Under the pieces are notes generated by a model that saw only the letters and a program-made list of their open reading frames with translations, did no database searches and was not told the DNA's origin. Below, one piece after another: positions 1-64,000 of a stretch of DNA of 64,000 nucleotides (the first letter of the stretch is position 1; every line of letters starts with the position of its first letter). The stretch lies in contig CAZQIV010000022.1 in assembly GCA_964593705.1 (NCBI GenBank), positions 1,416 to 65,415 on the forward strand, given 5' to 3'. The position numbers were made by a program, and so were the translations under genes. The stretch comes from an uncultured Lentimicrobiaceae bacterium (lineage in GTDB: Bacteria; Bacteroidota; Bacteroidia; Bacteroidales; 4484-276).

Positions 1-1034
1 CCATTTTTGGATGGTTTGGCCTGGATCATGTATCGCCGTTAAGCACTAACCTTTATGGAATGTTATGTATTTTTTTGGTTGTAGGTGCGTTTATTGGCGC
101 CCTGTTTTCAAAAGAGTTTGCGCTCAGGATACCACCCAAAGGTGAATTAATTAAGGGTTTCATTGGGGGTAGCTTAATGGCTGTTGGTGCTACACTTGGT
201 TTAGGCTGTACTATCGGATCATTTTTTAGTGGTTTGCCGGCTCTCTCGGGAGGGGCAATTATTTTTAGCATTGGATTGTTCCTTGGTGTAATTATCACTT
301 TGAAATACCTGATGTGGGAGCTGGAACATCGTCCACAGTTCAGCACAGGAAAAAGTTACATCTTCCTGGCCGTTTCGGGCAAAAAGGGTACCTGGCAAAA
401 ATGGCTTGGCTGGTTTGCGTTGCTTATTACCTTTATTGTTGCCTACCGTTACTCGGGTAGCAATCAAACCATGGCCTGGTTCATCATCATCGGAATGTTG
501 ATGGGTCTTATTTGTCAGCGCGCCAGATTTTGTATTGTCAAGGCCTTTCGCGATCCCTTTATGACCGGGGAAGCAGACGGATCAGTTGGCGTAATGGCAG
601 GCCTGATGATTGGCTTATTCGGGTTTACAGCCATTAAATACTTTGGCATTGGTGCCGGCGACATGGCATTACGTACCAGGGAAATGACCTGGGTGTTCCC
701 ACATTTCTTTTTCAGAGCAGCAATAGGTGGATTTATTTTCGGGCTGGGAATGACTTTAGCCGGAGGTTGCGCCGTTGGTACGCTTTGGAGGGTTGGCGAA
801 GGACAAGTAAAACTATGGGCTTCAGCTTTGGGTTTTCTACTCATTTCACCCATATCAAAGCTCTTTATCGTCCCTCCCATTGTGGATGCACTTCCACATT
901 GGCTTGATTTCAAAAACTACTTACCCGATTATATCGGATACACAGGCGCATTTGCGCTTATCACGACTATAATCATGCTCTGGTATGTGTTTGTGAAATG
1001 GAACGAAAAAACAGGAAAATTCAGCGCTTATTAA
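1..1034 (+). CDS. YeeE/YedE-family sulfur-compound (thiosulfate-type) transporter, 5' end outside window
   Basis: The frame is open from nt 3 through the listed ATG at 60, so the gene likely starts upstream. Polytopic membrane protein with family-typical Cys motifs GLGCTIGS, RARFCIVKAF and LAGGCAVGT. Confidence 0.8.
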   Translation, partial: IFGWFGLDHVSPLSTNLYGMLCIFLVVGAFIGALFSKEFALRIPPKGELIKGFIGGSLMAVGATLGLGCTIGSFFSGLPALSGGAIIFSIGLFLGVIITLKYLMWELEHRPQFSTGKSYIFLAVSGKKGTWQKWLGWFALLITFIVAYRYSGSNQTMAWFIIIGMLMGLICQRARFCIVKAFRDPFMTGEADGSVGVMAGLMIGLFGFTAIKYFGIGAGDMALRTREMTWVFPHFFFRAAIGGFIFGLGMTLAGGCAVGTLWRVGEGQVKLWASALGFLLISPISKLFIVPPIVDALPHWLDFKNYLPDYIGYTGAFALITTIIMLWYVFVKWNEKTGKFSAY

Positions 1035-1039
1035 TTTGT

Positions 1040-1549
1040 ATGAAATCATTTATATCAAGAATTATGAGAAAACCAATATACCTGATACCTGTCCTTATCC
1101 TGGCAATGGCTTGCAACGGAATATACGAAAACGGGAAAGAGTTGGCAATGGATCTGAAATTTAGTGTAAATCAAATTTCAGTTGAAGACCTCAAAGTAAA
1201 ACTTGAAAACGATGAAGCATTCTACCTCATTGATGTACGGACAAATGCTGAATATGAGGAAGGATTCATCAACGATAAGTATGATTTCAACACCTATTTC
1301 AAACCGGTAATCCTTCCACTTGGTATTCTGGAATTTAAAATTGATGATCCGATTTACTGGGAGGATTTTTATGAAGATGTCCCCGAAAAAGAGTCAACCG
1401 AGATTGTCATTTACAGCCAGAACGGCGACCGTGGACTCCTGGCAGCCAACACTTTGCTTCAACTCGGATATAAAAATATTAGTAATCTTGATGGTGGCTA
1501 TGATAAATGGCTATCGCTTATTGGAAAAACTGAAGGAGCTGGAGAATAA
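1040..1549 (+). CDS. Rhodanese-like domain lipoprotein (canonical active-site Cys replaced by Ser)
   Basis: Signal peptide with lipobox LAMAC (alternative ATG at 1064). Rhodanese motifs FYLIDVRTNAEYEEGFI, IVIYSQNGDRG and LDGGYDKW. The loop position that normally holds Cys reads Ser. Confidence 0.75.
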   Translation: MKSFISRIMRKPIYLIPVLILAMACNGIYENGKELAMDLKFSVNQISVEDLKVKLENDEAFYLIDVRTNAEYEEGFINDKYDFNTYFKPVILPLGILEFKIDDPIYWEDFYEDVPEKESTEIVIYSQNGDRGLLAANTLLQLGYKNISNLDGGYDKWLSLIGKTEGAGE

Positions 1550-1585
1550 TTGAAAGCCGTGGAGATAAATAGTTATCCATACAAA

Positions 1586-2116
1586 ATGAATAAGAACATG
1601 AAAAATAATCATACAAGCTATATTAAATCCTACCGGGAGCTGGGTTTATTTATCGGATTATTCCTGTTTCTTTTAACAGGATGTGAACAGAAAATTCACT
1701 ATCAAAGTCTGGATGAAATGGTCGCAGATGCGAAATCAAGCGTAAGTTCTATTTCGGTTGAAGAATTCAAAACATTATTGGATTCAGGCAAGGAAATTAA
1801 GATTGTCGATTGTCGCCAGGGTGAAGACTTTATCGAAGCACATATCCCGGGAGCTGTAAATGTTTCGCGCGGAATGATCGGGTTTTCCGATGACTTAAGT
1901 AACAGAAGGGATGATATCTATATCTATGGTTACATTGATGGATGTTCAGCGCTTGCCGCTAAGACGCTTCATAAATTAAAATACAAACAAGTAAAAATGG
2001 TCGAAAACGGATGGGATGGATGGCAAAAAACATTTCCCGAAATTTTTGAAGAAGGAGGCGATGGATCCGTGAAAAAAGAAGCACCTGTTATAGAATCGGG
2101 TGGCTGTGGAGGATAA
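1586..2116 (+). CDS. Rhodanese-like domain lipoprotein with C-terminal GGCGG tail
   Basis: The ORF-track start at 1550 is TTG; the first ATGs are at 1586 and 1598. Lipobox LLTGC. Rhodanese motifs IKIVDCRQGEDFIEAHIPGAVNV and IYIYGYIDGCSALAAKTL. The protein ends ESGGCGG-stop (nt 2099-2116). Confidence 0.75.
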   Translation: MNKNMKNNHTSYIKSYRELGLFIGLFLFLLTGCEQKIHYQSLDEMVADAKSSVSSISVEEFKTLLDSGKEIKIVDCRQGEDFIEAHIPGAVNVSRGMIGFSDDLSNRRDDIYIYGYIDGCSALAAKTLHKLKYKQVKMVENGWDGWQKTFPEIFEEGGDGSVKKEAPVIESGGCGG

Positions 2117-2215
2117 TTTAATGTTCGTCATTGAAGTAACAAAAACCTGATTGACGATTTATGATTAACGATTAACGATTTATGATTGCAGATGTAATAA
2201 ATACTTAACGTAATA

Positions 2216-2363
2216 ATTTAGGTGGAGCTATTATTTACCAAATTCTTATGACCCCATCCCCGACCCTTCCCCTCGAGGGGAAGGGAGACCAGCCGCACAA
2301 ACGACTGCAGTAGCCAGTGTGGTAGCATTCTCCCCCTCAAGGGGGAGTTAGAGGGGGTCAATG
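2216..2363 (+). repeat. Structured intergenic repeat, ATGACCCC family, copy 1
   Basis: Shares termini (taggtgg...accaaat..tATGACCCCatcc ... gagttagagggggtcaatg) with the reverse complement of 56443-56580. Shares core architecture with 51091-51179. Contains the perfect palindrome cccttcccctcgaggggaaggg and the hairpin ccccctcaaggggg. Confidence 0.8.
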
Positions 2364-2444
2364 ATAGAAGCCACATGATTAGATTTGATAGTAAGTTGCT
2401 AAATAATTACTACTTAACAATACAAACAATAAAAATAAAAAATT

Positions 2445-2858
2445 ATGGCAAAATTATGCATGGGACTATTCTCAGGTGGTCTCGACAAATTAACAGCTGC
2501 AGGAGTTATTCTAAGTGGTGCAGCAGCCGATGATATGGATATTGAAGTTTTTGTACTGCTCCAGGGAGCACGTGCATTTCTTAAAGGCAACGAAAACAAA
2601 ATCGACAATGTAGCTGAAGCTACTCATTTAAAAGAGGAATTTATCAAATCATTAGAAAAGCTGAATGTATCAACGTGGTACGAATTCTTTTCGATGGCGA
2701 AAGAGATGACCAACGTAAAGGTACACATCTGCAGTCTTGCCGGAAAAATTTGGGGTGGTGAAAAACTTGACGACTTCAACGACTTGGTGGATGACCTTTG
2801 TGGTATTGGCGAATACCTTACTTCCGCCGAAGAATCAGACATTCATATTTTTGTATAA
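2445..2858 (+). CDS. DsrE/DsrF-like sulfur-relay family protein
   Basis: 137 aa, N-terminal GLFSGGLDKL and VHICSLAG Cys motif typical of DsrE-like (COG2210-type) proteins. Sits directly upstream of a TusA gene. Confidence 0.65.
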   Translation: MAKLCMGLFSGGLDKLTAAGVILSGAAADDMDIEVFVLLQGARAFLKGNENKIDNVAEATHLKEEFIKSLEKLNVSTWYEFFSMAKEMTNVKVHICSLAGKIWGGEKLDDFNDLVDDLCGIGEYLTSAEESDIHIFV

Positions 2859-2877
2859 ATCTTAAAATTTAAACATC

Positions 2878-3129
2878 ATGACACAAGAAGAATTAAAAGC
2901 AATTAAAGTTACTAAAATTGTAGATGCAAGAGGAACGGCATGCCCGGGACCTCTACTGGAAGCAAAAAAAGCCATCGGCACCATTGCATCAGGCGAAATT
3001 ATGGAAATACTCTCAGCCGATGAAGGCACAAAACGCGATATCCCAAAATGGGCAGGCAAAAAAGGGCACGAATATCTCGGAACAGTCGAGGAGTCGGGCT
3101 ACTTTAAAATCTATCTCAAAAAGGGCTAA
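2878..3129 (+). CDS. TusA/SirA-family sulfurtransferase
   Basis: 83 aa with the signature DARGTACPGPLLEAKKAI (CPxP motif). Confidence 0.85.
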   Translation: MTQEELKAIKVTKIVDARGTACPGPLLEAKKAIGTIASGEIMEILSADEGTKRDIPKWAGKKGHEYLGTVEESGYFKIYLKKG

Positions 3130-3135
3130 GCCGCG

Positions 3136-3528
3136 ATGGAAACGACTAATTCTGCTCCCAAAATACTTGTATTTTCAACGGAAAAGATTTCAGACCCCGC
3201 TATTGATTTAGCGGGATTACTGAAACAACATTATCCACCTACGGTGCTTACTGTAAATGTCCCTTGTTCGAGTGCAATTAAGCCCAGGTGGATACTCCAT
3301 GCTTTCGAAAAAGGTTTCGATGGAGTTTTCATTGCAGCAGATGGAACAGATTGTTCATTTAGCGAAAGCTGTACCGAAAAAACCGGGGAATTGGTAGGCA
3401 TCACCCATAAATTGATGGAGAAAAAGGGCATTGAACCTTCCCGCCTGAAAATGGCGGCAATATGTTCAGTCTGCTCCGAACCTTTTGTGAAACACATGAA
3501 AAATTTTGTAACTGCCCTATCTGCTTAA
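3136..3528 (+). CDS. MvhD/FlpD-like hydrogenase iron-sulfur (delta) subunit domain protein
   Basis: 130 aa. Cys pattern VPCSS, DGTDCSFSESC and AICSVCS, and FDGVFIAADGTDC, typical of MvhD-type proteins that partner HdrA. Confidence 0.7.
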   Translation: METTNSAPKILVFSTEKISDPAIDLAGLLKQHYPPTVLTVNVPCSSAIKPRWILHAFEKGFDGVFIAADGTDCSFSESCTEKTGELVGITHKLMEKKGIEPSRLKMAAICSVCSEPFVKHMKNFVTALSA

Positions 3529-3583
3529 AACTGGCGACATTATTCGGAAAACGATTTTCTCAACATAAAACGGCCAATAAAAC

Positions 3584-4876
3584 ATGACAAAACCAAACAA
3601 ATTTGATGCTTTAGTAATTGGAGGAGGTATTGCCGGCGAGGAGGCTGCATTAAACCTTGCTAACCTCGGCTACAGTGTGATCCTTGTCGAAAAGGATTAT
3701 TCGCTGGGAGGCAAAATGATACATCTCAGCAAGGTGTTTCCTACCCTCGATTGTGCGGCATGTATTACCACACCAAAGGTCTCGGAAACATCCAGACACC
3801 CAAACATTACAATTTACACACATTCAGTAATCGAAAACATTGTAAAGCACAGCGAAAACAATTTTACGGCCAACCTGGTTGAAAAGCCAAGGTATGTTAC
3901 CAGCGATTGCACCGGGTGTCAGCTATGCGAGGACAAATGCCCGGTTGTGGTTGATGACCAATATCAATACGACCTGGTTGGGAGAAAAGCTGTTTACGTT
4001 CCCTTTAGCATTGCTAATCCAAGGATTGCGGCCATCGATATCGACAACTGCATTTTGTGTGGTGCTTGCGAGAAAGTGTGCCCGGCGAATGCCATCGACT
4101 TTTCGCAGGAGGATATAGTGACTGAAATTAACGTTGCTTCTGTAGTTTTTGCTACTGGTTTTAAACTTTTCGATCCTACCCTTATTCCGCGTTATGGTTT
4201 TGGTAAGTTTAAAAATGTGCTTACTGCAATGCAGATGGAGCGACAGTTGGTTCCTACCAGGCCCTTCAATACAGTGTTGCGTCCCAAAGACGGCAAGATG
4301 CCGGATAACATCGCCTACGTGCTTTGTGTCGGTTCCCGCGATGAAACCGTGGGGAATCCGATTTGCTCGCAGGTGTGTTGCATGTATTCAACCAAACAGG
4401 CTCAACTTTTAATGGGTGCCTTGCCTATGGCCGATGTTACCATTTACTATTTGCATGTCAGGGCTTTTGGGAAAGGGTTTTGTGAATTTTACCAGCAGGC
4501 CAAAGGAATGGGCGTTGAATTTGTTAAAGCCAAAATTGGAAGAATCGATGAAAAAGAAGATGGGAATCTGCTGTTGAGGTACGAGGATTTCGAAGATGGT
4601 AAGGTTAAAGAAGCAGAACATGATCTTGTGGTATTATCGGTAGGGATTTTGGCCAATACCGATTTTTCGGGCATGTTCAAAAATGAAGCTATCAAACATG
4701 ACGATTTCAATTATATCAAACAGATTGATGAATTATGTTGTCCGGCAAAAACCAGCGTAGACGGTATTTTTGTTGCAGGCACAGCATCCGGGCCAATGGA
4801 CATCCCCGATTCAATACTCTCGGCCGGCGCAGCATCGGCTGAAACAGCAAGCTATATAAGAGGAGGTAAAAAATGA
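3584..4876 (+). CDS. HdrA-like FAD/FeS oxidoreductase, QmoA-like
   Basis: FAD fold VIGGGIAGEEAALNLANLG. Two ferredoxin motifs CTGCQLCEDKCP and CILCGACEKVCP. HdrA-type CSQVCC. The ~430 aa size matches QmoA-type proteins. Confidence 0.8.
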   Translation: MTKPNKFDALVIGGGIAGEEAALNLANLGYSVILVEKDYSLGGKMIHLSKVFPTLDCAACITTPKVSETSRHPNITIYTHSVIENIVKHSENNFTANLVEKPRYVTSDCTGCQLCEDKCPVVVDDQYQYDLVGRKAVYVPFSIANPRIAAIDIDNCILCGACEKVCPANAIDFSQEDIVTEINVASVVFATGFKLFDPTLIPRYGFGKFKNVLTAMQMERQLVPTRPFNTVLRPKDGKMPDNIAYVLCVGSRDETVGNPICSQVCCMYSTKQAQLLMGALPMADVTIYYLHVRAFGKGFCEFYQQAKGMGVEFVKAKIGRIDEKEDGNLLLRYEDFEDGKVKEAEHDLVVLSVGILANTDFSGMFKNEAIKHDDFNYIKQIDELCCPAKTSVDGIFVAGTASGPMDIPDSILSAGAASAETASYIRGGKK

Positions 4877-6807
4877 AAAGTAAAATTGGCGTTTACATTT
4901 GCCAGTGTGGTTCCAATATTTCCGATTATGTAGATGTGGATAAGGTGAGCCAGATTGTAGAGCAGTTGGAGGGTGTGGAGCTTTCGAAAATAACCATGTT
5001 TGCGTGTGCCGATTCCACACAGCAAGAAATGGTAAGCGACATAAAGGAAAAAAAACTTGATGCTATGGTTGTGGCATCATGTTCACCCAAACTGCACCTC
5101 GACACTTTCAGGAACGTAGCCATCAGGGCTGGTTTAAACCCATACAATTATGTGCAGGTTAACATACGCGAACAATGCTCGTGGGCACACTCTGATAAGC
5201 CGGCTGAAGCAACTGAAAAAGCAATTCGGCTAATCAAAAGCGGCATCGCCAGGGTTAAATATTCTCAGGCTTTAACAAAGATGACCATTTCGGCAGTAAA
5301 TGTAGTGGTAGTTGTAGGCGCCGGAATTGCCGGGATGCGTGCCGCCATCGAACTCGCTGATATGGGGTCGTACGTGTATTTGCTCGAAAGGGAATACTTT
5401 GTCGGTGGCCGCGCAGCACAATGGAACGAATTATTCACGACCAATGAAACCGGACGTGAAGTGATTACCAAACTCTACAACAAAATCATGGGGTACGACA
5501 GGATCACTCTTTTTACCGGGGCTGAAATTATTTCGAGTAAAGGAAGTGTGGGTAATTTTGATATACAGGTAGAAATAAAAGCGAGGCATATCAAACCAAA
5601 TTGCAAGCTTGATTGGGACAAATTTAAAAAAGCAGTTGATGTTTGTCCGGTTGAATTTGATGACCCGTTTAATTTTGGGCTCACAAAGCAAAAGGCGATT
5701 TACAAAAATTACCCAAGTGAGTTTCCGAAAATTCCTGCTATCGATACCGAGCATTGCACCAGATGCGGCAAATGCGTAGATATTTGTGACAAGATTGACC
5801 TGGATCAAAAAAATGAAATTGTAACTATTACGGCCGGCGCATATCTTTTAGCTACAGGCTTTGATCCTTATGAGCCTAAAAAAGGCGAATTTGGATACCA
5901 TGAAATCGACAATGTGGTAACACTTCAACAACTTAAACGAATGATTGAGTTGAATGAAAATGAGTTGATATACCACGGGGAAAAAATTAAAAACATCGCT
6001 TACATCTATTGTGTAGGAAGCCGTCAGTCGAAAGGAGAAAATAAATACTGCTCACGCTATTGTTGTAGTTCGGCCATTCACACAGCCATCCTGATTAAAG
6101 AAAAATATGCTGGAATAAATAACTTCCACTTTAACCGGGGCATCAGGACGTATGGTAAACAGGAGCTGCTTTTCAAACAAGCTTCAACCAATGGTGATAT
6201 TTTCCTTCAGTCGTTTGAGGAGGATCCCCCTTCGATTGAAAAAGTAAATGGCACAACCAGGGTTAAAATTAACGATTTCCTAACCCAGGGAATGGAATTG
6301 GAAACTGAAGCCGACCTGGTGGTGCTGGTAACCGGAATGGTTCCACGTCAGAAGGACACTATCGGAAACATCCTGAAAGTACCCATTGGGCGCGACAAGT
6401 TTTATAACGAAATCCATCCCAAACTTCGTCCCGTAGAAACAGTGATTGATGGGATACACATTGCAGGTGCATGCCAGGGACCGAAAAACATCACCGAATC
6501 GGTAAACTCAGCATTATCCGCCGCAGTCAAAGCCGACTCATTGGTAGGCAAGGAAAAAATTGAACTTGAGCCAACCATGGCTAAAATTGATCCGGGTTTA
6601 TGCGTATGGTGCGACAAATGCGCCGCGGCCTGTCCCTACGATGCAATTACTAAAAGTGATAAAAATGGTAAGGCTATAGCAGATGTTAACAGCGCAAACT
6701 GCAAAGGATGCGGAATGTGTCTGCCGGTTTGCCCGGAAAATGCAATACAACTTATTGGCTATACCGATGTCGAAATGGAAAGTATGATCGAAGCATTGGT
6801 ATCGTAA
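4873..6807 (+). CDS. HdrA-like FAD/FeS oxidoreductase, QmoB/HdrA-like
   Basis: Start overlaps the upstream stop (ATGA). N-terminal IGVYICQCGSNI domain, FAD fold VVVGAGIAGMRAAIELADMG, CSRYCCSS, and three CxxCxxCxxxC motifs (CTRCGKCVDIC, CVWCDKCAAACP, CKGCGMCLPVCP). Confidence 0.8.
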   Translation: MKSKIGVYICQCGSNISDYVDVDKVSQIVEQLEGVELSKITMFACADSTQQEMVSDIKEKKLDAMVVASCSPKLHLDTFRNVAIRAGLNPYNYVQVNIREQCSWAHSDKPAEATEKAIRLIKSGIARVKYSQALTKMTISAVNVVVVVGAGIAGMRAAIELADMGSYVYLLEREYFVGGRAAQWNELFTTNETGREVITKLYNKIMGYDRITLFTGAEIISSKGSVGNFDIQVEIKARHIKPNCKLDWDKFKKAVDVCPVEFDDPFNFGLTKQKAIYKNYPSEFPKIPAIDTEHCTRCGKCVDICDKIDLDQKNEIVTITAGAYLLATGFDPYEPKKGEFGYHEIDNVVTLQQLKRMIELNENELIYHGEKIKNIAYIYCVGSRQSKGENKYCSRYCCSSAIHTAILIKEKYAGINNFHFNRGIRTYGKQELLFKQASTNGDIFLQSFEEDPPSIEKVNGTTRVKINDFLTQGMELETEADLVVLVTGMVPRQKDTIGNILKVPIGRDKFYNEIHPKLRPVETVIDGIHIAGACQGPKNITESVNSALSAAVKADSLVGKEKIELEPTMAKIDPGLCVWCDKCAAACPYDAITKSDKNGKAIADVNSANCKGCGMCLPVCPENAIQLIGYTDVEMESMIEALVS

Positions 6808-6845
6808 TCGGTTGTTTTAACTGAAACAGCATATCGAAAGGAAAA

Positions 6846-7118
6846 ATGGAAAAGACAATAGATATTATCAAAGAAAAAAGGACAGTTCCCGAAGCGCTTA
6901 AAAGCAGGGTTAAAGAGGTAAACAAAATTAAGAGAGCGATAAAAAACGCACTGAAGGAGGAGCCTAAAACCATACCGCAGATTGCTCAGGAAACAGAACT
7001 TCCCCAGGACATAATTACTTATTACCTGATGACAATGAGGAAATTTGGAGAGCTTGAAACTGATGAGATTGATGATATGGATGAATACTTTACGTATAAA
7101 TTAACCACTAAGAAATAA
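6846..7118 (+). CDS. Small acidic hypothetical protein, possible winged-helix fold
   Basis: 90-aa ORF tightly packed between the two flanking cluster genes. The segment PKTIPQIAQETELPQDIITYYLMTMRKFGELE looks HTH-like. No recognised family. Confidence 0.4.
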   Translation: MEKTIDIIKEKRTVPEALKSRVKEVNKIKRAIKNALKEEPKTIPQIAQETELPQDIITYYLMTMRKFGELETDEIDDMDEYFTYKLTTKK

Positions 7119-7123
7119 GCATA

Positions 7124-8275
7124 ATGTCGAAAATTAATCCGGGCTTTGCAAATGAACTTAAGGAATTCGGGGCACTAGATTTCAATGCCTGTTACAACTG
7201 CGGCAATTGCACGGCAGTTTGTTCCCTGTCGGATAGCGACAATTCCTTTCCCAGAAAAATGATACGCTACAGTGTTTTGGGTTTGGAAGATGAAATACAG
7301 GCCTCTGTAGATCCATGGCTGTGCTATTACTGTGGCGAGTGTAGCGAATCCTGCCCGAAAGGTGCTAATCCGGGAGAATTGATGATGTCGCTGCGAAGAT
7401 ACCTGACCTCAAAATACGACTGGACCGGTTTGGCAGGAAAATTATATACTTCAAAAGTTTGGGAGTTTGGTACTATTATAGTTTTAGCAGCTGTGATCCT
7501 GCTACTGTTCGTAGTTTATCATGGCCCGATGACAACAGAATTAACATCCGAAGGCGGAGTAAAACTCAACACTTTTGCGCCCTGGAAACAGGTTGAAATA
7601 GGCGATTGGATCATGGCGGGTTTACTATCCTTTTTCCTGGTTACAAACATTTTTAATATGTACTTAAAAATGATCTGGAAGGATAAAACACTAAAAATTC
7701 CAATAAAGATCTACTTCAAAGAATTCTGGAAAATAATCCTGCATTTTTTCACCCAATGGCAATTCTCGAAATGCGACAGCCTTGAAACTAAAAAATCATT
7801 TAATATAAGTACCTACTGGGTAATCCACTTTTTGTTGATGACGAGTTATGTACTGATGTTTACATTGATCGTGGTTTTCCTGGGTTGGTTTCAAACAGAC
7901 AACATCTACGCCTGGTGGCATCCTCAAAGACTTTTGGGTTACTATGCAACCATTGGACTAACCTTGGGTGTTGTTTACTTTTTTTATGAACGATTAAAGA
8001 AAAACAACGAAAAAAGCAAACACTCCCACATCACCGACTGGACATTTTTAGTGCTTCTTTTTCTTACTACCATCTCAGGAATCCTGGTTCATATTTTTAG
8101 GATTTATGGGATGCCATACGAAACTTACTACATGTATGTTTTCCACATCATGGTGCTTTTCCCAATGCTGATGATTGAGGTACCTTTCTCCAAATGGTCA
8201 CATCTGGCGTACAGGCCGTTTGCAATTTATTTTAATACGGTAGCAAATGCTGCCAGGAAAATAGCCTTAAAATGA
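7124..8275 (+). CDS. Membrane FeS subunit, QmoC-like (HdrC-like di-cluster domain fused to a multi-TM HdrE/NarI-like domain)
   Basis: N-terminal CYNCGNCTAVCS and CYYCGECSESCP motifs followed by about six hydrophobic helices containing conserved His residues. 383 aa. Confidence 0.7.
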   Translation: MSKINPGFANELKEFGALDFNACYNCGNCTAVCSLSDSDNSFPRKMIRYSVLGLEDEIQASVDPWLCYYCGECSESCPKGANPGELMMSLRRYLTSKYDWTGLAGKLYTSKVWEFGTIIVLAAVILLLFVVYHGPMTTELTSEGGVKLNTFAPWKQVEIGDWIMAGLLSFFLVTNIFNMYLKMIWKDKTLKIPIKIYFKEFWKIILHFFTQWQFSKCDSLETKKSFNISTYWVIHFLLMTSYVLMFTLIVVFLGWFQTDNIYAWWHPQRLLGYYATIGLTLGVVYFFYERLKKNNEKSKHSHITDWTFLVLLFLTTISGILVHIFRIYGMPYETYYMYVFHIMVLFPMLMIEVPFSKWSHLAYRPFAIYFNTVANAARKIALK

Positions 8276-8324
8276 AAAATATAAATATCCAAACATTTTG
8301 TTCGATGACTTAACGAAACATAAA

Positions 8325-8720
8325 ATGAAAAGCAATAAAAGCAGCTACGCACTTTTAACAACATTGATGTTTCCGTATGAAAGGATTTTTATATGTGGAA
8401 CCATGATGGAAGCCGGAATTAAAACCTGGTCGGAAGAGTGTATTTGTGATGCTGAAAATCCATTTTTCGAAGGTCGCAGTCCTTTGATTAACATTTATGT
8501 AAACAGCCAGAATTTTGCAATGGCATCCAGAATTTTAGGAAAGACAAAATGCTATAAACGTTTCAGGGTTGACACATACTGCGACCCGGAGATAAAAGAT
8601 CAGGTCATCGCTCCCCGCAACACAGACAGGAAGATTTGCAGATATTGTTTTTTTACATGGCTCGTTTTGTTTGGTTCGGTAGTAGCCAGCATTCTTAGGT
8701 CGGTACACTTTTCGATTTAG
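8325..8720 (+). CDS. Hypothetical protein
   Basis: The ORF-track start is TTG at 8298; the first ATG is at 8325. No recognised motif, so coding status is uncertain. Confidence 0.3.
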   Translation: MKSNKSSYALLTTLMFPYERIFICGTMMEAGIKTWSEECICDAENPFFEGRSPLINIYVNSQNFAMASRILGKTKCYKRFRVDTYCDPEIKDQVIAPRNTDRKICRYCFFTWLVLFGSVVASILRSVHFSI

Positions 8721-8729
8721 TGTCAAAAC

Positions 8730-8809
8730 CTAACTTGGACAAGCCAAAACCAAACAAGGTAATCATGTAAAACTTATGGTGTATTCCTGTTTTGGTTTGT
8801 CCAAGTTAG
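8730..8809. other. Long imperfect stem-loop
   Basis: ctaacttggacaagccaaaac...(loop)...gttttggtttgtccaagttag, with 13 plus 7 paired bases, just after the end of the sulfur cluster. Confidence 0.6.
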
Positions 8810-8903
8810 TCGGCAAAATTTATAAATGCATATTTTGCAATTAAGAGCTTTATTATTACTCTTCATTTCATAATAACGACAATGCATTTTAAATTTTGCT
8901 TGG

Positions 8904-8958
8904 GTATCTTATCTCTAATATTCTGCCAAAAAATGGCAGAATATTAGAGATAAGGTAC
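8904..8958. other. Near-perfect 21-bp stem hairpin with AAAAA loop
   Basis: cttatctctaatattctgcca (8908-8928), aaaaa, then tggcagaatattagagataag (8934-8954). Confidence 0.8.
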
Positions 8959-8995
8959 TAATCCTGACCAAGAAAACACTTAATTCGATAACCTT

Positions 8996-9150
8996 GGGTT
9001 GTAAACCCTTCCCTTCAGTCGAGGGTTATAAGCCCGGCCTGGGTTCACAGCCCCTCCCAAAGATAGGGATGCCAATGTCAGAGGCACGAAGGGGATGGCT
9101 CCCCCGAGATATTTGCAAGTCAGGGTGTGACTTTAAGTCACGCCCTGACT
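8996..9150. repeat. REP-like units plus AGTCAGGG hairpin element
   Basis: gggttgtaaaccc...gggttataagccc and gggttcacagcccc...ggggatggctccc resemble the REP units at 12665-13765. They are followed by the hairpin agtcagggtgtgactttaagtcacgccctgact. Confidence 0.7.
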
Positions 9151-9176
9151 AACACCAGATTCACACCCTGACTTTT

Positions 9177-9536
9177 TTAAACCTCCTCCTGCTCTTGGTA
9201 AAACTTATCTCTCAATCTGAAAGTTAAGTCGTTTATTAAGTCGGGGTCGGGTTTTTCGGGGAGTGATGATTTTTCAAAAGCTTTTTCCATTTCATGTTTT
9301 TTGGAATCTGCCATTTTAAGCAATTCCATAAATCGGCCGAACTCATAAAAAACAATGTCGTTGGTTTCGTTATTTACCTGGGGCATATAGTCCAGACCAT
9401 AGTAGCATTTTTTGGGCAATAGAAAAACCCCTTTAATATCCGTGTCCGAACCTGGAGTTTCCAATCCATAAGCCCGGCTGCCACTTATACATTCAAGAAT
9501 GATTAATCCTTTATCTCTTATCTCGTCTATGGTCAT
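9177..9536 (-). pseudogene. Nucleotidyltransferase (GSxxYG...SDxD type) fragment, internally deleted or truncated
   Basis: N-terminal ~70 aa (ECISGSRAYGLETPGSDTDIKGVFLLP...FYEFGRFMELL) match a predicted nucleotidyltransferase family that I recall as normally about twice this length. The remainder diverges. Flanked by REP clusters. Confidence 0.5.
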
Positions 9537-9720
9537 GACTTTGTAAGTGTTTTTCTGAAAAATGAATTTAAATCTTCAATCTGTGCTAAATACTTTTTAA
9601 TTTTTTCTTTCATGGGATTTGAATAGATGTTTTTTTCTTTCATTTTTTCTTCAATAAACAAAGATAAGCCTTATTTAAGATTTCGAAGGATTTCTGATTG
9701 CACACCAAGTAAAAGGGTTT

Positions 9721-9797
9721 ACGGTTCTGAGACACGAAGGGATGGACTTCCTGAGATAGTTGCAAGTCAGGGTTTGACTTAAAGTCAAACCCTGACT
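9721..9797. repeat. Degenerate REP unit plus AGTCAGGG hairpin element
   Basis: cacgaagggatggacttcctgagatagttgcaagtcagggtttgacttaaagtcaaaccctgact parallels 9085-9150 and 12520-12574. Confidence 0.7.
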
Positions 9798-9987
9798 ATC
9801 ATAAGGTACAAAGGAATCTCAACCCTGAAATTTAAAATCACAATCTGCGATTTCAAGTTTTTCAATGTGTTCCAAAATTCCCCCGATTCGTTGATGAAAT
9901 TTCCCGATCTGTTGATTTTCTTTTTTAGTCGATACATTAATTGCCACTTTTGATGAACATTTAAAAAGACTCAAATACATTTATAAC

Positions 9988-12507
9988 ATGAAAACACGAA
10001 ACTTTTTTTTGATTTTAATCTTTGGCATTACGAGCACAGTATTTGGCCAAGGTTTTTATGACATCAACACCATCAACACCATCAAAATCACTTTCGAAGA
10101 ATCCAATTGGGATTACCTGCTCGACCAGCTTGTGTCAGCAGGAAATAAAGACCGCCTGATGGGTTCTGTTGCCATCAACGGGCAGGTTTTCGACAGCGTG
10201 GGCGTACGTTACAAAGGAAACAGTTCCTATCGGGCCAATCAAATAAAAAATCCATTGAATATCAAACTTGATTACATTATTGATGATCAGGAGATAGAAG
10301 GCTATGGAACCCTGAAACTGGCCAATGTATATAAAGATCCCAGCTTTGTTCGCGAAGCGTTAAGTTACGAAATTGCCCGGAAATACATGCCAGCCAGCCA
10401 GGCCAATTACACCAATGTATATGTAAACGGAACCCACCTCGGGCTTTATACCAGTGTTCAGGATGTGGATAAATTTTTTATGCGTACGCATTTTGGTGGC
10501 GATGAAACCGTAAGAGTTAAAGGTGAAATTGAAAGTAACGCCATGCCCGGGCAAATGGGTGGTGTTTGGGAATATTATGGTACCGACACAACAGATTATT
10601 ACGATTACTACGCAATGGAGTCGGATCATGGATGTGCAAAACTGGTAGAATTTATCGACACACTCAATAACCACAACACCTATGTTGATCAGGTGTTGAA
10701 CATCGACAGGCACTTATGGTTTTTAGCTTTCCAAAATCTTTTGGTAAACCTCGATAGTCCCATCAACAACCCGCAAAACTATTACCTTTTTGAAGATGGC
10801 ACCGGCAGGTTTAATCCCATTCCCTGGGATTTGAACGAAAGTTTTGGGGTGTTCACTACTTTGCAAAGTGGTGGAAATCTCAACCCCTATCAATTGCAAC
10901 ACCTTAGCCATGTTGTAAATCTCACCAATAGTGAATATCCTGTTATTCGCAAAATTTTGAGTGATGATACCTATCGCCTTATGTATGTTGCACATATAAA
11001 AACCATGCTCGAAGACAATATTTCTAATGGATAGTACGAAACCCGCGCCCTGGAAATTCAGGATATCATCGATTCGGATGTGCAAAACGACCCCAATAAA
11101 TTTTATAGCTATTCTAATTTTATCAGCAATATACATAGTAGCACCGGTGGTGGAGGTTGGCCACCATCTCCTGGCATAATTGGCATAACGCAGTTGATGG
11201 ATACCCGCGCCAGTTGGCTATCCGGTTTGTCCGAATTCCAGGCGCAAGCCCCGGAAATTACAAATATAAGTTACAGCCCGGAAGTTGTAAGCCCCAACAC
11301 CGAGCTTTGGTTTTCTTCAACAGTAAGTTCTGCAAACCAGGTTTATTTGGCTTATCGCCAGAGTTCTACGGCTGCCTTTCAAAAAGTTGAGATGCTCGAT
11401 GATGGCAACCACAACGATGGGAATGCCGGCGATGGCGTTTATGGTGCATCCATTGTGGCAGGAAGTTCTGATATTCAATATTATATTTATGCCGAAAATA
11501 ACAGTGCAGCAGCTTTCTCTCCACCCAATGCCGAATATGAATTTTATTCGATAGAAATCAACAGCACTTTGGTTATCAACGAATTTATGGCCGATAATGA
11601 AAGTGCAGTAGCCGACCAGGATGGTGAGTACGACGACTGGGTGGAAATATTTAATACCGGAGCATCGGCATTGGCGATTGGTGGATACTATTTGAGCGAT
11701 GATGCTTCGGAACCAGAACAATGGACATTTCCTGATACCACCATTGCTGCCGGGGGCTACCTGGTGGTTTGGGCCGATAACGATGAAGAACAAGAAGGTC
11801 TGCATGCCAATTTTAAACTTTCCAAATCGGGCGAAAGCATCATCATGTCCAACCCTGCCTTGAGCATTGTGGATGAATATTCCTTCGTCGAGCAAATTAC
11901 AGATAGTACCACAGGACGGTTTCCAAACGGTACCGGCGATTTTGTAATAATGCCCCCAACTTTTGGGGCAGAAAATCAAAGTTTAATAAATGCATATCAA
12001 ACCATCACCATGCCAGATGGCTGGAGTGGAATTTCATCCTGCCTTGAGCCTCTCGATGGCATGGTTGAAAATATGTTTGATGTGTTGACCAACGAAGACG
12101 ACCTGATAATTTTGCAGAATTTTTTCGAGGTATATTGGCCTGCTGCTAATTTGAACACCATCGACCAAAATGGTGGCTGGGATTCAAAGAGTGGATATAT
12201 GCTTAAAGTAGATGGAGATCAGCAAATCGTTATCGAAGGAACATATATTGCCGACAAAACGCTGACTTTTGATGAAGCCGGGTGGTATCTGATTCCGGTA
12301 TTAAGTAATTGTAATGTGTCGGTAAACGAATTATTCGAAGATGTTGTGGATGATCTTGCTATTATTAAAGAAGTGGCCGGTATAGGTATTTATTGGCCTG
12401 GAGTAGTGCAAACGCTGTATTCTCTGGAACCCGGAAAATCGTACCTCGTAAAATTTGATGGCCCGGTGTCAGTTACTTTTCCCGAATGTACAGATGATAC
12501 AAAATAG
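9988..12507 (+). pseudogene. CotH kinase-family / lamin-tail-domain protein paralog interrupted by an in-frame TAG (11032-11034)
   Basis: ORFs 9988-11034 and 11080-12507 share one frame (both nt mod 3 = 1). Together they are colinear with the intact paralog 13927-16200. The TAG aligns with a Trp codon (ENGWYEE) of the paralog. CotH-type core LNIKLDYIIDDQEIEGYGTLKLAN...VNGTHLGLYTSVQDVDKFF. LTD motif LVINEFMADNESAVADQDGEYDDWVEIFN. Confidence 0.8.
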
Positions 12508-12541
12508 TCGGTAAAAATAGGAATCCCCAGAGAAAATTGTA

Positions 12542-12574
12542 AGTCAGGGCGTGACTTTAAGCCACACCCTGACT
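12542..12574. repeat. AGTCAGGG hairpin element, third copy
   Basis: agtcagggcgtgactttaagccacaccctgact lies directly after the stop of the CotH pseudogene, possibly acting as a terminator. Confidence 0.7.
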
Positions 12575-12664
12575 GTGTTAAAGTTAAATGTTAGGTTTAA
12601 TGGTAGGATCGGGAAATCGGTTTTGCCTTTTTTTTGGTTTATCCAGGCTTGCTATCCCCGCTTT

Positions 12665-12706
12665 GGGTTCGCAGCCCCGAGGTACGAGGGGATCGCAACC
12701 CTGAAT
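12665..12706 (+). repeat. REP-like unit upstream of the RAYT gene
   Basis: gggttcgcagccccgaggtacgaggggatcgcaaccctgaat. Its end gcaaccctgaat is the inverted complement of attcagggttgc at 13364-13375. Confidence 0.8.
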
Positions 12707-12761
12707 GTTTGAAAAGTGCATGTGCATTTTTTTTTATTTTTATACGCTAAATCTTGAAAAG

Positions 12762-13343
12762 ATGCCATCAAAGAAAATTTTAACACCAGTTGAATCCGGG
12801 TTTACCTACCATATTTACAATCGTGGGAATAATTACCAGGATGTGTTTTTTAATGATGAAGACTATCTATTATTTTTGAATAAATTCAAATTCTATCTTG
12901 GAAATTATTGTTCTCTTTTTGCTTTTGCTTTATTGCCAAATCATTTTCACTTTCTTTTACGATCAAACGAAAATAATGCTGTGTCACAATTTAGTCAGCA
13001 ATACCTGAAATTCATACTCAGTTATACCAATAAAATCAATTATCGAATGAAAAGAAACGGCAGTTTGTTTTTAGCCCGATTCAGGAGGATTAAAATTGAA
13101 GACGAGGATTACCTGAAAAGATTGCTTTATTATATCCACCATAATCCAGTTAAACATGGAATTACTGAAAACTTTAAAACCTATAAATTTAATTCATATC
13201 AGATTTTCTTGTCCGATAAACCAACCGGTCTTGCCAGAAACGAGGCTATCTCCTGGTTCGGTGATTTAAAGGATTTTGCTGAATATCACGATTATTTTCA
13301 TGAAGAAGATATTATCAGAAAACTGACTTTTGAGGATGATTAG
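12762..13343 (+). CDS. REP-associated tyrosine transposase (RAYT) / IS200-like Y1 transposase family protein
   Basis: HUH motif LPNHFHFLL and Tyr motif YYIHHNPVKHG. About 190 aa from the ATG at 12762. Bracketed by inverted REP-like repeats. Confidence 0.8.
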   Translation: MPSKKILTPVESGFTYHIYNRGNNYQDVFFNDEDYLLFLNKFKFYLGNYCSLFAFALLPNHFHFLLRSNENNAVSQFSQQYLKFILSYTNKINYRMKRNGSLFLARFRRIKIEDEDYLKRLLYYIHHNPVKHGITENFKTYKFNSYQIFLSDKPTGLARNEAISWFGDLKDFAEYHDYFHEEDIIRKLTFEDD

Positions 13344-13363
13344 GTATGAATATTTATTTATAA

Positions 13364-13765
13364 ATTCAGGGTTGCAGCCTCATGGGTTCGCAGCCCCTCC
13401 CGAAGGGATTCCTATGGAGGAGGCACGAGGGGATCGCAACCCTACAACCCGAAAAGGATTGATGCAAACTTTTAAGCTATATTTTCTATCCTTCTCACAA
13501 GTATTATTGCATTTATCTTTCTCAGATTTTTGCAAATTGAAATTATAGGGTTGCGATCCTTTCCCTGCGGTCAAGGCTGCGAACCCAAGCCAAGATATTC
13601 CGGCCTGGGTTCGCAGCCCCGAGGTACGAGGGGATCGCAACCCTGAAATACCCTAAAACAGAATCCCTCAGGAATTTATCACTATGTTCCAGGGTTGCGA
13701 TCCCTTCCCTGCGGTCAGGGCTGCGAACCCACGCCGGGTTGCTGGCCCCGAGGAAGGAGCATGCC
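13364..13765. repeat. BIME-like cluster of REP units in alternating orientation
   Basis: Forward units gggttcgcagcccc..ggggatcgcaaccc at 13384-13443 and 13607-13644. Inverse units agggttgcgatcc..ggctgcgaaccc at 13548-13586 and 13691-13730. One further degenerate unit follows. Confidence 0.85.
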
Positions 13766-13926
13766 ACAAGCCTGGAAGTACAATCTACGATTTCAAGTTT
13801 TTCAATGTGTCCCAAATCCCCCCCATTCGTTGATAAAATTTCCCAATCTGTTGATTTTCTTTTTTATTCTATACTTTAGTTGCCACTTTTGTTGAATATT
13901 TAAATAGACTCAAATACATTTAAAAC

Positions 13927-16200
13927 ATGAAAACAAGAAACTTTTTACTTTTCTTACTCATTGGCTTGATCAACACTAGTTTCAGCCAAGGATTTTACGA
14001 CATGAACACCATTAACACCATCGAGGTTACTTTCGAAGAATCCAACTGGGATTACCTGCTCGATCAAATGGCTGCGGCCGGAGATGAAGAGCGACTGATG
14101 GGCTCGGTGAACATCAACGGGCAGGTGTTCGACAGTGTGGGTGTGCGCTACAAAGGCAATAGTTCATACAATCAAAACCAGGTTAAAAACCCGCTCAACA
14201 TTAAGCTCGACTACATTATCAACGATCAGGAAATTGAGGGCTATGGCACCCTGAAACTTGCCAACGGGTTTAAGGATCCCAGTTTTGTACGCGAGGCTTT
14301 GGGCTATGAAATTGCCAGGAAATATTTCCCGGCCAGCGAAACCAACTACGCCAATGTTTATGTTAACGGAACACATCTTGGGCTATATACCAGTGTGCAG
14401 GACGTGGATAAGTTTTTTATGCGTACACATTTAGGAAGTGATGAAGGCGCAAGACTCAAGGGTGAAATTAGCGGTGGCGGCGGCCCTCCTTCGGGCACTG
14501 TATGGAAATATTACGGTAATGATTCGACCGATTATTTTAATTATTACGCACTGGAATCAAATATTGGATGGACCGAATTGATTCATTTCCTCGACACCCT
14601 GAGCAATCACACCAGCTATGTTGACCAGGTTTTAAACATTGACAGGCATTTGTGGTTTTTGGCCTTTCAAAATTTGTTGGTTAACCTGGATAGTCCCATT
14701 AATAATCCGCAGAATTATTATATTTTTCAAGATGGCACGGGTCGATTTAATCCTATTCCCTGGGATTTGAACGAAAGTTTTGGCGTATTCAGAAGTTTGC
14801 AAGGTGGCGGTAATTTAAACACAAATCAGTTGCAACAATTTAGCCCGTTCAACAATCTTACAAGCAACGATCATCCCATCATTAGTAAAATTCTGGGCAA
14901 CGACACTTACAGTAAAATGTACATTGCACACTTTAAAACGATGGTGGAAGAAATATTTGAAAATGGCTGGTACGAAGAAAGGGCGTTAGAAATTCAGGAT
15001 ATCATAGATGCGGATGTGCAAGCCGATCCAAATAAGTTTTATTCTTACAGCAACTTTATCAGTAATATTAATAATAGTGTAGGTGGTGGCCCCAATGCGG
15101 TAATAGGAATAACACAGTTAATGGAAGCCCGTGTTAATTATCTGCTCGGATTGGATGAATTTGAAGCACAGCAACCCGAATTCTCAAACATCAGTTTTAG
15201 CCCGGAGCAACCCTCGCCAGGCACTGAAATTTGGTTTAGCGCAGAAGTTGATTATAGCACACAGGTGTATTTATTATACCGACAAAGCTCCACGGCTACA
15301 TTCCAAAAATCTGAAATGTTTGACGATGGTAATCATAACGATGGTGCTGCCGGTGATGGTGTTTATGGAATTTCACTTGTGGCCGGAAACACCGGGATTC
15401 AGTATTATTTCTATGCTGAAAATAATGATGCGTCCGCGTTTATGCCGACACATGCCGAATATGAATTTTATACCATTGCCATAAGCAGCGATTTGGTAAT
15501 TAACGAATTTATGGCCGACAATGAAACTGCCGTGGCCGATCAGGATGGAGAATATGACGATTGGATTGAATTTTACAACAATGGCACCGAAGATATTGTA
15601 TTGCTGGGATTCTACTTGAGCGATGATGCCGGCGAACCCGATCAGTGGACATTTCCCGATACTACAATTGCTGCAGGTGGATATTTAATTGTTTGGACTG
15701 ATAATGATGAAGATCAGGATGGTTTACACGCCAATTTCAAACTCTCAAAATCGGGCGAAAGCATTTTACTTTCGGATGCAACTTTAAATATTATTGATGA
15801 GATTGCTTTTGAGCAACAAAAAACGGATACCACTACCGGAAGATTTCCAAACGGAACCGGCGGGTTTAAATTTATGATTCCTACTTTTGGTGGGGAAAAT
15901 GTTGATGAAATTACTGCAGTTGAAGAAATAGCGCAAATAGAGTCGGCATCCTTAGGGGCTTATCCGAACCCATTCAATAATCAGTTGCATTTTGTAATTA
16001 AGCTTGAAAACACATCAAGTGTTAGCCTTATGGCGCATAATGTTTTTGGCCAAATGGTAACTTTGAAAGACACGGAAGGATTGCCTGCCGGAACACACGA
16101 ATTGACCATTAGCACGATTGATTTACCTGCTGGTTTATGGATTTGCAGTATGAAAACAGATGAACAGATACGGACCATAAAGCTGATGAAAACAAAGTAG
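13927..16200 (+). CDS. CotH kinase-family protein with lamin-tail domain and T9SS C-terminal sorting domain
   Basis: Signal peptide, CotH core and LTD (LVINEFMADNETAVADQDGEYDDWIEFYN). The C-terminus LGAYPNPFNNQLHFVIKLE...GLWICSMKTDEQIRTIKLMK is typical of Por/T9SS sorting domains. Confidence 0.85.
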   Translation: MKTRNFLLFLLIGLINTSFSQGFYDMNTINTIEVTFEESNWDYLLDQMAAAGDEERLMGSVNINGQVFDSVGVRYKGNSSYNQNQVKNPLNIKLDYIINDQEIEGYGTLKLANGFKDPSFVREALGYEIARKYFPASETNYANVYVNGTHLGLYTSVQDVDKFFMRTHLGSDEGARLKGEISGGGGPPSGTVWKYYGNDSTDYFNYYALESNIGWTELIHFLDTLSNHTSYVDQVLNIDRHLWFLAFQNLLVNLDSPINNPQNYYIFQDGTGRFNPIPWDLNESFGVFRSLQGGGNLNTNQLQQFSPFNNLTSNDHPIISKILGNDTYSKMYIAHFKTMVEEIFENGWYEERALEIQDIIDADVQADPNKFYSYSNFISNINNSVGGGPNAVIGITQLMEARVNYLLGLDEFEAQQPEFSNISFSPEQPSPGTEIWFSAEVDYSTQVYLLYRQSSTATFQKSEMFDDGNHNDGAAGDGVYGISLVAGNTGIQYYFYAENNDASAFMPTHAEYEFYTIAISSDLVINEFMADNETAVADQDGEYDDWIEFYNNGTEDIVLLGFYLSDDAGEPDQWTFPDTTIAAGGYLIVWTDNDEDQDGLHANFKLSKSGESILLSDATLNIIDEIAFEQQKTDTTTGRFPNGTGGFKFMIPTFGGENVDEITAVEEIAQIESASLGAYPNPFNNQLHFVIKLENTSSVSLMAHNVFGQMVTLKDTEGLPAGTHELTISTIDLPAGLWICSMKTDEQIRTIKLMKTK

Positions 16201-16223
16201 AGTTCGTCTTTTTAGTCAGGTAT

Positions 16224-16283
16224 CCCGCAGATAACGCAGATTTTCGCAGAAAAAAATCAGCGCAAATCAGCGAAATCTGCGGG
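16224..16283. repeat. CGCAGAT-rich element with terminal inverted repeat
   Basis: cccgcagat ... atctgcggg encloses repeated cgcaga/tcagcg motifs, immediately after the CotH stop. Confidence 0.55.
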
Positions 16284-16900
16284 AGATTCTTTGGCCTCGG
16301 ATAGAAATGGTTGACTTTATGGACAGACACTAAATAGCAGGATGGGGTGCAATTCTATAGGTGTTATGTTATTTTTTTAATTGTGATTCTTGTTTGAAAA
16401 ATAAAAACCATATTTTGTTTTATAAAACCTCAGTAGCTTGTTGATTATGATTAATTATGTAACCTTATTACCATTCAATTTTTAAATAAGGAAATAAGGT
16501 TGATGCAAAATGTTGAATTTTTCAACTAAGGTTAGTGGGTTATAAATAAGGTTTTTCGTTTATAAATTTGTTGGCAAATTGTAGAAATATTACGCGGCTT
16601 GATTAAGTAGTTGCCCTTGCGTTGGTGCGGCAGGGATTGGAGTGGTAGTCCCGAAGTTTCGGGAGCGGCAGATTTTTTTGTTGGCGGGTGGCGGCTGACG
16701 AAGGAAGCCAGCCGGCCGCCTACAAAAAAACAGCCGGCATGAAGCAACTACAAACGGAAAGCCCGCCTTGCCGCCCAAATTAGGCAAATATCATGGCGAG
16801 GCAGGCCCGCCTGGCTAGCCTCGCTGTAGCTTAGGCGAAGCGGGTCGCCCAACTATTAAACACAATAATTAAACAATAAATCTTTTTTATACTTGTAAAC

Positions 16901-18007
16901 ATGAAAACGAAGCGGGGCATACTGAGGCATAGCGAAATACTGGTTATCCTGGCCATTTGGCTGGTTATCATTGCAATGCCGGTTCTTTTATTCCAGCGCA
17001 ACGACACAATTAATTGGTCCAATGTTTTTGTGGCCTGGGTTGGGGTGCTGCCCTTTTTGCTGTTGTTTCTGGTGAATCATTTCTTGCTGATCCCGTTTTT
17101 GTTTTTTAAGAAAAGCAAAGCACTTTATTTCTTGTCCGCCCTAAGTTTGGTAGTTGGGTTTACATTTACAACCTGGTTTATGGAAAAAGGAAATGCTGAC
17201 TTTCGTCCAAAACCACTGCCCGGAATGCGGCAGCTGCCCCCGTCTCACATCGAAAATCAACAATTACCAGATCGGCCACCACACCAGGGTCAACAAGGTA
17301 GAAATCCCATTCCTTTTCCTCCTTTTGTGAACACCTTTATTATTGCGATGTTGGTGATTGGTTTTGATACCGGACTGCGGATGATTTTCAGATGGTCGAA
17401 GCTGGAGCAGGAAAAAACATTATTGGAAAAGGAAAATGTGCAAAATCAACTGGCTTTTTTGAGAACACAGGTGAGCCCGCATTTTTTTATGAACACCCTC
17501 AACAACATCCACGCGCTGATCGATGTGAACAGCGAGGAGGCCAAAGATTCAATTATTAAACTTTCGAAGTTGATGCGACACCTGCTTTATGAATCGCAGG
17601 GCGAAAAAACCTCACTTAAAAAAGAGATTGAATTTATTAAAAGCTATGTGAATTTGATGAAACTGCGTTTCTCGGATAAGGTAAAGATTAGCGTGGTAGT
17701 TCCTGATTTAATCCCCGAAAAGGATATTCCCCCGCTGCTTTTTACTTCCGTTATCGAAAATGCATTTAAACATGGCGTAAGCTATTCCAGCGCATCATTT
17801 ATCAATATTAAAATAAGTACCCCGGAAAACAAATTGCAGGTTATGATTGCCAATAGCAAAACAGCACAAAATGATGAAAATGATGAAAATGGTATCGGGC
17901 TGGAAAACACCCGAAAACGACTTGAACTAATTTATCCGGGGAAATTTGATTTCAGGATTGTTGATAATGAAAAAGATTTTACCGTAATAATATCCATACC
18001 ATTATGA
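16901..18007 (+). CDS. LytS/YehU-family sensor histidine kinase
   Basis: N-terminal TM helices, then LAFLRTQVSPHFFMNTLNNIHALI (His_kinase motif) and an ATPase region ENAFKHG...GIGLENTRKRL. Confidence 0.85.
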   Translation: MKTKRGILRHSEILVILAIWLVIIAMPVLLFQRNDTINWSNVFVAWVGVLPFLLLFLVNHFLLIPFLFFKKSKALYFLSALSLVVGFTFTTWFMEKGNADFRPKPLPGMRQLPPSHIENQQLPDRPPHQGQQGRNPIPFPPFVNTFIIAMLVIGFDTGLRMIFRWSKLEQEKTLLEKENVQNQLAFLRTQVSPHFFMNTLNNIHALIDVNSEEAKDSIIKLSKLMRHLLYESQGEKTSLKKEIEFIKSYVNLMKLRFSDKVKISVVVPDLIPEKDIPPLLFTSVIENAFKHGVSYSSASFINIKISTPENKLQVMIANSKTAQNDENDENGIGLENTRKRLELIYPGKFDFRIVDNEKDFTVIISIPL

Positions 18008-18720
18008 TAAGATGTATTGCCATAGACGACGAACCCCTGGCCCTGAAACAAATGGCCGGATACATCAATAAAACACCATTTTTGGAACTGGTGGGGCAGT
18101 TTGAGAGTGCCATGATTGCACTTGCATTTTTGCAGGAAGATTCTGTGGATTTGATGTTTGTGGATATTAATATGCCCGACCTGAGCGGGATGGATTTCGT
18201 AAAGTCGCTGGACAATCCGCCGGGCATCATCTTCACCACAGCATACAGCGAATATGCGCTGGAAGGTTTTAAGGTAGATGCCATTGATTACCTTCTCAAA
18301 CCTATTGGTTATTCCGATTTTTTGAAATCGGCAAATAAAGCCTTGAAAATCCTTGCTCCAAAAATAGATACACCAAAGGAAGAATTAAAAAGCAATGGTG
18401 ATTTTCTGTTGATAAAGTCCGAGCATAGGATTGTACGGGTTAATTTCGCCGACATCAAATACATCGAAGGCATGCGTGAGTATGTTCGCATTCACCTGAT
18501 AAATACAAAACCGGTAATGACATTGCTGAGTATGAAAGCCCTGGAAGCACAATTACCCGGTAATCAATTTATGCGGGTGCATCGTTCCTTTATCGTCAAC
18601 TTAAGCCGGCTTACCACGATCGAGAGAAATCGTATTGTTTTTGATGAAGATGTTTATATTCCCATCAGCGAGCAATACCAAAAACCTTTCCGTGAGTGGA
18701 TGGAACGGTATTTTATGTGA
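18004..18720 (+). CDS. LytTR/AlgR-family response regulator
   Basis: Start overlaps the kinase stop (ATGA). Receiver domain IAIDDEP...DLMFVDINMP plus a LytTR DNA-binding domain (IKYIEGMREYVRIH...FMRVHRSFIVN). Confidence 0.9.
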   Translation: MIRCIAIDDEPLALKQMAGYINKTPFLELVGQFESAMIALAFLQEDSVDLMFVDINMPDLSGMDFVKSLDNPPGIIFTTAYSEYALEGFKVDAIDYLLKPIGYSDFLKSANKALKILAPKIDTPKEELKSNGDFLLIKSEHRIVRVNFADIKYIEGMREYVRIHLINTKPVMTLLSMKALEAQLPGNQFMRVHRSFIVNLSRLTTIERNRIVFDEDVYIPISEQYQKPFREWMERYFM

Positions 18721-18751
18721 TGCTTAGAAAAATACTCAAAAACAAAGGGCT

Positions 18752-18934
18752 TTATATGGAAATATTAGCATCTTTGAGAATGCCCTGCAATGTGCCTTTT
18801 GGAATGTCCTTACTGTGTATCGGTACAACAATTATTTGCATACCCGTTTTTTTATAGATAGCATGACTACCAGTTTGTCTTACGAATACAAACCCATTGC
18901 TTTCGAGAAGTTTTATTAATTCCCGGGCTTTCAT
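18752..18934 (-). CDS. hicA: HicA-family mRNA interferase toxin
   Basis: 60 aa, MKARELIKLLESNGFVFVRQTGSHAIYKK... is canonical HicA. Overlaps the hicB stop. Confidence 0.85.
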   Translation of the reverse strand: MKARELIKLLESNGFVFVRQTGSHAIYKKTGMQIIVVPIHSKDIPKGTLQGILKDANISI

Positions 18935-19125
18935 GATGCCAGTTCCAGAGACTTCTTTGAAATCTGATCTTCCATGAGTATCTCAATATAAAGTTGTATA
19001 GCATCTTTAAGGTGTTCCATTGCTTCTTTTATGGTTTTCCCGTGTGAATGACATCCCGGCAATTCCGGACACCATGTATGAAAATCGTTCCCGTCTTTTT
19101 CAATTTCAAAAGTAAGTGGTTTCAT
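18931..19125 (-). CDS. hicB: HicB-family antitoxin
   Basis: 64 aa, FHTWCPELPGCHSHGKTIKEAMEHLKDAIQLY, typical of the HicB/UPF0150 fold. Confidence 0.8.
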   Translation of the reverse strand: MKPLTFEIEKDGNDFHTWCPELPGCHSHGKTIKEAMEHLKDAIQLYIEILMEDQISKKSLELAS

Positions 19126-19334
19126 ATTTCGTTCGTTTTATTGTGTTCAAAGATAATGCTTTCGGTGATATTGAAAAAACAGAATTGCGAAGTTGAAACC
19201 CACAAAAAATCAATATTATGTAGAATCAATATAAATCTCACTTAATTTTGTTAAATAATACTGAATCAATTTCGTTATGAAATTAAATGTCATTTACTTT
19301 GCATAAATTATTTTAATCAAACTATACCGGCCTT

Positions 19335-19889
19335 ATGATCGATCAAATGGGAACCAGGATTAAGAAGAAGCGAGAGGGTTTAGGTCTTCAGATTAAAGAC
19401 CTATCAAAGCAAATCGGTATGACTTCCAGTTTGATAAGCCAAATTGAAAACGCCAAGGCCTTCCCATCTATTGTTACACTTAAAAAACTGGCCGATGCCT
19501 TGCATACTACCGTGGGAGAATTGATAGGTGAAAACGAAAACGAAATAAAAAACCCTTTACTAAAAGTAGTGGAGCGTCGTTTTGCCAAAAGCAACAACAA
19601 GGGAACTTCTTCACATTTATTATCCAATCATTTTCCGTCAAAACAAATCGAACCCTATTTGCTCAGGTTTGAAGAAAATGCAGATTCAAAAGGAGTAATG
19701 ACAAGTAAATTTCCCGGACAGGAATTTTGTTTTGTGTTAAAAGGAAATTTTGAAGCCACCGTGAATCGTAAAAAACACCTTTTGGAAGAGGGCGACAGCT
19801 TTTATTTCGATTCCATTAAACCCCATGTATTCAAAAATATATCAGAAGGAAATGCCGAGTTGATCTGGGTAATTACTCCTTATAGTTAA
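19335..19889 (+). CDS. XRE-family HTH regulator with C-terminal cupin domain
   Basis: HTH_3 segment LSKQIGMTSSLISQIENAKAFPSIVTLKKLADAL. Cupin segment GQEFCFVLKGNFEATV...GDSFYFDSIKPHVFKN. Confidence 0.8.
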   Translation: MIDQMGTRIKKKREGLGLQIKDLSKQIGMTSSLISQIENAKAFPSIVTLKKLADALHTTVGELIGENENEIKNPLLKVVERRFAKSNNKGTSSHLLSNHFPSKQIEPYLLRFEENADSKGVMTSKFPGQEFCFVLKGNFEATVNRKKHLLEEGDSFYFDSIKPHVFKNISEGNAELIWVITPYS

Positions 19890-19930
19890 ATCAGGTAATT
19901 AATAAAAACACATTTATAAAACAAATTAAA

Positions 19931-21460
19931 ATGTCACATTCAGAAAAAGTTGATTTTACCAAACAGTTCGCACACCACGGAATTAGTGAAGATGCAGCAC
20001 GGGTAATAGAAAAAGAAAACCTTTTACCTGCAACTCTCATCAATAAATTACATCACTGTTTTCCTCAGTATTCCATCTTAAAAGAGGAAAGCGTACCAAT
20101 GTTTACCTCTGATAAAAACCGTTATACAGGTATCGATGGTTTTAGAGAAATTATAGCAGTTCTTAACAATAACGGCATTGATATTGGCTATATCGAGGAG
20201 CGTGAGCTTTTTATTAATGTGTATCGTTTTTTGGCTACAAAGCACGTTTTAAATACCATCAATTGGAAAGATTACGTAAGAGATTCAGTATTCCAACTGG
20301 TATTTCCACAACCCGGAATGATGAAACCGGAATTGATTAAAAGCTATATGAATGCCAAATCAGAGGAGGAAAAACGAAAACTCTGTGATGAGTATATTCG
20401 CAAAACCAATCCCCACGATGGTAAACAATTATTGAACAAGGCCTTTTTTGAAAACGAAGACGGCGATATTGAAATCCTAAACGGTAGTCAGCATAAATAC
20501 CCCCAGTGTTTCCTTATTTTTGATAAAACCACTCAAAGTTGTTTTGCCTTCTGCAATTATTGTTTCCGCCATGCGCAAGTAAGAGGCGATGAAGATATGT
20601 TTATCCAGGATGATATTGATCAGGTTCATAAATATTTGAGAAAACACAAAGAAGTAACCGACATCTTAATCACCGGTGGCGATGGTGCATTTATGCCTTA
20701 TTCAAGAATGAAAGCGTATTTAATGCCGCTAATTACCGATCCTGAATTGTCGCATATCAGAAATGTTCGTGTGGCCTCCAGGGGGTTAACCTACGACCCT
20801 CAAAGAATTATCATGTCAAGGTATGATGATACTTTAGCGCTATACAAAGAGTTAATTGAAAATGGAATTCAAATGATTTGGATGGGACATTTCTCCGGAC
20901 CAAAAGAATTGATGAACCTAACCACCATTGCTGCTGCTCGCCGTTTAAGAGCCATTGGTATGAATTTAAAAAGTCAGAGTCCAATCATGAAGCACATCAG
21001 CCTATTCCCTGATAAAAATGGTGGAATTGATATTGATAAATCTGCTCAAAACTGGATTGACCTGGGTCATGTATTAATGATGCTGGGTATCGGATTCCAC
21101 TCTATGTACTATGCTCGCCCAACTGGCGAACACCACTATTTCACCGCTCCTTTGGCCGATATCAATAAGGTGTTTAGCAAAATTTACAGAAGCCTTCCGT
21201 CCATTGGTCGTCCATCGAGATATATCTCCATGACCTCCTCAGCCGGCAAAGCATCCATGCTGGGTACCGTGGAAGTGAACGGGAAAACAGCCTTTGCCCT
21301 CAAATTTAACGAAGCCAGAAATATGGAATGGATGGATAAAGTGTATTTGGCTCAATATGATGATAAACAAAACACCATCGAAAAGCTGAAGCCATTTGAA
21401 GGAGATAAGTATTATTATTCAGATGAATTAGAAGCCATCGAAAAAAGTTTAGAGAAATAG
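19931..21460 (+). CDS. KamA-family radical SAM aminomutase (2,3-aminomutase-like), long form
   Basis: CxxxCxxC cluster motif SCFAFCNYCFRH at residues 204-211. KamA-type N-terminal INWKDYVRDSVFQLVFPQ. ITGGDG motif. 509 aa. Confidence 0.75.
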   Translation: MSHSEKVDFTKQFAHHGISEDAARVIEKENLLPATLINKLHHCFPQYSILKEESVPMFTSDKNRYTGIDGFREIIAVLNNNGIDIGYIEERELFINVYRFLATKHVLNTINWKDYVRDSVFQLVFPQPGMMKPELIKSYMNAKSEEEKRKLCDEYIRKTNPHDGKQLLNKAFFENEDGDIEILNGSQHKYPQCFLIFDKTTQSCFAFCNYCFRHAQVRGDEDMFIQDDIDQVHKYLRKHKEVTDILITGGDGAFMPYSRMKAYLMPLITDPELSHIRNVRVASRGLTYDPQRIIMSRYDDTLALYKELIENGIQMIWMGHFSGPKELMNLTTIAAARRLRAIGMNLKSQSPIMKHISLFPDKNGGIDIDKSAQNWIDLGHVLMMLGIGFHSMYYARPTGEHHYFTAPLADINKVFSKIYRSLPSIGRPSRYISMTSSAGKASMLGTVEVNGKTAFALKFNEARNMEWMDKVYLAQYDDKQNTIEKLKPFEGDKYYYSDELEAIEKSLEK

Positions 21461-21518
21461 TAATATTGAAATTAGTGGTTTTCAAATCATTGCTTATATT
21501 ATAATTAAAATCATTTTT

Positions 21519-22232
21519 ATGATTAATAAAATAGTAAAATCGGCAGCCGAAGCAGTAAAAGACATCCATGATGGAGCCACCATTATGATTGGTGGCTTTG
21601 GTGAGGCCGGTAGCCCAATTGAGCTCATACATGCGCTGATCGATCAGGGAGCAAAAAATCTCACCGTGGTAAGTAATAATACAGGAAGCGGAAATGTGGG
21701 ACTGGCCGCCTTAATCGAGCAGAAAAGGGTGAAAAAGATGATTTGCTCGTTTCCTCGTACTGCTAACTCAACGGTATTTCCCGAACTTTATAATGCCGGA
21801 GAAATAGAGCTGGAACTGGTTCCCCAGGGAACCTTAGCCGAAAGGATCAGGGCCGGAGGTGCCGGAATTCCGGCGTTCTACACACCGGCTTCCGTGAATA
21901 CTCCCCTGGCCATTGGCAAAGAATCCAGGATTTTTGATGATGTAGAATATGTGCTGGAACGTGGCATTAAGGCTGATTTCTCATTAGTGAAATGCGTACA
22001 AGCTGATTGCTATGGCAATTTAACCTATCATGCAACGGCCCGTAATTTCGGGCCTATCATGTGTACTGCCGCCAAAACAGCCATTGTTCAGGCTAAAAAA
22101 GTGGTGGATGCCGGAGCCATAGATCCTGAAATTGTTGTAACACCCGGAATTTTCGTGAAGCATATTGTTGAAATTTCAAACCCTGCCAATGAATCGGAAT
22201 TGGTAGCTCAAAAACTAAAATATCCATGGTAG
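21519..22232 (+). CDS. 3-oxoacid CoA-transferase subunit A
   Basis: DGATIMIGGFGEAGSPIELIHALIDQGAKNLTVVSNN and PQGTLAERIRAGGAGIPAFYTP are classic family I CoA-transferase A-subunit motifs. Confidence 0.9.
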   Translation: MINKIVKSAAEAVKDIHDGATIMIGGFGEAGSPIELIHALIDQGAKNLTVVSNNTGSGNVGLAALIEQKRVKKMICSFPRTANSTVFPELYNAGEIELELVPQGTLAERIRAGGAGIPAFYTPASVNTPLAIGKESRIFDDVEYVLERGIKADFSLVKCVQADCYGNLTYHATARNFGPIMCTAAKTAIVQAKKVVDAGAIDPEIVVTPGIFVKHIVEISNPANESELVAQKLKYPW

Positions 22233-22879
22233 AAAATAAAATAAAAATCGGTTGGAGTAAAACCGAAATGGCCCAAAATGTAGCCCAGGATATTCCCAAC
22301 GGATCCTATGTGAACCTGGGAATTGGAATGCCCGAAATGGTGGCCGCCTTTGTACCCGAAGGCCGCGAGCTGATCTATCAAACAGAAAATGGTTTGCTAG
22401 GAATGGGTGCTGTACCGCAAGCCGGACAGGAAGACCCCGAGTTAATCAATGCCGGGAAAAAACCGGTTACAACCATCCCGGGGGCTTGTTTTTTTCATCA
22501 TGCCGATAGCTTTACCATGATAAGGGGAGGGCATATTGATGTATGTGTTTTGGGAGCTATGCAAATATCTAAGCATGGCGATTTGGCTAACTGGTCAACC
22601 GGAGCGGCCAATGCTATCCCTGCCGTTGGAGGAGCCATGGATTTAGTGGCAGGAGTAAAAAGAATTTTGGTTATAACCCAGCATAATACCAAAGACGGTA
22701 AATCTAAAATAGTGAATCAGTGTAGCTATCCGCTCACCGGAAAAGGTGTTGTGGAAACCATTTATACTAATCTGGCCATCATCGATGTAAAAAAAGAAGG
22801 ACTTTTCGTGAGGGAAATGGGGCCAAATGTGGATTTTGAATATTTACAAAAGCACACAGAAGTGCAATTATTTCAATAA
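22226..22879 (+). CDS. 3-oxoacid CoA-transferase subunit B
   Basis: Overlaps subunit A by 7 nt. Catalytic-Glu motif YQTENGLLGMG and GGAMDLVAG. Confidence 0.9.
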   Translation: MVENKIKIGWSKTEMAQNVAQDIPNGSYVNLGIGMPEMVAAFVPEGRELIYQTENGLLGMGAVPQAGQEDPELINAGKKPVTTIPGACFFHHADSFTMIRGGHIDVCVLGAMQISKHGDLANWSTGAANAIPAVGGAMDLVAGVKRILVITQHNTKDGKSKIVNQCSYPLTGKGVVETIYTNLAIIDVKKEGLFVREMGPNVDFEYLQKHTEVQLFQ

Positions 22880-22897
22880 TTTAAACGTATAAGACCT

Positions 22898-24244
22898 ATG
22901 AGTAATACTTATAATGTAAATCGTAAGTATAGCCAGGCTCTCTACAAAAGGGCCAAAGAAGTGATGACAGGAGGGGTGAGTAGAAACACTATTTACCGTC
23001 GTCCCCATCCATTTTATGTAGCTACAGCAAAAGGTAGCTATGTTACCGATATCGATGCCAATACCAGGGTTGACTTTGCGAATAATATGGCATCACTTAT
23101 TCATGGCCATGCACATCCTGCCATTATTGAGGCTGTTACCGAGCAATTGCACCGGGGAACAGCTTATACTCTGGGAAGTGAGGTAGAAATAGAGTTTGGT
23201 GAGTTATTGGTTGAAAGAAATCATAATTTTGAAAAAATTAGATTTGTTAACTCTGGCACCGAGGCTGTGATGTCGATGATAAAAGCAGCCCGGGCCTATA
23301 CCGGACGGCCAAAAATAGCCAAAGCCGAAGGAGCTTATCATGGCACTTACGATTTTGCCGAAATCAGTCAAATTGTCAAACCCGATAATTGGGGAGATAT
23401 TGACAAGCCCAATTCTGTTCCTGTTACTGCCGGAACACCGGAAGATGTGAAAAATGATGTGATTGTTTTTCCGTATAATGACACTGAGCGTACCTTAAAG
23501 TTGCTTGAAGCCAATAAAAAAGACCTGGCTTGTGTATTGCTCGATCCGGTTTCTCACCGTATAGGAATGTTCCCCATCGAAAATGATTATTTAATAGCCA
23601 TCTACAATTGGACTAGAAAAAATAAAGTGCTTTTGGTATTTGATGAAGTAGTTACCTATCGTGTAACTTATAGTGGCGCTCAGCATCTATATCCTGTAAA
23701 GCCCGACATGACTGCGCTTGGGAAAATTATTGGCGGTGGGTTTCCCGTTGGAGCCATCGCCGGAGATGCTAAAATTATGTCTGTTTTTGATCCTACCCGA
23801 AAAATTATTAAACAGCCCCACTCGGGTACATTCTCGGCCAACCCTATTACTATGACTGCCGGGAAAGTAGCCATGGAGCTTTTTGACAGGAAAGCTGTAG
23901 ATGATATCAATAACATAACAGATATTGCTAAAAAGCAAATAGGAGAAGCCATTAAGGAAGCCGATGTGCCTGTAATCATTACCGGAGCCGGATCTATGTT
24001 CCGCATGCATTTTCGTTATAAGGCTCCGCGAAATTATCGCGAAACTTATCAGTGCCCGGAAGAAAGAAAACTGATCGTTGATTTTCTCGATTATCTATTC
24101 TTTCATGAAGACCTGATTATGATCAATACCTTTGCTTGTATGCTGGCCACCACCATCACCCAGGTAGAAGTAGATCGACTTACGCAATCGTTGCTTAAAG
24201 GGTTTAAAAAATTTAAAGCTGAGATTCATCGCTTTGCCAAGTAA
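22898..24244 (+). CDS. Class III (GSA-aminomutase-like) PLP-dependent aminotransferase
   Basis: FVNSGTEAVMSMIKAARAYTGR, VFDEVVT, and the PLP-Lys motif MTALGKIIGGGFPVGA that closely mirrors glutamate-1-semialdehyde aminomutase. Confidence 0.85.
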   Translation: MSNTYNVNRKYSQALYKRAKEVMTGGVSRNTIYRRPHPFYVATAKGSYVTDIDANTRVDFANNMASLIHGHAHPAIIEAVTEQLHRGTAYTLGSEVEIEFGELLVERNHNFEKIRFVNSGTEAVMSMIKAARAYTGRPKIAKAEGAYHGTYDFAEISQIVKPDNWGDIDKPNSVPVTAGTPEDVKNDVIVFPYNDTERTLKLLEANKKDLACVLLDPVSHRIGMFPIENDYLIAIYNWTRKNKVLLVFDEVVTYRVTYSGAQHLYPVKPDMTALGKIIGGGFPVGAIAGDAKIMSVFDPTRKIIKQPHSGTFSANPITMTAGKVAMELFDRKAVDDINNITDIAKKQIGEAIKEADVPVIITGAGSMFRMHFRYKAPRNYRETYQCPEERKLIVDFLDYLFFHEDLIMINTFACMLATTITQVEVDRLTQSLLKGFKKFKAEIHRFAK

Positions 24245-24380
24245 TTAGATGTTTGAAGTTCGAAGATAAAAACCATATTTTAATAATAAATCAGTTTTAT
24301 AGATTGCTGGTTTCAGACTTTAAATTTCCATTTTAATAAAAAGAAAGTTCAAAGAATGAAATGCTCATTATAATTATTAA

Positions 24381-24492
24381 CACCCACAGGCATGAATGTC
24401 AGAAGGACTCCTATGGAGAAACTTTATTTTATTTCTCCGTAGGAGTCCTTCGAACATCCGTGCATTTCCCAAAAAATCGGGACAGGTTGTGG
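24381..24492. repeat. MITE-like palindromic element inside the operon
   Basis: 20-bp stem gaaggactcctatggagaaa (24402-24421) pairs with tttctccgtaggagtccttc (24432-24451), with one G-U position. The outer arms are also partly complementary. A half copy lies at 30390-30470. Confidence 0.75.
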
Positions 24493-24502
24493 CCAAATTT
24501 TT

Positions 24503-25711
24503 ATGCAGATGAAAAATGTTTTTATATGTGATGCCATCAGAACACCGGTAGGACGATATGCAGGAACCTTAGCTTCGGTTAGAGCCGATGATTTAGCCGC
24601 CATTCCTCTAAAAACCCTGATGGATAGAAATCCGGATATGGACTGGAAGGCTATTGATGATATATTGATAGGCTGTGCCAATCAGGCGGGCGAAGACAAC
24701 CGAAATGTGGCTCGTATGGCTTCTCTTTTGGCGGGTTTTTCTGAGTCTATTTCGGCTGTTACCATCAATCGTCTGTGTGGTTCGGGTATGGATGCCATTG
24801 GAAGTGCTGCAAGAGCCATTAAAGCCGGAGAAGCTGAATTGATGATTGCCGGAGGTATGGAAAGCATGTCGAGATCACCTTTAGTTATGGGAAAAGCCGA
24901 AACAGCTTTTGGCCGTACTCAAAAACTGGAAGATACCACCATTGGCTGGCGATTTGTAAATAAAAAGCTGGATAAAATGTATGGCACAGAAGGAATGATA
25001 TTTACTGCTCAAAACATTGCAGACGATTTCAATATCAGCCGTGAAGATCAGGATAAATTTGCCCAATGGAGTCAGGAAAAAGTGCGTAAAGCGCAAGAAG
25101 ATGGAAGTCTGGCCCGCGAAATTATCCCGGTTATAATTCCACAACGCAAGGCCGATCCTATTGTCTTTTCAAAAGATGAGCATCCCCGGCTTTCATCCCT
25201 AGAAAAATTGGCAAATCTAAAATCTATAACAGGACCCAATGGCAGCATTACTGCTGGAAATGCATCAGGCGTAAACGATGGTGCAGCAGCTCTGCTCTTG
25301 GCTTCGGAGGAAGCCGTAAAAAAACATAAGCTTACTCCCAAAGTGAAAATTTTAGGTATGGCTACCGCGGGTGTTTTGCCACGAATTATGGGGATGGGTC
25401 CGGTTCCGGCCACCAGGAAAGTACTCAAGCTCACAGGCCTCAGTCTCGATGATATGGATATTATAGAACTCAACGAAGCTTTTGCTTCCCAATCGCTTGG
25501 CTGTACCCGCGAACTTGGTTTGGCTGATCGTGATCCCCGCGTTAACCCGCTGGGAGGAGCCATTGCCCTGGGACATCCTTTGGGAATGAGTGGAGCTCGT
25601 ATCACCACAAGTGCCTATTACCAACTGATTAACTCCGATACTAAATATGCCCTTTGCACTATGTGTATCGGTGTGGGGCAAGGCATTGCTGTTGTGCTGG
25701 AGAAAGTATAG
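24503..25711 (+). CDS. Acetyl-CoA C-acyltransferase (thiolase), 3-oxoadipyl-CoA-thiolase-like
   Basis: VFICDAIRTPVGRYAGTL, active-site NRLCGSGMDAI, NEAFASQ and the C-terminal CIGVGQGIA motif. Alternative ATG at 24509. Confidence 0.9.
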   Translation: MQMKNVFICDAIRTPVGRYAGTLASVRADDLAAIPLKTLMDRNPDMDWKAIDDILIGCANQAGEDNRNVARMASLLAGFSESISAVTINRLCGSGMDAIGSAARAIKAGEAELMIAGGMESMSRSPLVMGKAETAFGRTQKLEDTTIGWRFVNKKLDKMYGTEGMIFTAQNIADDFNISREDQDKFAQWSQEKVRKAQEDGSLAREIIPVIIPQRKADPIVFSKDEHPRLSSLEKLANLKSITGPNGSITAGNASGVNDGAAALLLASEEAVKKHKLTPKVKILGMATAGVLPRIMGMGPVPATRKVLKLTGLSLDDMDIIELNEAFASQSLGCTRELGLADRDPRVNPLGGAIALGHPLGMSGARITTSAYYQLINSDTKYALCTMCIGVGQGIAVVLEKV

Positions 25712-25821
25712 GTTTTTCGACCTTTCTACCGCAATCTGCAATAATTGATTGGTGTGGATTATACGGCCTTGCAAAAGGTAATGGCATATTATGTGATGAA
25801 AAATAGAAAACCACATATTTC

Positions 25822-25869
25822 GTGAGTTATAACTCACAAATATCATAATAATTTTGAGTTATAACTCAA
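25822..25869. promoter_or_regulatory. Twin 16-bp palindromes (operator-like) upstream of the ATPase gene
   Basis: gtgagttataactcac (25822-25837) and ttgagttataactcaa (25854-25869), centres 32 bp apart, about 40 bp before the ATG at 25908. Confidence 0.45.
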
Positions 25870-25907
25870 ATTGTGTATGTTTGTGGCTTTTATCAAGCAT
25901 CAATATT

Positions 25908-27035
25908 ATGATAAACAGGATTCTGGAAAATACCATAAACGAAAAACTCTTTAAGGGAAAAGCTATCATTATTTTGGGTCCTCGCCAGGTGGGAAAGTCA
26001 ACCTTAATGAACATGCTTGAAACCAGGATGGATAAAAAAATTCTCTACCTGAATTGCGACAATAATGACATAAAAAAGCAACTCACCAAACCCGGGATTA
26101 ATGATCTTCGCAGAATGATTGGCGAAAATGAAGTTGTGCTGATTGATGAGGCTCAACGGGTTCTGGATATTGGTTTGACTTTGAAATTGATAACTGACCA
26201 AATACCCGAAATTCAGGTGATCATAACAGGGTCATCCTCACTTGACTTGTCGAACCTGGTGAATGAACCATTGACCGGCAGGAAATTTGAATACCAGCTA
26301 TTCCCATTGTCAATAAAAGAGCTGGTTGATCACACAGGCTTTATCGAAACCAACCGGAACCTCACACAACATCTAATTTTCGGAACCTATCCTGATGTAG
26401 TGAATAATAAAGGGAATGAACCTGAAATTTTGAGCAATCTTGTAAGCAGTTATCTGTTTAAGGATGTATTTATGTACCAGGATATACGTAAGCCTGAATT
26501 TATCGAACAACTCCTGGAAGCGCTTGCTTTACAGGTAGCTTCAGGGGTTTCGTTTAACGAACTGGCACAACTTTTAAAAACAGACGCTCACACTGTTCAA
26601 CGATATATCAGCCTGCTCGAAAAAGCTTTTATCATTTTCAGATTACGTTCGTATAGTCGTAATATCAGGAATGAATTGAAGAAAAGTCGTAAAATCTATT
26701 TTTACGATAATGGTGTGCGAAATGCTATCCTGGCAAACTATAGTCCTGTTTCATCACGAACTGATATGGGTGCACTGTGGGAAAATTTTTTCATCTCTGA
26801 ACGGATAAAATTCCTTCACTACAATAAAATATTTGCCAGGCATTTTTTTTGGCGAACAACCCAGCAGCAAGAAATTGATTACCTGGAAGAATATGATGGT
26901 AAACTGACCGCTTTCGAAATTAAGTGGAATCCAGCTAAGAAGGTTACCTTTCCCCTAACTTTTACACGTAATTATCCGGAGGCAACAACTCATGTAGTTA
27001 ATCCGGATAATTTTTGGGAATTTGTCGGGGTGTAA
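25908..27035 (+). CDS. AAA-family ATPase with DUF4143-like C-terminal domain
   Basis: Walker A GPRQVGKST and Walker B VLIDEAQ. C-terminal EIDYLEEYDGKLTAFEIKW is typical of this widespread ATPase family. The ORF-track N-terminal extension was rejected. Confidence 0.8.
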   Translation: MINRILENTINEKLFKGKAIIILGPRQVGKSTLMNMLETRMDKKILYLNCDNNDIKKQLTKPGINDLRRMIGENEVVLIDEAQRVLDIGLTLKLITDQIPEIQVIITGSSSLDLSNLVNEPLTGRKFEYQLFPLSIKELVDHTGFIETNRNLTQHLIFGTYPDVVNNKGNEPEILSNLVSSYLFKDVFMYQDIRKPEFIEQLLEALALQVASGVSFNELAQLLKTDAHTVQRYISLLEKAFIIFRLRSYSRNIRNELKKSRKIYFYDNGVRNAILANYSPVSSRTDMGALWENFFISERIKFLHYNKIFARHFFWRTTQQQEIDYLEEYDGKLTAFEIKWNPAKKVTFPLTFTRNYPEATTHVVNPDNFWEFVGV

Positions 27036-27050
27036 ATCAAAATCCACGTA

Positions 27051-27140
27051 TCATTTCTTAACGATTGCATGACTACCCGTTTGCCGTACGAATACAAAGC
27101 CATTGGTTTCAAAAAGGTTTATCAATTCCCGGGCTTTCAT
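27051..27140 (-). pseudogene. hicA: hicA remnant (first 29 codons only)
   Basis: MKARELINLFETNGFVFVRQTGSHAIVKK-stop matches the N-terminus of the intact HicA at 18752-18934, then stops at the junction with the ATPase gene. Confidence 0.75.
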
Positions 27141-27331
27141 GATGCCAGTTCCAGAGACTTCTTTGAAATCTGATCTTCCATGAGTATCTCAAGGTAAAGT
27201 TGTATTGCATCCTTAAGGTTTTCCATTGCTTGCTTTACGGTTGTTCCATGCGAGTGACAACCTGGTAATTCCGGACACCATGTATGATATTCATTTCCGT
27301 CTTTTTCAATTTCAAAAGTAAGTGGTTTCAT
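27137..27331 (-). CDS. hicB: HicB-family antitoxin, second copy
   Basis: 64 aa, differs from the 18931-19125 copy at 7 residues. Confidence 0.8.
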   Translation of the reverse strand: MKPLTFEIEKDGNEYHTWCPELPGCHSHGTTVKQAMENLKDAIQLYLEILMEDQISKKSLELAS

Positions 27332-27431
27332 GTTTCGTTCGTTTTGATGTATTCAAAGATAATGCTTTCGGTAATATTGAAAAAACAGAATTGCGGAGTT
27401 GAAAAACAAACTTTTTTTGAAGGGTAATTTC

Positions 27432-28586
27432 TCACTTAAATAACACACAAACGGGAGCAGGGGCTTCAACTTCACCAACGAATTTTAAAAGTCCTGTGGA
27501 TTTATCCCGTTTGAAACTCACTAAATTGTTGGAGTTTTGATTGGCAACTACAAGAAATTCTTCATCCTGCGAAAGTGCAAAATGACGAGGGCTGTCACCG
27601 TGTGTTACCTCAAAACCCAGCAGGTTTAATTTTCCATCGTTGGGGCTTACTCCAAATATTGCGATGCTGTTGTGCCCCCGATTGGATGCATAAATAAACT
27701 TTCCATCCATCGAAATTACAATATGTGCGCACTTGCTAAATTGATCAAAATCTGGGGGAAGTGTTGAAATGGAAGGGCCAGTGCTATATTCTCCGGTTTT
27801 GTTCTTTTCGACCAAAGTGATGGTGTTGTTGAGTTCATTCAACACATAGATCCATTTTTGGTTTGGATGAAAAGCAAGATGCCGCGGGCCGGCTCCGGAA
27901 GCCATTGCTAATTTATGAGGGTTTCGTGGAATTATTTTTTGACTACCCTTTTCAATTTCGGAAAACCAAAGTTCGTTGGTTCCCAAATCAGCGGTGATAA
28001 TCCCTGAACCATCCGGCTCAAACCATGCCGAATGTGCGTGGGGGCTTTCCTGGCGGTCGGTAATGCCTTTGCCTTCGTGCTGCTCAACATCCAGCAAACC
28101 CGAAAGTTTCCCGTTTTTACCCAGCTTTAGCAAGCCCACATTTCCACCAGTGTAATTGGCCACCAGAACATCCCCATCCGGATTAATAGTTACAAAACAA
28201 GGATGTGTGCCCCCCGAGGGTTTCTGGCTTTTGCGTCTCAACTTTTTACCTGCTACCCTGTATGATTCAACCGATCCCATTCCGTTATTCTTCTTTGTTT
28301 CACTAACAGCCAGCAAATATTTTTTATCAGCACTCATAGCCAAAAATGATGGATTATCGGAAGTTGCCGCAAGCCCAAGTGGTTTAATAATGCCTCTTTT
28401 ATTTAATGCAAAAGAATAAATACCTTCGCTCTCACCATTGGTGTATGTTCCTACATAAAACAATGGCCGTGCTTGTTTTTCTTTTGGTTTCTTGTTGAAC
28501 ATGTTGCAACTTATTAAAAGAGATAAGGCCAAAAATGCAATGCTGGTTTTGGTAAATTGAATTTTGCTTTTACTCATGGCTCTCAT
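27432..28586 (-). CDS. Lactonase-family 7-bladed beta-propeller lipoprotein (6-phosphogluconolactonase-like)
   Basis: Lipobox LLISC. Repeated blade motifs, GAGPRHLAFHPNQKWIYVLNELNNTI and GDSPRHFALSQDEEFLVVANQNSNN. Confidence 0.8.
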   Translation of the reverse strand: MRAMSKSKIQFTKTSIAFLALSLLISCNMFNKKPKEKQARPLFYVGTYTNGESEGIYSFALNKRGIIKPLGLAATSDNPSFLAMSADKKYLLAVSETKKNNGMGSVESYRVAGKKLRRKSQKPSGGTHPCFVTINPDGDVLVANYTGGNVGLLKLGKNGKLSGLLDVEQHEGKGITDRQESPHAHSAWFEPDGSGIITADLGTNELWFSEIEKGSQKIIPRNPHKLAMASGAGPRHLAFHPNQKWIYVLNELNNTITLVEKNKTGEYSTGPSISTLPPDFDQFSKCAHIVISMDGKFIYASNRGHNSIAIFGVSPNDGKLNLLGFEVTHGDSPRHFALSQDEEFLVVANQNSNNLVSFKRDKSTGLLKFVGEVEAPAPVCVLFK

Positions 28587-28764
28587 AAATTATTGTTTGA
28601 AAACAAATATAGGGAAAATAATCATTTCAAAAAGCTTTGTTACATTATCCCACATTAATTACGCTATTTGAACCACATAAGTTTTGATCTCATTGAAGCC
28701 TTTCTTATTTAAACTTTGGTGGTTTCAAGCCTATTATTTGAGCCTGATGCTCCCCGGCTATTTG

Positions 28765-28830
28765 AACCACATAAGTCACATGAGTTCAATGAAGTTTTCC
28801 TTATGTGAACTCATGTGTGCTTATGTGGTT
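28765..28830. repeat. Long hairpin of CACATAAG-type sequence downstream of the GxxExxY gene
   Basis: aaccacataagtcacatgagttca ... tgaactcatgtgtgcttatgtggtt. The motif ctatttgaaccacataag also occurs as a direct repeat at 28663 and 28757. Confidence 0.7.
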
Positions 28831-28840
28831 AAGAAAAAAA

Positions 28841-29299
28841 CTATTCCGGTAAACCTCTGAAGAATTCATTGATGTAGGTTTTCTGTCCATCGTAAAAAAT
28901 ATTGGTTACATTGAAGTTGATCAACAAACCTTTGGGTGCTTCCAATAGGTTTATGTAGTTGATGAGTATGGCTTCATGTATAGGCAGAACTTCTTTCACA
29001 GCTTTGATTTCCACAACCAAAATGTCTTCAATAAAGAAGTCGCATCTAAAATTTGCATCAAGAATATGATCCTTATATTCAACGGGAATTATGAACTCAG
29101 ATTTAAATTCGATCCCCCTCAAGGTGAGCTCTATTTCCATGCATTTATGATATACACTTTCCAGATGTCCCGGACCCAGGGCTTTATGTACTTCAATTGC
29201 GGCACCATTAACTTTGTAAACCAGATTCTTTAAATATGTGTTAAAAATCGAAATTGTCAGGATCGGGGCCGGTGCGCTTGTTTTGATCCAGTGCATCAA
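28841..29299 (-). CDS. GxxExxY-family protein
   Basis: GAAIEVHKALGPGHLESVYHKCMEIEL is the defining motif. The true start is probably internal or non-ATG, because the listed start overlaps the AKR gene by 59 nt. Confidence 0.75.
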   Translation of the reverse strand: MMHWIKTSAPAPILTISIFNTYLKNLVYKVNGAAIEVHKALGPGHLESVYHKCMEIELTLRGIEFKSEFIIPVEYKDHILDANFRCDFFIEDILVVEIKAVKEVLPIHEAILINYINLLEAPKGLLINFNVTNIFYDGQKTYINEFFRGLPE

Positions 29300-30074
29300 T
29301 GGTCGTCATATCCTCCGGTGAAATCACAAAATCAAAAATTTGTGCGTTTGAAAAAATCCTGTCCTTTTTCACCGATTTAGGTATGGTAATTACACCCTTT
29401 TGTAAGTCCCATCTTAACAGAATTTGTGCAGGCGTTTTGCCATACTTTTCAGAAAGCATTACAATGGTTTCATCAGCAAAGATCTTTCCCCGGGTCAATG
29501 GACTCCAGGCTTCGTATTGAATGTGCTTAGTCTTACAGAAGTCAAGCAGTGGTTGTTGAACCAACCAGGGATGAAATTCCATCTGATTTACCATGGGAGT
29601 AATTTGCGCTGCTTGCATAAGTTCTTCCAGATGGGGTTGCAAAAAATTACTTACCCCAATGGCTTTAACATATCCCTTAGAATACAAAAATTCCAGGGCT
29701 CTCCAGGTTTCGGTAAACATTCCATTTACCGGCCAATGTATCAAATACAGATCGATGTATTCAACTTGCAGTTTTTTCAAACTTGAGTTGAATGCAGCAA
29801 TGGTTTTATCAAAACCCTGATCGGAATTCCAAACTTTGGTTGTGATAAATATTTCCTATCGGTTAACCGGGCTTCCGGCAATTGCCTTTCCTACCCCTAT
29901 CTCATTTTTATAAATGGCTGCTGTATCAATATGCCGGTAGCCGGCATCTAAGGCAAAATTCACAGCAGCTACAACTTCTTTGTCATTGTCAGCCTGAAAA
30001 ACTCCCAATCCGAAATAGGGCATTTCAACACAATTATTTAGTTTAACCTTACCATCAATTCCTGATACTTCCAT
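29241..30074 (-). pseudogene. Aldo/keto reductase interrupted by an in-frame TAG (29856-29858)
   Basis: ORFs 29856-30074 and 29241-29780 share one frame. The read-through text ...[53 protein letters not shown] is a continuous AKR sequence, with the stop where Glu is usual. Confidence 0.8.
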
Positions 30075-30107
30075 TGTAATTACATAATTTTGCTCGCAAA
30101 GATCGAT

Positions 30108-30141
30108 AAAAAAATCAATGCCCCATCTTGTTGGAATGGGG
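30108..30141 (-). terminator. Possible intrinsic terminator (minus strand)
   Basis: The minus strand reads ccccattccaacaagatgggg followed by cattgattttttt. Confidence 0.35.
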
Positions 30142-30389
30142 TATCAAAACTTCAAAAAATTGTTTCGGGTTGTCGAAAACCCAGCAATGACAGCGCAAAA
30201 GAGGTTTATAGTTCTGATATCACCCATCAAATCAACAATTTGAAAAGTTTGATAAAATAACCCTTTTAATTGTAACAAAGTAATTGGCTTAGTTAAATTT
30301 GAATGGATTATTTTCGCATGAAAATTCGACTTATGAGTTATTCCCACCATTTAATTTGGTGGACTTAGGTAATTGTTAACTTCCACGCT

Positions 30390-30470
30390 TGCCCCGATCA
30401 TTCGGGGGGCATGACTGTCCGAAGAACTCCTATGGAGAAACATCGTTCAATATTATCCGTGCATCCGTGG
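30390..30470. repeat. Half copy of the 24381-24492 element
   Basis: ccccgatcattcggggggcatgactgtccgaagaactcctatggagaaac...atccgtgcatcc parallels the arm of the palindromic element. Confidence 0.65.
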
Positions 30471-30484
30471 CTAATTTTATAAAG

Positions 30485-33073
30485 ATGAAAAATGTATTCT
30501 TTTTATTTCTTTCATTCATTGTTTTACTTTCCTGCCAAAGCGGGACGGACAAGAAAACACGTTCCACTATGAAAATCAATAAAAACTGGCAATTTAGCGA
30601 AGCTGGCTTAGGTCAATGGCTGCCTGCCGAAGTTCCCGGAACAATCCATACCGATTTGTTGGCCAACGGCAAAATCGAAGATCCCTACTATCGCCTGAAT
30701 GAAAAAGACCAACAATGGATCGATAAAAAGAATTGGGAATACAAAACGGAATTTGAGGTGTCGGAAGGTTTGCTGGCGAAAGACAATGTTGAAATGATTT
30801 TTCATGGTTTGGATACTTATGCCGATGTTTTTCTGAATGATAAACTTATCCTTTCGGCAGATAATATGTTTCGCACCTGGAAAGTGGATTGTAAGACATA
30901 TTTGGTGAAAGGTAAGAATAACATGAAAGTTTTGTTGAAATCGCCAACCATGATTGGCCTTGAAAAACTTGAAGCAAGTCCTTATATTTATCCAGCCTCA
31001 AACGATCAATCGGAAAATGGTGAAATGGGCGAAAACCGTGTGAGCGTTTTTACTCGTAAGGCCGGCTATCATTTTGGCTGGGATTGGGGGCCACGCCTGG
31101 TAACTTCAGGTATATGGCGAGATATTGAAATGGAAGGATGGAATGAGGCTAAGATAGAAAATGTTCAGGTTGTTCAAAATACATTGAGCCTTTCATCTGC
31201 AAAATTGCAGGCTATGATCGAAATCCGCTCAGATAAAGCACAGGAAATTTCCATAAATATAAAGTCTGATGGAAAAGAAATTGCCACTGAAAACATATCG
31301 CTTGTTGCAGAAACAAAACTGCACTCCATAAACTTTGAAATTACAAACCCTGAATTATGGTGGCCCAATGGTTTAGGCGATCAAAAGCTGTATAATTTAG
31401 ATTTTATTCTTTCGATGAATGGAAAAACTCTGGATGAAGAAAAAGTTAATGTTGGGATCAGAACCATTCAATTGATTCAGGAACCAGATGCAGATGGAAA
31501 TGGGAAGAGTTTTTATTTTGAAGTAAACGGAAGGCCGGTTTTTGCCAAAGGCGCCAACTACATTCCCAACGATGTTTTCCTGCCTCGGGTTAGCCCCGAA
31601 AAATACGAATACATCGTGAAATCGGCCGCCGATGCCAACATGAACATGTTGCGTGTGTGGGGTGGAGGGATTTATGAAAATGATTTGTTTTACGACTTAT
31701 GCGACAAATACGGCATTTTGGTGTGGCAGGATTTTATGTTTGCCTGCTCCATGTATCCCGGCGATGATGCTTTTTTGGAGAATGTAAGGCACGAAGCCAT
31801 CGACAATGTAAAACGCATCCGAAACCATCCAAGCCTTGCTTTATGGTGTGGCAACAACGAAATCGAAAATGCCTGGGCCGAGTATGAAGAAGGCCGTGGC
31901 TGGGGCTGGAAAGAGTTATATACGCCCGAACAGCGCAAGGAAATCTGGCATGCTTATGATACACTTTTCCACAGCATCCTTCCCGAAGTTGTAAAAGCCT
32001 ACGATTCCTCCACAAATTACTGGCATTCTTCACCATCGGCAGCAATGGGCGAGTTGGCCGGCTACGACACCCGCTCCGGCGATATGCATTATTGGGGCGT
32101 GTGGCATGGACAGCATCCGTTTAGTGATTTCAAGGTTTATAAAGCCCGCTTTATGAGTGAATATGGCTTTCAGTCTTTCCCCGAATTTGCTTCCGTAGAA
32201 AAATATACCATTCCCGAAGATTGGGACATTGAGTCGGGGGTGATGGCTTCACACCAGCGTTCAGGAATTGGCAACCTGCGCATCCGTCAATATATGGAGG
32301 ATGATTACGTGATTCCAAAAGATTTTGAGCAAGTGCTTTATGTGGGGCAGGTTTTGCAAGCCGAAGGAATTAAATCGGCCATCGAGGCACACCGCAGCGA
32401 TATGTCTTATTGCATGGGTTCGCTCTATTGGCAAATCAACGACTGCTGGCCGGTGGCTTCCTGGTCGGGGATTGATTATTACGGCAAGTGGAAAGCCCTG
32501 CATTATTTCGTGAAAAAAGCTTATAAAAACACCGTTGTTTTTGTGGATGAGAAAGACGGGAACCTGGCCTTTAGAATTGTTTCTGACGTACCTGATAAAT
32601 TTAAAGGAAACCTTAAAATTCAGCTTATGGATTTTAGTGGGAACAATTTGGGCGGAAAGGAAGTAAAAGTTGAAATTCCTGCTAATGATTCAAAAATGGT
32701 CTTTGAAATTCCAACCAGAGATATCCTGAAAAGAGCCTATAAAAAAGCTGTTGTTTTAGTAGCTACTCTGGAATCTAATCAAAAAGAAATCGACAGGGCA
32801 TTATACTATTTTGCAAAGCCCAAAGATTTAAAACTTCCCGGGGTAAATATTTCCATTGATGTTATCGAAGAAAATGGAGTAATGAAAGTTATCCTCGAAT
32901 CGGATAAGCTGGCCAAGAATGTTTTTTTGGTAAATGATGATTGCCGTTTTTCTGATAACTTTTTCGATGTGCTTCCTGGCGAGAGGGTGGAGGTATATGT
33001 TGAAACTTCGCTTACTGCCGAAGAAATACAAAAACAAATTAAGATGAAGCATTTGCAGGAGACGATGAAATAA
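30485..33073 (+). CDS. GH2 beta-mannosidase lipoprotein
   Basis: Signal peptide and lipobox LLSC from the ATG at 30485. NWQFSEAG...LPAEVPGTIHTDLLANGKIEDPYY, acid/base WCGNNE and nucleophile MSEYGFQSFP motifs. Confidence 0.85.
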   Translation: MKNVFFLFLSFIVLLSCQSGTDKKTRSTMKINKNWQFSEAGLGQWLPAEVPGTIHTDLLANGKIEDPYYRLNEKDQQWIDKKNWEYKTEFEVSEGLLAKDNVEMIFHGLDTYADVFLNDKLILSADNMFRTWKVDCKTYLVKGKNNMKVLLKSPTMIGLEKLEASPYIYPASNDQSENGEMGENRVSVFTRKAGYHFGWDWGPRLVTSGIWRDIEMEGWNEAKIENVQVVQNTLSLSSAKLQAMIEIRSDKAQEISINIKSDGKEIATENISLVAETKLHSINFEITNPELWWPNGLGDQKLYNLDFILSMNGKTLDEEKVNVGIRTIQLIQEPDADGNGKSFYFEVNGRPVFAKGANYIPNDVFLPRVSPEKYEYIVKSAADANMNMLRVWGGGIYENDLFYDLCDKYGILVWQDFMFACSMYPGDDAFLENVRHEAIDNVKRIRNHPSLALWCGNNEIENAWAEYEEGRGWGWKELYTPEQRKEIWHAYDTLFHSILPEVVKAYDSSTNYWHSSPSAAMGELAGYDTRSGDMHYWGVWHGQHPFSDFKVYKARFMSEYGFQSFPEFASVEKYTIPEDWDIESGVMASHQRSGIGNLRIRQYMEDDYVIPKDFEQVLYVGQVLQAEGIKSAIEAHRSDMSYCMGSLYWQINDCWPVASWSGIDYYGKWKALHYFVKKAYKNTVVFVDEKDGNLAFRIVSDVPDKFKGNLKIQLMDFSGNNLGGKEVKVEIPANDSKMVFEIPTRDILKRAYKKAVVLVATLESNQKEIDRALYYFAKPKDLKLPGVNISIDVIEENGVMKVILESDKLAKNVFLVNDDCRFSDNFFDVLPGERVEVYVETSLTAEEIQKQIKMKHLQETMK

Positions 33074-33097
33074 AACTACAGATTGGAATTTTCCGGG

Positions 33098-33703
33098 CTA
33101 CAGATCTTCTTCTTGGCGTTCTTTCAAAGCTTTTTTCACCTTTTTCATGTTGGCCAGCTTCCCGGGTTCAAGTATGGTTTTGCCATAATCGGTTTTAAAC
33201 TCGTGATCTTTGAAAAACCTGAGGGTTCTCTCCAAATATTTTACTGCATTTAATTCTTCACCATTCACGGCCGAAAGTTCATCCCAAAATATCTGGGTGT
33301 CTTCCATAAAATCCCCTTGCGAAACATGGTATAAATCAGCATCACAAAGTATGGCTGAAAGACTATCCTGAGGGGTTTGTGGAATTTTGGTTGCGGCAAT
33401 ACACTTTTCAACCTGGGCAATAAAGACCTCGTCTATGCCGTGTTTGGTAAGGAATTCGCGGGCATATTTTCGGCTGATGTCTTCGTGATTTTTAATTTTC
33501 TCCAGATATCCCACATCGTGAAACCATGCCGAAATACAAAGCTTTTCAAGATCAGAAGCCGAAACGTTGCATTTGGATGCAATCAGCTTTGAAGCCTTCA
33601 CAACATTTTTGGTGTGCTTAATATTATGGTATCTTAACTTGTCATCGCTATGCTCTTTAAATAGTGCTGTTACATGTTTTTCAGCTTCCACGAGGATATT
33701 CAT
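33098..33703 (-). CDS. HD-domain phosphohydrolase
   Basis: YHNIKHT ... AWFHDVGY (H...HD motif). 201 aa. Confidence 0.75.
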   Translation of the reverse strand: MNILVEAEKHVTALFKEHSDDKLRYHNIKHTKNVVKASKLIASKCNVSASDLEKLCISAWFHDVGYLEKIKNHEDISRKYAREFLTKHGIDEVFIAQVEKCIAATKIPQTPQDSLSAILCDADLYHVSQGDFMEDTQIFWDELSAVNGEELNAVKYLERTLRFFKDHEFKTDYGKTILEPGKLANMKKVKKALKERQEEDL

Positions 33704-33906
33704 ATTACGAAACTTTTTAATTCATAATTCAAAGAAAAGAATTTTTAGACCAGTATTCCAGTAAAAACCATTTGCCATTTTCTTTATTTTTCCTGTGAGG
33801 AAATGTAGGGGCATTGTCGGTTAGAAGCTCATGGGCAATTCCACAAATAGCAGGATACTTTTAAAAAAGAATGGCCTGCCTAAATCGACATACCAATCCT
33901 ATCCAA

Positions 33907-34041
33907 TTAATGTTTCTGGCCATGTTGACCATGATCTTTTTCTAACGCATCCCTTCGCTCATACTGGCAGCAGCCGGGTAGGTTTTCATAAACCTTTTCA
34001 TCGGCAATTATATGCAGATAGCTGTTAGCAGTAACACCCAT
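33907..34041 (-). pseudogene. Orphan 44-codon ORF equal to the C-terminal tail of an HMA-domain protein
   Basis: ...ADEKVYENLPGCCQYERRDALEKDHGQHGQKH matches the tail KVYEGLPGCCQYERKKDMDHDHEGHRH of 42286-42669. An in-frame stop lies two codons before its ATG. Confidence 0.5.
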
Positions 34042-34075
34042 AGGGTTTTATTCTCGTATTTGTTTCTTTTTTCAA

Positions 34076-35251
34076 TCATAAATATCGATTTAATTCTGCC
34101 AAAGCCTTGATCATATCCCTTTCCAATTCAAGCGAAGCTTTTACACTTTCGTAATAAATGGAGCGTTCAAGCATGTAATTAATCAAAGAAATCTCGCCTT
34201 TATCCAGGGCTTTTATTAACAACCCCGAATTATCAATAGTTTGCAGTTTTGATTTATAATCGCTTACGTTATTTTGAAGGCCAGTGGCTTTTGTATGTAA
34301 AATCATTAGCCGATTATACAATTGCACCTTATTGTCGCTTGCCAGGTTTTCGGCGGCCAATACGTTTGCTTTCGCAAATTTCACCTTGTTTTTGTTTTCC
34401 CATAAGGGGATGGACAAGCCAAAGCTTACGCCCTGGAACTCTTCGCCGACTACTTTTTCGCTCATGTAGCCTGCCTGAATCTTAGGCAAGCTCATTGCCC
34501 GGTTCAGACTAACTTGCTTTTGGCTGAGTTCTATCTCTTTTTTCAACCAATTCAACAAGGGGTTATTTTGCTCGGCTTGTGCGTACCATTGCTCAAAATC
34601 GGAAGGAATTGTTGTGTCGGGAAACTCACTCCGGGTAAATTCGATGGGAATCCCTCCATTTAGCCGGGCTAATTCACCAAGCATAGCTACTCTTTCGATG
34701 GTAAGCGATTCCATTTCCTTTCTGAGATTAAGCAAATTTAATTGAGCTTTATTGTATTCCAATATATTTGTTTCGCCCGCATCGAGTTTTGCTTTGTAGG
34801 AGTTGGCAATACTTTCGGCATTCGAAATTCTTTTTGAAAGTTCTACCGTTAAGGCATTGGTATAAATCAAATCGTAACAGACCAAACGTGCATTGAAAAG
34901 TAGCTCTTTACCTTGCTTTTGAAATTCAAGGGCTACTTGTTCATTTTTAATATCCGATATTTGATTTTTATAGCCATAAGCAGTTGGGAAGTCAAAGGTC
35001 TGTTTGGCACTAAAATCCGTGCGGTTACCAACCACATCATTCCCCCACAAATAGTTGAATTCTATTTCAGGGTTTTGCAGGTAAATTCCGGTTTTATTTC
35101 CCAACTTATTGGCTTCTGCTCTTTGTCTTAAAGCAGAAAGCGTAGTGTTATTCTTTTCAATCTCATTTAAAACACTATCAATATTGTTTTGAGCGAAAAG
35201 GGATATGCTGAATGGTACGATACAAATTATCGTTATAATTATTTTTCTCAT
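34076..35251 (-). CDS. TolC-family outer membrane efflux protein (CzcC-like)
   Basis: Signal peptide, 391 aa of coiled alpha/beta repeats. Start overlaps the stop of the RND pump gene. Confidence 0.8.
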   Translation of the reverse strand: MRKIIITIICIVPFSISLFAQNNIDSVLNEIEKNNTTLSALRQRAEANKLGNKTGIYLQNPEIEFNYLWGNDVVGNRTDFSAKQTFDFPTAYGYKNQISDIKNEQVALEFQKQGKELLFNARLVCYDLIYTNALTVELSKRISNAESIANSYKAKLDAGETNILEYNKAQLNLLNLRKEMESLTIERVAMLGELARLNGGIPIEFTRSEFPDTTIPSDFEQWYAQAEQNNPLLNWLKKEIELSQKQVSLNRAMSLPKIQAGYMSEKVVGEEFQGVSFGLSIPLWENKNKVKFAKANVLAAENLASDNKVQLYNRLMILHTKATGLQNNVSDYKSKLQTIDNSGLLIKALDKGEISLINYMLERSIYYESVKASLELERDMIKALAELNRYL

Positions 35252-38200
35252 GCTTTTCTGGTTTTAATAATTCCACGATTGTTTAAAATGCTGTAAACTA
35301 TTGGCACGATAAAAATATTTAGCAAGGTAGATGTGAGTAAACCTCCTAAAATCACTTGTGCCATAGGGCTTTGAATTTCGTTGCCCGGCAAGTCGCCTTG
35401 CATAGCCAAAGGAATTAAGGCAAGGGCTGCCGTTAACGCGGTCATTAAAATAGCGTTCAAGCGGTCGGTAGAGCCTTTGATAACGGTTTCATCCAATGCG
35501 GCTCCCTGCGCCTGTAAGCGCTGATAATTTGAAATTAATAGAATCCCGTTACGGGTTGCAATGCCAAACAGGGTGATGAAGCCAATTATGGCAGGGATGC
35601 TTAAAATACCCGAAGTAAAATAAATTGAAAACACCCCGCCAATGAGGGCCAAAGGCAAGTTAAGCAAGATGATTCCTGCAAGTTTGAAATCCCTGAATTC
35701 CTGAAACAGTAAAAGGAAAATTATAAATATTGCCAGAATGGAAGTGAACAACAAGGTTCTTGATGCCTTGGCCTCACTTTCAAACTGTCCGCCATATTCT
35801 ACCCTGTACCCTTCGGGGAACTCAATGTTATTATTTACTTTTTCCTGTATTTCTTCAACAACTCCCCGTAAATCGCGGCCTGCCACGTTGGCCGCGATAA
35901 CCACTTTGCGCTGAACGTTTTCCCTGCTTATGGAACTAGGCCCCGAAACGGAAACAATATCAGCTACTTCTTCCAGCGGCACTTTTTTACCATCTTGCGT
36001 ATCAATTAAAGCCGAACGCACACCATCTATGGTTTCTGTATAATTATCGTTTAGCCGCAACACCAAATCAAACCTGCGTTGGCCTTCATAAATATCTGCC
36101 CGTTTTTCGCTTCCAAAAGCAATGTCGATAAACGCATTGAATTGTTCAACCGTAATTCTGTAATACGCCAACATTTCGCGATTGGCTCTTATCTGAAGTT
36201 GTGGTATTTCAATTTGCTGGTCAACATTTACATCCACCAAACCATCGATGTCGATAATAGAGCTTTTAATTTGATTGCCAAGTGCAAACATTTTATTTAA
36301 ATCGGTACCAAAAATTTTAATGGCAATATTTGCCCTTGTGCCCGACAACATGTGGTCGATGCGGTGCCCGAGAGGCTGACCAACCGTTGCTGCAATACCG
36401 GGTACGCGTGCAATAGTTTCCCTCACGTCTGCCATAAATTCTTCGCGGCTGCGTTGGTTCAGGCTAAAATTTGCATCTATTTCTGAACTGTTCACCGTTT
36501 GAGAATGCTCGTCCAGTTCTCCGCGGCCTGTTCTTCTTGCAGTGGTTTCTATTTCATCAATGCTTAATAATTCTTTTTCTACCAAATTGCCCAGGCGGTT
36601 GCTTTCTTCCAACGAAGTTCCCGGTTGGCTTACCACCGACAAAGTCAGGGAGCCTTCGTTGAATTCGGGCAAAAAACTCCGACCCATCGAGGAAAATGCA
36701 AAAAGGGAAACAACAAACAAAGCAAGCGTGGAAAAAATGACAAGACTTTTATGCCTCAACGACCATAAGAGCGTCTTCTCGTAATAGCTTGAAAGTTTAC
36801 GTACCAGCCATTTTTCTTTTTCGTTTTTTGCAAGGTACTTTTCATTGGTCAACAGCAACTTTGTTAACAAAGGGGTGAGTGTCATGGCCACGATTAGCGA
36901 TACAAACAAGGAAACTATAAACGATATGCCCAGAGGTTGCAACATCCTGCCTTCCATGCCCGAAAGGAAAAACAAGGGTAAAAATGCCACCATTATAATT
37001 AAAGTGGCGTTTAGAATGGATGCCCGAATTTCCTTTGAGGCTTCAAAAACTACGGTAAACGATGTTTGTCGTTCTTCTTTAGGTTTTTGATGATTTTGCC
37101 TCAAGCGTTTATATACATTTTCCACATCAATAATGGCATCGTCAACCAGGGAGCCAATGGCAATGGCCATCCCACCCAAACTCATGGTGTTAATGTTTAA
37201 CCCCAGGGCATTTAAAACCAAGATAGCCCCAAGTAGCGATAATGGAATTGCGAGCAGGGAAATAATGGTGGTGCGAAAACTGCCCAGGAATAAGAAAAGA
37301 ATGATAACTACAAATATAGCTCCTTCAATTAATGCCCGCTGCACGTTATTTACCGAAGTTTCGATAAAATCGGCCTGGCGAAAAATCTCCGTGTCCATCC
37401 GGATATCTGCCGGAAGTGTTTTCTGGAGGGTCGCCAGATTCTTTTCAATTCGCTCGGTAACTTCAAGCGTGTTTGTGTTGGGCTGCTTTGATATTGAAAT
37501 AATAATCGCAGGTTTTGCATTTTCAGAGGCATGTCCCATTTTTACGGCCGCCCCAATTTTTACTTCTGCAACATCCCGGACCCTGACAGGTTTTCCATTT
37601 ATAGATTTTATAAATGAATTGCCCAAAGCCTCCAGGTCGGAAGTGCGGGCGATACCCCGAACTACAAATTCGTTACCGTACTGCCTTATGGCACTGCCCG
37701 ACGAGTTTTGGCTAATCCCTTTGCACACATCGGCCAATTCCATCAACGAAACATCATAGTATTTCATAAGTTGTGGATTTGCCAGCACCTGATATTGTTT
37801 GTAATCGCCCCCGATAATGGTTACCTGCGAAACTCCGCCAGTTGCTAAAATCAAAGGTTTTACATTCCATTCGGCAATGGTGCGCAGTTCCATCATGCTC
37901 GTACTGTCGGCCTGCAAGCCTATAAAAAATATTTCGCCCATAATACTCGATTGCGGGGCAAGGGTAGGTTGGCCAACTCCCAAAGGCATTAAAGAGGAGA
38001 CCGCAATGAGTTTTTCGCTAACAATTTGGCGTGCCTTAAAAATATCGGTGTCCCAGTCGAATTCGACCCACACAAAAGAAAAGCCTTGCGATGATGCTGA
38101 ACGTACCCTGCGAATCGCGGTTGCTCCGTTCACGGCTGTTTCTATCGGAAAACTAACCAGTCGTTCTACTTCTTCCGAAGCCATCCCGTGGGCATCGGTC

Positions 38201-38349
38201 ATTACAACCACCGTTGGGGCAGTGAGGTCAGGAAATACATCCACATCCATATTTGTGGCAGTCCTCAGCCCGAAAACCACCAAAACTATCGAAGCAAGTA
38301 TAATTAAATACTTATTGTTAAGTGAGTATTTTATGATATTATTTAACAT
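35248..38349 (-). CDS. CzcA/CusA-family heavy-metal efflux RND transporter
   Basis: 1033 aa, 12-TM RND architecture. MSLGGMAIAIGSLVDDAIIDVENV and GFITLFGIATRNGILL motifs. Confidence 0.9.
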   Translation of the reverse strand: MLNNIIKYSLNNKYLIILASIVLVVFGLRTATNMDVDVFPDLTAPTVVVMTDAHGMASEEVERLVSFPIETAVNGATAIRRVRSASSQGFSFVWVEFDWDTDIFKARQIVSEKLIAVSSLMPLGVGQPTLAPQSSIMGEIFFIGLQADSTSMMELRTIAEWNVKPLILATGGVSQVTIIGGDYKQYQVLANPQLMKYYDVSLMELADVCKGISQNSSGSAIRQYGNEFVVRGIARTSDLEALGNSFIKSINGKPVRVRDVAEVKIGAAVKMGHASENAKPAIIISISKQPNTNTLEVTERIEKNLATLQKTLPADIRMDTEIFRQADFIETSVNNVQRALIEGAIFVVIILFLFLGSFRTTIISLLAIPLSLLGAILVLNALGLNINTMSLGGMAIAIGSLVDDAIIDVENVYKRLRQNHQKPKEERQTSFTVVFEASKEIRASILNATLIIMVAFLPLFFLSGMEGRMLQPLGISFIVSLFVSLIVAMTLTPLLTKLLLTNEKYLAKNEKEKWLVRKLSSYYEKTLLWSLRHKSLVIFSTLALFVVSLFAFSSMGRSFLPEFNEGSLTLSVVSQPGTSLEESNRLGNLVEKELLSIDEIETTARRTGRGELDEHSQTVNSSEIDANFSLNQRSREEFMADVRETIARVPGIAATVGQPLGHRIDHMLSGTRANIAIKIFGTDLNKMFALGNQIKSSIIDIDGLVDVNVDQQIEIPQLQIRANREMLAYYRITVEQFNAFIDIAFGSEKRADIYEGQRRFDLVLRLNDNYTETIDGVRSALIDTQDGKKVPLEEVADIVSVSGPSSISRENVQRKVVIAANVAGRDLRGVVEEIQEKVNNNIEFPEGYRVEYGGQFESEAKASRTLLFTSILAIFIIFLLLFQEFRDFKLAGIILLNLPLALIGGVFSIYFTSGILSIPAIIGFITLFGIATRNGILLISNYQRLQAQGAALDETVIKGSTDRLNAILMTALTAALALIPLAMQGDLPGNEIQSPMAQVILGGLLTSTLLNIFIVPIVYSILNNRGIIKTRKA

Positions 38350-38360
38350 GGTTTTAGGTT

Positions 38361-39872
38361 TTAATGAACATGACCTGAATGAGCATCTAATGTACCGGTT
38401 GCCTGGGCCAGCTTAACAAGGATTGCCCCTTTTGAAACGATTCGTTCTTCCAGGGAAAGTCCTTTCAAAATTTCAGTTTTCAAACCATCGCTTGCTCCTG
38501 TCTTCACTTCCCTTTTCCCGAAGAGTTCAGGATGTACCTGCACAAAAACAAAATAACGTCCCTGTTCTTCCAGTAATGCCGAATTGGGGATGGTCAATGC
38601 CTGTGTATTGGTAAGTGTTTTCAGGTATAGTTCAACAAATCCGCCAGGTATGAAAGTGCCATTATTGTCAACCTGTATATTTAGTGGGATTAAATAATTG
38701 TCGCCATTAGTGGTTCTTCCATAGGAAACCACTTTCCCGTTCAATTCTTCAAGCGTATAGGTCTGATTATCGTGCAGCGTGTGAATGTTGGCCGAATTAA
38801 TCATGCCCAAAACCGGTGCGAATCTACGTTGAACTTCTGCCCGTAGAAGTAGCGATTTGTTTTGTGAGATAATTGCAATGGGCTGACCCGTCTCAACATA
38901 CTGTCCGTTTTTAACAATCACTTGTTTCACATAGCCTTTCATGGTGCTTGCAACTTTTTGTCCTGATAAGCTGAAGTTTTTGTTCAGGTTATCATAAATT
39001 ACTTTCGCATTGTTGTATCGGTGTTTTGCTTCGAGCAATTCTTTTTGCGAAACAATCTTGTCTTGTGCAAGCTCTTTCAGCCTGTTATAGTCTGATTCCG
39101 CTTTTTCAAAATTGTTCTGGGCTTCAAGAAACCTTACCGATGAATTGTTGTTAGCTAAGCCTTTTCCCGAAATTGAAAAAAGCACCTGACCATCTGATAC
39201 ACTTTGCCCTTCCAATACATTACCGGATGAAAACCTTACAATACCATTGGTTTTTGATGTGATCAAAACTTCGTCGTCCTGCGACGATTGTACTTGTGCC
39301 GTGGCTTTTATAAGCTGGCCGAAAGGCTCAATTTTTGGGTGTTCGGTGGCAAAATCAATTTTCCACGATTGTTCTTTCGTAAATACAGTAGCGTTTGTTG
39401 ATGAAACCACCACGTCTTCTGCCGCATGTATCGCATCGTGCTCATCGCTATACACATGTACCTCGGAAACTTCTGATTGATACTTGCCATCTTCAGTTCT
39501 TATTTCGAAAAGTAGTTGGCCTTTTCCTTCGGTTTCCGGTTTCAACTCAAACTTGTAAATACCTTTTCGTGTAGGTTTGTCGAGTGTCTGACTGGTTTCT
39601 TTGCCATTCACAAAAAGGCGGGCAGTTATGCTGCCATTTTCAAGTGCCGTAAAATCTGGTAAATGAGAGAAATGAGACAATATATTTCCTGTTTCACCCA
39701 CTATAAATGGGTCGGCTTCTGCGAATAGCTCAAATTCATCGCTGTAAGCCGTAATTTGAATTTTAACTTCATCATCATGTGAATCTGATGTTTCGGTGGA
39801 TTGTTTGTTGGTGCAACTTGCAATGAATAAAGCAAGGCTTGCAAATAATAATATCTTGATTTTCATTATCAA
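38361..39872 (-). CDS. Efflux RND periplasmic adaptor lipoprotein with extra N-terminal domain
   Basis: Lipobox IASC. About 170-aa extra N-terminal domain, then barrel-sandwich hybrid/coiled-coil motifs (YNRLKELAQDKIVSQKELLEAK). Confidence 0.8.
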   Translation of the reverse strand: MIMKIKILLFASLALFIASCTNKQSTETSDSHDDEVKIQITAYSDEFELFAEADPFIVGETGNILSHFSHLPDFTALENGSITARLFVNGKETSQTLDKPTRKGIYKFELKPETEGKGQLLFEIRTEDGKYQSEVSEVHVYSDEHDAIHAAEDVVVSSTNATVFTKEQSWKIDFATEHPKIEPFGQLIKATAQVQSSQDDEVLITSKTNGIVRFSSGNVLEGQSVSDGQVLFSISGKGLANNNSSVRFLEAQNNFEKAESDYNRLKELAQDKIVSQKELLEAKHRYNNAKVIYDNLNKNFSLSGQKVASTMKGYVKQVIVKNGQYVETGQPIAIISQNKSLLLRAEVQRRFAPVLGMINSANIHTLHDNQTYTLEELNGKVVSYGRTTNGDNYLIPLNIQVDNNGTFIPGGFVELYLKTLTNTQALTIPNSALLEEQGRYFVFVQVHPELFGKREVKTGASDGLKTEILKGLSLEERIVSKGAILVKLAQATGTLDAHSGHVH

Positions 39873-39968
39873 TACTGTTTAAATTTTTAAAAAAATGAAA
39901 TTCGAATGCAGCCAACAATATGCGAAAATTGGATTTCGCAGGTCAGCATTCATCGGGAAACATAAAAT

Positions 39969-40424
39969 TTAAACAATAGCAGGAGGACCCCGTAAAGCGT
40001 TAGCTGCGGGGTAAAAAACAGAAGATATGAAAAACGGTTTATCCTTCGAAGGATTTGTTGAAAGGCAAGGTGACTCAAAAAAATCAGTTTGAAAAACCAC
40101 TGACACCAAAAATAGTATGCTGATTTTATTTAGAGGATTCGATTCCTGTAGGTTTGTTCTTGCGTAAACAAAATTACATATTGCCGAAACATGATGATGA
40201 AGTGGAAAGGGGTGATTGTGTTCTTCGTTTGAACACTTTTCTTTACTATTTTCACCAAAAGAATCAACAAGACTTTGATTATCTAATAAACTATCTGCCG
40301 CGGGCTCATGATGATGATGGAGAATCATCTCATGACTTAATACTATCAGAAACGATAGCAATAGCGATATGGCATAAATTTTATTTTTCACGGGTGCAAA
40401 AATAGGGTATTTATTTATTTGCAT
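39969..40424 (-). CDS. Small membrane-anchored His-rich protein leading the RND operon
   Basis: One N-terminal TM helix, then HEMILHHHHEPA and EEHNHPFPLHHH. Ends ...RGPPAIV. Position is analogous to 55120-55497. Confidence 0.5.
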   Translation of the reverse strand: MQINKYPIFAPVKNKIYAISLLLSFLIVLSHEMILHHHHEPAADSLLDNQSLVDSFGENSKEKCSNEEHNHPFPLHHHVSAICNFVYARTNLQESNPLNKISILFLVSVVFQTDFFESPCLSTNPSKDKPFFISSVFYPAANALRGPPAIV

Positions 40425-40446
40425 TCAATCTTCATATTTTGTGTTT

Positions 40447-41337
40447 TCAACAATCTGTTTCACATTCCTTTTCAATCCTTTCGTTTTCAATTTGAAAGGT
40501 GGTATGCCCTATTCCGAATTCATGTTTAAGTTTTCTCTGTAATTTTGAAATAAATTCATCGCTAAACCCTTTCGGCATTATTAGGTGGGCAGTTAAAGCT
40601 ACTTGTGTAGTACTTATTGCCCAAACGTGCAAATCGTGAATTGCTTCAACCCCGTTTTGTGATAAAAGAAAGTTATTTACTTTTTCGAGTTTTATTTGTT
40701 CTGGCACGGCATCCAGCGCCAAATCAATGGAATCGGTAAACAAACGCCATGTACCCCAAAGAATTACCAGAATAATGATAAAACTCATAACAGGGTCAAT
40801 CCACTGGATTCCGGTAAGGTTAATCAATAATCCGGCAACAACTACGCCCAAAGAAACACCTGCATCGGCTGCCATGTGCAGGAATGCGCCTTTAATATTC
40901 AGGTCGTCTTTTTGACCTTTCATAAACAACAAGGCTGTAATGGTATTGATTACCACTCCTATTCCTGCAACAATCATAACCTGTGTTCCTGCCACGGGTT
41001 CGGGATTTTTAAATTTACCTACGGCATCCCAAGCAATGGCGACAACCGCCCCAAAAAGTAAAAGCGCATTTAGTATTGAAACTAAAATGGTTGTTTTTCG
41101 CAGACCGTATGTGTATTTACCTTTTGGTTTTTTAGAAGCGAGCCAGATAGCAGTCCAGGCAAATAACAAACTCAAAACATCGCTGGCATTATGCCCGGCA
41201 TCGGCCAATAGAGCGGAGGAGTTGGCTATTAAACCGTAAAAGATTTCAACGGCTACAAAAGCAATGTTTAAACCAATTCCAATGGCAAAGGCTTTGCCGT
41301 ACCCTTTTTGAGTTGTATGTTCGTGCGAATGTGCCAT
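40447..41337 (-). CDS. Cation diffusion facilitator transporter (CzcD/ZitB-like)
   Basis: Starts MAHSHEHTTQKG at the ATG at 41337 (the ORF-track extension was rejected). ADAGHNASDVLSL, HMAADAGVSLGVV, and a C-terminal cytoplasmic domain. Confidence 0.85.
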   Translation of the reverse strand: MAHSHEHTTQKGYGKAFAIGIGLNIAFVAVEIFYGLIANSSALLADAGHNASDVLSLLFAWTAIWLASKKPKGKYTYGLRKTTILVSILNALLLFGAVVAIAWDAVGKFKNPEPVAGTQVMIVAGIGVVINTITALLFMKGQKDDLNIKGAFLHMAADAGVSLGVVVAGLLINLTGIQWIDPVMSFIIILVILWGTWRLFTDSIDLALDAVPEQIKLEKVNNFLLSQNGVEAIHDLHVWAISTTQVALTAHLIMPKGFSDEFISKLQRKLKHEFGIGHTTFQIENERIEKECETDC

Positions 41338-41342
41338 GTTTT

Positions 41343-42140
41343 TTATTTTCCCAATTTTAATATCCTGAAAGCCCCCCTGACCACGATTAAAAACACGATT
41401 GCCCCAATAATTAAATCGGGATATTTTGAATTGGTTAATAATACCAAAATACCTGCGGCAATAACGCCTGTATTGATAATGATATCGTTTGATGTGAATA
41501 TCATGGTGGCTTTTATATGTGCTTCCTCGCTTTTTGATTTTTGTAACAAATAAAGACAAACAGAATTCGCAATCAGTGCAAGTACAGACACTATTATCAT
41601 GGTTTGAAAATCGGGTACTTCTTCAAAACTAATAAACCTGCGTATTACTTCCAAAAGGCCAAGCAAGGCTAATGCCAATTGAAAATAGCCGCTTAACCGG
41701 GCTACTTTCTTCTTTCGGATTACAGTTGAACCGACTGCCCAGAGGCTGAGTCCATAAACCAAAGCATCGGCCAGCATATCCAACGAATCAGCAACCAGCC
41801 CCATAGATTTTGAAATTAGGCCTGTGGTGATTTCAATGATAAAAAAAGCGAAATTGATTATCAATACCGTCCAAAGTAGTTTTGATTGCACTTTGGAACT
41901 CTCCGGTTGCAATTCAATTTCTTCAATAATTTCCGAATTTTTGAGGCTGGAACCTAACTTTAGCGCATCCAAACTTTTAGCAATTTCAGGATTTTCATTT
42001 GAATGATAAACCGTCAAGTTTCTGTTCTCCATATCAAATTCAAGTTTTTTGATGCCTGAAATTCCATCCAATTTCATCCGAATCATGTTTTCCTCGGAGG
42101 GGCAATCCATTTTTGAAATTTTGAAGGTGCTTTTATACAT
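41343..42140 (-). CDS. CDF-type cation transporter membrane domain fused to an N-terminal HMA-like domain
   Basis: N-terminal FKISKMDCPSEENMIRMKL, then a six-helix CDF core (VADSLDMLADALVYG) with no C-terminal cytoplasmic domain. Confidence 0.7.
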   Translation of the reverse strand: MYKSTFKISKMDCPSEENMIRMKLDGISGIKKLEFDMENRNLTVYHSNENPEIAKSLDALKLGSSLKNSEIIEEIELQPESSKVQSKLLWTVLIINFAFFIIEITTGLISKSMGLVADSLDMLADALVYGLSLWAVGSTVIRKKKVARLSGYFQLALALLGLLEVIRRFISFEEVPDFQTMIIVSVLALIANSVCLYLLQKSKSEEAHIKATMIFTSNDIIINTGVIAAGILVLLTNSKYPDLIIGAIVFLIVVRGAFRILKLGK

Positions 42141-42239
42141 TGAATATTATTTGAAAATTTATACAAATTATATGCGTGTTTTCACATAATGTGTTTTGAT
42201 ATTTTGAAACTTTGTTTACAATGATCACAGCAAACTTAT

Positions 42240-42268
42240 AAAAAAGGGCCTGTTAATTTAACAGGCTC
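42240..42268 (-). terminator. Intrinsic terminator after the HMA gene
   Basis: The minus strand reads gagcctgttaaattaacaggccc followed by tttttt. Confidence 0.7.
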
Positions 42269-42285
42269 TTTCCGATCAAATCAGC

Positions 42286-42669
42286 TTAATGCCGATGACC
42301 TTCGTGATCGTGATCCATGTCTTTCTTGCGCTCGTACTGGCAACAGCCGGGAAGGCCTTCATAAACCTTATCTTCGGCTTCCGCCTTTTCGGTGTCGTGC
42401 CCTACTTTTGCAATGGCCTTGTGGACATCCAAAATTTCCACTTCGCCTGGATTGTAGCTCACCGTAAGCATTTTAGTGTCCTTGTCCCAATCGGCGGTGG
42501 TGACACCATCAACCGACTTGGCAGCTTTTTCAATGCGCTTTTCACACATGCCGCAGTTTCCGTAAACTTTGAATTCTTCGGTTTTCGAAGTTTCGTTCTG
42601 TGCCTGTAAGCTTGCGAAGCCGGTCAGAACGATTACAATTGCTAATAATGATTTTACTAAATTTCTCAT
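42286..42669 (-). CDS. Exported heavy-metal-associated (HMA) domain protein
   Basis: Signal peptide, YGNCGMCEKRIEKAA metal-binding motif, and a C-terminal LPGCCQYERKKDMDHDHEGHRH tail. Confidence 0.8.
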   Translation of the reverse strand: MRNLVKSLLAIVIVLTGFASLQAQNETSKTEEFKVYGNCGMCEKRIEKAAKSVDGVTTADWDKDTKMLTVSYNPGEVEILDVHKAIAKVGHDTEKAEAEDKVYEGLPGCCQYERKKDMDHDHEGHRH

Positions 42670-42697
42670 GATTATAAATATTTAAAGGTTAAACATA

Positions 42698-43228
42698 TTA
42701 TTGTTTTCTCAATCGTAAGGCATTGGATATCACCGAAACAGAGCTAAAACTCATGGCTGCCGCGGCGATGATGGGGCTAAGCAATATCCCGAAAAACGGT
42801 TACAAAATACCGGCAGCTACCGGCACACCCAATGAATTGTAAATAAAGGCGAAGAACAGGTTTTGCTTAATATTCCTCATGACTTTGTGGCTTAACTCCC
42901 GGGCCCGGACAATACCGTTCAGATCCCCTTTCACCAATGTTATTTCGGCACTTTGCATGGCAATATCAGTACCGATTCCCATGGCAATGCCCACATTGGC
43001 CTGCTCCAGTGCCGGTGCATCGTTTATCCCGTCGCCGGCCATGGCTACGATATGTCCTTGTTCCTGCAATTCTTTTACCTTATTGTATTTATCCTCGGGC
43101 AAACATTCCGGTTGAAATCCATCAAGTCCTAACTCATCAGCAACTGCTTTGGCAGTTAACTTATTATCGCCGGTAAGCATGTGGACTTTTATCCCCATAC
43201 ACCGTGTTGCTATTGAAAGGCTTATCAT
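42698..43228 (-). pseudogene. C-terminal remnant of a heavy-metal P-type ATPase with an in-frame TAA (42800-42802)
   Basis: HMLTGDN...[14 protein letters not shown]...[13 protein letters not shown]...NLFFAFIYN...[34 protein letters not shown]. Only about the last 175 codons are present. The stop replaces the usual Tyr. Confidence 0.85.
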
Positions 43229-43319
43229 GCATCCTTTACGAACAAGTCATCTTTCAAAAAAGCATTTCCTGCAAATGGCAATATTATTGATTAATCTATT
43301 GTCCGGCAAAATATTTTGA

Positions 43320-44150
43320 ATGATTAATCAGCACCTTTCGGAGGTTGAATCCCTGCTGCATCGTATTTGTTATCACAACGAATACCTTGAAGAGCAACTC
43401 ATGCACCTTTTGCGTCCATTGATGGAGCTTGTGCAGGAGGTGCCATTACAGCATTACAACGATCTGAAACGGATTTGCTTTATCATTGCCGGCACAGAGA
43501 AATCTTATAACCTCGGGTATTATTTTTACGAAACGCTCCAGAAAAATAATTTCCCATTTTGCGAAGAGGTGCTCAAGAGCGCTGCTTTCAACGAACCTTA
43601 TTACAACCTCAACGATAAAGCGCTGAAGGCCTACGTGCGCACGCATCTCATCAACAACAATTTCGACTCATCGCTGATTGTTCAGTACGACGTGCTGGTA
43701 CCGGAGGGGCATGGCTATCATTTCTTCGATTCGTTTGAAAAAATTAAAATGGAGCATCACAAATTAAAATTCATCGATCCCACCCTTTTCGATGGTCTTC
43801 ATATTGCTGCCAACAACGATCATTTCCCGATGACCCAGAAAAAACTGGCGGTGATAGCTGCGTTTCTCAAACTCGAAAGTATGCTGCTCGTATTTTCGGG
43901 CAAAGTTTATAAGCTGATACATCAGCCTGCCCTTTCCGGTGCGCAAATTCTGGTGCTGTCGCATTATCTGCAAAGTATCTCTATGATCAGCGGGCAGGAA
44001 ATTCCTGACGAGGTAAGAAAGAAAATGATACGCATCAACGATAACCATTTTCAGCAGGAGCTGGCAGTAATTTTCGAGGCGATGCGCCCGGTTTTCATGA
44101 AACACATACAAACCTTGCAGCCCATCCCGCAGGAAGCAACGACAACATAA
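43320..44150 (+). CDS. Hypothetical protein
   Basis: 276-aa ORF with clean coding appearance and no recognised motif. Confidence 0.5.
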   Translation: MINQHLSEVESLLHRICYHNEYLEEQLMHLLRPLMELVQEVPLQHYNDLKRICFIIAGTEKSYNLGYYFYETLQKNNFPFCEEVLKSAAFNEPYYNLNDKALKAYVRTHLINNNFDSSLIVQYDVLVPEGHGYHFFDSFEKIKMEHHKLKFIDPTLFDGLHIAANNDHFPMTQKKLAVIAAFLKLESMLLVFSGKVYKLIHQPALSGAQILVLSHYLQSISMISGQEIPDEVRKKMIRINDNHFQQELAVIFEAMRPVFMKHIQTLQPIPQEATTT

Positions 44151-44298
44151 TTTGTCGGTGACTTTTTTTGATCCGAATTTTTAAAAATCAAAAGTGCTTT
44201 TTTTATGAACAAATAAGTGGAAATGAACAATAAACCAAAAAGTTTTTTCGTTTTTCTATTGTGTTTATTTACAAAAATAATTGTTTAACTTAGAAATT

Positions 44299-44628
44299 AT
44301 GAAAAACGTTAAGATTCCTTTAAAATTAAAATCATCAACATCAAAAGAAAATTTGGTTGATGGAAATGGTTTAATCACCATAAAAAAGTCACTAAGCATT
44401 GCCAATAACAAAAATGCTTACGTTGAAGTCCTGTTTGATGGAGAAAAAAAGATTGTTGAAGCGAATTTGTTTGGAGTATCTGGATATGACTCTTCCGCAG
44501 ATATCATTTCCACAACTCCAGATACAATTGATTCTCCATATGATGAATGTGAAAATAAACCGAGCGATCTGGGTGTTTTATTGTGTATTGCTGACAGGCT
44601 TTCAGATGCCATCTTAAGTTGGTTTTAG
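44299..44628 (+). CDS. Hypothetical small protein
   Basis: 109 aa from the first ATG, followed by a terminator hairpin. Confidence 0.4.
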   Translation: MKNVKIPLKLKSSTSKENLVDGNGLITIKKSLSIANNKNAYVEVLFDGEKKIVEANLFGVSGYDSSADIISTTPDTIDSPYDECENKPSDLGVLLCIADRLSDAILSWF

Positions 44629-44650
44629 AAAAAAAACATCATTTATTTAT

Positions 44651-44695
44651 AGAGGGCAGTGATACATTAAAGCTGCCCTCTAATTATTTAATTTA
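44651..44695 (+). terminator. Intrinsic terminator
   Basis: agagggcag - 13-nt loop - ctgccctct, followed by a T-rich tract. Confidence 0.6.
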
Positions 44696-44736
44696 TACAA
44701 TGTATGATTCACTTATTTAATTAAAAACCCTTTGTA

Positions 44737-44874
44737 ATGAAAACCAAAATGAATATTGAAAGAATTAAAAACTACAACACAAAAATGCTGGCCATTTTTT
44801 TAACAATTGTAGTGATAATTGCCATAATAAGTTTATTATTTGTAGTTGGTTATTTTGTTGTTCAGCTTGCTTGA
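44737..44874 (+). CDS. Possible 45-aa single-TM small protein
   Basis: MKTKMNIERIKNYNTKMLAIFLTIVVIIAIISLLFVVGYFVVQLA. Below the ORF-track length cut-off; found by reading the sequence. Confidence 0.3.
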   Translation: MKTKMNIERIKNYNTKMLAIFLTIVVIIAIISLLFVVGYFVVQLA

Positions 44875-44917
44875 TCATTTAATCACAATCTTTATTTTAT
44901 AAATTGAAAACACAAAG

Positions 44918-45526
44918 ATGAAAAGGAAGTACTTTATTATCGGGTTTCTTTCTGGGTTTTTATTTTTGGTAATTACTCTGGTGATTGTGTTTTTCGTTTT
45001 TAAAAGCCAGGGAGAAAAATCTGTAAAAGAGTTTATCGAAAATTCCGATGTCAGTAAGGTTGAAATGGAAGCATATCCCTTAACTCAGGAATCTTTGGAT
45101 AGTTTAGCTTTTTATGAACTGAATAGCAGCGTGCCTTACTTCATCACAAAAGATTCAAACAGTTACACTTTTATTAATTATTGGGCTACCTGGTGTATTC
45201 CGTGTGTTAGTGAACTCCCTGAATTTAAAAGCCTGATCGAGCATAACAGGCAGTTTGATGATATCAAATTTATTTTTGCCTCACAGGAAAAAGTTGAGAA
45301 AATAGAAAACTTTATAAAAAGTAAAAACATCGCGCTCCCCTATTATAGCTACCGAAAAGAAGAACTCCCCTTGTTTATCGACCATACCACAATACCTACC
45401 TCCTATTTTATTGATGAAGAAAACCTGATAATGTATAAGTTTTCAGGGATCCGGAAGTGGAATAATGATTTTTATCAGAAACTACTTTCAAATTTGAAAC
45501 AGGGTGATGATTTTACAATCCGATAA
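44918..45526 (+). CDS. TlpA-like thiol:disulfide oxidoreductase (thioredoxin fold), membrane anchored
   Basis: N-terminal TM anchor and the WATWCIPCVSELPEF CxxC motif. Confidence 0.8.
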   Translation: MKRKYFIIGFLSGFLFLVITLVIVFFVFKSQGEKSVKEFIENSDVSKVEMEAYPLTQESLDSLAFYELNSSVPYFITKDSNSYTFINYWATWCIPCVSELPEFKSLIEHNRQFDDIKFIFASQEKVEKIENFIKSKNIALPYYSYRKEELPLFIDHTTIPTSYFIDEENLIMYKFSGIRKWNNDFYQKLLSNLKQGDDFTIR

Positions 45527-45687
45527 CAGTTCAGCGGCATAACTATACAGTGCGTAATGTGCAATAAAGCCGTCAAACAAAACTACACAACCGCTGTAAG
45601 TTTTTTCCCAAGTTGCTGTATCCCGCGTATTATTTTACCGCGTGTTTGTGGGCGTGGCTCACGGATGCCCTGGATATAATGCCCCAG

Positions 45688-45847
45688 TTGACGTTGGTCA
45701 ATTCCATTTCGTGACTAAATCCAGTTCCGCTGGTCAATTCCGCTTTGTTGGGCCATTCCATTTTGCAGGGAACACTGTTTTTTAGACAATCCCGTTTCGT
45801 TGGTCATTTCCATCTCGTTAGTTAATTCCGTTTTGTTGTTAATTTTT
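45688..45847. repeat. Degenerate 18-bp tandem array, about nine units
   Basis: Unit boundaries at 45688, 45706, 45742, 45760, 45794, 45812 and 45830 (blocks of 18, 36, 18, 34, 18, 18, 18 nt). Plus-strand consensus is about nnntcgttggtcaattcc. Confidence 0.75.
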
Positions 45848-46362
45848 CAAAGAACCACCCGACTACGGGCTGCGTTGTTAAATTGGCCCCAACGGTTGGT
45901 GTATGAAGCGTTGGGCATCTCGTAGGCAATTTCGCTGAGTGTTTTTTCGTCATACACCAGTAGTTCCTTCACCCGTTCAATTTTTAAATCGATCATGTAT
46001 TTTTCGATGGTGGTGCCGGTGGCCGATGAAAATAACGCGCTCAGGTAGTTGTAGTCCAAATTGAGTTTGTCGGTAAGGTATGCTGAAAAATTTATCTGAA
46101 GCGGTTCGGAATGGTGATATACGAAATTGATGATCTCTTTTTTGATTGCTTCAATGAGCCGTGTTTTGGCATCGCTGATAATTTCGAATCCTACCTTGTT
46201 AAGCCTGTTGCGTATCGCATCCATATCTTTTGTTGAAGGCTGATCATTAAGCCTTACCTTGCCCATTTCCACGTCGGCACTTTCAAATCCGGCTTCCCCA
46301 AAAATTTGCCTCACCGACATAATGCAACGGTCGCAAACCATATTTTTAATGTAAATCTCCAT
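45847..46362 (-). CDS. AraC-family regulator with N-terminal HMA-like domain
   Basis: N-terminal MEIYIKNMVCDRCIMSVRQIF (CxxC). C-terminal AraC HTH (YLSALFSSATGTTIEKYMIDLKIERVKELL...LSEIAYE). Confidence 0.7.
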   Translation of the reverse strand: MEIYIKNMVCDRCIMSVRQIFGEAGFESADVEMGKVRLNDQPSTKDMDAIRNRLNKVGFEIISDAKTRLIEAIKKEIINFVYHHSEPLQINFSAYLTDKLNLDYNYLSALFSSATGTTIEKYMIDLKIERVKELLVYDEKTLSEIAYEMPNASYTNRWGQFNNAARSRVVL

Positions 46363-46370
46363 GACTCGTA

Positions 46371-48086
46371 TTATTTAATGATCAGTTTTTGAGAATTGTG
46401 CCAGTTCGCACCAGATGCATTAATAATATATACCCCGGATGCTATTGACGAAATATCGAGGTCAGCCTGGTTTGTCCCGTTCGGAAATACGGTTTTGTCT
46501 AATAATGATCCATTTACACTATAAACTTCAATTATATGAAGCGGCGGGTTTGTCGATTGGATGGTTCTTTTATCCGTGGTAACGGGATTGGGTGAAACCA
46601 AAACTCTTGTTGAGGTATTTTTGGTCTCCTCAAGACCTATGGTTTCGTCCACAACCAGAAACTGCCCCATCATACCATCATCCTCATGTACCAGCATGTG
46701 GCAATGGTACATAAAAGGAATTTCATTATCGGCATAATCGCTGAATTGCGCAATAAAGCGAAGGGTTTCCATGGGCTTCACCAGTATTACATCTTTGCGG
46801 CCAGCTTCGCTTGCCAGTGGTGAAACGCCATCGCGATCCAGCACAAAAAACTGCACGTCATGGATGTGGAAGGGATGCGCTATGGGCGATTGATTGGTGA
46901 GACTCCAGATTTCGGTATGATCGAGTGGAATGGTGTAGTTGATGGTGTTCATATCAAAGCCCGCACCGTTGATAAGGAATTTACCGTTGAGGGCATTGGG
47001 CCCCGGGGTTTCGGGCGTAAAGATCAGTGAACGCGTAACATCAGCCTGCGATTCGGGGATGGAATTTAGTGTAACCAGCGTGGCAGGAACGGTGGTTATC
47101 GGGTTTACCGTCTGTTCAGTTACCAGGATTTGGAGAATTTCAAAATCATTGCCATTCATCGGATTGGGATTGTATGCGTTTAGGGTCATCATGGGCATCA
47201 TGCCGGGATTGGTTGCTCCGTAAATTCCGTTGGGAAATTCTGATGCATAGCTCATAAGTTGAATTTCGCTACCGGTCATTCCGGAAAGATCCAGGAGTAA
47301 CTCAGCCCTTTCGCCCGGTGCAAGCTGCAGGCGTGTTGTAGCGTTGGGCTGATTCAACAGTCCACCGTCCGAAGCTATCTGGTAGAATTCGGTGTTGTTG
47401 CTTAATCCCAGATTAAAAACGCGTTGCGAAGAACCATTGAGTAGCCTGAGCCTTACTACCTGTGCCGGCAAATCCAGCTCCGGGTGGATGGTTGCATTAA
47501 CCAGAACTACATTGTCGGAATTTGTGGGTGTAACAATCTGGTTGTCTGCATCAAACTCCTTGGTTTGTATTACAAGCGGAAAATCATCCACACCATAGGA
47601 TCGGGGTAATTGCAGCACAGCTTCGTCCACATCACGAACAATAATAAAACCGGCAATTCCTTTAGAAACGTGTTCGTTGGTTTTTTCGTGCAGATGAGGG
47701 TGGTACCAGTAAGTAGCTGCTCTATCCCTGACTGTAAATGAAGGATGCCAGGTTGCAGAAGGGGCAATGGTGTTGTGCGGTCCTCCGTCGTTGCCTGCTG
47801 AAACGTGCATGCCATGCCAGTGAATGGTGGTGGTCTCGTCGAGTTGATTGAGGACTTCAATATTTACAAAGTCCCCTTTTTGCATAATCAGGGTTGGGCC
47901 AAGAATGTTTCCGTTTACTCCCATGGTGTTTGTTACTTGTCCATCATAAAACTGAACACTCCCCTGCTGTAATGTGAGTGAGAAATCAGTCCCGGTAATA
48001 CTTTCCGGAATGGGAATTTGGTTTTGGGCGCTTAAATAAATATTACTTGTCAGCACCATTATTAATACTAAAGTTAGTGGTCTCAT
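46371..48086 (-). CDS. Multicopper oxidase with T9SS C-terminal sorting domain
   Basis: Copper-site motifs HWHGMH, HPFHIHD and YHCHMLVHEDDGMMGQF. The C-terminus VSPNPV...VYSVNGSLL...SGVYIINA...KLIIK is typical of T9SS CTDs. Confidence 0.85.
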   Translation of the reverse strand: MRPLTLVLIMVLTSNIYLSAQNQIPIPESITGTDFSLTLQQGSVQFYDGQVTNTMGVNGNILGPTLIMQKGDFVNIEVLNQLDETTTIHWHGMHVSAGNDGGPHNTIAPSATWHPSFTVRDRAATYWYHPHLHEKTNEHVSKGIAGFIIVRDVDEAVLQLPRSYGVDDFPLVIQTKEFDADNQIVTPTNSDNVVLVNATIHPELDLPAQVVRLRLLNGSSQRVFNLGLSNNTEFYQIASDGGLLNQPNATTRLQLAPGERAELLLDLSGMTGSEIQLMSYASEFPNGIYGATNPGMMPMMTLNAYNPNPMNGNDFEILQILVTEQTVNPITTVPATLVTLNSIPESQADVTRSLIFTPETPGPNALNGKFLINGAGFDMNTINYTIPLDHTEIWSLTNQSPIAHPFHIHDVQFFVLDRDGVSPLASEAGRKDVILVKPMETLRFIAQFSDYADNEIPFMYHCHMLVHEDDGMMGQFLVVDETIGLEETKNTSTRVLVSPNPVTTDKRTIQSTNPPLHIIEVYSVNGSLLDKTVFPNGTNQADLDISSIASGVYIINASGANWHNSQKLIIK

Positions 48087-48113
48087 AAATTATAGTTTAA
48101 TGTATTTGTTTAT

Positions 48114-49763
48114 TTATTTGTTTCCCGGTCTGTCGTACAGGCAGCAACCAGGCAAGTTTTTATAAACTTCGTCAGGGGCGGTTTCATTTTCGGTGTCGTG
48201 CCCTACTTTTGCAACAGCCTTTTCAATTTCAATCCTCTTTACTTTGTCAGGATTAAATTCCAGGTGAAGCATTTTCATTTCCTCGCTCCAATCGGCCACC
48301 TTAACTCCATCGAGGCTTAAGGCAGCCTCTTCAATGCGGTCTTTGCACATGCCACAATTGCCATACACTTTAATCATTTCCATCTGCAAAAATGACGTTT
48401 GCTTATCCTGTTTCTGCATGGTTTTACCTCCACTCATATCCATTGTGCTATGGTCGTGAGCGGGTAGGCTTTTCCCTCCGTCAGCTGACGGATTCATCAT
48501 ACTTGGCAATCCTTGTAATTGTGCCGAAGCATCAATTTTAAAAACTCCGTTTACAGCAATTTCTTCCCCTTCTTCCAATCCTTCGGCAACTACATAAAAT
48601 GCTCCGGCTTCGGGACCTAAAACCACTTCACGGAAAATAAATGATGGCGTTTCCCGATTTTGAACTTTCACATAAACCACAGCTCGCTTACCTGTCCATA
48701 AAATAGATGATTTAGGTATGAGAATTGAATTGCCCGCTTCTGCAATTTTAGACTCCAATAATCCGGTTGAGAACATTTCAGGTTTTAGTGATAAATTTGG
48801 ATTTGAAACCTCTACCCGTACTTTAGCCACACGGGTTTTTCCGTTAATAAATGGGTCGATGTAGGTAACTTTTGCTGAAAAGTTTTTCCCGGGAATCGAC
48901 TGAATAGTAAAATCAATTTTATCGCCCAGTTTAATCCATGGCAAGTCACTTTCGTAAGCATCGAACATTACCCACACTTTTTTCAAATTAACTACCTGGA
49001 ATAAGGCAACACCTCCCTTAATATAATCGCCCAATGCAACGTGCCGCATGGTAACGGTTCCCGAGATTGGCGATAAAATATCGAAATAAAGTTGTGGCTC
49101 TCCATTTTCTTCAATTCCTGAAATTTGTTCGTCTGTTAAGTCCCACAATTTTAGTTTTCCTTTGGCTGCGGTATATAGCGAAGGGCGAGACTCTTTAAGA
49201 GCAATGGCTTCGAGCAATTCCTTTTGAGCAGTTACCAATCCGGGAGAATAAATGGTAGCCAATTTTTCACCTTTGATAACATTCTGTCCGGTAAAATTGA
49301 CAAACAGCTTCTCAATACGTCCGCCAAAACGTGCAGTCAGTTCTGCAATATTACGTTCATCGGCTTGTACTTTTCCCTGTAAATACAGCGATTTTTTTGG
49401 TGCTCCTGTTGTAACTATTAAAGACTGAATATCTGCCAGCTTTGCTGCGGATTCCGACATTACTATTTCGTTTGGTTCGACAAGCTCACCAACCGATGAC
49501 ATTGGCTGAAGTGGAATAAGATCCATTCCGCAAATTGGGCAATCACCCGGTTTGTCCTGTTTAATTTGTGGGTGCATCGAGCAAGTCCAGGTTGTGGGGT
49601 CTTCCGACTCGTGGTTATGTCCTTCGTGACTTTCAATTTCTGTTTTGGCAACAGTTGCTTCTCCTGATGAATGGAAAAGCAGCCATCCTAAAAACATTCC
49701 GAGAATTAATACTCCTATTACCAGTTTGTAATTGTCTGTTATACTTTTTATTAAATTTTTCAT
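48114..49763 (-). CDS. CusB-like RND adaptor with N-terminal metal-binding domain and C-terminal HMA domain
   Basis: TWTCSMHPQIKQDKPGDCPICGMDL near the N-terminus, an adaptor core, then VYGNCGMCKDRIEEAA ... LPGCCLYDRPGNK at the C-terminus. Confidence 0.85.
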   Translation of the reverse strand: MKNLIKSITDNYKLVIGVLILGMFLGWLLFHSSGEATVAKTEIESHEGHNHESEDPTTWTCSMHPQIKQDKPGDCPICGMDLIPLQPMSSVGELVEPNEIVMSESAAKLADIQSLIVTTGAPKKSLYLQGKVQADERNIAELTARFGGRIEKLFVNFTGQNVIKGEKLATIYSPGLVTAQKELLEAIALKESRPSLYTAAKGKLKLWDLTDEQISGIEENGEPQLYFDILSPISGTVTMRHVALGDYIKGGVALFQVVNLKKVWVMFDAYESDLPWIKLGDKIDFTIQSIPGKNFSAKVTYIDPFINGKTRVAKVRVEVSNPNLSLKPEMFSTGLLESKIAEAGNSILIPKSSILWTGKRAVVYVKVQNRETPSFIFREVVLGPEAGAFYVVAEGLEEGEEIAVNGVFKIDASAQLQGLPSMMNPSADGGKSLPAHDHSTMDMSGGKTMQKQDKQTSFLQMEMIKVYGNCGMCKDRIEEAALSLDGVKVADWSEEMKMLHLEFNPDKVKRIEIEKAVAKVGHDTENETAPDEVYKNLPGCCLYDRPGNK

Positions 49764-49792
49764 GATATTTATTTTAATTCGTTATTAGACTT

Positions 49793-49853
49793 CCCTGCCT
49801 GTCGGCAGACAGGGACTACGCTCAGTCTGACTGTCACAGTGAGCGTAGTCGAA
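49793..49853. repeat. Double-hairpin intergenic element
   Basis: cctgtcggcagacagg, then gactacgctca...gtgagcgtagtc, between the TolC and adaptor genes. Confidence 0.65.
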
Positions 49854-49856
49854 CTG

Positions 49857-51212
49857 CTATTTACCCATTAAATAAGTGAGAAATGAAATTGCTGCTTGTT
49901 TATCGGCAATTGATTTTTCTTTTTCTAAATGATATTTTAAAACCTTACGCTCCATCCTTAAAATCTCTTCAAAATTTGTATTCCCGGTTGTATATTCTGT
50001 TTCCAGGATTCGAATGGATTTGTGAGCTAATTCAAGTTGAGTTTCGTAAAGTTCGATTCGTCTATCGGCATCCTGATAATCTTTCCACCCATTTTCAAAA
50101 AGGGTTTCCAATAGATTGTTTTTGTTGATTTTTTCGAAAGATTTTGCCGACTCCAGGTACATTACCTCCTGAACCATAGCTTTGTACTTATTCCGATAGA
50201 GGGGGATTGTTAATCCAACCGTTGGAAATACAAAGGCATCCTTTCCGGCAAGGTTATTTTCTCCTTTACCAATAAATGTATAGTCGAATCCAACTTTAAA
50301 ACTTGGGTTTCCATTTCTTTGAGCAACTTCGCGTTTGAATTCAAACGCTGCCTGTTGAAAATCGATGGATAAAAGTTGATGGTTGTATGTTGAAACCGAA
50401 TCTAATGCCGCCTGTTTGGATAAGCCAAAATCGGTTCTCCATAAATTCTCAGGAATTAATATATTTCCAATTTCTGTGGAATCCAACAGATTTTTAAACT
50501 GCACCTCAAGCACATAAGCTTTGTCTTTTAATAAGGTCAGTTGATTCTCCAAATCATTAATCTCCATCTCGATGCGATATTCATCAACTACTGAAACTAA
50601 ACCTGCTTCTACTTTTATGGTTGCCAGATTTTGAAAAGTATTTAAAATGTCAATATTATCGAGTGTAATGGCAACTGCTTTTTTATTAAAATAAAGGTTG
50701 AAATAAGCTCCCTTAACTTCATTAAACAGCTTCGATTTCGTTTCTTCAAATAATTCATATTTCGCTTTTGCAGCTTGAATAGAAACATTTTGTTTTGCTT
50801 CTAATGTACCAAACCACGGAAACATTTGAGAAGCAGAGATTTTAAAACGCTGCGGCCCCACCCTTGTTTCCACCGGACTGATAAAGTATGCAAATGCAAC
50901 TTGTGGGTCGGGCAAAGCTTTTACCTGGGGAGCAACTTCTAACGCTGCCATATAATCGTTAAACTTTGCTTTTAAACCCGGATTGTTCTTGGCTGCAATT
51001 TTTAAGTAATTGTTTAAGTCCCCTTGTTGTGAAAAAGAAAAGAGTGAAATGGTAATAAAAATTACTGAAAGGACGTATTTTAGTGATTTTACCCCCAACC
51101 CCCTAAAGGGGGCTAAAACAGCCAATTGCATAAACTCTTGTGCGTGGTTAAAGTCCCCTTTAGGGGATTTAGGGGTCATAAGAAAGCATGATTTATTTCT
51201 ACTATTCTTCAT
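49857..51212 (-). CDS. TolC-family outer membrane efflux protein whose 5' end contains a repeat element
   Basis: TolC-like repeats. N-terminal codons 12-41 are the translation of the repeat at 51091-51179. There is no ATG/GTG/TTG in frame between the repeat and the signal-peptide core. Confidence 0.75.
   Translation of the reverse strand: MKNSRNKSCFLMTPKSPKGDFNHAQEFMQLAVLAPFRGLGVKSLKYVLSVIFITISLFSFSQQGDLNNYLKIAAKNNPGLKAKFNDYMAALEVAPQVKALPDPQVAFAYFISPVETRVGPQRFKISASQMFPWFGTLEAKQNVSIQAAKAKYELFEETKSKLFNEVKGAYFNLYFNKKAVAITLDNIDILNTFQNLATIKVEAGLVSVVDEYRIEMEINDLENQLTLLKDKAYVLEVQFKNLLDSTEIGNILIPENLWRTDFGLSKQAALDSVSTYNHQLLSIDFQQAAFEFKREVAQRNGNPSFKVGFDYTFIGKGENNLAGKDAFVFPTVGLTIPLYRNKYKAMVQEVMYLESAKSFEKINKNNLLETLFENGWKDYQDADRRIELYETQLELAHKSIRILETEYTTGNTNFEEILRMERKVLKYHLEKEKSIADKQAAISFLTYLMGK
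51091..51179 (-). repeat. ATGACCCC-family element, copy 2 (inside the 5' end of the TolC ORF)
   Basis: The minus strand reads ATGACCCCtaaatcccctaaaggggac...gccccctttagggggttggggg. Same layout as copies at 2216-2363 and 56443-56580. Confidence 0.7.
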
Positions 51213-51216
51213 GATT

Positions 51217-54200
51217 TTATACTTTTTGATTTTTCAATTCTCTTTTAATTCTACCTTCCTGCCACATACTGTAAAGTACCGGCACTACAAACATGGTTAG
51301 CACCTCAATGGTCATTCCGCCAAACAATGGAATCGCCATCGGAACCATAATGTCAGAACCCTTTCCTGTTGAAGTAAGAATTGGGAGTAGTGCAATAATA
51401 GTTGTGGCTGTTGTCATAATCGCCGGACGGACTCGTTTTGAACCCGCTTCAAGAACTAAGGCACGAACTTCTTTTACTGTTTTTGGACTTTTCTTTTCCT
51501 GCAACTGTTTGATGTAAGTACTGATTAAAACTCCGTCGTCGGTGGCTACACCAAACAGGGCAATGAATCCTACCCAAACTGCAACACTCAGATTAATGGT
51601 ACCAACCTGAAACAGATTTCGAAGATGAATACCTGCCAGTTCTCCATTCAGAAACCAAGGCTGCCCATACAACCATAGCATGATAAAACCACCTGCTAAA
51701 GCCACGATAATTCCGGTAAAAATGAGCGTTGTTGATGTTACAGATTTGAACTGGAAGTAAAGAATCAGGAAAATTATAATCAATGAAATTGGAACCACAA
51801 TCATTAAGCGTTTGGTAGCCCTAATTTGGTTTTCGTAATTTCCTGTAAAGACGTAACTAACACCTGCTGGCAAATTGAATTCACCTTTGTCCATTTTATC
51901 ATTTAAAAAGGCTTGTGCATTTTCAACTACATCTACTTCGGCGTAACCCTCTTTTTTATCGAAAATGACATACCCAACTAAGAAAGTGTTTTCGCTTTTA
52001 ATTAATTGAGGTCCTCGTGTGTAATGAATAGTTACCAAATCGCCCAATGGAATTTGAGTTCCGGTAGGATTAGGTATCAGAATTTTTTTCAAATCTTCTG
52101 GATTATCACGGTATTCACGTGCATATCGCAAGCGAACCGGGAAACGTTCGCGCCCTTCAACAGTTGTTGTTAACTGCATTCCACCAATTGCACTTGCAAT
52201 AACCGTTTGCAGGTTTTTAACCGACAAACCATAACGTGCAATTGCCTCGCGATTGATTTCCATTTCAAGGTAAGGTTTTCCAACTACCCTGTCGGCAAAT
52301 ACAGACATTCCCTGAACGCCATCTACTTCTTTTAGCAATCTTTCCAATTCGTAACCCACTCCTTCAATACTTTCTAATGTCGGTCCAAATACTTTTATTC
52401 CCATTGGTGCCCTCATTCCGGTTTGTAACATTACCAAGCGGGTTTGAATTGGCTGTAATTTTGGAGCAGATGTTAAACCGGGGATTGCTGCCTGGCTAAT
52501 AATTTCATCCCATATATCATTGGGCGATTTAATTTCATCGCGCCACTGACGGAAATATTTCCCATTTTTATCTACGATAAGGTTTTCTTTATCAATAAGA
52601 CGGAATCCATCATTTTCAGGGTCATAACTCCCTCCGTCTTTTAACACAAACGCATCTTCTTTATTTACTTCAAAACGCATGCGGTGACCTGATTCATTTA
52701 AAATGTATTCAGGTTTATAATTGATTACATTCTCATACATGGATGTTGGAGCCGGGTCGAGTGCTGAGTTTACACGTCCCCATTTTCCTACTACACTTTC
52801 CACCTCAGGGATAGAATTTATTTTTTTATCTAAAATGGCAATTACTTCCAGGTTTTCTTCTATGCCAGAGTGGGGCATGGTTGTAGGCATCAGCAAAAAT
52901 GATCCTTCATCCAACGATGGCATAAATTCTTTTCCTATTCCGGGAACTGCTGTTGCAACTTTTTGATAGGTGCCAGTTGTTTTTACAAACTCGGGCATAA
53001 AACCAAACATTTTATCAAAACCCTGCCAGGTAGTAATCCCAAACACTACAATAAAGATTGGGATGGACAAAAATTTCCATTTATTTGCAAGACACCAGTT
53101 TAAGATCCGGGCGTAAAACAGTACAATAAGAGACATTGCCCCGAGTACCGTTCCCACAATTAAAACAACAAACAGGAAGTTGGTAAAAAGTGAATTTTGA
53201 GCGCCCAGTGGCATCCATGCTTTGGTTAGGAAGAATATCACCACAATAGCTGTTATAACAATATTGAAAATGTTCGACCACGAAATTTTTGAAGCTTTCC
53301 ATTTGTCTTCAAAAAAACTGTTTATCCCATAAGCAGAAAGGGCAAGAGCAATGTAGTAACCTGTCCATATCGAAATAGCCAATCCAGCTGTTATAAGAGC
53401 AATGCTTAATATTTTTTTGTATTTGTTTTTATCGAAACGAATAGAGAAAACTAAATGTGCCAGTGTTGGAATAATAATTAAACCAATTAGCAATGCCGAT
53501 AACATGGTGAAAGTTTTTGTGAAAGCCAGTGGTTTAAATAATTTGCCCTCTGCAGCTTCCATGGCAAAAACAGGGAGAAAACTTACAATTGTAGTTGTAA
53601 GCGCTGTAATTACAGCACCAGCTACTTCAATAGTTGCCTCGTAAATGATATTAAGTAAACGCTTTCCTTTGGCTCCAATATTTTCAACCATTTCGATATG
53701 CCGGATAATATTTTCCGTAAAAACGACTCCAACATCAACCATCACACCAATAGCAATAGCAATTCCTGAAAGTGCTACAATATTGGCATCTACCCCAAAT
53801 TGCCTCATGGTGATGAACGTTATTAGAACGCCAATGGGTAATAGACTGGATATTAGAAAAGATGCTCTAAGGTTCAACACCAATACAATAACAACCAGAA
53901 TACTTATTAATAATTCGAGCGAAATAGCTTCTTCTAATGTCCCCAATGTTTCTTTTATCAACCCGGTACGGTCGTAAAAGGGAACAATGGTTACTTTTGA
54001 AACTGTTCCATCGTCCAAAGTTTTTGAAGGTAATCCGGGAGAAATTTCTGCAATTTTAGCTTTTAAATTTTCAATTGTCTGCAATGGATTACTTCCATAA
54101 CGTGCAACTACAACACCTCCAACCGCCTCGGCTCCTCCTTTGTCTAATCCTCCCCGGCGGGTTGCTGGTCCAAAATTAATTTTGGCTACATCCTTTAAAC

Positions 54201-55023
54201 GAATGGGGATGTTTTCGCGAACCGTGACAACGCTTTCCTCTAAATCTTCCAGATTCTTAATATATCCTATTGCCCTAACCAAATATTCAACACGGTTAAA
54301 TTCAATGGTTCTGGCACCGATGTCGAGGTTACTGTTTTTAACTGCTTCCATTATTTGAGAAATATTTACCCCATGCGCTTTCATGGCATTTGGGTCAATA
54401 TCCACCTGGTATTCTTTGACGAAACCTCCAATAGAGGCAACTTCAGCAACTCCTTTAGCCGAGGTAAGCGAATAGCGCACATAAAAATCCTGAATGGTGC
54501 GTAACTCATGTGGGTCCCAGCCGCCGGCCGGATTTCCATCTTTATCTCGACCTTCGAGTGTGTACCAATAAATTTGCCCCAGAGCAGTTGCATCTGGTCC
54601 CAAGGCAGGTGAAACATCCGCCGGAAGTGTTCCCGCAGGCAGGGAATTTAATTTTTCCAATATTCGCGTCCTGCTCCAGTAAAACTCTACATCCTCATCA
54701 AATATCAGATAGATACTTGAAACTCCAAAAATGGAATTGCTGCGTATGGTTTTTACTCCCGGAATGCCGAGCAATGAAGTAGTTAATGGATAGGATATCT
54801 GATCTTCGATATCCTGTGGCGAACGTCCCGGCCATTCGGTGTAAACGATTTGTTGGTTTTCGCCAATATCCGGTATGGCATCAACTGGAACCGGGTCTGA
54901 TGGCAGGATACCAGTATCCCAGCCAAATGGAGAATTTATAATACCCCAACTGATGAAAATAATTAGTACTAAAAATGTTACCAGTTTATTTTCAAGAAAA
55001 AAACGTATGATTTTATTTAACAT
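51217..55023 (-). CDS. CusA/CzcA-family heavy-metal efflux RND transporter, long form (1268 aa)
   Basis: RND motifs GIAIAIGVMVDVGVVFTEN and GFIALFGVATDDGVL. Extra hydrophobic insert at residues ~535-640 and an enlarged second periplasmic loop relative to the 1033-aa paralog. Confidence 0.9.
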   Translation of the reverse strand: MLNKIIRFFLENKLVTFLVLIIFISWGIINSPFGWDTGILPSDPVPVDAIPDIGENQQIVYTEWPGRSPQDIEDQISYPLTTSLLGIPGVKTIRSNSIFGVSSIYLIFDEDVEFYWSRTRILEKLNSLPAGTLPADVSPALGPDATALGQIYWYTLEGRDKDGNPAGGWDPHELRTIQDFYVRYSLTSAKGVAEVASIGGFVKEYQVDIDPNAMKAHGVNISQIMEAVKNSNLDIGARTIEFNRVEYLVRAIGYIKNLEDLEESVVTVRENIPIRLKDVAKINFGPATRRGGLDKGGAEAVGGVVVARYGSNPLQTIENLKAKIAEISPGLPSKTLDDGTVSKVTIVPFYDRTGLIKETLGTLEEAISLELLISILVVIVLVLNLRASFLISSLLPIGVLITFITMRQFGVDANIVALSGIAIAIGVMVDVGVVFTENIIRHIEMVENIGAKGKRLLNIIYEATIEVAGAVITALTTTIVSFLPVFAMEAAEGKLFKPLAFTKTFTMLSALLIGLIIIPTLAHLVFSIRFDKNKYKKILSIALITAGLAISIWTGYYIALALSAYGINSFFEDKWKASKISWSNIFNIVITAIVVIFFLTKAWMPLGAQNSLFTNFLFVVLIVGTVLGAMSLIVLFYARILNWCLANKWKFLSIPIFIVVFGITTWQGFDKMFGFMPEFVKTTGTYQKVATAVPGIGKEFMPSLDEGSFLLMPTTMPHSGIEENLEVIAILDKKINSIPEVESVVGKWGRVNSALDPAPTSMYENVINYKPEYILNESGHRMRFEVNKEDAFVLKDGGSYDPENDGFRLIDKENLIVDKNGKYFRQWRDEIKSPNDIWDEIISQAAIPGLTSAPKLQPIQTRLVMLQTGMRAPMGIKVFGPTLESIEGVGYELERLLKEVDGVQGMSVFADRVVGKPYLEMEINREAIARYGLSVKNLQTVIASAIGGMQLTTTVEGRERFPVRLRYAREYRDNPEDLKKILIPNPTGTQIPLGDLVTIHYTRGPQLIKSENTFLVGYVIFDKKEGYAEVDVVENAQAFLNDKMDKGEFNLPAGVSYVFTGNYENQIRATKRLMIVVPISLIIIFLILYFQFKSVTSTTLIFTGIIVALAGGFIMLWLYGQPWFLNGELAGIHLRNLFQVGTINLSVAVWVGFIALFGVATDDGVLISTYIKQLQEKKSPKTVKEVRALVLEAGSKRVRPAIMTTATTIIALLPILTSTGKGSDIMVPMAIPLFGGMTIEVLTMFVVPVLYSMWQEGRIKRELKNQKV

Positions 55024-55119
55024 TTCCTAAAAATTTAAATGAGTGATTTCATGAATTAGAATACACATGAGGGCAAACTGAGATGTTCAGTGCCCTCGGT
55101 AAATTCATAATATCCTCAT

Positions 55120-55497
55120 TTATAAGCGGAAATTCTGGTTTTGGGAAAGAAGTTTATTTATTCCGGGCGGAGGGATTCCGACAAGAATATAATCGTTTAA
55201 AAAATCCTGAGCTTCTACATGAACACATTCAAGTTTGGGTAAAATTCCCAAAAATAACTCTGTTATGTAAATTTTACCTTCGAATTCATTGTCAGTGAAA
55301 AATAAATAATCGGCTGAAAATTGTATTACAATTGTTTCGTCATTACAACAGTGGCAGGGGCCATCACAACAAGATTCGGCTTCTCCAAAAAGCGCGAACG
55401 AATAAAATTCCCCTCCGGAATAATGCTTGCTAATGGTTATTCCAACCGTTAATATTGAAAAGAAAATTAAGAATGATATGTAGAAGATTTTTTTCAA
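55120..55497 (-). CDS. Small membrane-anchored Cys-rich protein leading the RND operon (possibly HYC_CC_PP-type)
   Basis: N-terminal TM helix, then KHYSGGEF, ESCCDGPCHCCNDE and GIPPPG. The family name is recalled from memory, not verified. Confidence 0.55.
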   Translation of the reverse strand: MKKIFYISFLIFFSILTVGITISKHYSGGEFYSFALFGEAESCCDGPCHCCNDETIVIQFSADYLFFTDNEFEGKIYITELFLGILPKLECVHVEAQDFLNDYILVGIPPPGINKLLSQNQNFRL

Positions 55498-55661
55498 GCG
55501 TTCATTTTCATTAAATGCAAAGGTATTGTTAAAACTACCCTATTCTATTAATAATTATATGTTTAACAAATTTTTAACAGGCATTGTTCAACATCATGTT
55601 TGGAAAAACTTTCCTTAGCTAAGCTATTATTGGATTATAAAACCTTGTTGTCTTAAGCCGC

Positions 55662-56345
55662 CTACATCCTTAAAAAATTCTGAATAAACAATTTATTCTG
55701 TGCCAGCTTGCCCTCCTTTTTCAATTCATTACTATAAAAATTGGAAAATTCCGGGTCCGAATTTTGGGCTTCGTCAAGAAAGTATTTTGCGGCTTCCTGA
55801 TTAAACTCAGGGTGGAATTGAACACCATAAATATCTTTGCCTTTGTATTGAACTGCCTGAATGGATTTTGCGTTTTCGGCTATAATTTCAAAATCTTTAG
55901 GTAAATCCCTCACAGCATCATAGTGCAATTCCAAAACTACCGGCCTGGAAATTCCCTCGAATAATTTACAAGATTTAATGTTAATTATTGAATATCCATA
56001 CTCGGGAACGGGCATTTTATACAGATGCTCTTTTCCACAAAGCACGCGAATCAAAAACTGATGCCCGTAGCATATAGCCAGGATTTTTTTATCTACTTCA
56101 ATAAAATCCCTGATCAGTTTAGTAAGTTCCTCAGTCCAGGGCGATTCGCCTATTGCCGAGGATTCGGAGCCGGAAATGATGAGGTGAGAATAGGCTTCAA
56201 TGCTTTCGATTTTTTTATGTTTATCAAAAACATAATAATCAGCATCCATGCCCACGGCATTTGCTTCCCGTTGAATGCCCTCGTTGAAGAACCTGATTTT
56301 CTCAGGAAACTCCATAATATTATAAACCAGTAGTTTTTTGTTCAT
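55662..56345 (-). CDS. Class I glutamine amidotransferase-like protein
   Basis: Start taken at MNKKLLVY (56345). Nucleophile elbow ILAICYGHQFL and GVQFHPEF. The longer ORF-track start runs through a repeat element. Confidence 0.75.
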   Translation of the reverse strand: MNKKLLVYNIMEFPEKIRFFNEGIQREANAVGMDADYYVFDKHKKIESIEAYSHLIISGSESSAIGESPWTEELTKLIRDFIEVDKKILAICYGHQFLIRVLCGKEHLYKMPVPEYGYSIINIKSCKLFEGISRPVVLELHYDAVRDLPKDFEIIAENAKSIQAVQYKGKDIYGVQFHPEFNQEAAKYFLDEAQNSDPEFSNFYSNELKKEGKLAQNKLFIQNFLRM

Positions 56346-56442
56346 GTTGTAGAAAAATATAAAATGCCCGACAAACATACTGTTTATCGGGCATGTGTAA
56401 CAGTTTAGCTGTTTTATCAAATTCTGAGTAAAATGGTTACTA

Positions 56443-56580
56443 CCATTGACCCCCTCTAACTCCTCCGCCAGCTGGCGGGGAAGGGGTCGGTGCCGAGACG
56501 AAGTCTCGTGCATGCACGAGCAAAGCTCGGCAGGATGGGGTCATTATGATTTGGTACTCAATAATGCCACCTAAATAATT
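56443..56580 (-). repeat. ATGACCCC-family element, copy 3
   Basis: The reverse complement begins aattatttaggtggcattattgagtaccaaatcataATGACCCCatcc and ends ggaggagttagagggggtcaatgg, matching the copy-1 termini. Confidence 0.8.
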
Positions 56581-56619
56581 TCGGGCATTTTTTAAGTCAA
56601 CGTAATAGATGCTCAGCTT

Positions 56620-59600
56620 TTATTTAATAAGGATTTTTCGTGTGGCAGTTTGCCCGTCTGCCGAAATTGTCATCATATAAGCTCCTGCAGGCAATATGGG
56701 TAAATCGATCCTTTGTGTACCGGAAACCTCTTTCAAACTTTGGCTTAAAATTTTTCGTCCATTCAAATCAAATATTTCAATTTCTGTTTTTTGAAAAGGA
56801 GCCTTAAAATTCAGATATAATTCTTCGCTGGCCGGATTGGGATAAACCACCACATAAACCGATTGTTCAGTGTTTTCCCTTACATCGGCATAAGCAATTG
56901 AATCGCCAATATGACACATCAATCCTGCCCGTGAGGATGAGGTCTTCAGGATGTTTTCATCATCGCTTTGAATTGTGTTGGCAAAATTTCCCCCTACAAA
57001 AACATTATTTTCATCAAAGACACTTATACCATAAAGGTGATTTCCCGAGGAAGTACTTTCGAATGTTTTAACCCAACTTACTTCTCCATCGTTAGTATAT
57101 TTTGCTACATACATATCTCTGGCTCCGGAAGGAATGTATTGCCAGTCACCAAAGTGAATCGTATCAACAATATCGCCCATAACATAAAAATTTCCTTCGC
57201 TGTCGATATCTGCTTCACCATAATTATTCCCCCACCTGTGCGATTGGATGGAGTTTGCCCAAAGCGTGTTTCCGTCGCCATCAATTTTGGCATTGAATGG
57301 GCTGTATTTATTGTAGGGTGTTCGCAGCATTATATTATCAAACATTGCCGAGTCGCCGTGGGTTCCGGTGAGGTACAAATTTCCTTCGGCATCAGATACG
57401 GAAGCAGTGGGCCAGCAGTAATATCCGCCGTAATTAATGGGGCTGTAACCAAAGGACTTTGCCCACAGGTAATTATCCTGCTCATCATATTTGGCCACAA
57501 TACATCTCCCATCGTTGGGAGTGAGACCTATGTTGTTGTTCCCGTTATTAAAAAACACCGTGTCGCCGGCAGGTTCCAGGGTTACAAAATAGCCTCCTGA
57601 TGGTACAACTGCAACTCCAACCTGGTAAAAGAAATACTCTGTTTTAAACTGTTTGGCAGAAATAAAATCACCGTCCATGGAATATTTTACAAGGAGAGCG
57701 TTACCACTGCTATTACCATAAGTTGTAAAGGATTCGCCTCCAATTTGTATGGTTCCACCAAAAGTAAAGGCACAGTAAACGTTTCCTTGTGGGTCAACAT
57801 CCACCGATTGTATTTCAATGCTAGAATAGGGGAATTCTTCAATCCATAAAAATTCGCCATTATCAATATATGATGCTAAGAAAGATGATCTGAACAGTGC
57901 AACTAATTCAAGGCCTCCTATTTTCAGGGTGTCTTCATAACTTCCATGCAGGTATAGTTGTTTGTGGGCATCATCTATCTTCAGGTTTGTTTCGGTATAT
58001 GACCACCGGGCAGTGCCACCTTCGATGGTCGAGATCCACTGTACTTCACCATCGGGCTTTTGGCCAGCAAGAAGCATGGCCTGCTTAGGACTTGTAAATT
58101 CCAATCCGAAATAGTTAGTGTAACCTAGTATATTGCTAAGAGCGAAAGTCATACCATCTCCGTTCACTTCCAGCCCGGTAAGTTGAGATGTGCCTGAATT
58201 GCCCTGGCTTGTAACAATGCTTTGAGAGGTTCCGGCAAAATTATATTGTATAAGCGAAGCATTCATACTCGTGATTCCGGCCATAATGAAACCATTTTCT
58301 GAACCTGAAAGAATTCCTAAAACCTCCTGATTCACCGTAAAGGCATGTTGGGCAGCACCTGAACTGTCATAAATAGCTGCATAAAAACCGGTATTTCCAT
58401 AGACTTCAATATCATCAAATGTTGCCCATGAATCCATTCCTCCCGAAATACAAGGCTGGTCATTTTCCAACAAAGCAAAACCGTTGAGTTCTTTTTGTGT
58501 GCCATTAGTTGACTTTGCCCAAGCCACCTCGCCCTGGCTATTTATCCTCACAATAAACGCATCCGTTGAACCAACACCAAGTAAAATCCCTCCAAATTCC
58601 ACATTACGGCGAAAGTAGCCCGTCATAAAAACATCTCCGGTTTCTCCAATTTCAATTTGGGGATTATAGCTATCTCCGATAGGACTCTGGATATGTTCAC
58701 CGATGATAGCCCATTCATAATTCCCGGCAAAATCTGCCTTCGAAACAAAGGCATCTGCATAGATGAAGGGATCTAAAAAAATATCCCCCAGCCAGGCATC
58801 TTCATGTGCGGTACCCGCCACATAAAGTGCATCGCCCGAAACGACCACATCGTTGAAGGCAATGTTGTGTTCCTGCCACCATAAGGGATTTCCGCTTTGA
58901 TCGAGTTTTGTTAAAAATGAGGATTGAGCCCAACTTGGATTGCCATTCAGGGTGCCTGTAAGATAAATGTTTTGATCGCTATCAATGGCCAGCGCCAATC
59001 CCTGATACAGAAACCCCGATTGCCCAATATTTTTAAGTAAATTGATCTGTCCATCAAAGGCAACTTTCATTAGTAAAGCGTCAGAAGTTCCGGTTAATAC
59101 CACCGTTGATCCATCCATCGAAAAACCAGAACCATCAAAATATCCGGTAATGATCAACTCAGTATCAGTAATCTCCACTTCATACAAGGCAGATGAATTA
59201 TTTTCACCACTATTGCCTTGTTTTATCCAGAGGACATTTCCTGAATTATCCATCTTCGCAATAAATACGTCTCGCTTTCCAACACTACTTAAGGTTTGGC
59301 CTGCAAATTCCATGATTCCGGCAAAGTCGCCAATCACATATAAATTCCCGGTTTCATCAGCAACTACCTTACGTGCTTTGTCGGTTCCTGTGCCACCAAA
59401 TTTTGTCAGCCAGTCCACTTCAGGGGCTTCACCAAAATCTCCGAAAACGCCATCCTGCGATTTGAAATTTTGGTGTCGCTGAAAATTATCGTCTTCCTCC
59501 TGCGAAAGCATCTTGGCTTTTAGTTGCCTGAAAGATTCCATCTGATCGTTATCAGATTTTGTGTTTTGCGCGAAAGCTGATAAATTCAATAAAAATAATG

Positions 59601-59631
59601 TGATAATGGAGAGTGTAATTAAGTTTTTCAT
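56620..59631 (-). CDS. Large secreted beta-propeller-repeat (SBBP-like) protein with T9SS C-terminal sorting domain
   Basis: Signal peptide from the ATG at 59631. Many repeats of the type D..GN.Y.TG.F.G...F. C-terminus VVVYPNPASEELYLNF...IFDLNGRKIL...GAYMMTI...RKILIK. Confidence 0.8.
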   Translation of the reverse strand: MKNLITLSIITLFLLNLSAFAQNTKSDNDQMESFRQLKAKMLSQEEDDNFQRHQNFKSQDGVFGDFGEAPEVDWLTKFGGTGTDKARKVVADETGNLYVIGDFAGIMEFAGQTLSSVGKRDVFIAKMDNSGNVLWIKQGNSGENNSSALYEVEITDTELIITGYFDGSGFSMDGSTVVLTGTSDALLMKVAFDGQINLLKNIGQSGFLYQGLALAIDSDQNIYLTGTLNGNPSWAQSSFLTKLDQSGNPLWWQEHNIAFNDVVVSGDALYVAGTAHEDAWLGDIFLDPFIYADAFVSKADFAGNYEWAIIGEHIQSPIGDSYNPQIEIGETGDVFMTGYFRRNVEFGGILLGVGSTDAFIVRINSQGEVAWAKSTNGTQKELNGFALLENDQPCISGGMDSWATFDDIEVYGNTGFYAAIYDSSGAAQHAFTVNQEVLGILSGSENGFIMAGITSMNASLIQYNFAGTSQSIVTSQGNSGTSQLTGLEVNGDGMTFALSNILGYTNYFGLEFTSPKQAMLLAGQKPDGEVQWISTIEGGTARWSYTETNLKIDDAHKQLYLHGSYEDTLKIGGLELVALFRSSFLASYIDNGEFLWIEEFPYSSIEIQSVDVDPQGNVYCAFTFGGTIQIGGESFTTYGNSSGNALLVKYSMDGDFISAKQFKTEYFFYQVGVAVVPSGGYFVTLEPAGDTVFFNNGNNNIGLTPNDGRCIVAKYDEQDNYLWAKSFGYSPINYGGYYCWPTASVSDAEGNLYLTGTHGDSAMFDNIMLRTPYNKYSPFNAKIDGDGNTLWANSIQSHRWGNNYGEADIDSEGNFYVMGDIVDTIHFGDWQYIPSGARDMYVAKYTNDGEVSWVKTFESTSSGNHLYGISVFDENNVFVGGNFANTIQSDDENILKTSSSRAGLMCHIGDSIAYADVRENTEQSVYVVVYPNPASEELYLNFKAPFQKTEIEIFDLNGRKILSQSLKEVSGTQRIDLPILPAGAYMMTISADGQTATRKILIK

Positions 59632-59793
59632 AACATTATGTTTTGGTTTATTTTGAGGCAAACTTACCAAATATTAAGCCATCTCCGGTATTTTCCTTTT
59701 TCCCATATGCTTCTTTTTTGGTTTCTATTAAAATTAACCAAAGCCGGAATAATCATCGGTTTGTGTCTGTCAAACCAACCAAAACTATAGTTT

Positions 59794-60633
59794 ATGTACA
59801 GAAATTTTTCGATGATCATTTTCATTTATCTTGCTATTGCCCTCTCTTCGTGTAGCAAAAAACCATTGCACAAAAGCAAAGCCCTTGAAAGCATGGCTGA
59901 ACGTCCGGAAGCCGGGACTCTCGAATGGATCGACAGGATGCAGTACGATGCGAAAAACAATATTTCTTATGGTTGCTTTAATGACTCAAATGATTTGCTT
60001 ATCCGAACTATGGTGACTGACAGAAGTGCAATCACTAAAATCTTCGCAGCCGGTTTTACTATTCACATCGACACATCAGGAAAGAAAGGACCACAATATT
60101 CAATAAAATATCCGCTTGCCCAGGGGATGCAAAACATGCCCCGGCCCGGTGAAAGGAATAAAAATAATGATGCCCTCCATGCAGGAGCAAGGCCGGACAA
60201 TGATATGACCAACAGATTAAAAACTGCTTTAAACCAAATTGAAATAATAGGATTTAACGAGGAACAAACCAACAGTACACTTTTAAATTCAAGACAGGGA
60301 GATGGTATTTGCGCCTGGATTTATATCGATGATAATCAAACCATGTACTACGAATTAAAAATTCCACTTCGGTATATTTTTAGTGCAGGCTTTGCCCCGG
60401 GAAAAATGATCTCCTTAGGTTTTGAATCGGGAAAAATAGATTTGCCTTCAAGTGGTCCGTCGGCAAATATGAGTATGCGTCCCGGTGGTAGTAGCGGAGG
60501 CAGACCAGGTGGTGGAGGCCGGCCACAAGGAAGCGGAGATCGTGCAGGGATGGGCAATCAACAGGGTATGGCCGAAATGCAATCGCTGTCGAAGCCTGTT
60601 AAAATCTGGATAAAAAGAATTGAACTGAATTAA
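59794..60633 (+). CDS. Hypothetical lipoprotein with Gly/Pro/Arg-rich low-complexity C-terminal region
   Basis: Lipobox ALSSC. C-terminal MRPGGSSGGRPGGGGRPQGSGDRAGMGNQQGM. Confidence 0.55.
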   Translation: MYRNFSMIIFIYLAIALSSCSKKPLHKSKALESMAERPEAGTLEWIDRMQYDAKNNISYGCFNDSNDLLIRTMVTDRSAITKIFAAGFTIHIDTSGKKGPQYSIKYPLAQGMQNMPRPGERNKNNDALHAGARPDNDMTNRLKTALNQIEIIGFNEEQTNSTLLNSRQGDGICAWIYIDDNQTMYYELKIPLRYIFSAGFAPGKMISLGFESGKIDLPSSGPSANMSMRPGGSSGGRPGGGGRPQGSGDRAGMGNQQGMAEMQSLSKPVKIWIKRIELN

Positions 60634-60641
60634 ATCAGACT

Positions 60642-63305
60642 ATGCGGAAACTATTTTTTTTCTTAAGTACAGTATTACTGTTCTTTTCAACTATCCGGGG
60701 CTATGCCCAGCAAACTGATGAAGTATTGATCTCGGGATTTTTCTATGGTAAAACCCGATTGAACATATTGCATCAAATTGCAAATGACCACAAGCTATAC
60801 CTTGATTTTGACAAAGAAATTATCCCCAAAGGCATGATGCCGGGCAGGTCGGTGGAGAATATGCCTATGAATGATTTTTTGGAAATTGTTCTCGGTGATA
60901 AAGTGATTTACAAATTCGTTGATGATCGGATAATCATCAGGCCAAAAGGCGCTTCCATTGATTATGTGGCGCAAACCTACGAACGAAAAACGGACTTTAC
61001 CCTCAGCGGGAAAATTGTGGATGAAGAAAGCCAGGAGTCATTGCCTTTTTCCCAAATCATAGTGGAAGGAATCACTATTGGCGGTGCATCAAACAACGAT
61101 GGCTACTTTACTTTATTCAATGTTCCTTCCGACACTTCCACCCTGCTTGTTTCGTTTATTGGCTACAAACTTCAAAAGGTATTTCTTACGCCAAAACTGG
61201 TCGGTAAAAACCTTGTTATAAAAATGAAATCTCTTTCAGTTCAACTCGATGAGGTGGAAATATATGGCCAGCACGAGGAGCTTTTGCGTATGGCTTCCAA
61301 TACCGGGAAGATTAGCATGTCGCCACAAAAAATCGAATCACTTCCTGATATTGGCGAAAAGGACGTTTTCAGATCCTTCCAGTTGCTTCCGGGAATTTCG
61401 GGGAGCAATGAGGCCTCATCGGGATTGTACGTACGCGGTGGTACACCCGATCAAAACCTTATTTTATATGATGGTTTTACGGTTTATCATGTCGATCACC
61501 TTTACGGGATGTTCAGCTCTTTTAACTCCAACGCAATCAAAGATGTGAAACTGAGTAAAGGCGGCTTTGAAGCCAAATACGGAGGAAGGCTTTCGAGTGT
61601 AATGGAGATTACCGGCAAGGATGGCGACCAAAACTCTTTTAATGCCGGTGGGAGTATTAGTTTGATGAGTTTTAATGTTTATACTGATTTTCCGATCGGA
61701 GAAAAGATAACTGCATTTTTTACGGCACGCCGCTCTTTTCAGAGTAATTTTTACCAGGGGATTTTCGATCAGTTCAACACCAGTAACTCGGTTGAACCTT
61801 CAGGAGAAATGGCCGGGAGGATGAGGAGATTTACCGAACAAACAAGCCCAAACACCTATTTCTATGATTTGAATGGGAAAATGACTTACCGTTCCAATGC
61901 CGGGGATATCATTTCGTGGAGTATATATAATGGACAAGACAACCTGGATAACTCAAACGACAACACCAGATCATTTGGTGGTTTTTCGATGAGCAGCGAA
62001 ACCAACGACCTTACCAGCTGGGGGAATGTGGGATCGAGCCTGAAATGGTCGCGAAAATGGAACGAAAAACTATATTCAAATTACCTCCTTTCCTATTCAA
62101 GGTATTACAGTAAGCGCGACATGACCCGCTCGGGTACGCGTATTCAGGATGATGAAGCCATAGACTTTACCAATGGTCAGTACGAAGTGAATTACATGCA
62201 CGATTATTCATTAAAACTTGATAATGAGTACAAGTTTGGACAAAAAAACAATGTGGCTTTTGGACTGCAAACTACCTACTATGTGAACGATTATGATTTT
62301 ACAATGAACGACACCCTGATTATCGAGGATAGATATGATAAGCAATTGCAAAGTTCGATTTACTTTCAGGATGAATATACTCCGGGGACATGGCTCAACC
62401 TGAAACCCGGAATCAGGGCTACCTGGTACAGTGGAACCGAGAAAATGTACTTTGAACCGAGGTTACAGGCAAATTTTAATATTTCGGATGAGTTAAGAAT
62501 TAAAGGAGCCTGGGGAAAATATTATCAATTTGCAAACCGCATTATTCGTAACGACCTTCAATCCGGGGCACGTGATTTCTGGGTGTTGGCCGATGGGGAG
62601 AATATTCCAGTGGGTGAATCGACACATTATATCGCCGGGCTTGAGTATGAAACCCCTGCTTATCTTTTTAGTGCCGAGGCTTTTTACAAGCCCATGTCAG
62701 GATTGTCAGAATACAGCTATCAAATGGTGAGTGGATTTCAAAATCTTGAATACAACGAATTTTTTTATCAGGGTACAGGCACTTCTAAAGGTCTTGAGTT
62801 TTTAATTCAGAAAAAAATCGGAAACTACAATGGTTGGTTAAGTTATACGCTTGCAAATGTTACGTATGATTTCCCTGAATTAAGCGCCGACCCATTTCCC
62901 GCTTCACACGATGTGAGGCATGAATTTAACATTGTGAATACCTTTAAGTATAAAAAATGGCTGTTTGCTGCTACGTTTATATACGCCACCGGTAGCCCAT
63001 ATACTGCGCCCACTGCGGGATATGAGTTGATAACTCCCGATGGAAGCAGTGAAGATTTCATCACAATTGGGGCAAAAAACGCACTTCGACTTCCCGATTA
63101 TCACAGGTTGGATGTTTCGGCAACATATAATTTTGATTTTGGCGGTAAATTACATGGCAGCCTCGGCGCATCCTTGTTTAATGTTTACAACCGACAAAAT
63201 GTTTGGTACAAAGAATTTGAAATTGTAGATGAGTATCTCATCGAAACGGATGTAACCTTGCTCAGTATTACTCCAAATGTAACCTTCACCATTAAACTTA
63301 AATAA
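60642..63305 (+). CDS. TonB-dependent receptor with N-terminal STN-like and carboxypeptidase-regulatory-like domains
   Basis: LSGKIVDEESQESLPFSQIIVEG...DGYFTLFNVP (CarbopepD_reg-like), plug SGLYVRGGTPDQNLILYDG, and a beta-barrel ending in an aromatic-rich terminal strand. Confidence 0.85.
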   Translation: MRKLFFFLSTVLLFFSTIRGYAQQTDEVLISGFFYGKTRLNILHQIANDHKLYLDFDKEIIPKGMMPGRSVENMPMNDFLEIVLGDKVIYKFVDDRIIIRPKGASIDYVAQTYERKTDFTLSGKIVDEESQESLPFSQIIVEGITIGGASNNDGYFTLFNVPSDTSTLLVSFIGYKLQKVFLTPKLVGKNLVIKMKSLSVQLDEVEIYGQHEELLRMASNTGKISMSPQKIESLPDIGEKDVFRSFQLLPGISGSNEASSGLYVRGGTPDQNLILYDGFTVYHVDHLYGMFSSFNSNAIKDVKLSKGGFEAKYGGRLSSVMEITGKDGDQNSFNAGGSISLMSFNVYTDFPIGEKITAFFTARRSFQSNFYQGIFDQFNTSNSVEPSGEMAGRMRRFTEQTSPNTYFYDLNGKMTYRSNAGDIISWSIYNGQDNLDNSNDNTRSFGGFSMSSETNDLTSWGNVGSSLKWSRKWNEKLYSNYLLSYSRYYSKRDMTRSGTRIQDDEAIDFTNGQYEVNYMHDYSLKLDNEYKFGQKNNVAFGLQTTYYVNDYDFTMNDTLIIEDRYDKQLQSSIYFQDEYTPGTWLNLKPGIRATWYSGTEKMYFEPRLQANFNISDELRIKGAWGKYYQFANRIIRNDLQSGARDFWVLADGENIPVGESTHYIAGLEYETPAYLFSAEAFYKPMSGLSEYSYQMVSGFQNLEYNEFFYQGTGTSKGLEFLIQKKIGNYNGWLSYTLANVTYDFPELSADPFPASHDVRHEFNIVNTFKYKKWLFAATFIYATGSPYTAPTAGYELITPDGSSEDFITIGAKNALRLPDYHRLDVSATYNFDFGGKLHGSLGASLFNVYNRQNVWYKEFEIVDEYLIETDVTLLSITPNVTFTIKLK

Positions 63306-63309
63306 AACA

Positions 63310-64000
63310 ATGAAAACCAATAATATCGTATTTCTGATGGCATGGCTTTTTTCCGCCCTGTTTTTTATGGGCTGCGAAGATCAGGCATCCCAATTTGAAC
63401 TTGAAGAGTATCCCGTGGTTGAAGCCTACCTTTCACCCGGGCAAGCCGTGGACAATATCAGGGTTTTCAGGATGAGTAATTTTACCGGTTCAATTTCTGA
63501 AAGTAATGCTATTAGTGGATTGCAAATCAAGCTTACCGCAGATTCCGTAGCCTATATGCTTAGTGAACATTTGGATATTCCCGGTAATTATTATTATGCG
63601 GGTAGTGATCTTGAAATTGTTCCCGGAATGTTTTGTGGGCTTGAGTTTGATTACAACGACAAGGTAATATCATCTGAAACCACCATTCCCGGAAAACCTG
63701 AAAATCTGGAATTATCAACATCCTCCATTTCTGTATCAATGGGGGGATGGGGTGGCTCAGGCATTGAGCCCATCGAGGTTACCTGGGATAACCCTGGCAA
63801 CGATTATTTTTACATGGTGGCGACCAACATCGAGGAAAACCCAACACCAGTACACGAAGTACCCGAAGAAGAGGAAGACCCACCACTGAGTGTGGGAACT
63901 CAGCCGGCAACAAGCAATTTGCTGAACATTATGCCTCCCATGTGCAGGTATTACGGAACCTACGAGTTGGTGATTTTTCGGGTAAACCCGGAATTTGCAA
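63310..64000 (+). CDS. Lipoprotein, probably DUF4249-type partner of the receptor, 3' end outside window
   Basis: ATG at 63310, lipobox FFMGC. Open to the window edge (not in the ORF track because no stop is reached). The family call rests on position and general look only. Confidence 0.5.
   Translation, partial: MKTNNIVFLMAWLFSALFFMGCEDQASQFELEEYPVVEAYLSPGQAVDNIRVFRMSNFTGSISESNAISGLQIKLTADSVAYMLSEHLDIPGNYYYAGSDLEIVPGMFCGLEFDYNDKVISSETTIPGKPENLELSTSSISVSMGGWGGSGIEPIEVTWDNPGNDYFYMVATNIEENPTPVHEVPEEEEDPPLSVGTQPATSNLLNIMPPMCRYYGTYELVIFRVNPEFA

What the first reader, a model, noticed from the sequence alone, without database searches (positions are those of the whole stretch)
1..8275. Sulfur-relay module joined to a Qmo/Hdr-like quinone-linked flavin-FeS complex in a Bacteroidota background
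Seen in sequence:
- Eleven co-directional, tightly spaced genes: YeeE (three conserved Cys motifs), two exported rhodanese-like lipoproteins, DsrE-like, TusA (CPGP), MvhD-like, a 430-aa HdrA-like protein, a 644-aa HdrA-like protein (ATGA start/stop overlap at 4873), a 90-aa ORF, and a membrane protein with two CxxCxxCxxxC motifs plus about six TM helices.
- No APS reductase, sulfate adenylyltransferase, Dsr or Sox genes lie in the 8 kb that follow.

Established knowledge:
- YeeE/TusA import and bind thiosulfate-derived sulfur.
- DsrE/TusA/rhodanese relay persulfide sulfur to cytoplasmic Dsr or sHdr systems in sulfur oxidisers.
- YeeE-TusA-DsrE (YTD-type) clusters have been linked to sulfur disproportionation.
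- QmoABC (two HdrA-like subunits plus an HdrC/HdrE-like membrane subunit) is known as the menaquinol link to APS reductase.

Inference: here the relay may hand a protein-bound persulfide or thiosulfonate directly to a Qmo-like complex that exchanges electrons with the quinone pool. I do not know of such a combination being characterised.

Deviations from canonical Qmo: the MvhD-like domain is a separate upstream gene instead of the QmoB C-terminus, and an extra small ORF sits between the B-like and C-like genes.
Basis: partly seen in the sequence, partly recalled or inferred. Interest (0 to 1): 0.75.

Follow-up and report, generated by a model that had tools for sequence, protein, structure and literature searches.

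The report
Sulfur-carrier-linked Qmo-like membrane redox complex
A Bacteroidales operon joins a sulfur import and carrier chain to a quinone-linked flavin/iron-sulfur membrane complex related to Qmo and Hdr; the pairing recurs in at least six phyla and apparently has not been described, so it probably marks an unstudied way for anaerobes to exchange electrons with zero-valent sulfur.

Summary
The window has 10 co-directional genes, not 11. YeeE is cut by the window edge. The operon starts upstream with a YeeD-like TusA and a divergent Fnr/Crp regulator. No apr, sat, dsr or sox genes lie within 9 kb upstream or 56 kb downstream.

Comparison of 80 related loci shows two uses of the same QmoA/QmoB/QmoC-like module:
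- Type 1, as here: 41 loci across Bacteroidota, Krumholzibacteriota, Chloroflexota, Verrucomicrobiota, Planctomycetota and Desulfobacterota. All carry TusA, by the classification criterion. A DsrE-like gene is present in 37 of 41 and the 90-aa winged-helix ORF in 36 of 41.
- Type 2: 26 loci, wired to a canonical MvhD plus [NiFe] hydrogenase. None has a sulfur-relay gene.

The Type 1 "MvhD" has lost the canonical [2Fe-2S] cysteines and gained an invariant C-terminal CxxC. The lipoprotein rhodaneses carry a SoxY-like GGCGG tail.

Best reading: a menaquinone-linked, possibly electron-confurcating oxidoreductase that acts on TusA/DsrE-bound sulfane sulfur, probably reducing it to H2S. The QmoC-like protein scores below NCBI's QmoC cut-off. 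The complex fits the published "type II Qmo", whose function is open. I rate it a new variant of a known kind. The mechanism is inferred, not shown.

The parts
1..1034 (+). YeeE/YedE-family sulfur transport membrane protein. This is the 3' part; the gene starts 180 bp before the window and the full protein is 404 aa.
   Evidence: PF04143, E=1.6e-39. The frame is open to base 3. Full gene at L001 2697-3911. Best NCBIfam match is selen_YedE_FdhT at 133 bits, then TsuA at 99 bits; both are below their cut-offs.
1040..1549 (+). Rhodanese-like lipoprotein 1 (169 aa), a degenerate copy. It has Ser at the catalytic Cys position and its tail reads TEGAGE instead of GGCGG.
   Evidence: PF00581, 54 bits. 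Gene call. Alignment with 13 homologues. An alternative ATG lies at 998.
1598..2116 (+). Rhodanese-like lipoprotein 2 (172 aa). It has lipobox Cys29 and invariant Cys72 (DCR), but no Cys at the canonical catalytic position. A disordered linker leads to a C-terminal ESGGCGG tail that resembles the SoxY carrier arm.
   Evidence: PF00581, 61.6 bits. All 13 database homologues end in SGGCG(G). In the AF2 model, residues about 40-148 are confident and residues 151-169 have pLDDT below 50.
2117..2444 (.). 328-bp intergenic gap with GC-rich palindromes, including a perfect 11+11 palindrome at 2264-2285. It is probably an inserted repeat element or an internal regulatory region.
   Evidence: The palindrome occurs once in the window. 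In relatives the equivalent gap is about 50-70 bp. The consensus scan found no terminator there.
2445..2858 (+). DsrE-like sulfurtransferase (137 aa) with one family-wide invariant Cys (HICSLAGK).
   Evidence: PF13686, 32 bits. Alignment of 37 homologues from several phyla.
2878..3129 (+). TusA sulfur carrier (83 aa) with the conserved motif VDARGTACPGP.
   Evidence: PF01206, 81 bits. 47-88% identical across phyla, always directly upstream of the MvhD-like gene.
3136..3528 (+). MvhD/FlpD-fold protein (130 aa) of a distinct subfamily. The canonical CNWC and GC cysteines are lost and an invariant C-terminal CxxC (AAICSVCS) is gained.
   Evidence: PF02662, 97.7 bits. Alignment to PDB 5ODC_D. Type 1 versus Type 2 alignment. 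Among 150 representatives, none has both Cys patterns.
3584..4876 (+). QmoA-like HdrA paralogue (430 aa). It has the FAD domain, Cys194/Cys197, an inserted 2x[4Fe-4S] ferredoxin domain and the Cys386/399/403/404 cluster. It lacks the N-terminal domain and the C-terminal ferredoxin domain.
   Evidence: NCBIfam HdrA2 451 bits, below its cut-off. 364 bits to PDB HdrA. Cys-column analysis.
4873..6807 (+). QmoB-like HdrA paralogue (644 aa). It has the N-terminal cluster domain, the FAD domain without Cys194/197, a reduced inserted domain and a C-terminal 2x[4Fe-4S] ferredoxin domain. No MvhD domain is fused to it.
   Evidence: 456 bits to 5ODC_A over residues 3-642. Cys-column analysis.
6846..7118 (+). 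Conserved 90-aa Cys-free winged-helix protein with an acidic DDMDEYY tail. It may be an accessory subunit or a small regulator.
   Evidence: Present in 36 of 41 Type 1 loci. AF2 pLDDT 87.7. Foldseek hits to MarR, ArsR/SmtB, BigR and Z-alpha folds at E about 2e-3. Weak HTH_5 match.
7124..8275 (+). QmoC-like membrane subunit (383 aa). An HdrC-like 2x[4Fe-4S] domain is followed by six TM helices with conserved His133/235/302/323/341/360, which are candidate heme b ligands.
   Evidence: NCBIfam qmoC NF038018: 210.7 bits over the full length, against a cut-off of 300. Motifs and hydropathy. Invariant columns.

Best explanation
The operon encodes a membrane-bound, menaquinone-linked HdrA-type flavin/iron-sulfur oxidoreductase. 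It is a QmoABC-like, probably 'type II Qmo', complex. Its redox substrate is sulfane sulfur carried on the cysteines of TusA and a DsrE-like protein, not APS reductase or a hydrogenase.

Proposed path:
1. Periplasmic lipoprotein rhodanese-like carriers with a flexible GGCGG tail pick up zero-valent sulfur from polysulfide, S0 or thiosulfate.
2. The YeeE/YedE channel, with its YeeD-like TusA encoded just upstream of the window, brings the sulfur into the cytoplasm.
3. The sulfur passes to the DsrE-like protein and the second TusA as a persulfide.
4. The TusA persulfide reacts with the invariant CxxC of the MvhD-fold subunit, which docks on the QmoB-like flavoprotein. This releases H2S.
5. The oxidised site is re-reduced through the FAD and FeS chain of the QmoA/QmoB-like heterodimer. 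The electrons come from menaquinol via the QmoC-like cytochrome b/FeS subunit. A low-potential donor such as ferredoxin probably contributes at the C-terminal ferredoxin domain (flavin-based confurcation).

Shown here: gene content, motifs, and conserved synteny specific to this architecture. Inferred: every chemical step, the direction, and the quinone and ferredoxin partners.
For: Domains and architecture:
- All ten proteins have the expected domains.
- The A/B heterodimer split and the QmoC-like HdrC-plus-cytochrome-b fusion match the published description of QmoABC (PMC3333476).

Synteny:
- 41 Type 1 loci come from Bacteroidota, Krumholzibacteriota, Chloroflexota, Verrucomicrobiota, Planctomycetota and Desulfobacterota.
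- TusA is adjacent to the MvhD-like gene in all 41, which was the criterion that defined Type 1.
- A DsrE-like gene occurs in 37 of 41 and YeeE in 10 of 41, including three Chloroflexota loci.

Contrast with the sister architecture:
- 26 Type 2 loci use the same module with a canonical MvhD plus [NiFe] hydrogenase and hyp genes. None has a relay gene.
- So the position occupied by the hydrogenase in Type 2 is occupied by the sulfur carriers in Type 1.
- One MAG carries both types (L003 and L028).

Type 1-specific chemistry:
- The MvhD-fold protein lost the CNWC and GC cysteines. These are kept in Type 2 and in PDB 5ODC_D.
- It gained an invariant CxxC in all six phyla.
- The HdrA-like subunits show no Type 1-specific cysteine.

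Carrier cysteines:
- A single invariant Cys in the DsrE-like protein.
- CPGP in TusA.
- A GGCGG tail on a disordered linker in the rhodaneses. GGCGG is the sulfur-binding arm of SoxY (PMC6067878).
- YeeE-YeeD imports thiosulfate (PMC11073785, listed).

Direction and context:
- An import module that delivers S(0)-level sulfur, with no sulfite-forming catalyst in the operon, favours reduction to sulfide. No CCG/HdrB, DsrAB, Apr or Sox domain was found.
- No apr/sat/dsr genes lie within 9 kb upstream or 56 kb downstream.
Against: - No subunit is a known S-S-cleaving catalyst. HdrB and DsrK CCG domains are absent. The CxxC role is a hypothesis from conservation alone, and the motif could instead help to bind a metal cluster.
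- From textbook redox potentials, menaquinol (about -75 mV) alone cannot reduce a persulfide (about -200 to -270 mV). The model therefore needs an unverified low-potential co-donor.
- YeeE and rhodaneses accompany only the closest Bacteroidales loci and a few Chloroflexota loci.
- The full-length YeeE scores best against a selenium-associated YedE model, at 133 bits and below its cut-off.
- Rhodanese 1 in this window is Cys-less.
- All loci are from MAGs, so no physiology, expression or biochemistry is available.
- The rest of the genome could not be searched for apr or dsr genes.
Confidence: 0.5

Rival explanations
1. Same complex and same carriers, but working oxidatively. Sulfide or sulfane sulfur is oxidised on TusA/DsrE. 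The electrons are bifurcated by the HdrA-type flavin to menaquinone (high potential) and ferredoxin (low potential). This would be a cytoplasmic alternative to sulfide:quinone reductase that also makes reduced ferredoxin.
For: - The sister Type 2 cluster most plausibly runs donor (H2) to menaquinone plus ferredoxin, and Type 1 swaps only the donor module.
- From textbook values, the S0/HS- couple (about -270 mV) lies midway between menaquinone and ferredoxin.
- The QmoB-like subunit keeps the C-terminal ferredoxin domain.
- Qmo works in both directions in nature (PMC13490349).
Against: - An importer and periplasmic carriers for S(0)-level sulfur make little sense if S(0) is the product.
- There is no enzyme in the operon to take sulfur on to sulfite.
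- The reaction would be close to thermoneutral.
- Hosts are mainly fermentative anaerobes. This host assignment rests on general knowledge and was not tested.
Confidence: 0.2
2. The Qmo-like complex is a general ferredoxin/NAD(P)H:menaquinone or other redox module. The neighbouring TusA/DsrE/YeeE genes serve sulfur assimilation, detoxification, or maturation and regulation of the complex, and are not its substrate.
For: - TusA and DsrE-family proteins have many roles.
- YeeE/YeeD is an assimilatory thiosulfate importer in E. coli (PMC11073785).
- A variant carries an NAD(P)H-binding insertion in the A subunit.
- The 90-aa winged-helix protein could be regulatory.
Against: - TusA sits immediately upstream of the MvhD-like gene in all 41 Type 1 loci across six phyla, and in none of the 26 Type 2 loci.
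- The only Type 1-specific change in the redox proteins is a new thiol motif in the subunit encoded next to TusA.
- The NAD(P)H variant keeps its DsrE-like and TusA genes.
Confidence: 0.15
3. Ordinary Qmo function. The complex serves an APS reductase encoded elsewhere in the genome, and the relay genes are bystanders.
For: - QmoC is the best NCBIfam match, and JGI names a 76%-identical homologue QmoC.
- Type II Qmo serves sulfate reduction in Vulcanisaeta and Ammonifex (PMC10504309).
- The rest of this genome was not searchable.
Against: - The qmoC score is 210.7 bits against a cut-off of 300, and 195-227 bits for all relatives, including those in Desulfobacterales.
- No apr/sat genes lie in the about 73 kb examined on this contig.
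- No relay homologue or shared gene family with an apr-like layout appears beside the complex in any of the 80 loci, although most flanking ORFs there were not annotated.
- The relay synteny is conserved.
- Type II Qmo also occurs in organisms without Apr or Dsr.
Confidence: 0.05
4. The system handles selenium rather than sulfur. It would import selenium through a YedE/YedF-like pair and reduce it on the carriers.
For: - The full-length YeeE scores best against the selenium-associated YedE/FdhT model.
- Both TusA proteins give secondary hits to YedF models.
- The rhodaneses hit a 'rhodanese-related (seleno)protein' model.
Against: - All these scores are far below the curated cut-offs (133 against 350; 38.6 against 79).
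- TusA models score higher than YedF models.
- No selD, selA or other selenium-utilisation genes lie nearby.
- The GGCGG tail and the DsrE Cys are classical sulfur-carrier features.
Confidence: 0.05

Closest known systems
QmoABC, the quinone-interacting membrane-bound oxidoreductase of sulfate reducers and some sulfur oxidisers, including the 'type II Qmo' of Neukirchen et al. 2023 (PMC10504309)
   Same: - Two HdrA paralogues with the A/B division of domains.
- A membrane subunit that fuses an HdrC-like 2x[4Fe-4S] domain to a six-helix cytochrome b-like domain.
- An MvhD-fold module is present.
- Like type II Qmo, the HdrA-like subunits are very close to methanogen HdrA (456 and 364 bits).
- Type II is reported in organisms with or without Apr and Dsr, and its role is left open.
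   Different: - There is no aprBA/sat linkage.
- The MvhD-fold module is a separate upstream gene, has lost the canonical cluster cysteines and has gained a CxxC.
- An extra 90-aa winged-helix gene lies between the B-like and C-like genes.
- QmoC scores below NCBI's equivalog cut-off.
- The complex is constantly linked to TusA and DsrE-like genes.
MvhADG-HdrABC of methanogens, and the hydrogenase-linked 'Type 2' Qmo-like clusters found here in Bacteroidota and Ignavibacteriales
   Same: - HdrA-type flavoproteins.
- An MvhD-fold adaptor.
- Ferredoxin-type domains suited to flavin-based electron bifurcation.
- Type 2 shares the QmoC-like subunit and the A/B design with the window's complex.
   Different: - There is no hydrogenase and no HdrB/HdrC catalytic pair.
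- The adaptor lacks the canonical [2Fe-2S] ligands.
- The partner module consists of cofactor-less sulfur carriers.
sHdr (sulfur-oxidising heterodisulfide-reductase-like) system with its TusA/DsrE3/rhodanese cascade (PMC11094781)
   Same: TusA, DsrE-family and rhodanese sulfurtransferases are genetically tied to an HdrA-containing complex in the cytoplasm.
   Different: - No HdrB1/B2 or HdrC1/C2 (CCG) subunits and no LbpA.
- The complex is membrane- and quinone-linked through a QmoC-like subunit.
- The HdrA subunits are full methanogen-type proteins rather than the short sHdrA. PDB 6TJR matches at only 73-147 bits.
- The hosts are anaerobic heterotroph lineages.
DsrMK(JOP) with DsrC trisulfide
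   Same: In concept only: a menaquinol-linked membrane complex of the Hdr family that reduces sulfur bound between cysteines of a small carrier protein.
   Different: There is no DsrK/HdrD CCG catalytic subunit, no DsrC, and HdrA flavoproteins are present. The analogy is functional and no homology of the catalytic part is implied.
YTD cluster (YedE-TusA-DsrE plus conserved hypothetical proteins), proposed for sulfur disproportionation (PMC12998232), and YeeE-YeeD thiosulfate uptake (PMC11073785)
   Same: A YedE/YeeE-family channel with an adjacent TusA-like gene and a DsrE-like gene.
   Different: - The conserved hypothetical proteins CHP1-3 of YTD were not identified here.
- A Qmo-like complex and GGCGG-tailed lipoprotein rhodaneses are present instead.
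- The complete YTD cluster is reported only from Desulfobacterota and Nitrospirota.

Membership tests
QmoABC (canonical, Apr-linked) | QmoC: an HdrC-like 2x[4Fe-4S] domain fused to a cytochrome b membrane domain, scoring as an NCBIfam qmoC equivalog (NF038018, cut-off 300 bits) | tested here: not met
   The architecture is met: two CxxCxxCxxxC motifs, six TM segments and conserved His. The score is 210.7 bits against a cut-off of 300. Relatives of both types score 195-227 bits.
QmoABC (canonical, Apr-linked) | Two HdrA paralogues: QmoA without the N-terminal and C-terminal domains, and QmoB with them | tested here: met
   Cys-column comparison with PDB 5ODC_A. The A type keeps C194/C197 and the inserted ferredoxin domain. 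The B type keeps the N-terminal cluster and the C-terminal ferredoxin domain. No bona fide QmoA or QmoB sequences were available for a phylogeny.
QmoABC (canonical, Apr-linked) | MvhD-like domain fused to the C-terminus of QmoB | tested here: not met
   The QmoB-like protein ends after the ferredoxin domain at residue 644. The MvhD-fold protein is a separate gene upstream with an altered Cys pattern.
QmoABC (canonical, Apr-linked) | Genomic linkage to, and interaction with, aprBA (and sat) | tested here: not met
   No Apr or Sat domains in 9 kb upstream or 56 kb downstream, and no apr-like gene layout beside the complex in the 80 related loci. Physical interaction and the rest of the genome were not testable.
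Type II Qmo (Neukirchen et al. 2023) | QmoAB closer to typical HdrA than to bacterial type I QmoAB; occurs with or without Apr and Dsr | tested here: inconclusive
   High similarity to methanogen HdrA and an Apr-free context fit the description.
MvhD ([2Fe-2S] subunit of F420-non-reducing hydrogenase) | FlpD fold with the conserved CxxC (CNWC), MCSG and GC..DC cysteines | tested here: not met
   The fold and family are met (PF02662, 97.7 bits). CNWC is replaced by STEK, and GC is lost. Only the VPCSS and TDC cysteines are kept in Bacteroidota, and not even these in many Chloroflexota.
sHdr sulfur-oxidising Hdr-like complex | HdrB/HdrC (CCG-domain) catalytic subunits and lipoate-binding LbpA next to sHdrA | tested here: not met
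   None of the ten operon proteins hit a CCG, HdrB or lipoyl-carrier family.
HdrABC-MvhADG | [NiFe] hydrogenase subunits MvhA and MvhG, and HdrB | tested here: not met
   Absent from the window operon. Present only in the Type 2 sister loci.
YeeE/TsuA-YeeD/TsuB thiosulfate importer | Scores above the NCBIfam TsuA and TsuB cut-offs; adjacent TusA-like partner gene | tested here: inconclusive
   An adjacent 78-aa TusA-like gene is present. TsuA models give 99 and 70 bits against cut-offs of 400 and 645. A selenium-associated YedE model scores higher, at 133 bits against 350.
YTD cluster | yedE + tusA + dsrE plus at least two of the conserved hypothetical proteins CHP1-3 | tested here: inconclusive
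   The first three are present. No CHP reference sequences were available. The operon has no unassigned genes other than the 90-aa ORF.
SoxY | SoxY fold with a C-terminal GGCGG carrier arm, partnered with SoxZ | tested here: not met
   Only the GGCGG tail is shared. The domain is a rhodanese and there are no sox genes nearby.
Rhodanese (catalytic) | Active-site Cys in the CX4-5R loop | tested here: not met
   Window Rhd1 has Ser (YSQNGDRG) and Rhd2 has Gly (YGYIDGCS). Several orthologues of Rhd1 keep the Cys.

The most novel reading that the evidence does not exclude
A previously unrecognised class of respiratory or bifurcating enzyme. In it, a protein-bound persulfide on TusA is the direct substrate of a menaquinone-linked HdrA flavoprotein complex, and a remodelled MvhD-fold subunit (cluster ligands replaced by a CxxC) is the thiol/persulfide reaction site. 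This would give fermentative Bacteroidota, Anaerolineae and others an energy-coupled way to respire, or draw electrons from, zero-valent sulfur without molybdoenzymes. It would also show that the 'third partner' port of Qmo-type complexes is modular: Apr, hydrogenase or sulfur carrier.
Probability: 0.3. Interest if true: 0.85.

Novelty: new variant of a known kind. Interest (0 to 1): 0.72.

Why it matters
- qmo-like genes are used as markers of sulfate reduction in metagenomes. This family scores as QmoC/HdrA (JGI names one homologue QmoC) yet sits in lineages and contexts without Apr, so it can cause false calls.
- The role of QmoB and its MvhD domain, and the 'third partner' of Qmo, has been open since 2012 (PMC3333476). 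Type II Qmo outside sulfate reducers is explicitly flagged as unexplained (PMC10504309). The Type 1 / Type 2 contrast found here gives a concrete, testable answer: the same module is plugged into either a hydrogenase or a TusA/DsrE relay.
- If the complex reduces sulfane sulfur, abundant sediment and digester heterotrophs gain a role in sulfur cycling that is currently unaccounted for.
- The GGCGG-tailed lipoprotein rhodaneses suggest a SoxY-like carrier principle outside the Sox system.

Tried and rejected
- **Phylogeny against bona fide QmoA/B/C.** Not possible. I used NCBIfam cut-offs and domain and Cys architecture instead.
- **Type 1-specific cysteines in the HdrA-like subunits**, as a possible sulfur-accepting site. 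None found.
- **The 90-aa ORF as a DsrC- or DsrD-like sulfur protein.** It has no Cys. The model is a generic winged helix with only weak Foldseek matches. Its function is left open.
- **The ArsR-type regulator upstream of Chloroflexota Type 1 loci as a SqrR/BigR-type persulfide sensor.** The best PDB match is the 6O8K-6O8O series (SqrR, from memory). Its two conserved Cys do not align with the sensing Cys positions there, so I do not use it as evidence.
- **The palindromes in the 2117-2444 gap as copies of the REP-like array at 13.4 kb.** No similarity.
- **Rfam scan of the window.** No match at gathering thresholds.
- **Promoter and terminator scans.** At chance level.
- **Literature.** Eight full-text searches found no description of a TusA/DsrE-Qmo-like operon. 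Non-open-access reviews could not be read, for example Tanabe et al. 2019 on TusA and Appel et al. 2021 on HdrA modules.

Full report
**1. What is in the window**

The first 8.3 kb holds ten co-directional genes on the + strand:
- a YeeE/YedE-family membrane protein (1-1034);
- two rhodanese-domain lipoproteins (1040-1549 and 1598-2116);
- a DsrE-like protein (2445-2858);
- TusA with a CPGP motif (2878-3129);
- an MvhD/FlpD-fold protein (3136-3528);
- a 430-aa HdrA-like protein (3584-4876);
- a 644-aa HdrA-like protein (4873-6807), whose start overlaps the previous stop (ATGA);
- a 90-aa ORF (6846-7118);
- a 383-aa protein (7124-8275) with two CxxCxxCxxxC motifs and six hydrophobic segments.

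The YeeE frame is open to base 3. The same contig was found in public data (ENA ERZ27317826, k141_487724, 103 kb). There the gene is 404 aa. It is preceded by a 78-aa TusA/YeeD-like gene and a divergently transcribed Fnr/Crp-family regulator.

Intergenic distances run from an overlap to 55 bp. The exception is a 328-bp gap (2117-2444) with GC-rich palindromes, which relatives lack.

**2. Surroundings**

- The 9 kb upstream of the window encodes hybrid histidine kinases, a PRK-family kinase, an outer-membrane beta-barrel protein, DUF4136, AAA_14/DUF4143 and the Fnr/Crp regulator.
- The 56 kb downstream encodes CotH/LTD proteins, a LytS/LytTR two-component system, CoA-transferase, aminotransferase and thiolase genes, RND and cation efflux systems, a multicopper oxidase, T9SS-tailed proteins and a TonB-dependent receptor.
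- No Apr, Sat, Dsr, Sox, Psr or Phs domains were found.
- The T9SS sorting domains and the organism names of the closest homologues support a Bacteroidales origin.
- GC content of the operon (0.41-0.43) is unremarkable.

**3. The redox proteins**

- Both HdrA-like proteins are strongly similar to methanogen HdrA: 456 bits for the 644-aa protein and 364 bits for the 430-aa protein against PDB entries.
- I compared cysteine columns with 5ODC_A.
  - The 430-aa protein keeps Cys194/Cys197, both clusters of the inserted ferredoxin domain, and Cys386/399/403/404. It lacks the N-terminal domain and the C-terminal ferredoxin domain.
  - The 644-aa protein keeps the N-terminal cluster, Cys386/399/403/404 and the C-terminal 2x[4Fe-4S] domain. 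It lacks Cys194/197.
  - This is the QmoA/QmoB division of labour described for QmoABC (PMC3333476).
- The 383-aa protein matches NCBIfam qmoC over its full length. It scores 210.7 bits against a curated cut-off of 300.
- All relatives tested score 195-227 bits, including one from Desulfobacterales.
- The PDB holds no Qmo entry, so I could not build a reference phylogeny.
- Neukirchen et al. 2023 describe a 'type II Qmo' that is closer to HdrA, occurs with or without Apr and Dsr, and has an unresolved role (PMC10504309). The present complex fits that description. Neither the main text nor the held supplements of that paper mention TusA or MvhD.

**4. Neighbourhood conservation**

The QmoC-like protein has more than 5,790 database homologues. 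The top 120 are at least 65% identical and are mostly Bacteroidota MAG proteins. A scan of 185,579 species genomes gave at least 598 matches, and I kept 80 loci. I mapped the window proteins onto them and clustered their ORFs. Two architectures emerged.

Type 1 is the window's architecture: [DsrE-like]-TusA-MvhD-like-A-B-(90-aa ORF)-QmoC-like.
- It occurs in 41 loci, counting the window's own contig. They come from Bacteroidales, Krumholzibacteriota, Chloroflexota (Anaerolineae), Verrucomicrobiota, Phycisphaerae and Desulfobacterales.
- I classed a locus as Type 1 when it had TusA and an MvhD-like gene upstream of QmoC. TusA in all 41 is therefore true by definition.
- A DsrE-like gene is present in 37 of 41. 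It lies upstream in Bacteroidota and directly downstream of QmoC in Chloroflexota.
- The 90-aa ORF is present in 36 of 41.
- YeeE is present in 10 of 41, including three Chloroflexota loci.
- Rhodaneses are present in 8 of 41.

Type 2 has the order Fnr/Crp-A-QmoC-like-B-MvhD-[NiFe] small subunit-large subunit-protease, with hyp genes nearby.
- It occurs in 26 loci, mostly Bacteroidales, plus Ignavibacteriales and a Methanoperedens variant.
- None of the 26 has any relay gene.

Further comparisons:
- One MAG carries both types (L003 and L028).
- Type 1 A subunits from Chloroflexota are 48-52% identical to the window protein. Type 2 A subunits from Bacteroidota are only about 39% identical.
- In a neighbour-joining tree of QmoC, Type 2 forms one clade next to the Bacteroidota Type 1 clade. 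I treat this tree as indicative only.
- Three loci (L010, L012, L061) have an A subunit with an inserted GltD/NfnB-like NAD(P)H module, and they still keep DsrE-like and TusA genes.

**5. Features specific to Type 1**

- Type 2 MvhD proteins keep the cysteine pattern of the structurally characterised [2Fe-2S] MvhD (CNWC, MCSG, GC..DC).
- Type 1 MvhD-fold proteins have lost CNWC and the GC cysteine. In many Chloroflexota the remaining canonical cysteines are gone too.
- All Type 1 proteins, in every phylum, carry a new C-terminal motif, RL(R/K)xxA(I/V)C(S/T)VC.
- Among the 150 best of 1.84 billion representatives, no protein combines the canonical N-terminal pair with the new CxxC. The counts are 13 with 'N-terminal pair lost plus CxxC' and 29 with 'canonical pair, no CxxC'.
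- The HdrA-like subunits show no Type 1-specific cysteine.
- So the only redox-protein change that tracks the sulfur carriers is a thiol motif in the subunit encoded next to TusA.

**6. The carriers**

- The DsrE-like family has one invariant Cys.
- The TusA next to the complex is highly conserved around ACPGP.
- The lipoprotein rhodaneses share an unexpected feature. After the rhodanese domain comes an acidic, Pro/Ala-rich linker that ends in (S/E)GGCGG. This holds for 13 of 14 sequences in the loci and for 13 of 13 database homologues of rhodanese 2.
- GGCGG is the sulfur-binding carboxy-terminal arm of SoxY (PMC6067878).
- In the AlphaFold model of rhodanese 2 the domain is confident, and residues 151-169 have pLDDT below 50, as expected for a flexible arm.
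- Rhodanese 2-type proteins often lack the canonical catalytic Cys but have an invariant Cys in the DCR motif.
- The window's rhodanese 1 has lost both the catalytic Cys and the tail Cys, so it is probably inactive.
- In some relatives, additional periplasmic tandem rhodaneses and an OprO/P-type porin lie in the cluster.

**7. Interpretation**

- The hydrogenase in Type 2 and the TusA/DsrE relay in Type 1 occupy the same position relative to an otherwise equivalent QmoA/B/C-like module.
- The operon contains an import route for S(0)-level or thiosulfate sulfur. It contains no catalyst able to form sulfite (no CCG/HdrB, siroheme, Apr or Sox domains).
- I therefore favour a sulfane-sulfur (persulfide) reductase. 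TusA persulfide would be resolved at the MvhD-fold CxxC. Electrons would arrive through the HdrA-type flavins from menaquinol via the QmoC-like subunit.
- On thermodynamic grounds (textbook potentials) a low-potential co-donor such as ferredoxin is needed. This is the confurcation scheme proposed for QmoABC-AprAB.
- I put about 0.5 on 'TusA/DsrE-bound sulfur is the redox substrate, handled reductively' and 0.2 on the oxidative, bifurcating version.
- Lower-ranked rivals are a general redox module with bystander relay genes (0.15), ordinary Apr-serving Qmo (0.05) and selenium handling (0.05).
- None of the chemistry is shown. All loci are from uncultivated organisms.

**8. Novelty**

Eight full-text searches found no description of a TusA/DsrE-linked Qmo-like operon, of the CxxC MvhD subfamily, or of GGCGG-tailed rhodaneses. 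Some key reviews are not open access and could not be checked. The component families are all known, and 'type II Qmo' outside sulfate reducers has been noted. I therefore rate this a new variant of a known kind, of clear interest to specialists in anaerobic energy and sulfur metabolism.

Noticed in passing
L021, L026-L028, L031, L033, L037, L040, L041, L044, L045, L049, L050, L052, L053, L057, L058, L060, L065, L066, L068, L071, L074, L075, L077, L080 (around position 8600-16000 of each locus): A sister 'Type 2' cluster: Fnr/Crp, HdrA-like (about 600 aa), QmoC-like, HdrA-like (about 580 aa), canonical MvhD, [NiFe] hydrogenase small and large subunits, a protease and hyp genes. It suggests an H2:menaquinone(/ferredoxin) Qmo-like complex in Bacteroidota and Ignavibacteriales. 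One MAG (CAYXUU01) has both types.
   Followed up: partly
L010 about 5200-7950, L012 5222-7975, L061 about 5250-7950: A variant of the sulfur-linked operon. Its QmoA-like subunit is a 904-939-aa protein with an inserted GltD/NfnB-like module (Fer4_20 + Pyr_redox_2), which implies NAD(P)H as an extra substrate.
   Followed up: partly
window 1598-2116 (and 1040-1549); homologues P0350-P0362: Lipoprotein rhodanese-like proteins with a disordered acidic linker and a C-terminal GGCGG, the SoxY carrier-arm motif. The motif is conserved in 13 of 13 database homologues. The window's first copy has lost both the catalytic Cys and the tail Cys.
   Followed up: yes
window 2117-2444: A 328-bp insertion-like intergenic segment inside the operon, with GC-rich palindromes (a perfect 11+11 at 2264-2285) and a tandem 21-bp repeat at 2148-2188. 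Relatives have only 50-70 bp here. It could be a repeat element or an internal promoter or attenuator.
   Followed up: partly
window 12705-13343 and 13380-13815: An array of GC-rich palindromic units (GGGTTGCGATCC...GGCTGCGAACCC type) next to a 212-aa ORF. The ORF's HxH and Y motifs recall REP-associated/IS200-like tyrosine transposases. Pfam gave no hit at E<=1e-6, so this is unconfirmed.
   Followed up: partly
window 9988-12507 versus 13927-16200: Two CotH/LTD paralogues. The first is split into a 348-aa and a 475-aa ORF, which suggests a frameshift or pseudogene. The second is an intact 757-aa protein with a T9SS sorting tail.
   Followed up: no
L034-L079 (Chloroflexota loci), about 5100-5550: Type 1 operons in Chloroflexota are preceded by an ArsR-family regulator with two conserved cysteines and followed by a LysR regulator on the opposite strand. 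The cysteines do not align with those of the best PDB match (6O8K series).
   Followed up: partly
window 19335-25711: A cupin/HTH regulator, an unassigned 509-aa protein, two CoA-transferase subunits, a class-III aminotransferase and a thiolase in a row. This may be an amino-acid or short-chain acyl-CoA fermentation module.
   Followed up: no

Follow-up and report, generated by a model that had tools for sequence, protein, structure and literature searches.

SoxY, with SoxZ, is the periplasmic carrier of thiosulfate oxidation and ends in a GGCGG swinging arm. Sulfur is established to bind SoxY at the cysteine of this arm (PMC6067878). A relay from this cysteine to the three cysteines of the YeeE-like protein SoxT1 has been proposed, with the real route called unknown, and the passage of sulfane sulfur from periplasm to cytoplasm via YeeE/SoxT-type proteins is explicitly called unknown in the same paper (PMC11582611). 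Sulfur bound to SoxY is the presumed substrate of the rhodanese SoxL, which would strip it from the arm (PMC3368242). Described YeeE-type systems include TsuA/TsuB (YeeE/YeeD), which takes up thiosulfate, and the YTD cluster, YedE-TusA-DsrE-Chp1-Chp2 (PMC11073785, PMC13047784, PMC13293266), whose Chp1 and Chp2 are DsrF/H-like subunits of the cytoplasmic DsrEFH type II complex (PMC13047784, PMC13490349). Outside the cytoplasm, sulfane sulfur is mobilised or transferred by the periplasmic single-domain rhodaneses Sud (Wolinella succinogenes; PDB 1qxn), PspE, and SoxL (Allochromatium vinosum), which are soluble, act via an active-site loop cysteine, and are without a C-terminal cysteine arm.

Here, we describe an operon in a 64-kb window (the whole stretch of DNA that was analysed) in which the gene for a YeeE/YedE-family transporter is followed by genes for two rhodanese-like lipoproteins, Rhd1 and Rhd2, the second of which ends in a GGCGG tail (Table 1). 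Lipoprotein rhodaneses with such a cysteine tail look like an undescribed route of outside sulfur to an importer. A first, sequence-only reading of this DNA had known of no such fusion, and no description of a tailed rhodanese, or of a rhodanese-GGCGG/YeeE pairing, was found in the searchable literature (subscription-only papers being outside this scope). The tailed family has no name in Pfam or NCBIfam, and its members are annotated at source as 'hypothetical protein' or as 'rhodanese domain-containing'.

Table 1. Coordinates of the operon genes and of the motifs of Rhd1 and Rhd2 (positions in the window)
Feature	Position	Strand	Details
YeeE/YedE-family sulfur transporter	1..1034	+	Sulf_transp, E = 1.6e-39 (Pfam)
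Rhd1, predicted lipoprotein, rhodanese-like	1064..1549	+	Alternative start 1040 (gene callers' choice); PF00581
Rhd1 lipobox LAMAC	1100..1114	+	Cys at 1112-1114; read from sequence
Rhd1 active-site loop IVIYSQNGDRG	1403..1435	+	Ser 1415-1417 at catalytic Cys position
Rhd2, predicted lipoprotein, rhodanese-like, with putative C-terminal carrier arm	1598..2116	+	172 aa; alternative start 1586
Rhd2 lipobox LLTGC	1670..1684	+	Cys at 1682-1684
Rhd2 'DCR' motif	1808..1816	+	Cys 1811-1813, behind active-site loop
Rhd2 active-site loop IYIYGYIDGCSAL	1916..1954	+	Gly 1928-1930 at canonical Cys position; Cys 1943-1945 at canonical Arg position
Rhd2 variable acidic, Gly-/Pro-rich linker EGGDGSVKKEAPVIE	2051..2095	+	Column entropy, pLDDT
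Rhd2 invariant tail S-G-G-C-G-G plus stop	2096..2116	+	ESGGCGG-stop; Cys 2105-2107; TAA 2114-2116; GGCGG-TAA at 2099-2116
DsrE_2-like sulfur transferase	2445..2858	+	137 aa; PF13686, E = 1.4e-7
TusA-family sulfur carrier, CPGP motif	2878..3129	+	PF01206, E = 5.5e-23
MvhD/FlpD-like protein	3136..3528	+	PF02662, E = 6.5e-28
Two HdrA/QmoA/QmoB-like flavo-FeS proteins	3584..6807	+	3584-4876 and 4873-6807; NCBIfam HdrA2
Conserved 90-aa protein between HdrA-like genes and QmoC-like gene	6846..7118	+	
QmoC-like membrane FeS/haem-b subunit	7124..8275	+	Last gene of conserved operon

An operon from YeeE to a QmoC-like subunit

The yeeE gene starts approximately 180 nt before the window and encodes a whole protein of 404 aa, the entire gene being contained in locus L087 (4223-5437). 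Compared with the YeeE of S. thermophila (PDB 6leo), the three channel cysteine motifs are kept (QRARFCIV, LAGGCAVG, and GLGCTIG). NCBIfam scores were below the curated cut-offs for TsuA (94 bits versus 400) and YedE/FdhT (124 bits versus 350); the best partial match was the selenium-linked YedE/FdhT model, and this YeeE subfamily reached no curated cut-off. Downstream of the rhodaneses, the DsrE_2-like protein is 58 to 88% identical in all full-length operon copies, the TusA-family protein carries GTACPGPLL, and the 90-aa protein is found at the same position in L001, L003, L005, L007, and L089. The two HdrA-like proteins matched HdrA2 with E values of 4.8e-135 and 1.1e-171, neither reaching the curated cut-off, and the QmoC-like protein matched NF038018 qmoC (E = 4e-62) with 211 bits versus a cut-off of 300. 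Given this low QmoC score and an MvhD domain encoded by a separate gene, the complex falls short of QmoABC and is called QmoABC-like or Qmo/Hdr-like here.

The core of a three-cysteine YeeE-family channel, a TusA-like acceptor, and a DsrE-like protein is common to this operon, TsuA/TsuB, and the YTD cluster. The operon differs from the YTD cluster in that the two extra genes encode predicted exported rhodanese lipoproteins and in that it runs on into MvhD and the QmoABC-like complex. Assignment of Rhd1 and Rhd2 as Chp1 and Chp2 was rejected, the latter being DsrF/H-like and the former rhodaneses. Searches for aprBA, SoxZ, SoxAX, and SoxB were negative both for the 64-kb window and for the related loci; SoxCD was not found nearby, and neither operon nor window contained other periplasmic redox enzymes. 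No matches came from Rfam and tRNA scans, and promoter and terminator scans returned sites no more numerous than in shuffled sequence. CusABC-type efflux and multicopper oxidase genes lie at 35 to 55 kb, outside the conserved operon; a metal-binding role, prompted by these genes, was rejected, as they are absent from the other loci.

Rhd1, Rhd2, and the cysteine tail

Both proteins matched the Pfam family PF00581 (E = 1.4e-14 for Rhd1 and 9.8e-17 for Rhd2). By lipobox pattern and conservation, they are predicted exported bacterial lipoproteins: the lipobox cysteine is invariant in 11 Rhd1 orthologues (C25) and in 24 Rhd2 sequences (C33), and an alignment of Rhd1 orthologues contained a conserved post-lipobox motif, GIYENGKELA. 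The catalytic C-X4-R arrangement is missing from both, the first-position Cys being replaced by Ser in Rhd1 and by Gly in Rhd2. Lipoprotein signal peptides on both proteins, the Ser in the Rhd1 loop, the Gly in the Rhd2 loop with a Cys shifted five residues, and a terminus reading PVIESGGCGG-stop had all been claimed in the sequence-only reading and were confirmed (Table 1). That reading needs one correction, as absence of the canonical Cys is confined to this genome and its two closest relatives: 8 of the 11 Rhd1 orthologues keep the catalytic Cys (corresponding loop, IIIYCKKGDRG), 6 of them together with a GGCGG tail of their own. As most Rhd1 orthologues have the catalytic Cys and such a tail, the absence of both from Rhd1 here (C terminus, TEGAGE) is lineage specific. 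Purifying selection is still acting on Rhd1, as indicated by its dN/dS of 0.16 versus the relative L096, and Rhd2 is likewise under purifying selection (range for both rhodaneses, 0.13 to 0.16).

Orthologues of Rhd2 (24 clusters plus two genome loci, L007 and L008) are 38 to 100% identical. The loop Cys is found in 12 of 24, with Arg kept at this position in most others, and the DCR Cys (C76) is nearly invariant (at least 90% conserved). Rhd2 IVDCRQGEDFIEAHIPGAVNV aligned with Cdc25B (BLASTP, E = 2e-5), and the Rhd2 family profile matched Cdc25B chains across the DCR stretch, with the DCR Cys aligned to the Cdc25 motif Cys (back-door position). The core of the AlphaFold model had pLDDT values of >90, and its top Foldseek matches were single-domain rhodaneses (GlpE, 6mxv; probability, 1.00); the family profile matched 6mxv with an E value of 1e-42.

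All 26 Rhd2 orthologues end in SGGCG(G), and S171-G-G-C-G175 had zero column entropy across 24 sequences, of which 15 end in GGCGG, 8 in GGCG, and 1 in GGCGD. The approximately 10 residues before the tail are free to vary (linker positions 158-166; column entropy, 1.8 to 2.8 bits). Residues 156-176 had a pLDDT of about 40 in the AlphaFold model, with the last 20 residues modelled as disordered. Tail conservation among orthologues and a structure prediction of the tail were among the checks proposed with the sequence-only reading, and both favoured it, the tail being invariant and modelled as a free arm beyond the core. A stop misplaced through sequencing error, a concern raised at the same time, was ruled out: an identical Rhd2 protein is present in independent assemblies (NCBI, JGI, ENA, and Logan; six contigs) and all orthologues have their stop in this position, so the stop is genuine. 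When one and the same set of loci is compared, identity is 55 to 89% for the cytoplasmic operon proteins and only 38 to 58% for the rhodaneses; with the rhodaneses diverging faster than their cytoplasmic neighbours and the tail invariant, the tail is the most constrained part of Rhd2. Judged from these sequence comparisons, it is not a product of chance.

Comparison with SoxY and linkage of tailed rhodaneses to YeeE

Rhd2 resembles SoxY in its predicted export, in a C-terminal Gly-Gly-Cys-Gly-Gly beyond the folded domain, in a Cys that is the only plausible working group of the arm, and in a sulfur-free partner encoded next door (SoxZ for SoxY, the Cys-less Rhd1 in this window). It differs in its fold (rhodanese alpha/beta versus the SoxY beta-sandwich), in its arm (a disordered acidic linker of about 20 residues versus a short extension), and in a predicted lipid anchor. 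The ending also varies among tailed rhodaneses (GGCGG, GGCG, GGCGD, GCG, or GC), whereas that of SoxY is strictly GGCGG, which makes recognition by a Sox-type enzyme unlikely. No SoxY family was matched by Rhd1 or Rhd2 in Pfam or NCBIfam (E up to 0.01), where rhodanese families only were returned, and a structure search with the Rhd2 model likewise returned rhodaneses only. Homology of Rhd2 to SoxY was therefore rejected, the pentapeptide alone being common to both. Of the earlier proposal of a rhodanese scaffold with a SoxY-like arm, the arm stands, and the fusion with SoxY is replaced by a convergent pentapeptide on a longer linker.

Rhodanese fold and export are common to Rhd2, Sud, PspE, and SoxL, and the family profile matched Sud (E = 3e-9). 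Those three proteins depend on the loop Cys, whereas the Rhd2 family can do without it and has the arm as its invariant element. A flexible C-terminal peptide also ferries a redox- or sulfur-active Cys between sites in DsrC/TusE (the arm) and thioredoxin reductase (the GCUG tail), which are cytoplasmic and have folds unrelated to that of Rhd2 and different motifs.

A similar tail was found on 28 more proteins among the best 150 50%-identity representatives, and 57 exported rhodaneses, one of them from phylum KSB3, end in an acidic linker followed by GGCG(G), GCG, or GC. A lipobox-like Cys after a hydrophobic stretch was present in 49 of the 55 tail-bearing proteins checked (lipobox and hydrophobicity pattern). 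None of approximately 195 ordinary rhodanese matches had a Cys in the last three residues. About half of the tail-bearing proteins have the catalytic Cys in the same chain, and a natural fusion of an Rhd1-type and an Rhd2-type domain with a single tail was found (P0132). An active rhodanese (with catalytic Cys) bearing the arm is the ancestral and commonest state, usually with two arm-bearing lipoproteins per operon, and the Cys-less Rhd1-Rhd2 pair of this window is a derived state.

YeeE was encoded within a few genes of the tailed rhodanese in all 10 informative loci, the KSB3 bacterium included, so the position next to the YeeE importer remarked upon in the sequence-only reading reflects a tight linkage. 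TusA-YeeE was near a control rhodanese in 3 of 78 loci, versus 10 of 10 for tailed rhodaneses (Fisher p = 6e-11, a value that overstates independence, as the sampled loci are phylogenetically related). The control consisted of 78 rhodanese loci from a contig scan with the general rhodanese motif HIPGA, which returned mostly ordinary rhodaneses and two true tailed members (L007 and L008). In the smallest modules, TusA-YeeE-Rhd(tail) stands alone (L091, L092, and L095).

Proposed role of the arm

We give a slightly better than even chance (roughly 0.55) to Rhd2, and Rhd1 in most related genomes, being a periplasm-facing, lipid-anchored sulfur carrier serving YeeE. An N-terminal lipid would hold the rhodanese-fold body at the membrane, and the working group would be the Cys thiol of GGCG(G), at the end of the disordered acidic linker (about 20 residues). 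A soluble sulfur anion (thiosulfate, polysulfide, or tetrathionate) would get into the periplasm, with an OprO/P-type porin encoded in some of the operons as its entry route there, and its sulfane sulfur would be mobilised at a rhodanese site, namely, the catalytic Cys of Rhd1 in most genomes and presumably the pair of DCR Cys and loop Cys of Rhd2 in this lineage. As neither lipoprotein here has the canonical catalytic Cys, the loading step would be without an obvious catalyst. The sulfur would be held on the tail Cys as a persulfide (or thiosulfonate), and the flexible arm would bring it to the neighbouring YeeE channel at its periplasmic opening. From there it would travel via the three channel cysteines to TusA in the cytoplasm, with DsrE and the Qmo/Hdr-like menaquinone-linked complex as the next recipients. 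Sulfur loading of the tail Cys, its hand-over to YeeE, the substrate, and the net direction of flux (import for reduction, oxidation, or assimilation) are what we infer from the sequences.

The tail Cys could instead be an intramolecular resolving or gating thiol of the rhodanese site and not a carrier to YeeE, which we regard as unlikely. The tail would bend towards its own domain, where its Cys would enter a disulfide or trisulfide bond with the Cys of the catalytic position, the loop, or the DCR motif and so protect, regenerate, or regulate the site, like thioredoxin reductase tails or the Cdc25 back-door Cys. A catalytic Cys in the same chain in about half of the tail-bearing proteins and a nearly invariant DCR Cys at the Cdc25 back-door position are consistent with such a role, as is the disordered linker, which could reach its own active site but, at about 20 residues, exceeds the length needed for it; the tail, however, is invariant even in many Rhd2 proteins that have no loop Cys (P0015-P0024), and the tight TusA-YeeE linkage would be left unexplained.

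It is improbable that the same architecture handles selenium, another soft chalcogen, or a metal, with a Cys-S-Se adduct being passed to a YedE-type selenium importer. The best NCBIfam matches point that way for the transporter (YedE/FdhT) and its neighbours (YedF and the rhodanese LYCAU selenoprotein), but all are far below the curated cut-offs (e.g., 124 bits versus 350), selD and selA were not found in the window, and the heavy-metal efflux genes at 35 to 55 kb lie outside the conserved operon. A bulk dissimilatory sulfur flux is suggested by the operon itself, which goes on to encode DsrE, TusA, and a quinone-linked complex of Qmo/Hdr-like type. Least probable is a tail that serves in sorting, processing, or anchoring, or that is a low-complexity end with no function, in either case without a sulfur role: Gly-rich C termini can be processing signals, but here the motif is without a following hydrophobic segment, sortase-, rhombosortase-, and protease-like genes were found in none of the operons, the single invariant residue is a Gly-flanked Cys within a sulfur-trafficking operon, and the Rhd1 tail diverged completely once its Cys was lost in this lineage, which shows that the motif persists only as long as its Cys is used.

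The reading of the arm as a carrier to YeeE may extend further. Tentatively, and at clearly less than even odds, tailed rhodaneses may constitute a general, Sox-independent route for protein-bound sulfane sulfur across the cytoplasmic membrane, with the tethered GGCG(G) arm inserted in the periplasmic funnel of YeeE/SoxT-type proteins. The persulfide would be relayed from thiol to thiol, through the three cysteines of the channel, until it reached TusA. The 'transporter' would then be a central link between sulfur-bearing proteins and not a carrier of free ions, and the arms of SoxY and of the tailed rhodaneses would be products of convergent evolution towards one docking function.

The tailed rhodaneses are predicted lipoproteins whose flexible arm bears a single invariant Cys, and their genes lie beside TusA-YeeE in at least two phyla. 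They are thus a candidate, compact and linked genetically, for the periplasmic donor to YeeE that has so far been missing. They would also represent a SoxY-type GGCGG arm that has arisen on an unrelated fold, which would be independent evidence for the pentapeptide as a functional solution for presenting sulfur.

The two lipoproteins and the Rhd2 tail

The sequence-only reading described Rhd1 and Rhd2, the adjoining exported rhodanese-like lipoproteins downstream of the YeeE gene, correctly as to both signal peptides, the Ser in place of Cys in the Rhd1 active-site loop, the Gly and displaced Cys in the Rhd2 loop, and the flexible-looking linker running into a terminal GGCGG. Rhd1 ends in ...GKTEGAGE.

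Features of the window and their positions
Feature	Position	Strand	Detail
YeeE/YedE-family transporter gene	window begins inside gene; end 1034	+	Pfam Sulf_transp E = 1.6e-39
Rhd1	1064-1549; gene-caller start 1040	same as YeeE gene	PF00581 E = 1e-14
Rhd1 signal peptide end, LAMAC	Cys 1112-1114		read from sequence
C-x-G-I-Y-E-N-G-K-E-L-A after lipobox Cys	1112-1145		almost invariant in Rhd1-type proteins
Rhd1 loop, IVIYSQNGDRG	Ser 1415-1417		read from sequence
Rhd2	1598-2116; alternative start 1586	same as YeeE gene	PF00581 E = 1e-16
Rhd2 lipobox, LLTGC	Cys 1682-1684		read from sequence
Rhd2 'IIDCRQ' strand	Cys 1811-1813		Cys nearly invariant in Rhd2 proteins
Rhd2 loop, IYIYGYIDGCSAL	Gly 1928-1930; Cys 1943-1945		Gly at canonical Cys position; Cys five residues on
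Rhd2 C-terminal end, ESGGCGG-TAA	2096-2116		after acidic, Gly-rich linker
Rhd2-DsrE spacer	2117-2444		328 nt
Extra spacer DNA	2165-2410		roughly 250 nt
Spacer palindrome CTTCCCCTCGAGGGGAAG	about 2264-2284		GC-rich
Spacer palindrome CTCCCCCTCAAGGGGGAG	about 2328-2347		GC-rich
Qmo-like module	3136-8275	+	MvhD domain as separate gene upstream of two HdrA-like genes
90-aa protein	6846-7118	+	between second HdrA-like and QmoC-like genes
Two CotH-kinase-like proteins	9988-16200	+	lamin-tail domains; one with type IX secretion sorting domain
Two RND efflux systems	34076-55023	-	outer-membrane factors; one CusB-like adaptor with heavy-metal-binding domain

Relatives of Rhd2 were collected from 5.8 billion proteins (24 close clusters, 38-100% identity, 162-185 aa) and from genome assemblies (loci L007 and L008). 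All 26 carried a lipobox-type N-terminal Cys and had SGGCG at the C-terminus, either as the last residues or with one further G or D, so that the tail is conserved in orthologs. Column entropy in the 24-sequence alignment was zero at S171, G172, G173, C174 and G175, and 1.8-2.8 bits at linker positions 158-166. The stop codon is genuine, since assemblies from four sources contain a protein identical to Rhd2. Compared across the same loci, the rhodaneses share 38-58% identity and the cytoplasmic operon proteins 55-89%; within a protein that evolves quickly, the tail is therefore the best-conserved segment.

AlphaFold2 (family alignment) modelled residues 41-150 of Rhd2 as a confident rhodanese core (pLDDT, 89-97), superposable on 6mxv and on single-domain rhodaneses, GlpE among them, and gave residues 156-176 a pLDDT of about 40, indicating a predicted disordered, free arm. 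The family profile matched 6mxv (E = 1e-42) as well as Sud, a periplasmic protein (1qxn; E = 3e-9). It also matched Cdc25B chains across the 'IIDCRQ' stretch, where BLASTP aligned the Rhd2 Cys with the Cdc25B motif Cys (E = 2e-5). The latter is the 'back-door' Cys of Cdc25, able to bond to the catalytic Cys; because of this alignment, Rhd2 may by analogy retain thiol chemistry behind its loop.

Rhd1 orthologues and tailed rhodaneses elsewhere

Of 11 Rhd1-type sequences, 8 have the canonical loop IIIYC(K/G)xGxR/K, and 6 of those 8 have an EE(G/S)GCG(G) tail of their own; a loop Ser with a Cys-free tail occurs only in Rhd1 of the window and in P0122 and P0123, its two nearest relatives. The usual system is therefore two arm-bearing lipoproteins, an active Rhd1 and an Rhd2 without the canonical Cys. 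By sequence comparison, the orthologues show the ancestral state, an active rhodanese with an arm, and both Rhd1 cysteines (loop and tail) have been lost in the window lineage. Rhd1 is not decaying (dN/dS against close relative L096: Rhd1, 0.16; Rhd2, 0.13; YeeE, 0.055; TusA, 0.085), and its former tail (last eight residues) has fully diverged. Right behind the lipidated Cys, GIYENGKELA is strongly conserved across Rhd1 proteins and may be a docking element; the distant, YeeE-adjacent protein P0231 has the form GIYEDSKEM.

A profile search was run over 1.84 billion 50%-identity representatives, and 30 of the best 150 matches had an acidic linker ending in GGCG(G/D/E), GCG or GC. Multidomain tailed forms were found (P0129, with three rhodanese domains; P0160; P0227), as was a natural fusion of Rhd1-type and Rhd2-type domains with one signal peptide and one tail (P0132). 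Among the 55 tail-bearing proteins in the set at that stage, 49 had a hydrophobic stretch followed by a lipobox-like Cys, and the catalytic Cys was present in about half. Two further sequences, from a candidate division KSB3 bacterium, end in ...DDGGGC; their annotations read just 'hypothetical protein' or 'rhodanese domain-containing'. Among about 195 ordinary rhodanese matches from the same searches, not one had a Cys within the last three residues.

Operon and genomic context

The same operon occurs in the window and at L087, L003, L005, L007, L008 (from a Bacteroidota MAG), L089 and L094; L001 has the same downstream genes, on a contig that stops short of the yeeE position. Downstream of a divergent Crp/Fnr-type regulator, the order is TusA (78 aa), YeeE (404 aa), Rhd1, Rhd2, DsrE_2-like (137 aa), TusA (83 aa, CPGP motif), MvhD/FlpD, two HdrA/Qmo-like flavoproteins, a 90-aa protein and a QmoC-like membrane subunit. 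At L089 (6090-7166) and L094 (3629-4696), an OprO/P-type anion-selective porin and a tandem-domain, TST-like rhodanese of the periplasm are inserted between yeeE and the tailed rhodanese; this arrangement is a hint that the substrate is a sulfur anion imported through the outer membrane. A minimal TusA-YeeE-tailed rhodanese module was found at L091, L092 (where P0129 follows YeeE) and the KSB3 locus L095, where YeeE is split into two adjoining genes (5765-7023; 177 and 234 aa), with the tailed rhodanese downstream. At 10/10 informative loci, YeeE and the tailed rhodanese were no more than a few genes apart, compared with 3/78 control loci of ordinary rhodaneses having YeeE within 8 kb (Fisher p = 6e-11, relatedness ignored). 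The three channel cysteines seen in the S. thermophila YeeE structure are conserved in YeeE of the window.

The Rhd2-DsrE spacer is about 80 nt in L096 and about 50 nt elsewhere. The extra DNA in the window, which holds both palindromes, has the appearance of a small insertion within the operon, a repeat or hairpin element; the pattern CCCCTCNAGGGG was found nowhere else in the window (chance expectation, 0.03 matches). The Qmo-like module is linked to DsrE and TusA, not to AprBA, has a QmoC-like score of 211 bits (cut-off, 300) and no evident electron-transfer partner. The 90-aa protein, present in every full operon copy (40-72% identity), had weak HTH-like Pfam matches (E about 1e-3) and no NCBIfam match; it may belong to the Qmo-like complex as a subunit that has gone unrecognised.

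Elsewhere in the window, Sox, Dsr and Apr genes are absent. Several proteins there carry type IX secretion tails, consistent with Bacteroidota. Open reading frames 9988-11034 and 11080-12507 are an apparent split copy of the 757-aa CotH-region gene at 13927-16200. The RND systems lie beside genes for a cation diffusion facilitator and for a multicopper oxidase that bears a type IX secretion tail; the whole group resembles an island for metal resistance, with no relation to the sulfur operon.

Proposed mechanism and known systems

The best-supported reading is that the tailed rhodanese is a membrane-anchored periplasmic sulfur carrier. Its rhodanese site would free sulfane sulfur from a soluble sulfur anion, the tail Cys would hold it as a persulfide or thiosulfonate, and the arm would bring it to the mouth of the adjoining YeeE channel, from which it would go on to TusA, DsrE and the Qmo/Hdr-like complex. 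We infer that the tail Cys is loaded and that YeeE receives the sulfur from it, and we likewise infer the substrate and the net direction of flux. The scheme is consistent with SoxY, in which the GGCGG Cys is the established substrate-binding site (PMC6067878), and with a published proposal in which sulfur would move from the SoxY Cys along the three cysteines of SoxT1, a YeeE-like protein; the same paper terms the true route unknown (PMC11582611).

It is unlikely, if the strongest of the alternatives, that the tail Cys is instead an intramolecular resolving or gating thiol. We consider it improbable that the same design handles selenium, and very improbable that the tail is a sorting signal or functionless end.

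Rhd2 belongs to the rhodanese homology superfamily but, lacking the catalytic Cys, does not qualify as a canonical sulfurtransferase. The proposal of a SoxY-like carrier arm on a rhodanese fold stands as to the shared GGCGG pentapeptide. Membership of the SoxY family was rejected: the pentapeptide alone is in common, the fold is different, and the Rhd2 linker is longer and its ending less strict. SoxL, a rhodanese, has been proposed to work on the arm of SoxY (PMC3368242); the tailed rhodanese has rhodanese and arm on one polypeptide. Its operon is similar, not identical, to the YTD cluster and TsuA/TsuB; the extra YTD genes are DsrEFH type II subunits (PMC13047784, PMC13293266, PMC13490349).

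The sequence-only reading knew of no rhodanese-GGCGG fusion, and our search of literature available without subscription likewise found no description of a rhodanese bearing such a Cys arm at its C-terminus. The family goes unnamed in curated models and in source annotations. We class the tailed rhodanese as a sulfur carrier or transferase whose carrier arm evolved convergently; its real interest lies in being a concrete, testable donor candidate for YeeE-type sulfur import.

Follow-up and report, generated by a model that had tools for sequence, protein, structure and literature searches.

Six open reading frames, all on the plus strand, spanned positions 19335 to 25711 of the "window," the 64-kb stretch of DNA that was analyzed, in agreement with the co-directional six-gene set described in the first-pass annotation, and every motif quoted there was present (Table 1). 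Families were assigned from Pfam and NCBIfam profile scores, each judged against the cut-off of the respective NCBIfam model. The intergenic gaps, from the regulator gene through thl in order, were 41, 58, −7, 18, and 258 bp, with the start of ctB overlapping ctA by 7 bp. Genes of the kamDE, kdd, kce, and kal type, the other lysine-fermentation genes already listed as missing from this cluster, were not among the Pfam matches to ORFs of at least 150 aa in the 64-kb window.

Table 1. Features of the aminomutase locus, in window positions
Feature	Position	Strand	Size and basis of assignment
XRE-type HTH plus cupin transcription regulator, PuuR-like	19335..19889	+	184 aa; HTH_3 46 bits, Cupin_2 51.7 bits
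KamA-like radical-SAM, PLP-dependent 2,3-aminomutase (AM), putative	19931..21460	+	509 aa; CxxxCxxC, LAM fold
3-Oxoacid CoA-transferase subunit A (ctA), PcaI/ScoA family	21519..22232	+	237 aa; TIGR02429
3-Oxoacid CoA-transferase subunit B (ctB), PcaJ/ScoB family	22226..22879	+	217 aa; TIGR02428, ENG motif
Class III GSAM-like aminotransferase (AT)	22898..24244	+	448 aa; Aminotran_3 185 bits
Strong hairpin in the AT-thl spacer	24402..24451	+	Folding energy
3-Oxoadipyl-CoA thiolase (thl), PcaF/PaaJ type	24503..25711	+	402 aa; TIGR02430, PRK09050

The five-gene operon AM-ctA-ctB-AT-thl was present in about 470 bacterial species, among them the cultured Marinifilum fragile, M. flexuosum, and Lutimonas halocynthiae. 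A survey of gene neighborhoods, as the first-pass annotation had recommended, covered 80 related loci from Bacteroidota, Cloacimonadota, Edwardsbacteria, Acidobacteria, Neomarinimicrobiota, Balneolales/Rhodothermaceae, Elusimicrobia, and Saprospirales and revealed very strong co-conservation across phyla, with the gene order kept in nearly all of them. Counting only loci with sufficient flanking DNA, ctA followed AM in 76 of 77 loci, ctB in 71 of 72, AT in 64 of 64, and thl in 51 of 59, the thiolase being without adjacency to the cassette in 8 of the 59; locus L010 contained only the regulator, the aminomutase, and the transaminase. No further conserved neighbor beyond the five cassette genes appeared in the 80 loci, the flanks of which were otherwise unrelated, and the cassette occurs by itself in the majority of genomes. 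AM-ctA-ctB-AT-thl is a conserved functional unit and not a chance grouping.

The regulator is more loosely associated, its homolog being located directly upstream of the aminomutase gene in 27 of the 75 loci with room for it and absent from the Marinifilum loci L001 to L005. HTH_3 and Cupin_2 both matched, as expected for the XRE-cupin protein proposed before, and the best NCBIfam match was PuuR (67.5 bits; cut-off, 211). It is probably a local, effector-sensing regulator of the operon. The AT-thl spacer of the window was unusually long and contained a hairpin with a 20-bp stem (minimum free energy, −37.9 kcal/mol; z-score, −10.4), with the arms at 24403 to 24421 and 24432 to 24450; the arm sequence occurs a third time at 30422 to 30440. 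This hairpin had no Rfam match and no T-run 3' of its stem, was absent from all 92 loci checked, and is outside the conserved cassette. It is possibly a transcript-processing or stabilizing element or a small repeat insertion.

The 509-aa protein had been assigned to the KamA family, and a family match was indeed found, albeit far below the curated cut-offs. The score for TIGR00238 (KamA family) was 68.8 bits versus a cut-off of 199, and all curated KamA-family models reached 49 to 69 bits versus cut-offs of 199 to 650, including the EpmB, AblA, and AblA-like models (cut-offs, 369 to 525) and the glutamate 2,3-aminomutase equivalog model (52 bits; cut-off, 650). These scores set the protein apart from the EF-P-modifying or AblA-type enzymes, an identity that the first-pass annotation had raised against its own reading. 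With more than 1,370 homologs, of which clustering at 50% leaves one full-length representative of the clade, the aminomutase belongs, judged by its sequence, to a new, tight KamA-like clade. The CxxxCxxC motif is located at residues 204 to 211 and GGD at 249 to 251; the former is 79 residues further from the N terminus than C125-C132 of lysine 2,3-aminomutase (LAM), positions that were checked on a reference sequence verified against 2a5h, so that the previous estimate of about 80 residues was accurate. An AlphaFold model (pLDDT, 78.8) had LAM 2a5h as its sole strong structural match (425 to 430 columns; E, 2e-14), and the aminomutase, as modeled, has the LAM fold over its full length.

The residues binding the distal substrate group, which were to be inspected according to the first-pass annotation, were compared by a sequence alignment bridged through intermediate relatives. 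The cluster cysteines and the GGD motif aligned with those of LAM, LAM R134 corresponded to R213 and LAM K337 to K440, the PLP lysine of the aminomutase, but R396 took the position of LAM D293 and Ser or Thr433 that of D330. Arg134 of LAM is taken here to be the carboxylate-binding residue, and Asp293 and Asp330 reportedly are the ligands of the lysine epsilon-ammonium group. The distal site of the aminomutase is charge-reversed compared to that of LAM, which points to an acidic substrate rather than lysine. Residues R213, R396, and K440 and the three cluster cysteines were invariant in 20 homologs of 62% to 86% identity. Of the substrates considered in the first-pass annotation, lysine and leucine thus become unlikely due to the invariant Arg396, 2-aminoadipate takes the lead, and glutamate stays as its main rival. 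Arg is longer than Asp, so that a shorter acid such as glutamate could fit the pocket equally well or even better.

The CoA-transferase and the thiolase are of the same types as the pair of enzymes that completes the beta-ketoadipate pathway. Both subunits of the CoA-transferase passed the subfamily cut-offs (ctA, TIGR02429, 339 bits versus 128.5; ctB, TIGR02428, 296.7 bits versus 243.55), and the ENG motif with the catalytic Glu, correctly called before, is at residues 54 to 56 of ctB. The best PDB matches of ctA were succinyl-CoA:3-ketoacid CoA-transferases (3cdk, 227 bits), followed by AtoD with 164 bits. By these profile matches, ctA and ctB form a CoA-transferase of the PcaIJ/ScoAB family, for which the function of a succinyl-CoA:3-oxoadipate CoA-transferase is proposed. 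The likeness of the thiolase to 3-oxoadipyl-CoA thiolases also held at the level of the NCBI equivalog, with 664.7 bits for TIGR02430 (pcaF; cut-off, 597) and 679.8 bits for PRK09050 (cut-off, 605), and a full-length match of 544 bits to the Pseudomonas beta-ketoadipyl-CoA thiolase 6pca (PcaF of P. putida). Cys92, His358, and Cys388 were present. The PhaA model scored 268 bits versus a cut-off of 740, and the acetoacetyl-CoA thiolase of Cloacimonas was only 39% identical. The proposed reaction is 3-oxoadipyl-CoA + CoA to succinyl-CoA + acetyl-CoA, although the pcaF model may also catch thiolases for other dicarboxylyl-CoAs.

The aminotransferase carries TALGKIIGGGFPVGA with K276 as the PLP lysine and is of class III with hemL as its top likeness, which agrees with the earlier "GSAM-like" label, but the hemL score of 339 bits remained below the cut-off of 527, indicating that AT is not a GSAM. 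The best PDB match was 6k8h (366.7 bits over residues 5 to 426), followed by ForI with 321 bits. 6k8h is the Sphaerobacter omega-transaminase StoTA, which uses free beta- and gamma-amino acids (PMC10589169), and this nearest characterized relative lends support to the beta-transaminase role suggested before. R29 of AT, kept in 98% of the cassette enzymes, aligns with R36 of StoTA, the proposed carboxylate binder, while Kat has Gly at this position. Kat, the sequence of which was recovered via the primers of the original publication, is a HemL-like class III transaminase that accepts only CoA or NAC thioesters and is adjoined by a thiolase in Cloacimonas (PMC3149608); it was 28% identical to AT. 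AT therefore resembles, at the sequence level, transaminases of free beta-amino acids.

A link to lysine came from four Cloacimonadota species (L015, L019/L086, L046, and L063), in which the aminomutase gene starts 14 to 17 bp 3' of a gene for lysine-ketoglutarate reductase (LKR; 265 bits to the LKR domain of human AASS). A gene for a glutamate-forming saccharopine dehydrogenase (SDH; 314 bits to 1e5l) is located upstream of LKR, and a gene for a transporter of the amino acid permease family follows the thiolase gene in these operons. This linkage was confined to one phylum, Cloacimonadota; no lysine-pathway gene occurred within 10 kb of the cassette in the window or in the other 76 loci. None of the linked clusters contained an aminoadipate-semialdehyde dehydrogenase, which leaves one step to aminoadipate unaccounted for. 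Other genomes combine this LKR-SDH pair with a different, citrate-lyase-like, aconitase-like, and isocitrate-dehydrogenase-like module, which also reads as aminoadipate disposal. Aminoadipate is a genuine metabolite of this group, having been detected in a marine flavobacterium (PMC9478572).

Taken together, we favor, with modest confidence, the reading that the operon by itself provides for the catabolism of an acidic alpha-amino acid. The most likely substrate is L-2-aminoadipate, the product of lysine breakdown through saccharopine, which would be degraded to succinate and acetyl-CoA. 2-Aminoadipate is the leading candidate because the thiolase scores above the cut-off of the 3-oxoadipyl-CoA thiolase equivalog model and because of the LKR-SDH linkage in Cloacimonadota. 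The aminomutase, as a proposed L-2-aminoadipate 2,3-aminomutase, would relocate the C2 amino group to C3, yielding 3-aminoadipate, with Arg213 on the alpha-carboxylate, Lys440 with PLP, and Arg396 on the distal carboxylate. The transaminase, a proposed 3-aminoadipate:2-oxoglutarate beta-transaminase, would use a 2-oxo acid, in all probability 2-oxoglutarate, as the acceptor of the beta-amino group, releasing free 3-oxoadipate. As suggested by its family, the CoA-transferase would convert 3-oxoadipate to 3-oxoadipyl-CoA by spending succinyl-CoA, and the PcaF-type thiolase would cleave this thioester into acetyl-CoA and succinyl-CoA, the latter re-entering the preceding step. The net reaction would be 2-aminoadipate + 2-oxoglutarate + CoA to glutamate + succinate + acetyl-CoA, and the XRE-cupin regulator probably senses the substrate. 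The general logic, from alpha-amino to beta-amino acid, beta-keto acid, and beta-ketoacyl-CoA to thiolysis, had been outlined before and is supported by the co-conservation, the family scores, and the likeness to StoTA.

L-Glutamate may alternatively be the substrate, which we regard as rather unlikely. Glutamate would be converted by the same logic to beta-glutamate (3-aminoglutarate) and 3-oxoglutarate, with subsequent formation of 3-oxoglutaryl-CoA and its cleavage into malonyl-CoA and acetyl-CoA or, alternatively, decarboxylation of 3-oxoglutarate to acetoacetate, which would yield acetoacetyl-CoA and two acetyl-CoA. The cationic distal site is as in glutamate 2,3-aminomutase, which reportedly has Lys and Asn in place of LAM Asp293 and Asp330, and the long Arg396 would suit the shorter substrate; the equivalog model for that enzyme, however, scored far too low. 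Aminoadipate is far less plentiful than glutamate. Marine sediments and methanogens are known to contain beta-glutamate as a solute, and the carriers of the cassette include many Bacteroidales from marine sediment. Acetoacetate is a substrate of ScoAB-type transferases, but the thiolase is a PcaF equivalog and distant from PhaA and from the Cloacimonas acetoacetyl-CoA thiolase. To our knowledge, thiolytic cleavage of 3-oxoglutaryl-CoA is without precedent; processing of the released malonyl-CoA or malonate would require additional genes, none of which are conserved nearby, and the genes coupled to the Cloacimonadota cassettes are those of the saccharopine pathway rather than glutamate genes.

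The same enzymes could also act on the same substrate in another order, with the beta-aminoacyl-CoA made first, the thioester transaminated as by Kat, and the beta-ketoacyl-CoA cleaved by the thiolase. This would avoid a free, unstable beta-keto acid, and the gene order AM, ctA, ctB, AT, thl would be the reaction order, with the thiolase neighborhood of Kat as a parallel. It is nevertheless improbable: AT is only distantly related to Kat and much closer to StoTA, including Arg29 instead of Gly, and the CoA-transferase belongs to a 3-oxoacid-specific family. Moreover, the beta-ketoadipate pathway normally passes through free 3-oxoadipate, which is stable enough to serve as a metabolite there.

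Operation in the biosynthetic direction, from succinyl-CoA and acetyl-CoA via 3-oxoadipyl-CoA, 3-oxoadipate, and 3-aminoadipate to 2-aminoadipate, feeding a saccharopine-type lysine synthesis (LYS9/LYS1-like) or another aminoadipate-derived product, is very improbable. Each of the four reactions could in principle run backwards, and the Cloacimonadota neighbors resemble LYS9, the saccharopine reductase of fungi (1e5l), as closely as they do the human catabolic enzyme, but aminoadipate reductase or LysW-type genes are absent nearby, the permease-family transporter is within the same operon, and the cassette mostly stands alone. A local XRE-cupin (PuuR-like) regulator is typical of catabolic operons, the partner of the LKR-SDH pair in sister genomes is a cleaving enzyme of the citrate-lyase type and not a homocitrate synthase, and Bacteroidota are known to synthesize lysine via diaminopimelate. 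Least credible of all is a classical LAM in a beta-lysine-degrading cluster, in EF-P modification, or in N-acetyl-beta-lysine synthesis: JGI labels many homologs "L-lysine 2,3-aminomutase" and LAM is the only matching solved structure, but the EpmB, AblA, and AblA-like scores are low, both lysine-binding Asp residues are replaced, the zinc-site cysteines of LAM are absent (six Cys in the whole protein, only the three cluster Cys being invariant), and kamDE, kdd, kce, kal, ablB, and epmA were not found in the window or loci.

The first-pass annotation knew of no characterization of this gene combination as a pathway, and a literature search likewise found no paper describing the combination or the route. 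If glutamate were the substrate, the cassette would represent a new fermentation route for glutamate or beta-glutamate. If the preferred aminoadipate reading is true, the cassette would encode a hitherto undescribed aminoadipate route with a previously unstudied aminomutase, allowing oxygen-independent degradation without 2-oxoadipate dehydrogenase or glutaryl-CoA dehydrogenase.

Gene families in the window were assigned with Pfam and NCBIfam models, and the coordinates of all features are collected in the table. The first-pass annotation had described six co-directional genes, and all six were recovered as ORFs on the plus strand: a regulator (reg), followed by the five enzymes of the cassette, which are an aminomutase (AM), the subunits A and B of a CoA-transferase (ctA, ctB), an aminotransferase (AT), and a thiolase (thl). 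The gaps between these genes were 41, 58, −7, 18, and 258 bp in this order. The motifs quoted in that annotation were also present, CxxxCxxC at residues 204 to 211 of AM, ENG with the catalytic glutamate at residues 54 to 56 of ctB, and TALGKIIGGGFPVGA in AT. The other genes of lysine fermentation, which it had reported as missing, were indeed not detected: Pfam revealed no gene of the kamDE, kdd, kce, or kal type when the ORFs of 150 aa or more in the 64-kb window were considered.

Features of the aminomutase cassette, its surroundings, and the loci used for comparison ("window," positions in the 64-kb stretch; L0xx, positions in the fetched genome locus; scores in bits)
Feature	Position	Strand	Length (aa)	Assignment	Score
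Complete operon	window 19335-25711	+
reg	window 19335-19889	+	184	XRE-HTH plus cupin regulator	HTH_3 46; Cupin_2 51.7; PuuR 67.5 vs. cut-off 211
AM	window 19931-21460	+	509	remote KamA-family radical-SAM protein	TIGR00238 68.8 vs. cut-off 199.2
ctA	window 21519-22232	+	237	PcaI/ScoA-family CoA-transferase A	TIGR02429 339.2 vs. cut-off 128.5
ctB	window 22226-22879	+	217	PcaJ/ScoB-family CoA-transferase B	TIGR02428 296.7 vs. cut-off 243.55
AT	window 22898-24244	+	448	class III aminotransferase, hemL-like	TIGR00713 339.4 vs. cut-off 527.3
thl	window 24503-25711	+	402	3-oxoadipyl-CoA thiolase (predicted)	TIGR02430 664.7 vs. cut-off 597
Sulfur-related cluster	window 60-8275
CotH-kinase-family region	window 9988-16200
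LytTR-type histidine kinase/response regulator pair	window 16901-18720
HicA/HicB-like pair	window 18752-19125	−	60 and 64		HicA, PF07927 80
Intergenic repeat, copy in AT-thl spacer	window 24390-24470
Intergenic repeat, second copy	window 30400-30470
AAA_14 plus DUF4143 ATPase	window 25854-27035	+
RND-type efflux system 1	window 34076-41559
RND-type efflux system 2	window 46371-55023
reg + AM + AT only, Roseivirgaceae MAG	L010:9321-12874
Carbonic anhydrase 3' of thl	L054:15547-16251	as thl		beta class	Pro_CA 172
kat locus, Cloacimonas acidaminovorans-like	L082:1170-3985		398 and 414	acetoacetyl-CoA thiolase and Kat, then pyrG
LKR-SDH module	L087:8633-19865	same strand for all genes
LKR-SDH module	L088:8542-19859	same strand for all genes
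LKR-SDH module	L089:8668-21296	same strand for all genes

The spacer between AT and thl contains a hairpin with a 20-bp stem (−37.9 kcal/mol, z score of −10.4), which is one of the two copies of a short intergenic element; the common core of about 35 nt reads GGCATGAnTGTCnGAAGnACTCCTATGGAGAAAC and is followed by CATCCGTG, and the hairpin arm recurs ahead of the GH2 gene at about 30.4 kb. This element has no Rfam family and was not found in any of the 92 fetched loci. An Rfam scan of the entire window gave zero matches, and scans for promoters and terminators returned chance-level output from methods that are ill-suited to Bacteroidota.

Elsewhere in the window are genes for sulfur-transfer and CotH proteins, a two-component system of the LytTR type, a GH2 glycosidase, and metal or RND efflux systems. 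The sulfur-related cluster is composed of a Sulf_transp membrane protein, two rhodanese-domain proteins, and three FAD/4Fe-4S oxidoreductases that resemble heterodisulfide-reductase-type proteins, and would fit a bacterium living as an anaerobe or facultative anaerobe. Two CotH-kinase-family proteins are encoded upstream of the LytTR-type pair, lamin-tail domains occur in one of them and in a separate protein between both, and one protein of this region carries a T9SS C-terminal sorting domain. A HicA toxin gene and a HicB-like antitoxin gene are located between the LytTR system and the regulator gene, just upstream of the latter. The ATPase gene directly downstream of thl is probably unrelated to the cassette because it is not kept beside it in other loci. 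The two RND-type systems (OEP, AcrB-family, and HlyD-family proteins), with a cation-diffusion-facilitator transporter, a secreted multicopper oxidase, and a membrane-fusion protein that carries a heavy-metal-binding domain nearby, look like a region for metal resistance of the copper/silver type.

More than 1,370 homologs of AM, 60 to 91% identical and nearly all from Bacteroidota-type metagenomes, were found; they are listed as "hypothetical protein" by NCBI and as "lysine 2,3-aminomutase" by JGI. When one genome each for 185,579 species was scanned, 470 stretches encoded an AM relative, and the best 80 of these, with 10-kb flanks, were used as the locus set. Their carriers were Marinifilum (AM 85 to 86% identical to that of the window, which points to a relative of the Marinifilaceae as the source of the window), other Bacteroidales, Flavobacteriaceae, Saprospirales, Balneolales/Rhodothermaceae, and Cloacimonadota, plus Edwardsbacteria, Acidobacteria, Neomarinimicrobiota, and Elusimicrobia, which are largely anaerobic or facultative bacteria of the FCB group. 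Marinifilum fragile, M. breve, M. flexuosum, and Lutimonas halocynthiae are cultured. A survey of the gene neighborhood, as proposed in the first-pass annotation, was done by tblastn with the six window proteins and demonstrated that the order AM-ctA-ctB-AT-thl is kept across phyla in these best 80 of 470 loci. Counted in loci with sufficient DNA, AM was followed by ctA in 76 of 77, by ctB in 71 of 72, by AT in all 64, and by thl in 51 of 59 cases; in 8 loci, thl was not adjacent to the cassette. The regulator gene was directly upstream of AM in 27 of 75 loci.

Clustering of the ORFs from the 80 loci yielded no additional gene common to more than 14 loci, and those that did recur have housekeeping functions and were each limited to one lineage, for instance, miaA, murF, or the gene for the CCA-adding enzyme. 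Searching the surroundings of the cassette for transporter, aldehyde dehydrogenase, or decarboxylase genes also yielded nothing beyond such lineage-specific genes. The five enzymes thus represent the whole conserved module, and most lineages have no dedicated transporter linked to it. One Roseivirgaceae MAG (L010) possessed only the genes for the regulator, AM, and AT, with no CoA-transferase or thiolase gene found within 10 kb; the enzymes for the later steps would then be encoded at another genomic site, unless the beta-keto acid is used differently in this organism. In six Bacteroidales loci (L050, L054, L056, L066, L073, and L075), a gene for a beta-class carbonic anhydrase followed thl directly on the same strand at a distance of 16 to 66 bp, which could be a lineage-specific chance event or a link to CO2/bicarbonate.

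An AlphaFold model of AM, built with 20 homologs as input (pLDDT of 78.8, pTM of 0.84), had as its top Foldseek match lysine 2,3-aminomutase (LAM) of Clostridium subterminale (2a5h; E value of 2e-14 over 425 to 430 columns). The target-normalized TM score was 0.63, and the match spanned essentially the whole LAM chain. This was the sole strong match, followed by generic radical-SAM cores with E values above 1e-4. Both proteins share the fold, the CxxxCxxC motif, the GGD/SAM motif, the arginine for the alpha-carboxylate, and the PLP lysine, and presumably also the chemistry of a radical 1,2-amino shift. They differ in that AM is only about 18% identical to LAM (46 to 48 bits), has a family-specific N-terminal extension of about 80 to 100 residues and an insertion past residue 354, and occurs in another gene context. 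Due to this insertion, the direct alignments obtained with hmmsearch and hhalign were limited to about residues 100 to 265 of LAM and halted near 263 to 265.

All curated models of the KamA family, for AblA, EpmB, the glutamate and arginine aminomutases, and the family as such, scored AM with 49 to 69 bits at cut-offs between 199 and 650, for instance, AblA with 56.1 (525.4), EpmB with 49.0 (369.3), AblA_like_2 with 63.6 (396), and the glutamate 2,3-aminomutase (Eam) equivalog TIGR04368 with 52.2 bits (650). After clustering at 50% identity, the AM clade was a single full-length representative with 872 bits, and the next relative reached 397 bits, indicating that the clade is tight and deeply separate. 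Judged by these profile scores, AM is a remote, separate clade of the KamA family. A broad group of KamA-like proteins of 400 to 530 aa (P0249, P0252, P0255 to P0262, and others) scored 150 to 300 bits against the AM-family profile and below all NCBIfam cut-offs; they have an arginine in the column of LAM Asp293, kept the PLP lysine, and may be more aminomutases for acidic amino acids. The nearest outgroups of AM (P0244, P0249, P0251, and P0252) are encoded by stand-alone genes in uninformative contexts.

Because the first-pass annotation had suggested inspection of the residues around the distal group of the substrate, AM and LAM were compared in a bridged alignment, which used 31 intermediate relatives, found when 1.8 billion representatives were searched exhaustively with a profile, and a LAM reference sequence 100% identical to 2a5h. 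According to this alignment-based mapping, C125, C129, and C132 of LAM, the ligands of the [4Fe-4S] cluster, correspond to C204, C208, and C211 of AM, R134, the binder of the alpha-carboxylate, to R213, and the PLP lysine K337 in GGGGK to K440 in SSAGK, which was kept in 39 of 40 aligned sequences. D293 and D330, which reportedly bind the epsilon-ammonium group of lysine in LAM, are replaced by R396 and S/T433, respectively. The three cysteines, R213, R396, and K440 were invariant across 20 AM homologs. AM has six cysteine residues in total (43, 152, 193, 204, 208, and 211), none past 211, and no counterparts of the LAM zinc-site cysteines C268, C375, C377, and C380. This charge reversal speaks for an amino acid substrate that bears a carboxylate at its distal end. 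Lysine and leucine, two candidates named in the first-pass annotation, would consequently be disfavored. With the thiolase match and the Cloacimonadota gene context described below, 2-aminoadipate, also named there, would be the leading candidate.

The last two enzymes also point to a C6 dicarboxylic acid. The thiolase passed the 3-oxoadipyl-CoA thiolase equivalog TIGR02430 and also PRK09050 (679.8 versus a cut-off of 605), matched the crystal-structure sequence of the beta-ketoadipyl-CoA thiolase PcaF of P. putida (6pca) with 544 bits, and contained the catalytic triad C92 (CGSG), H358 (GHP), and C388 (CIG). By this equivalog-level family match, it is predicted to act on 3-oxoadipyl-CoA. Both CoA-transferase subunits scored above the cut-offs of the PcaIJ/ScoAB subfamily, the model of which spans 3-oxoadipate and acetoacetate specificities alike, and their nearest solved relatives were succinyl-CoA:3-ketoacid transferases, then AtoDA. 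The cassette thus shares with the beta-ketoadipate pathway the PcaIJ and PcaF families, their catalytic residues, and, as proposed, two identical steps. The source of 3-oxoadipate differs, with aromatic ring cleavage in the beta-ketoadipate pathway and an amino acid, via a beta-amino intermediate, in the proposal for the cassette; no upstream pca or cat genes were found near it.

A third line of evidence comes from Cloacimonadota. In L015, L046, and L063, and with one inserted gene in L019 and L086, AM starts 14 to 17 bp past a gene for a full-length homolog of the lysine-ketoglutarate reductase (LKR) domain of human aminoadipate-semialdehyde synthase (8e8u, 265 bits). This gene is preceded by that of a glutamate-forming saccharopine dehydrogenase (SDH; 314 bits to 1e5l and 270 bits to the human SDH domain). 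Downstream of thl, at a distance of 15 bp in L046, a 740-aa transporter of the amino-acid-permease/SLC12 family is encoded, followed in some of these loci by a second protein of the saccharopine dehydrogenase family. From this gene content, the operons can therefore be read from lysine via saccharopine and aminoadipate semialdehyde onward to the cassette. A gene for an aminoadipate-semialdehyde dehydrogenase is missing from the LKR-SDH-linked operons. This linkage occurs in a single phylum only, and a search for LKR homologs also matched mainly Cloacimonadota. In the marine flavobacterium Bizionia argentinensis, aminoadipate has been detected by NMR (PMC9478572).

Another LKR-SDH module was present in three genomes (L087 to L089), with the gene order SDH, LKR, a fused ACP and HpcH/citrate-lyase-beta-like protein, a CitF-like protein, an Iso_dh-family dehydrogenase, an HD protein, and two aconitase-family proteins, and with an LKR 59 to 65% identical to that of Cloacimonadota. 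By its gene content, this module looks like the front end of the alpha-aminoadipate lysine pathway run backwards, with a citrate-lyase-like "homocitrate lyase," and is possibly another undescribed route. The cassette and this module look like alternative fates of aminoadipate.

Three independent lines, the cationic distal site of AM, the thiolase equivalog together with the transferase family, and the linkage to the saccharopine pathway, thus point to a C6 dicarboxylic substrate. A general scheme of aminomutase, transaminase, CoA-transferase, and thiolase is probable; the assignment of 2-aminoadipate as the substrate is somewhat more likely than not. In this route, L-2-aminoadipate would be converted to 3-aminoadipate by a radical-SAM/PLP-dependent 1,2-amino shift, and 3-aminoadipate to 3-oxoadipate by beta-transamination with probably 2-oxoglutarate as acceptor. 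3-Oxoadipate would then receive CoA from succinyl-CoA, and thiolysis of the resulting 3-oxoadipyl-CoA would yield acetyl-CoA and succinyl-CoA, which closes the CoA cycle. The five proteins would suffice for a net yield of succinate, acetyl-CoA, and glutamate. The standard saccharopine route shares with the Cloacimonadota operons the LKR and SDH homologs and the intermediate 2-aminoadipate, which is, however, transaminated there at C2 and requires 2-oxoadipate dehydrogenase and glutaryl-CoA dehydrogenase, whereas the proposed route would move the amine to C3 and end at succinyl-CoA plus acetyl-CoA.

Glutamate may enter the cassette by the same logic. It is an abundant substrate, and arginine is longer than aspartate, so that glutamate could fit into the AM pocket. 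Eam of Clostridioides difficile offers an analogy, being a KamA-family enzyme in which the distal site changed from acidic to basic/neutral and which accepts an acidic amino acid. The two LAM aspartate positions are reportedly occupied by lysine and asparagine in Eam; compared with these residues, Arg396 and Ser/Thr433 of AM would be an analogous but different pair, with arginine instead of lysine at the key position. AM is not an ortholog of Eam, as its profile score indicates, and is a member of a fixed five-gene cassette, whereas Eam is not known to have catabolic partner genes. The type of the thiolase, the missing genes for further conversion of malonyl-CoA, and the gene context in Cloacimonadota speak against glutamate, which is an unlikely substrate.

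The order of steps was judged from the transaminase. AT has a class III fold (PF00202, 185 bits) and belongs, like the beta-amino-acid omega-transaminases from Sphaerobacter thermophilus (StoTA, 6k8h), Mesorhizobium (2yku), and Variovorax (4ao9), to the GSAM-like class III subgroup. These characterized enzymes prefer aromatic or aliphatic beta-amino acids and have no assigned physiological pathway. StoTA was the best characterized relative of AT (366.7 bits, residues 5 to 426), followed by ForI from formycin synthesis. It converts free beta- and gamma-amino acids, and its R36 was proposed to bind the substrate carboxylate in the P pocket (PMC10589169). AT shares with StoTA the PLP lysine (K276, aligned with K282) and this arginine (R29), which was kept in 98% of 57 cassette enzymes and is also present in ForI; the cassette enzymes contain an invariant His220-Arg221 versus Arg-Ser in StoTA. 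Assignment of AT as HemL was rejected since the score was below the TIGR00713 cut-off, and the JGI name "glutamate-1-semialdehyde 2,1-aminomutase" of its homologs is therefore unsupported.

A variant lysine fermentation, also found in Cloacimonadota and Bacteroidota, likewise pairs a KamA-type aminomutase, a HemL-like beta-transaminase, a two-subunit CoA-transferase, and a thiolase; its transaminase is the 3-aminobutyryl-CoA aminotransferase Kat, which uses a CoA ester (PMC3149608). Terminal peptides of Kat, AtoA, and AtoD were derived from published primers, and a kat locus was fetched from a metagenome (L082). AT is not Kat (CLOAM0809, EC 2.6.1.111), as it was only 28% identical over 377 residues to the Kat sequence of L082. 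The cassette is also not the CLOAM0806-0810 region of Cloacimonas acidaminovorans; in L082, Kat is adjoined by a different thiolase, the acetoacetyl-CoA thiolase (only 39% identical to thl), and pyrG. The enzymes of both systems are paralogs, and the termini of ctA and ctB differ from the primer-derived ones of AtoAD. The cassette moreover lacks kamDE, kdd, and kce, and the carbon skeleton would be cleaved after one amino shift. At the position of R29, Kat contains a glycine, which fits its strict need for a thioester. A Kat-type order of steps, with a CoA ester as substrate of the transaminase, would agree with the order of the genes; the transaminase comparisons speak against it and make it improbable. 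The low identity and the arginine instead of glycine favor a free beta-amino acid as substrate of AT and therefore the order aminomutase, transaminase, CoA-transferase, and thiolase.

The chemistry would also permit the cassette to run in the biosynthetic direction. The permease in the operon, the type of the regulator, the mostly stand-alone occurrence of the cassette, and the lyase-type partner module in sister genomes all argue against it, so that this is very improbable. That AM is a classical lysine 2,3-aminomutase, as annotated by JGI, is hardly credible, since its residues, its HMM scores, and its gene context all contradict this.

The superfamily of each enzyme is already known, as are the last two steps, which are those of the beta-ketoadipate pathway. 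The aminomutase clade and the proposed pathway architecture are new, and the specificity of AM is probably new; a search of 8 million full texts gave no account of the cassette, of 3-aminoadipate in a defined pathway, or of an aminoadipate aminomutase. Taken as a whole, these data outline a possible catabolic pathway for lysine and 2-aminoadipate founded on a 2-aminoadipate 2,3-aminomutase and 3-aminoadipate, in which the saccharopine pathway would be joined to the last two beta-ketoadipate steps so that Bacteroidota, Cloacimonadota, and related phyla, with about 470 species-level genomes, would convert lysine independently of oxygen to succinate and acetyl-CoA. For this complete reading, we consider the case evenly balanced. 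Since several carriers are cultured, the question is directly testable.

If true, a C6 dicarboxylic amino acid would be the fourth substrate class for radical-SAM 2,3-aminomutases besides lysine, glutamate, and arginine, and 3-aminoadipate would be a new natural metabolite. The annotation of more than 1,000 proteins, currently "hypothetical protein," "lysine 2,3-aminomutase," or "glutamate-1-semialdehyde aminomutase," would be corrected, and the enzymes interconverting 2-aminoadipate, 3-aminoadipate, and 3-oxoadipate would be of interest for the production of beta-amino acids and adipate or nylon precursors. Lysine and aminoadipate would be broken down without oxygen, 2-oxoadipate dehydrogenase, or glutaryl-CoA dehydrogenase, which would explain how abundant bacteria of marine sediments and digesters, among the Marinifilaceae, other Bacteroidales, Flavobacteriaceae, and Cloacimonadota, gain succinyl-CoA and acetyl-CoA from lysine.
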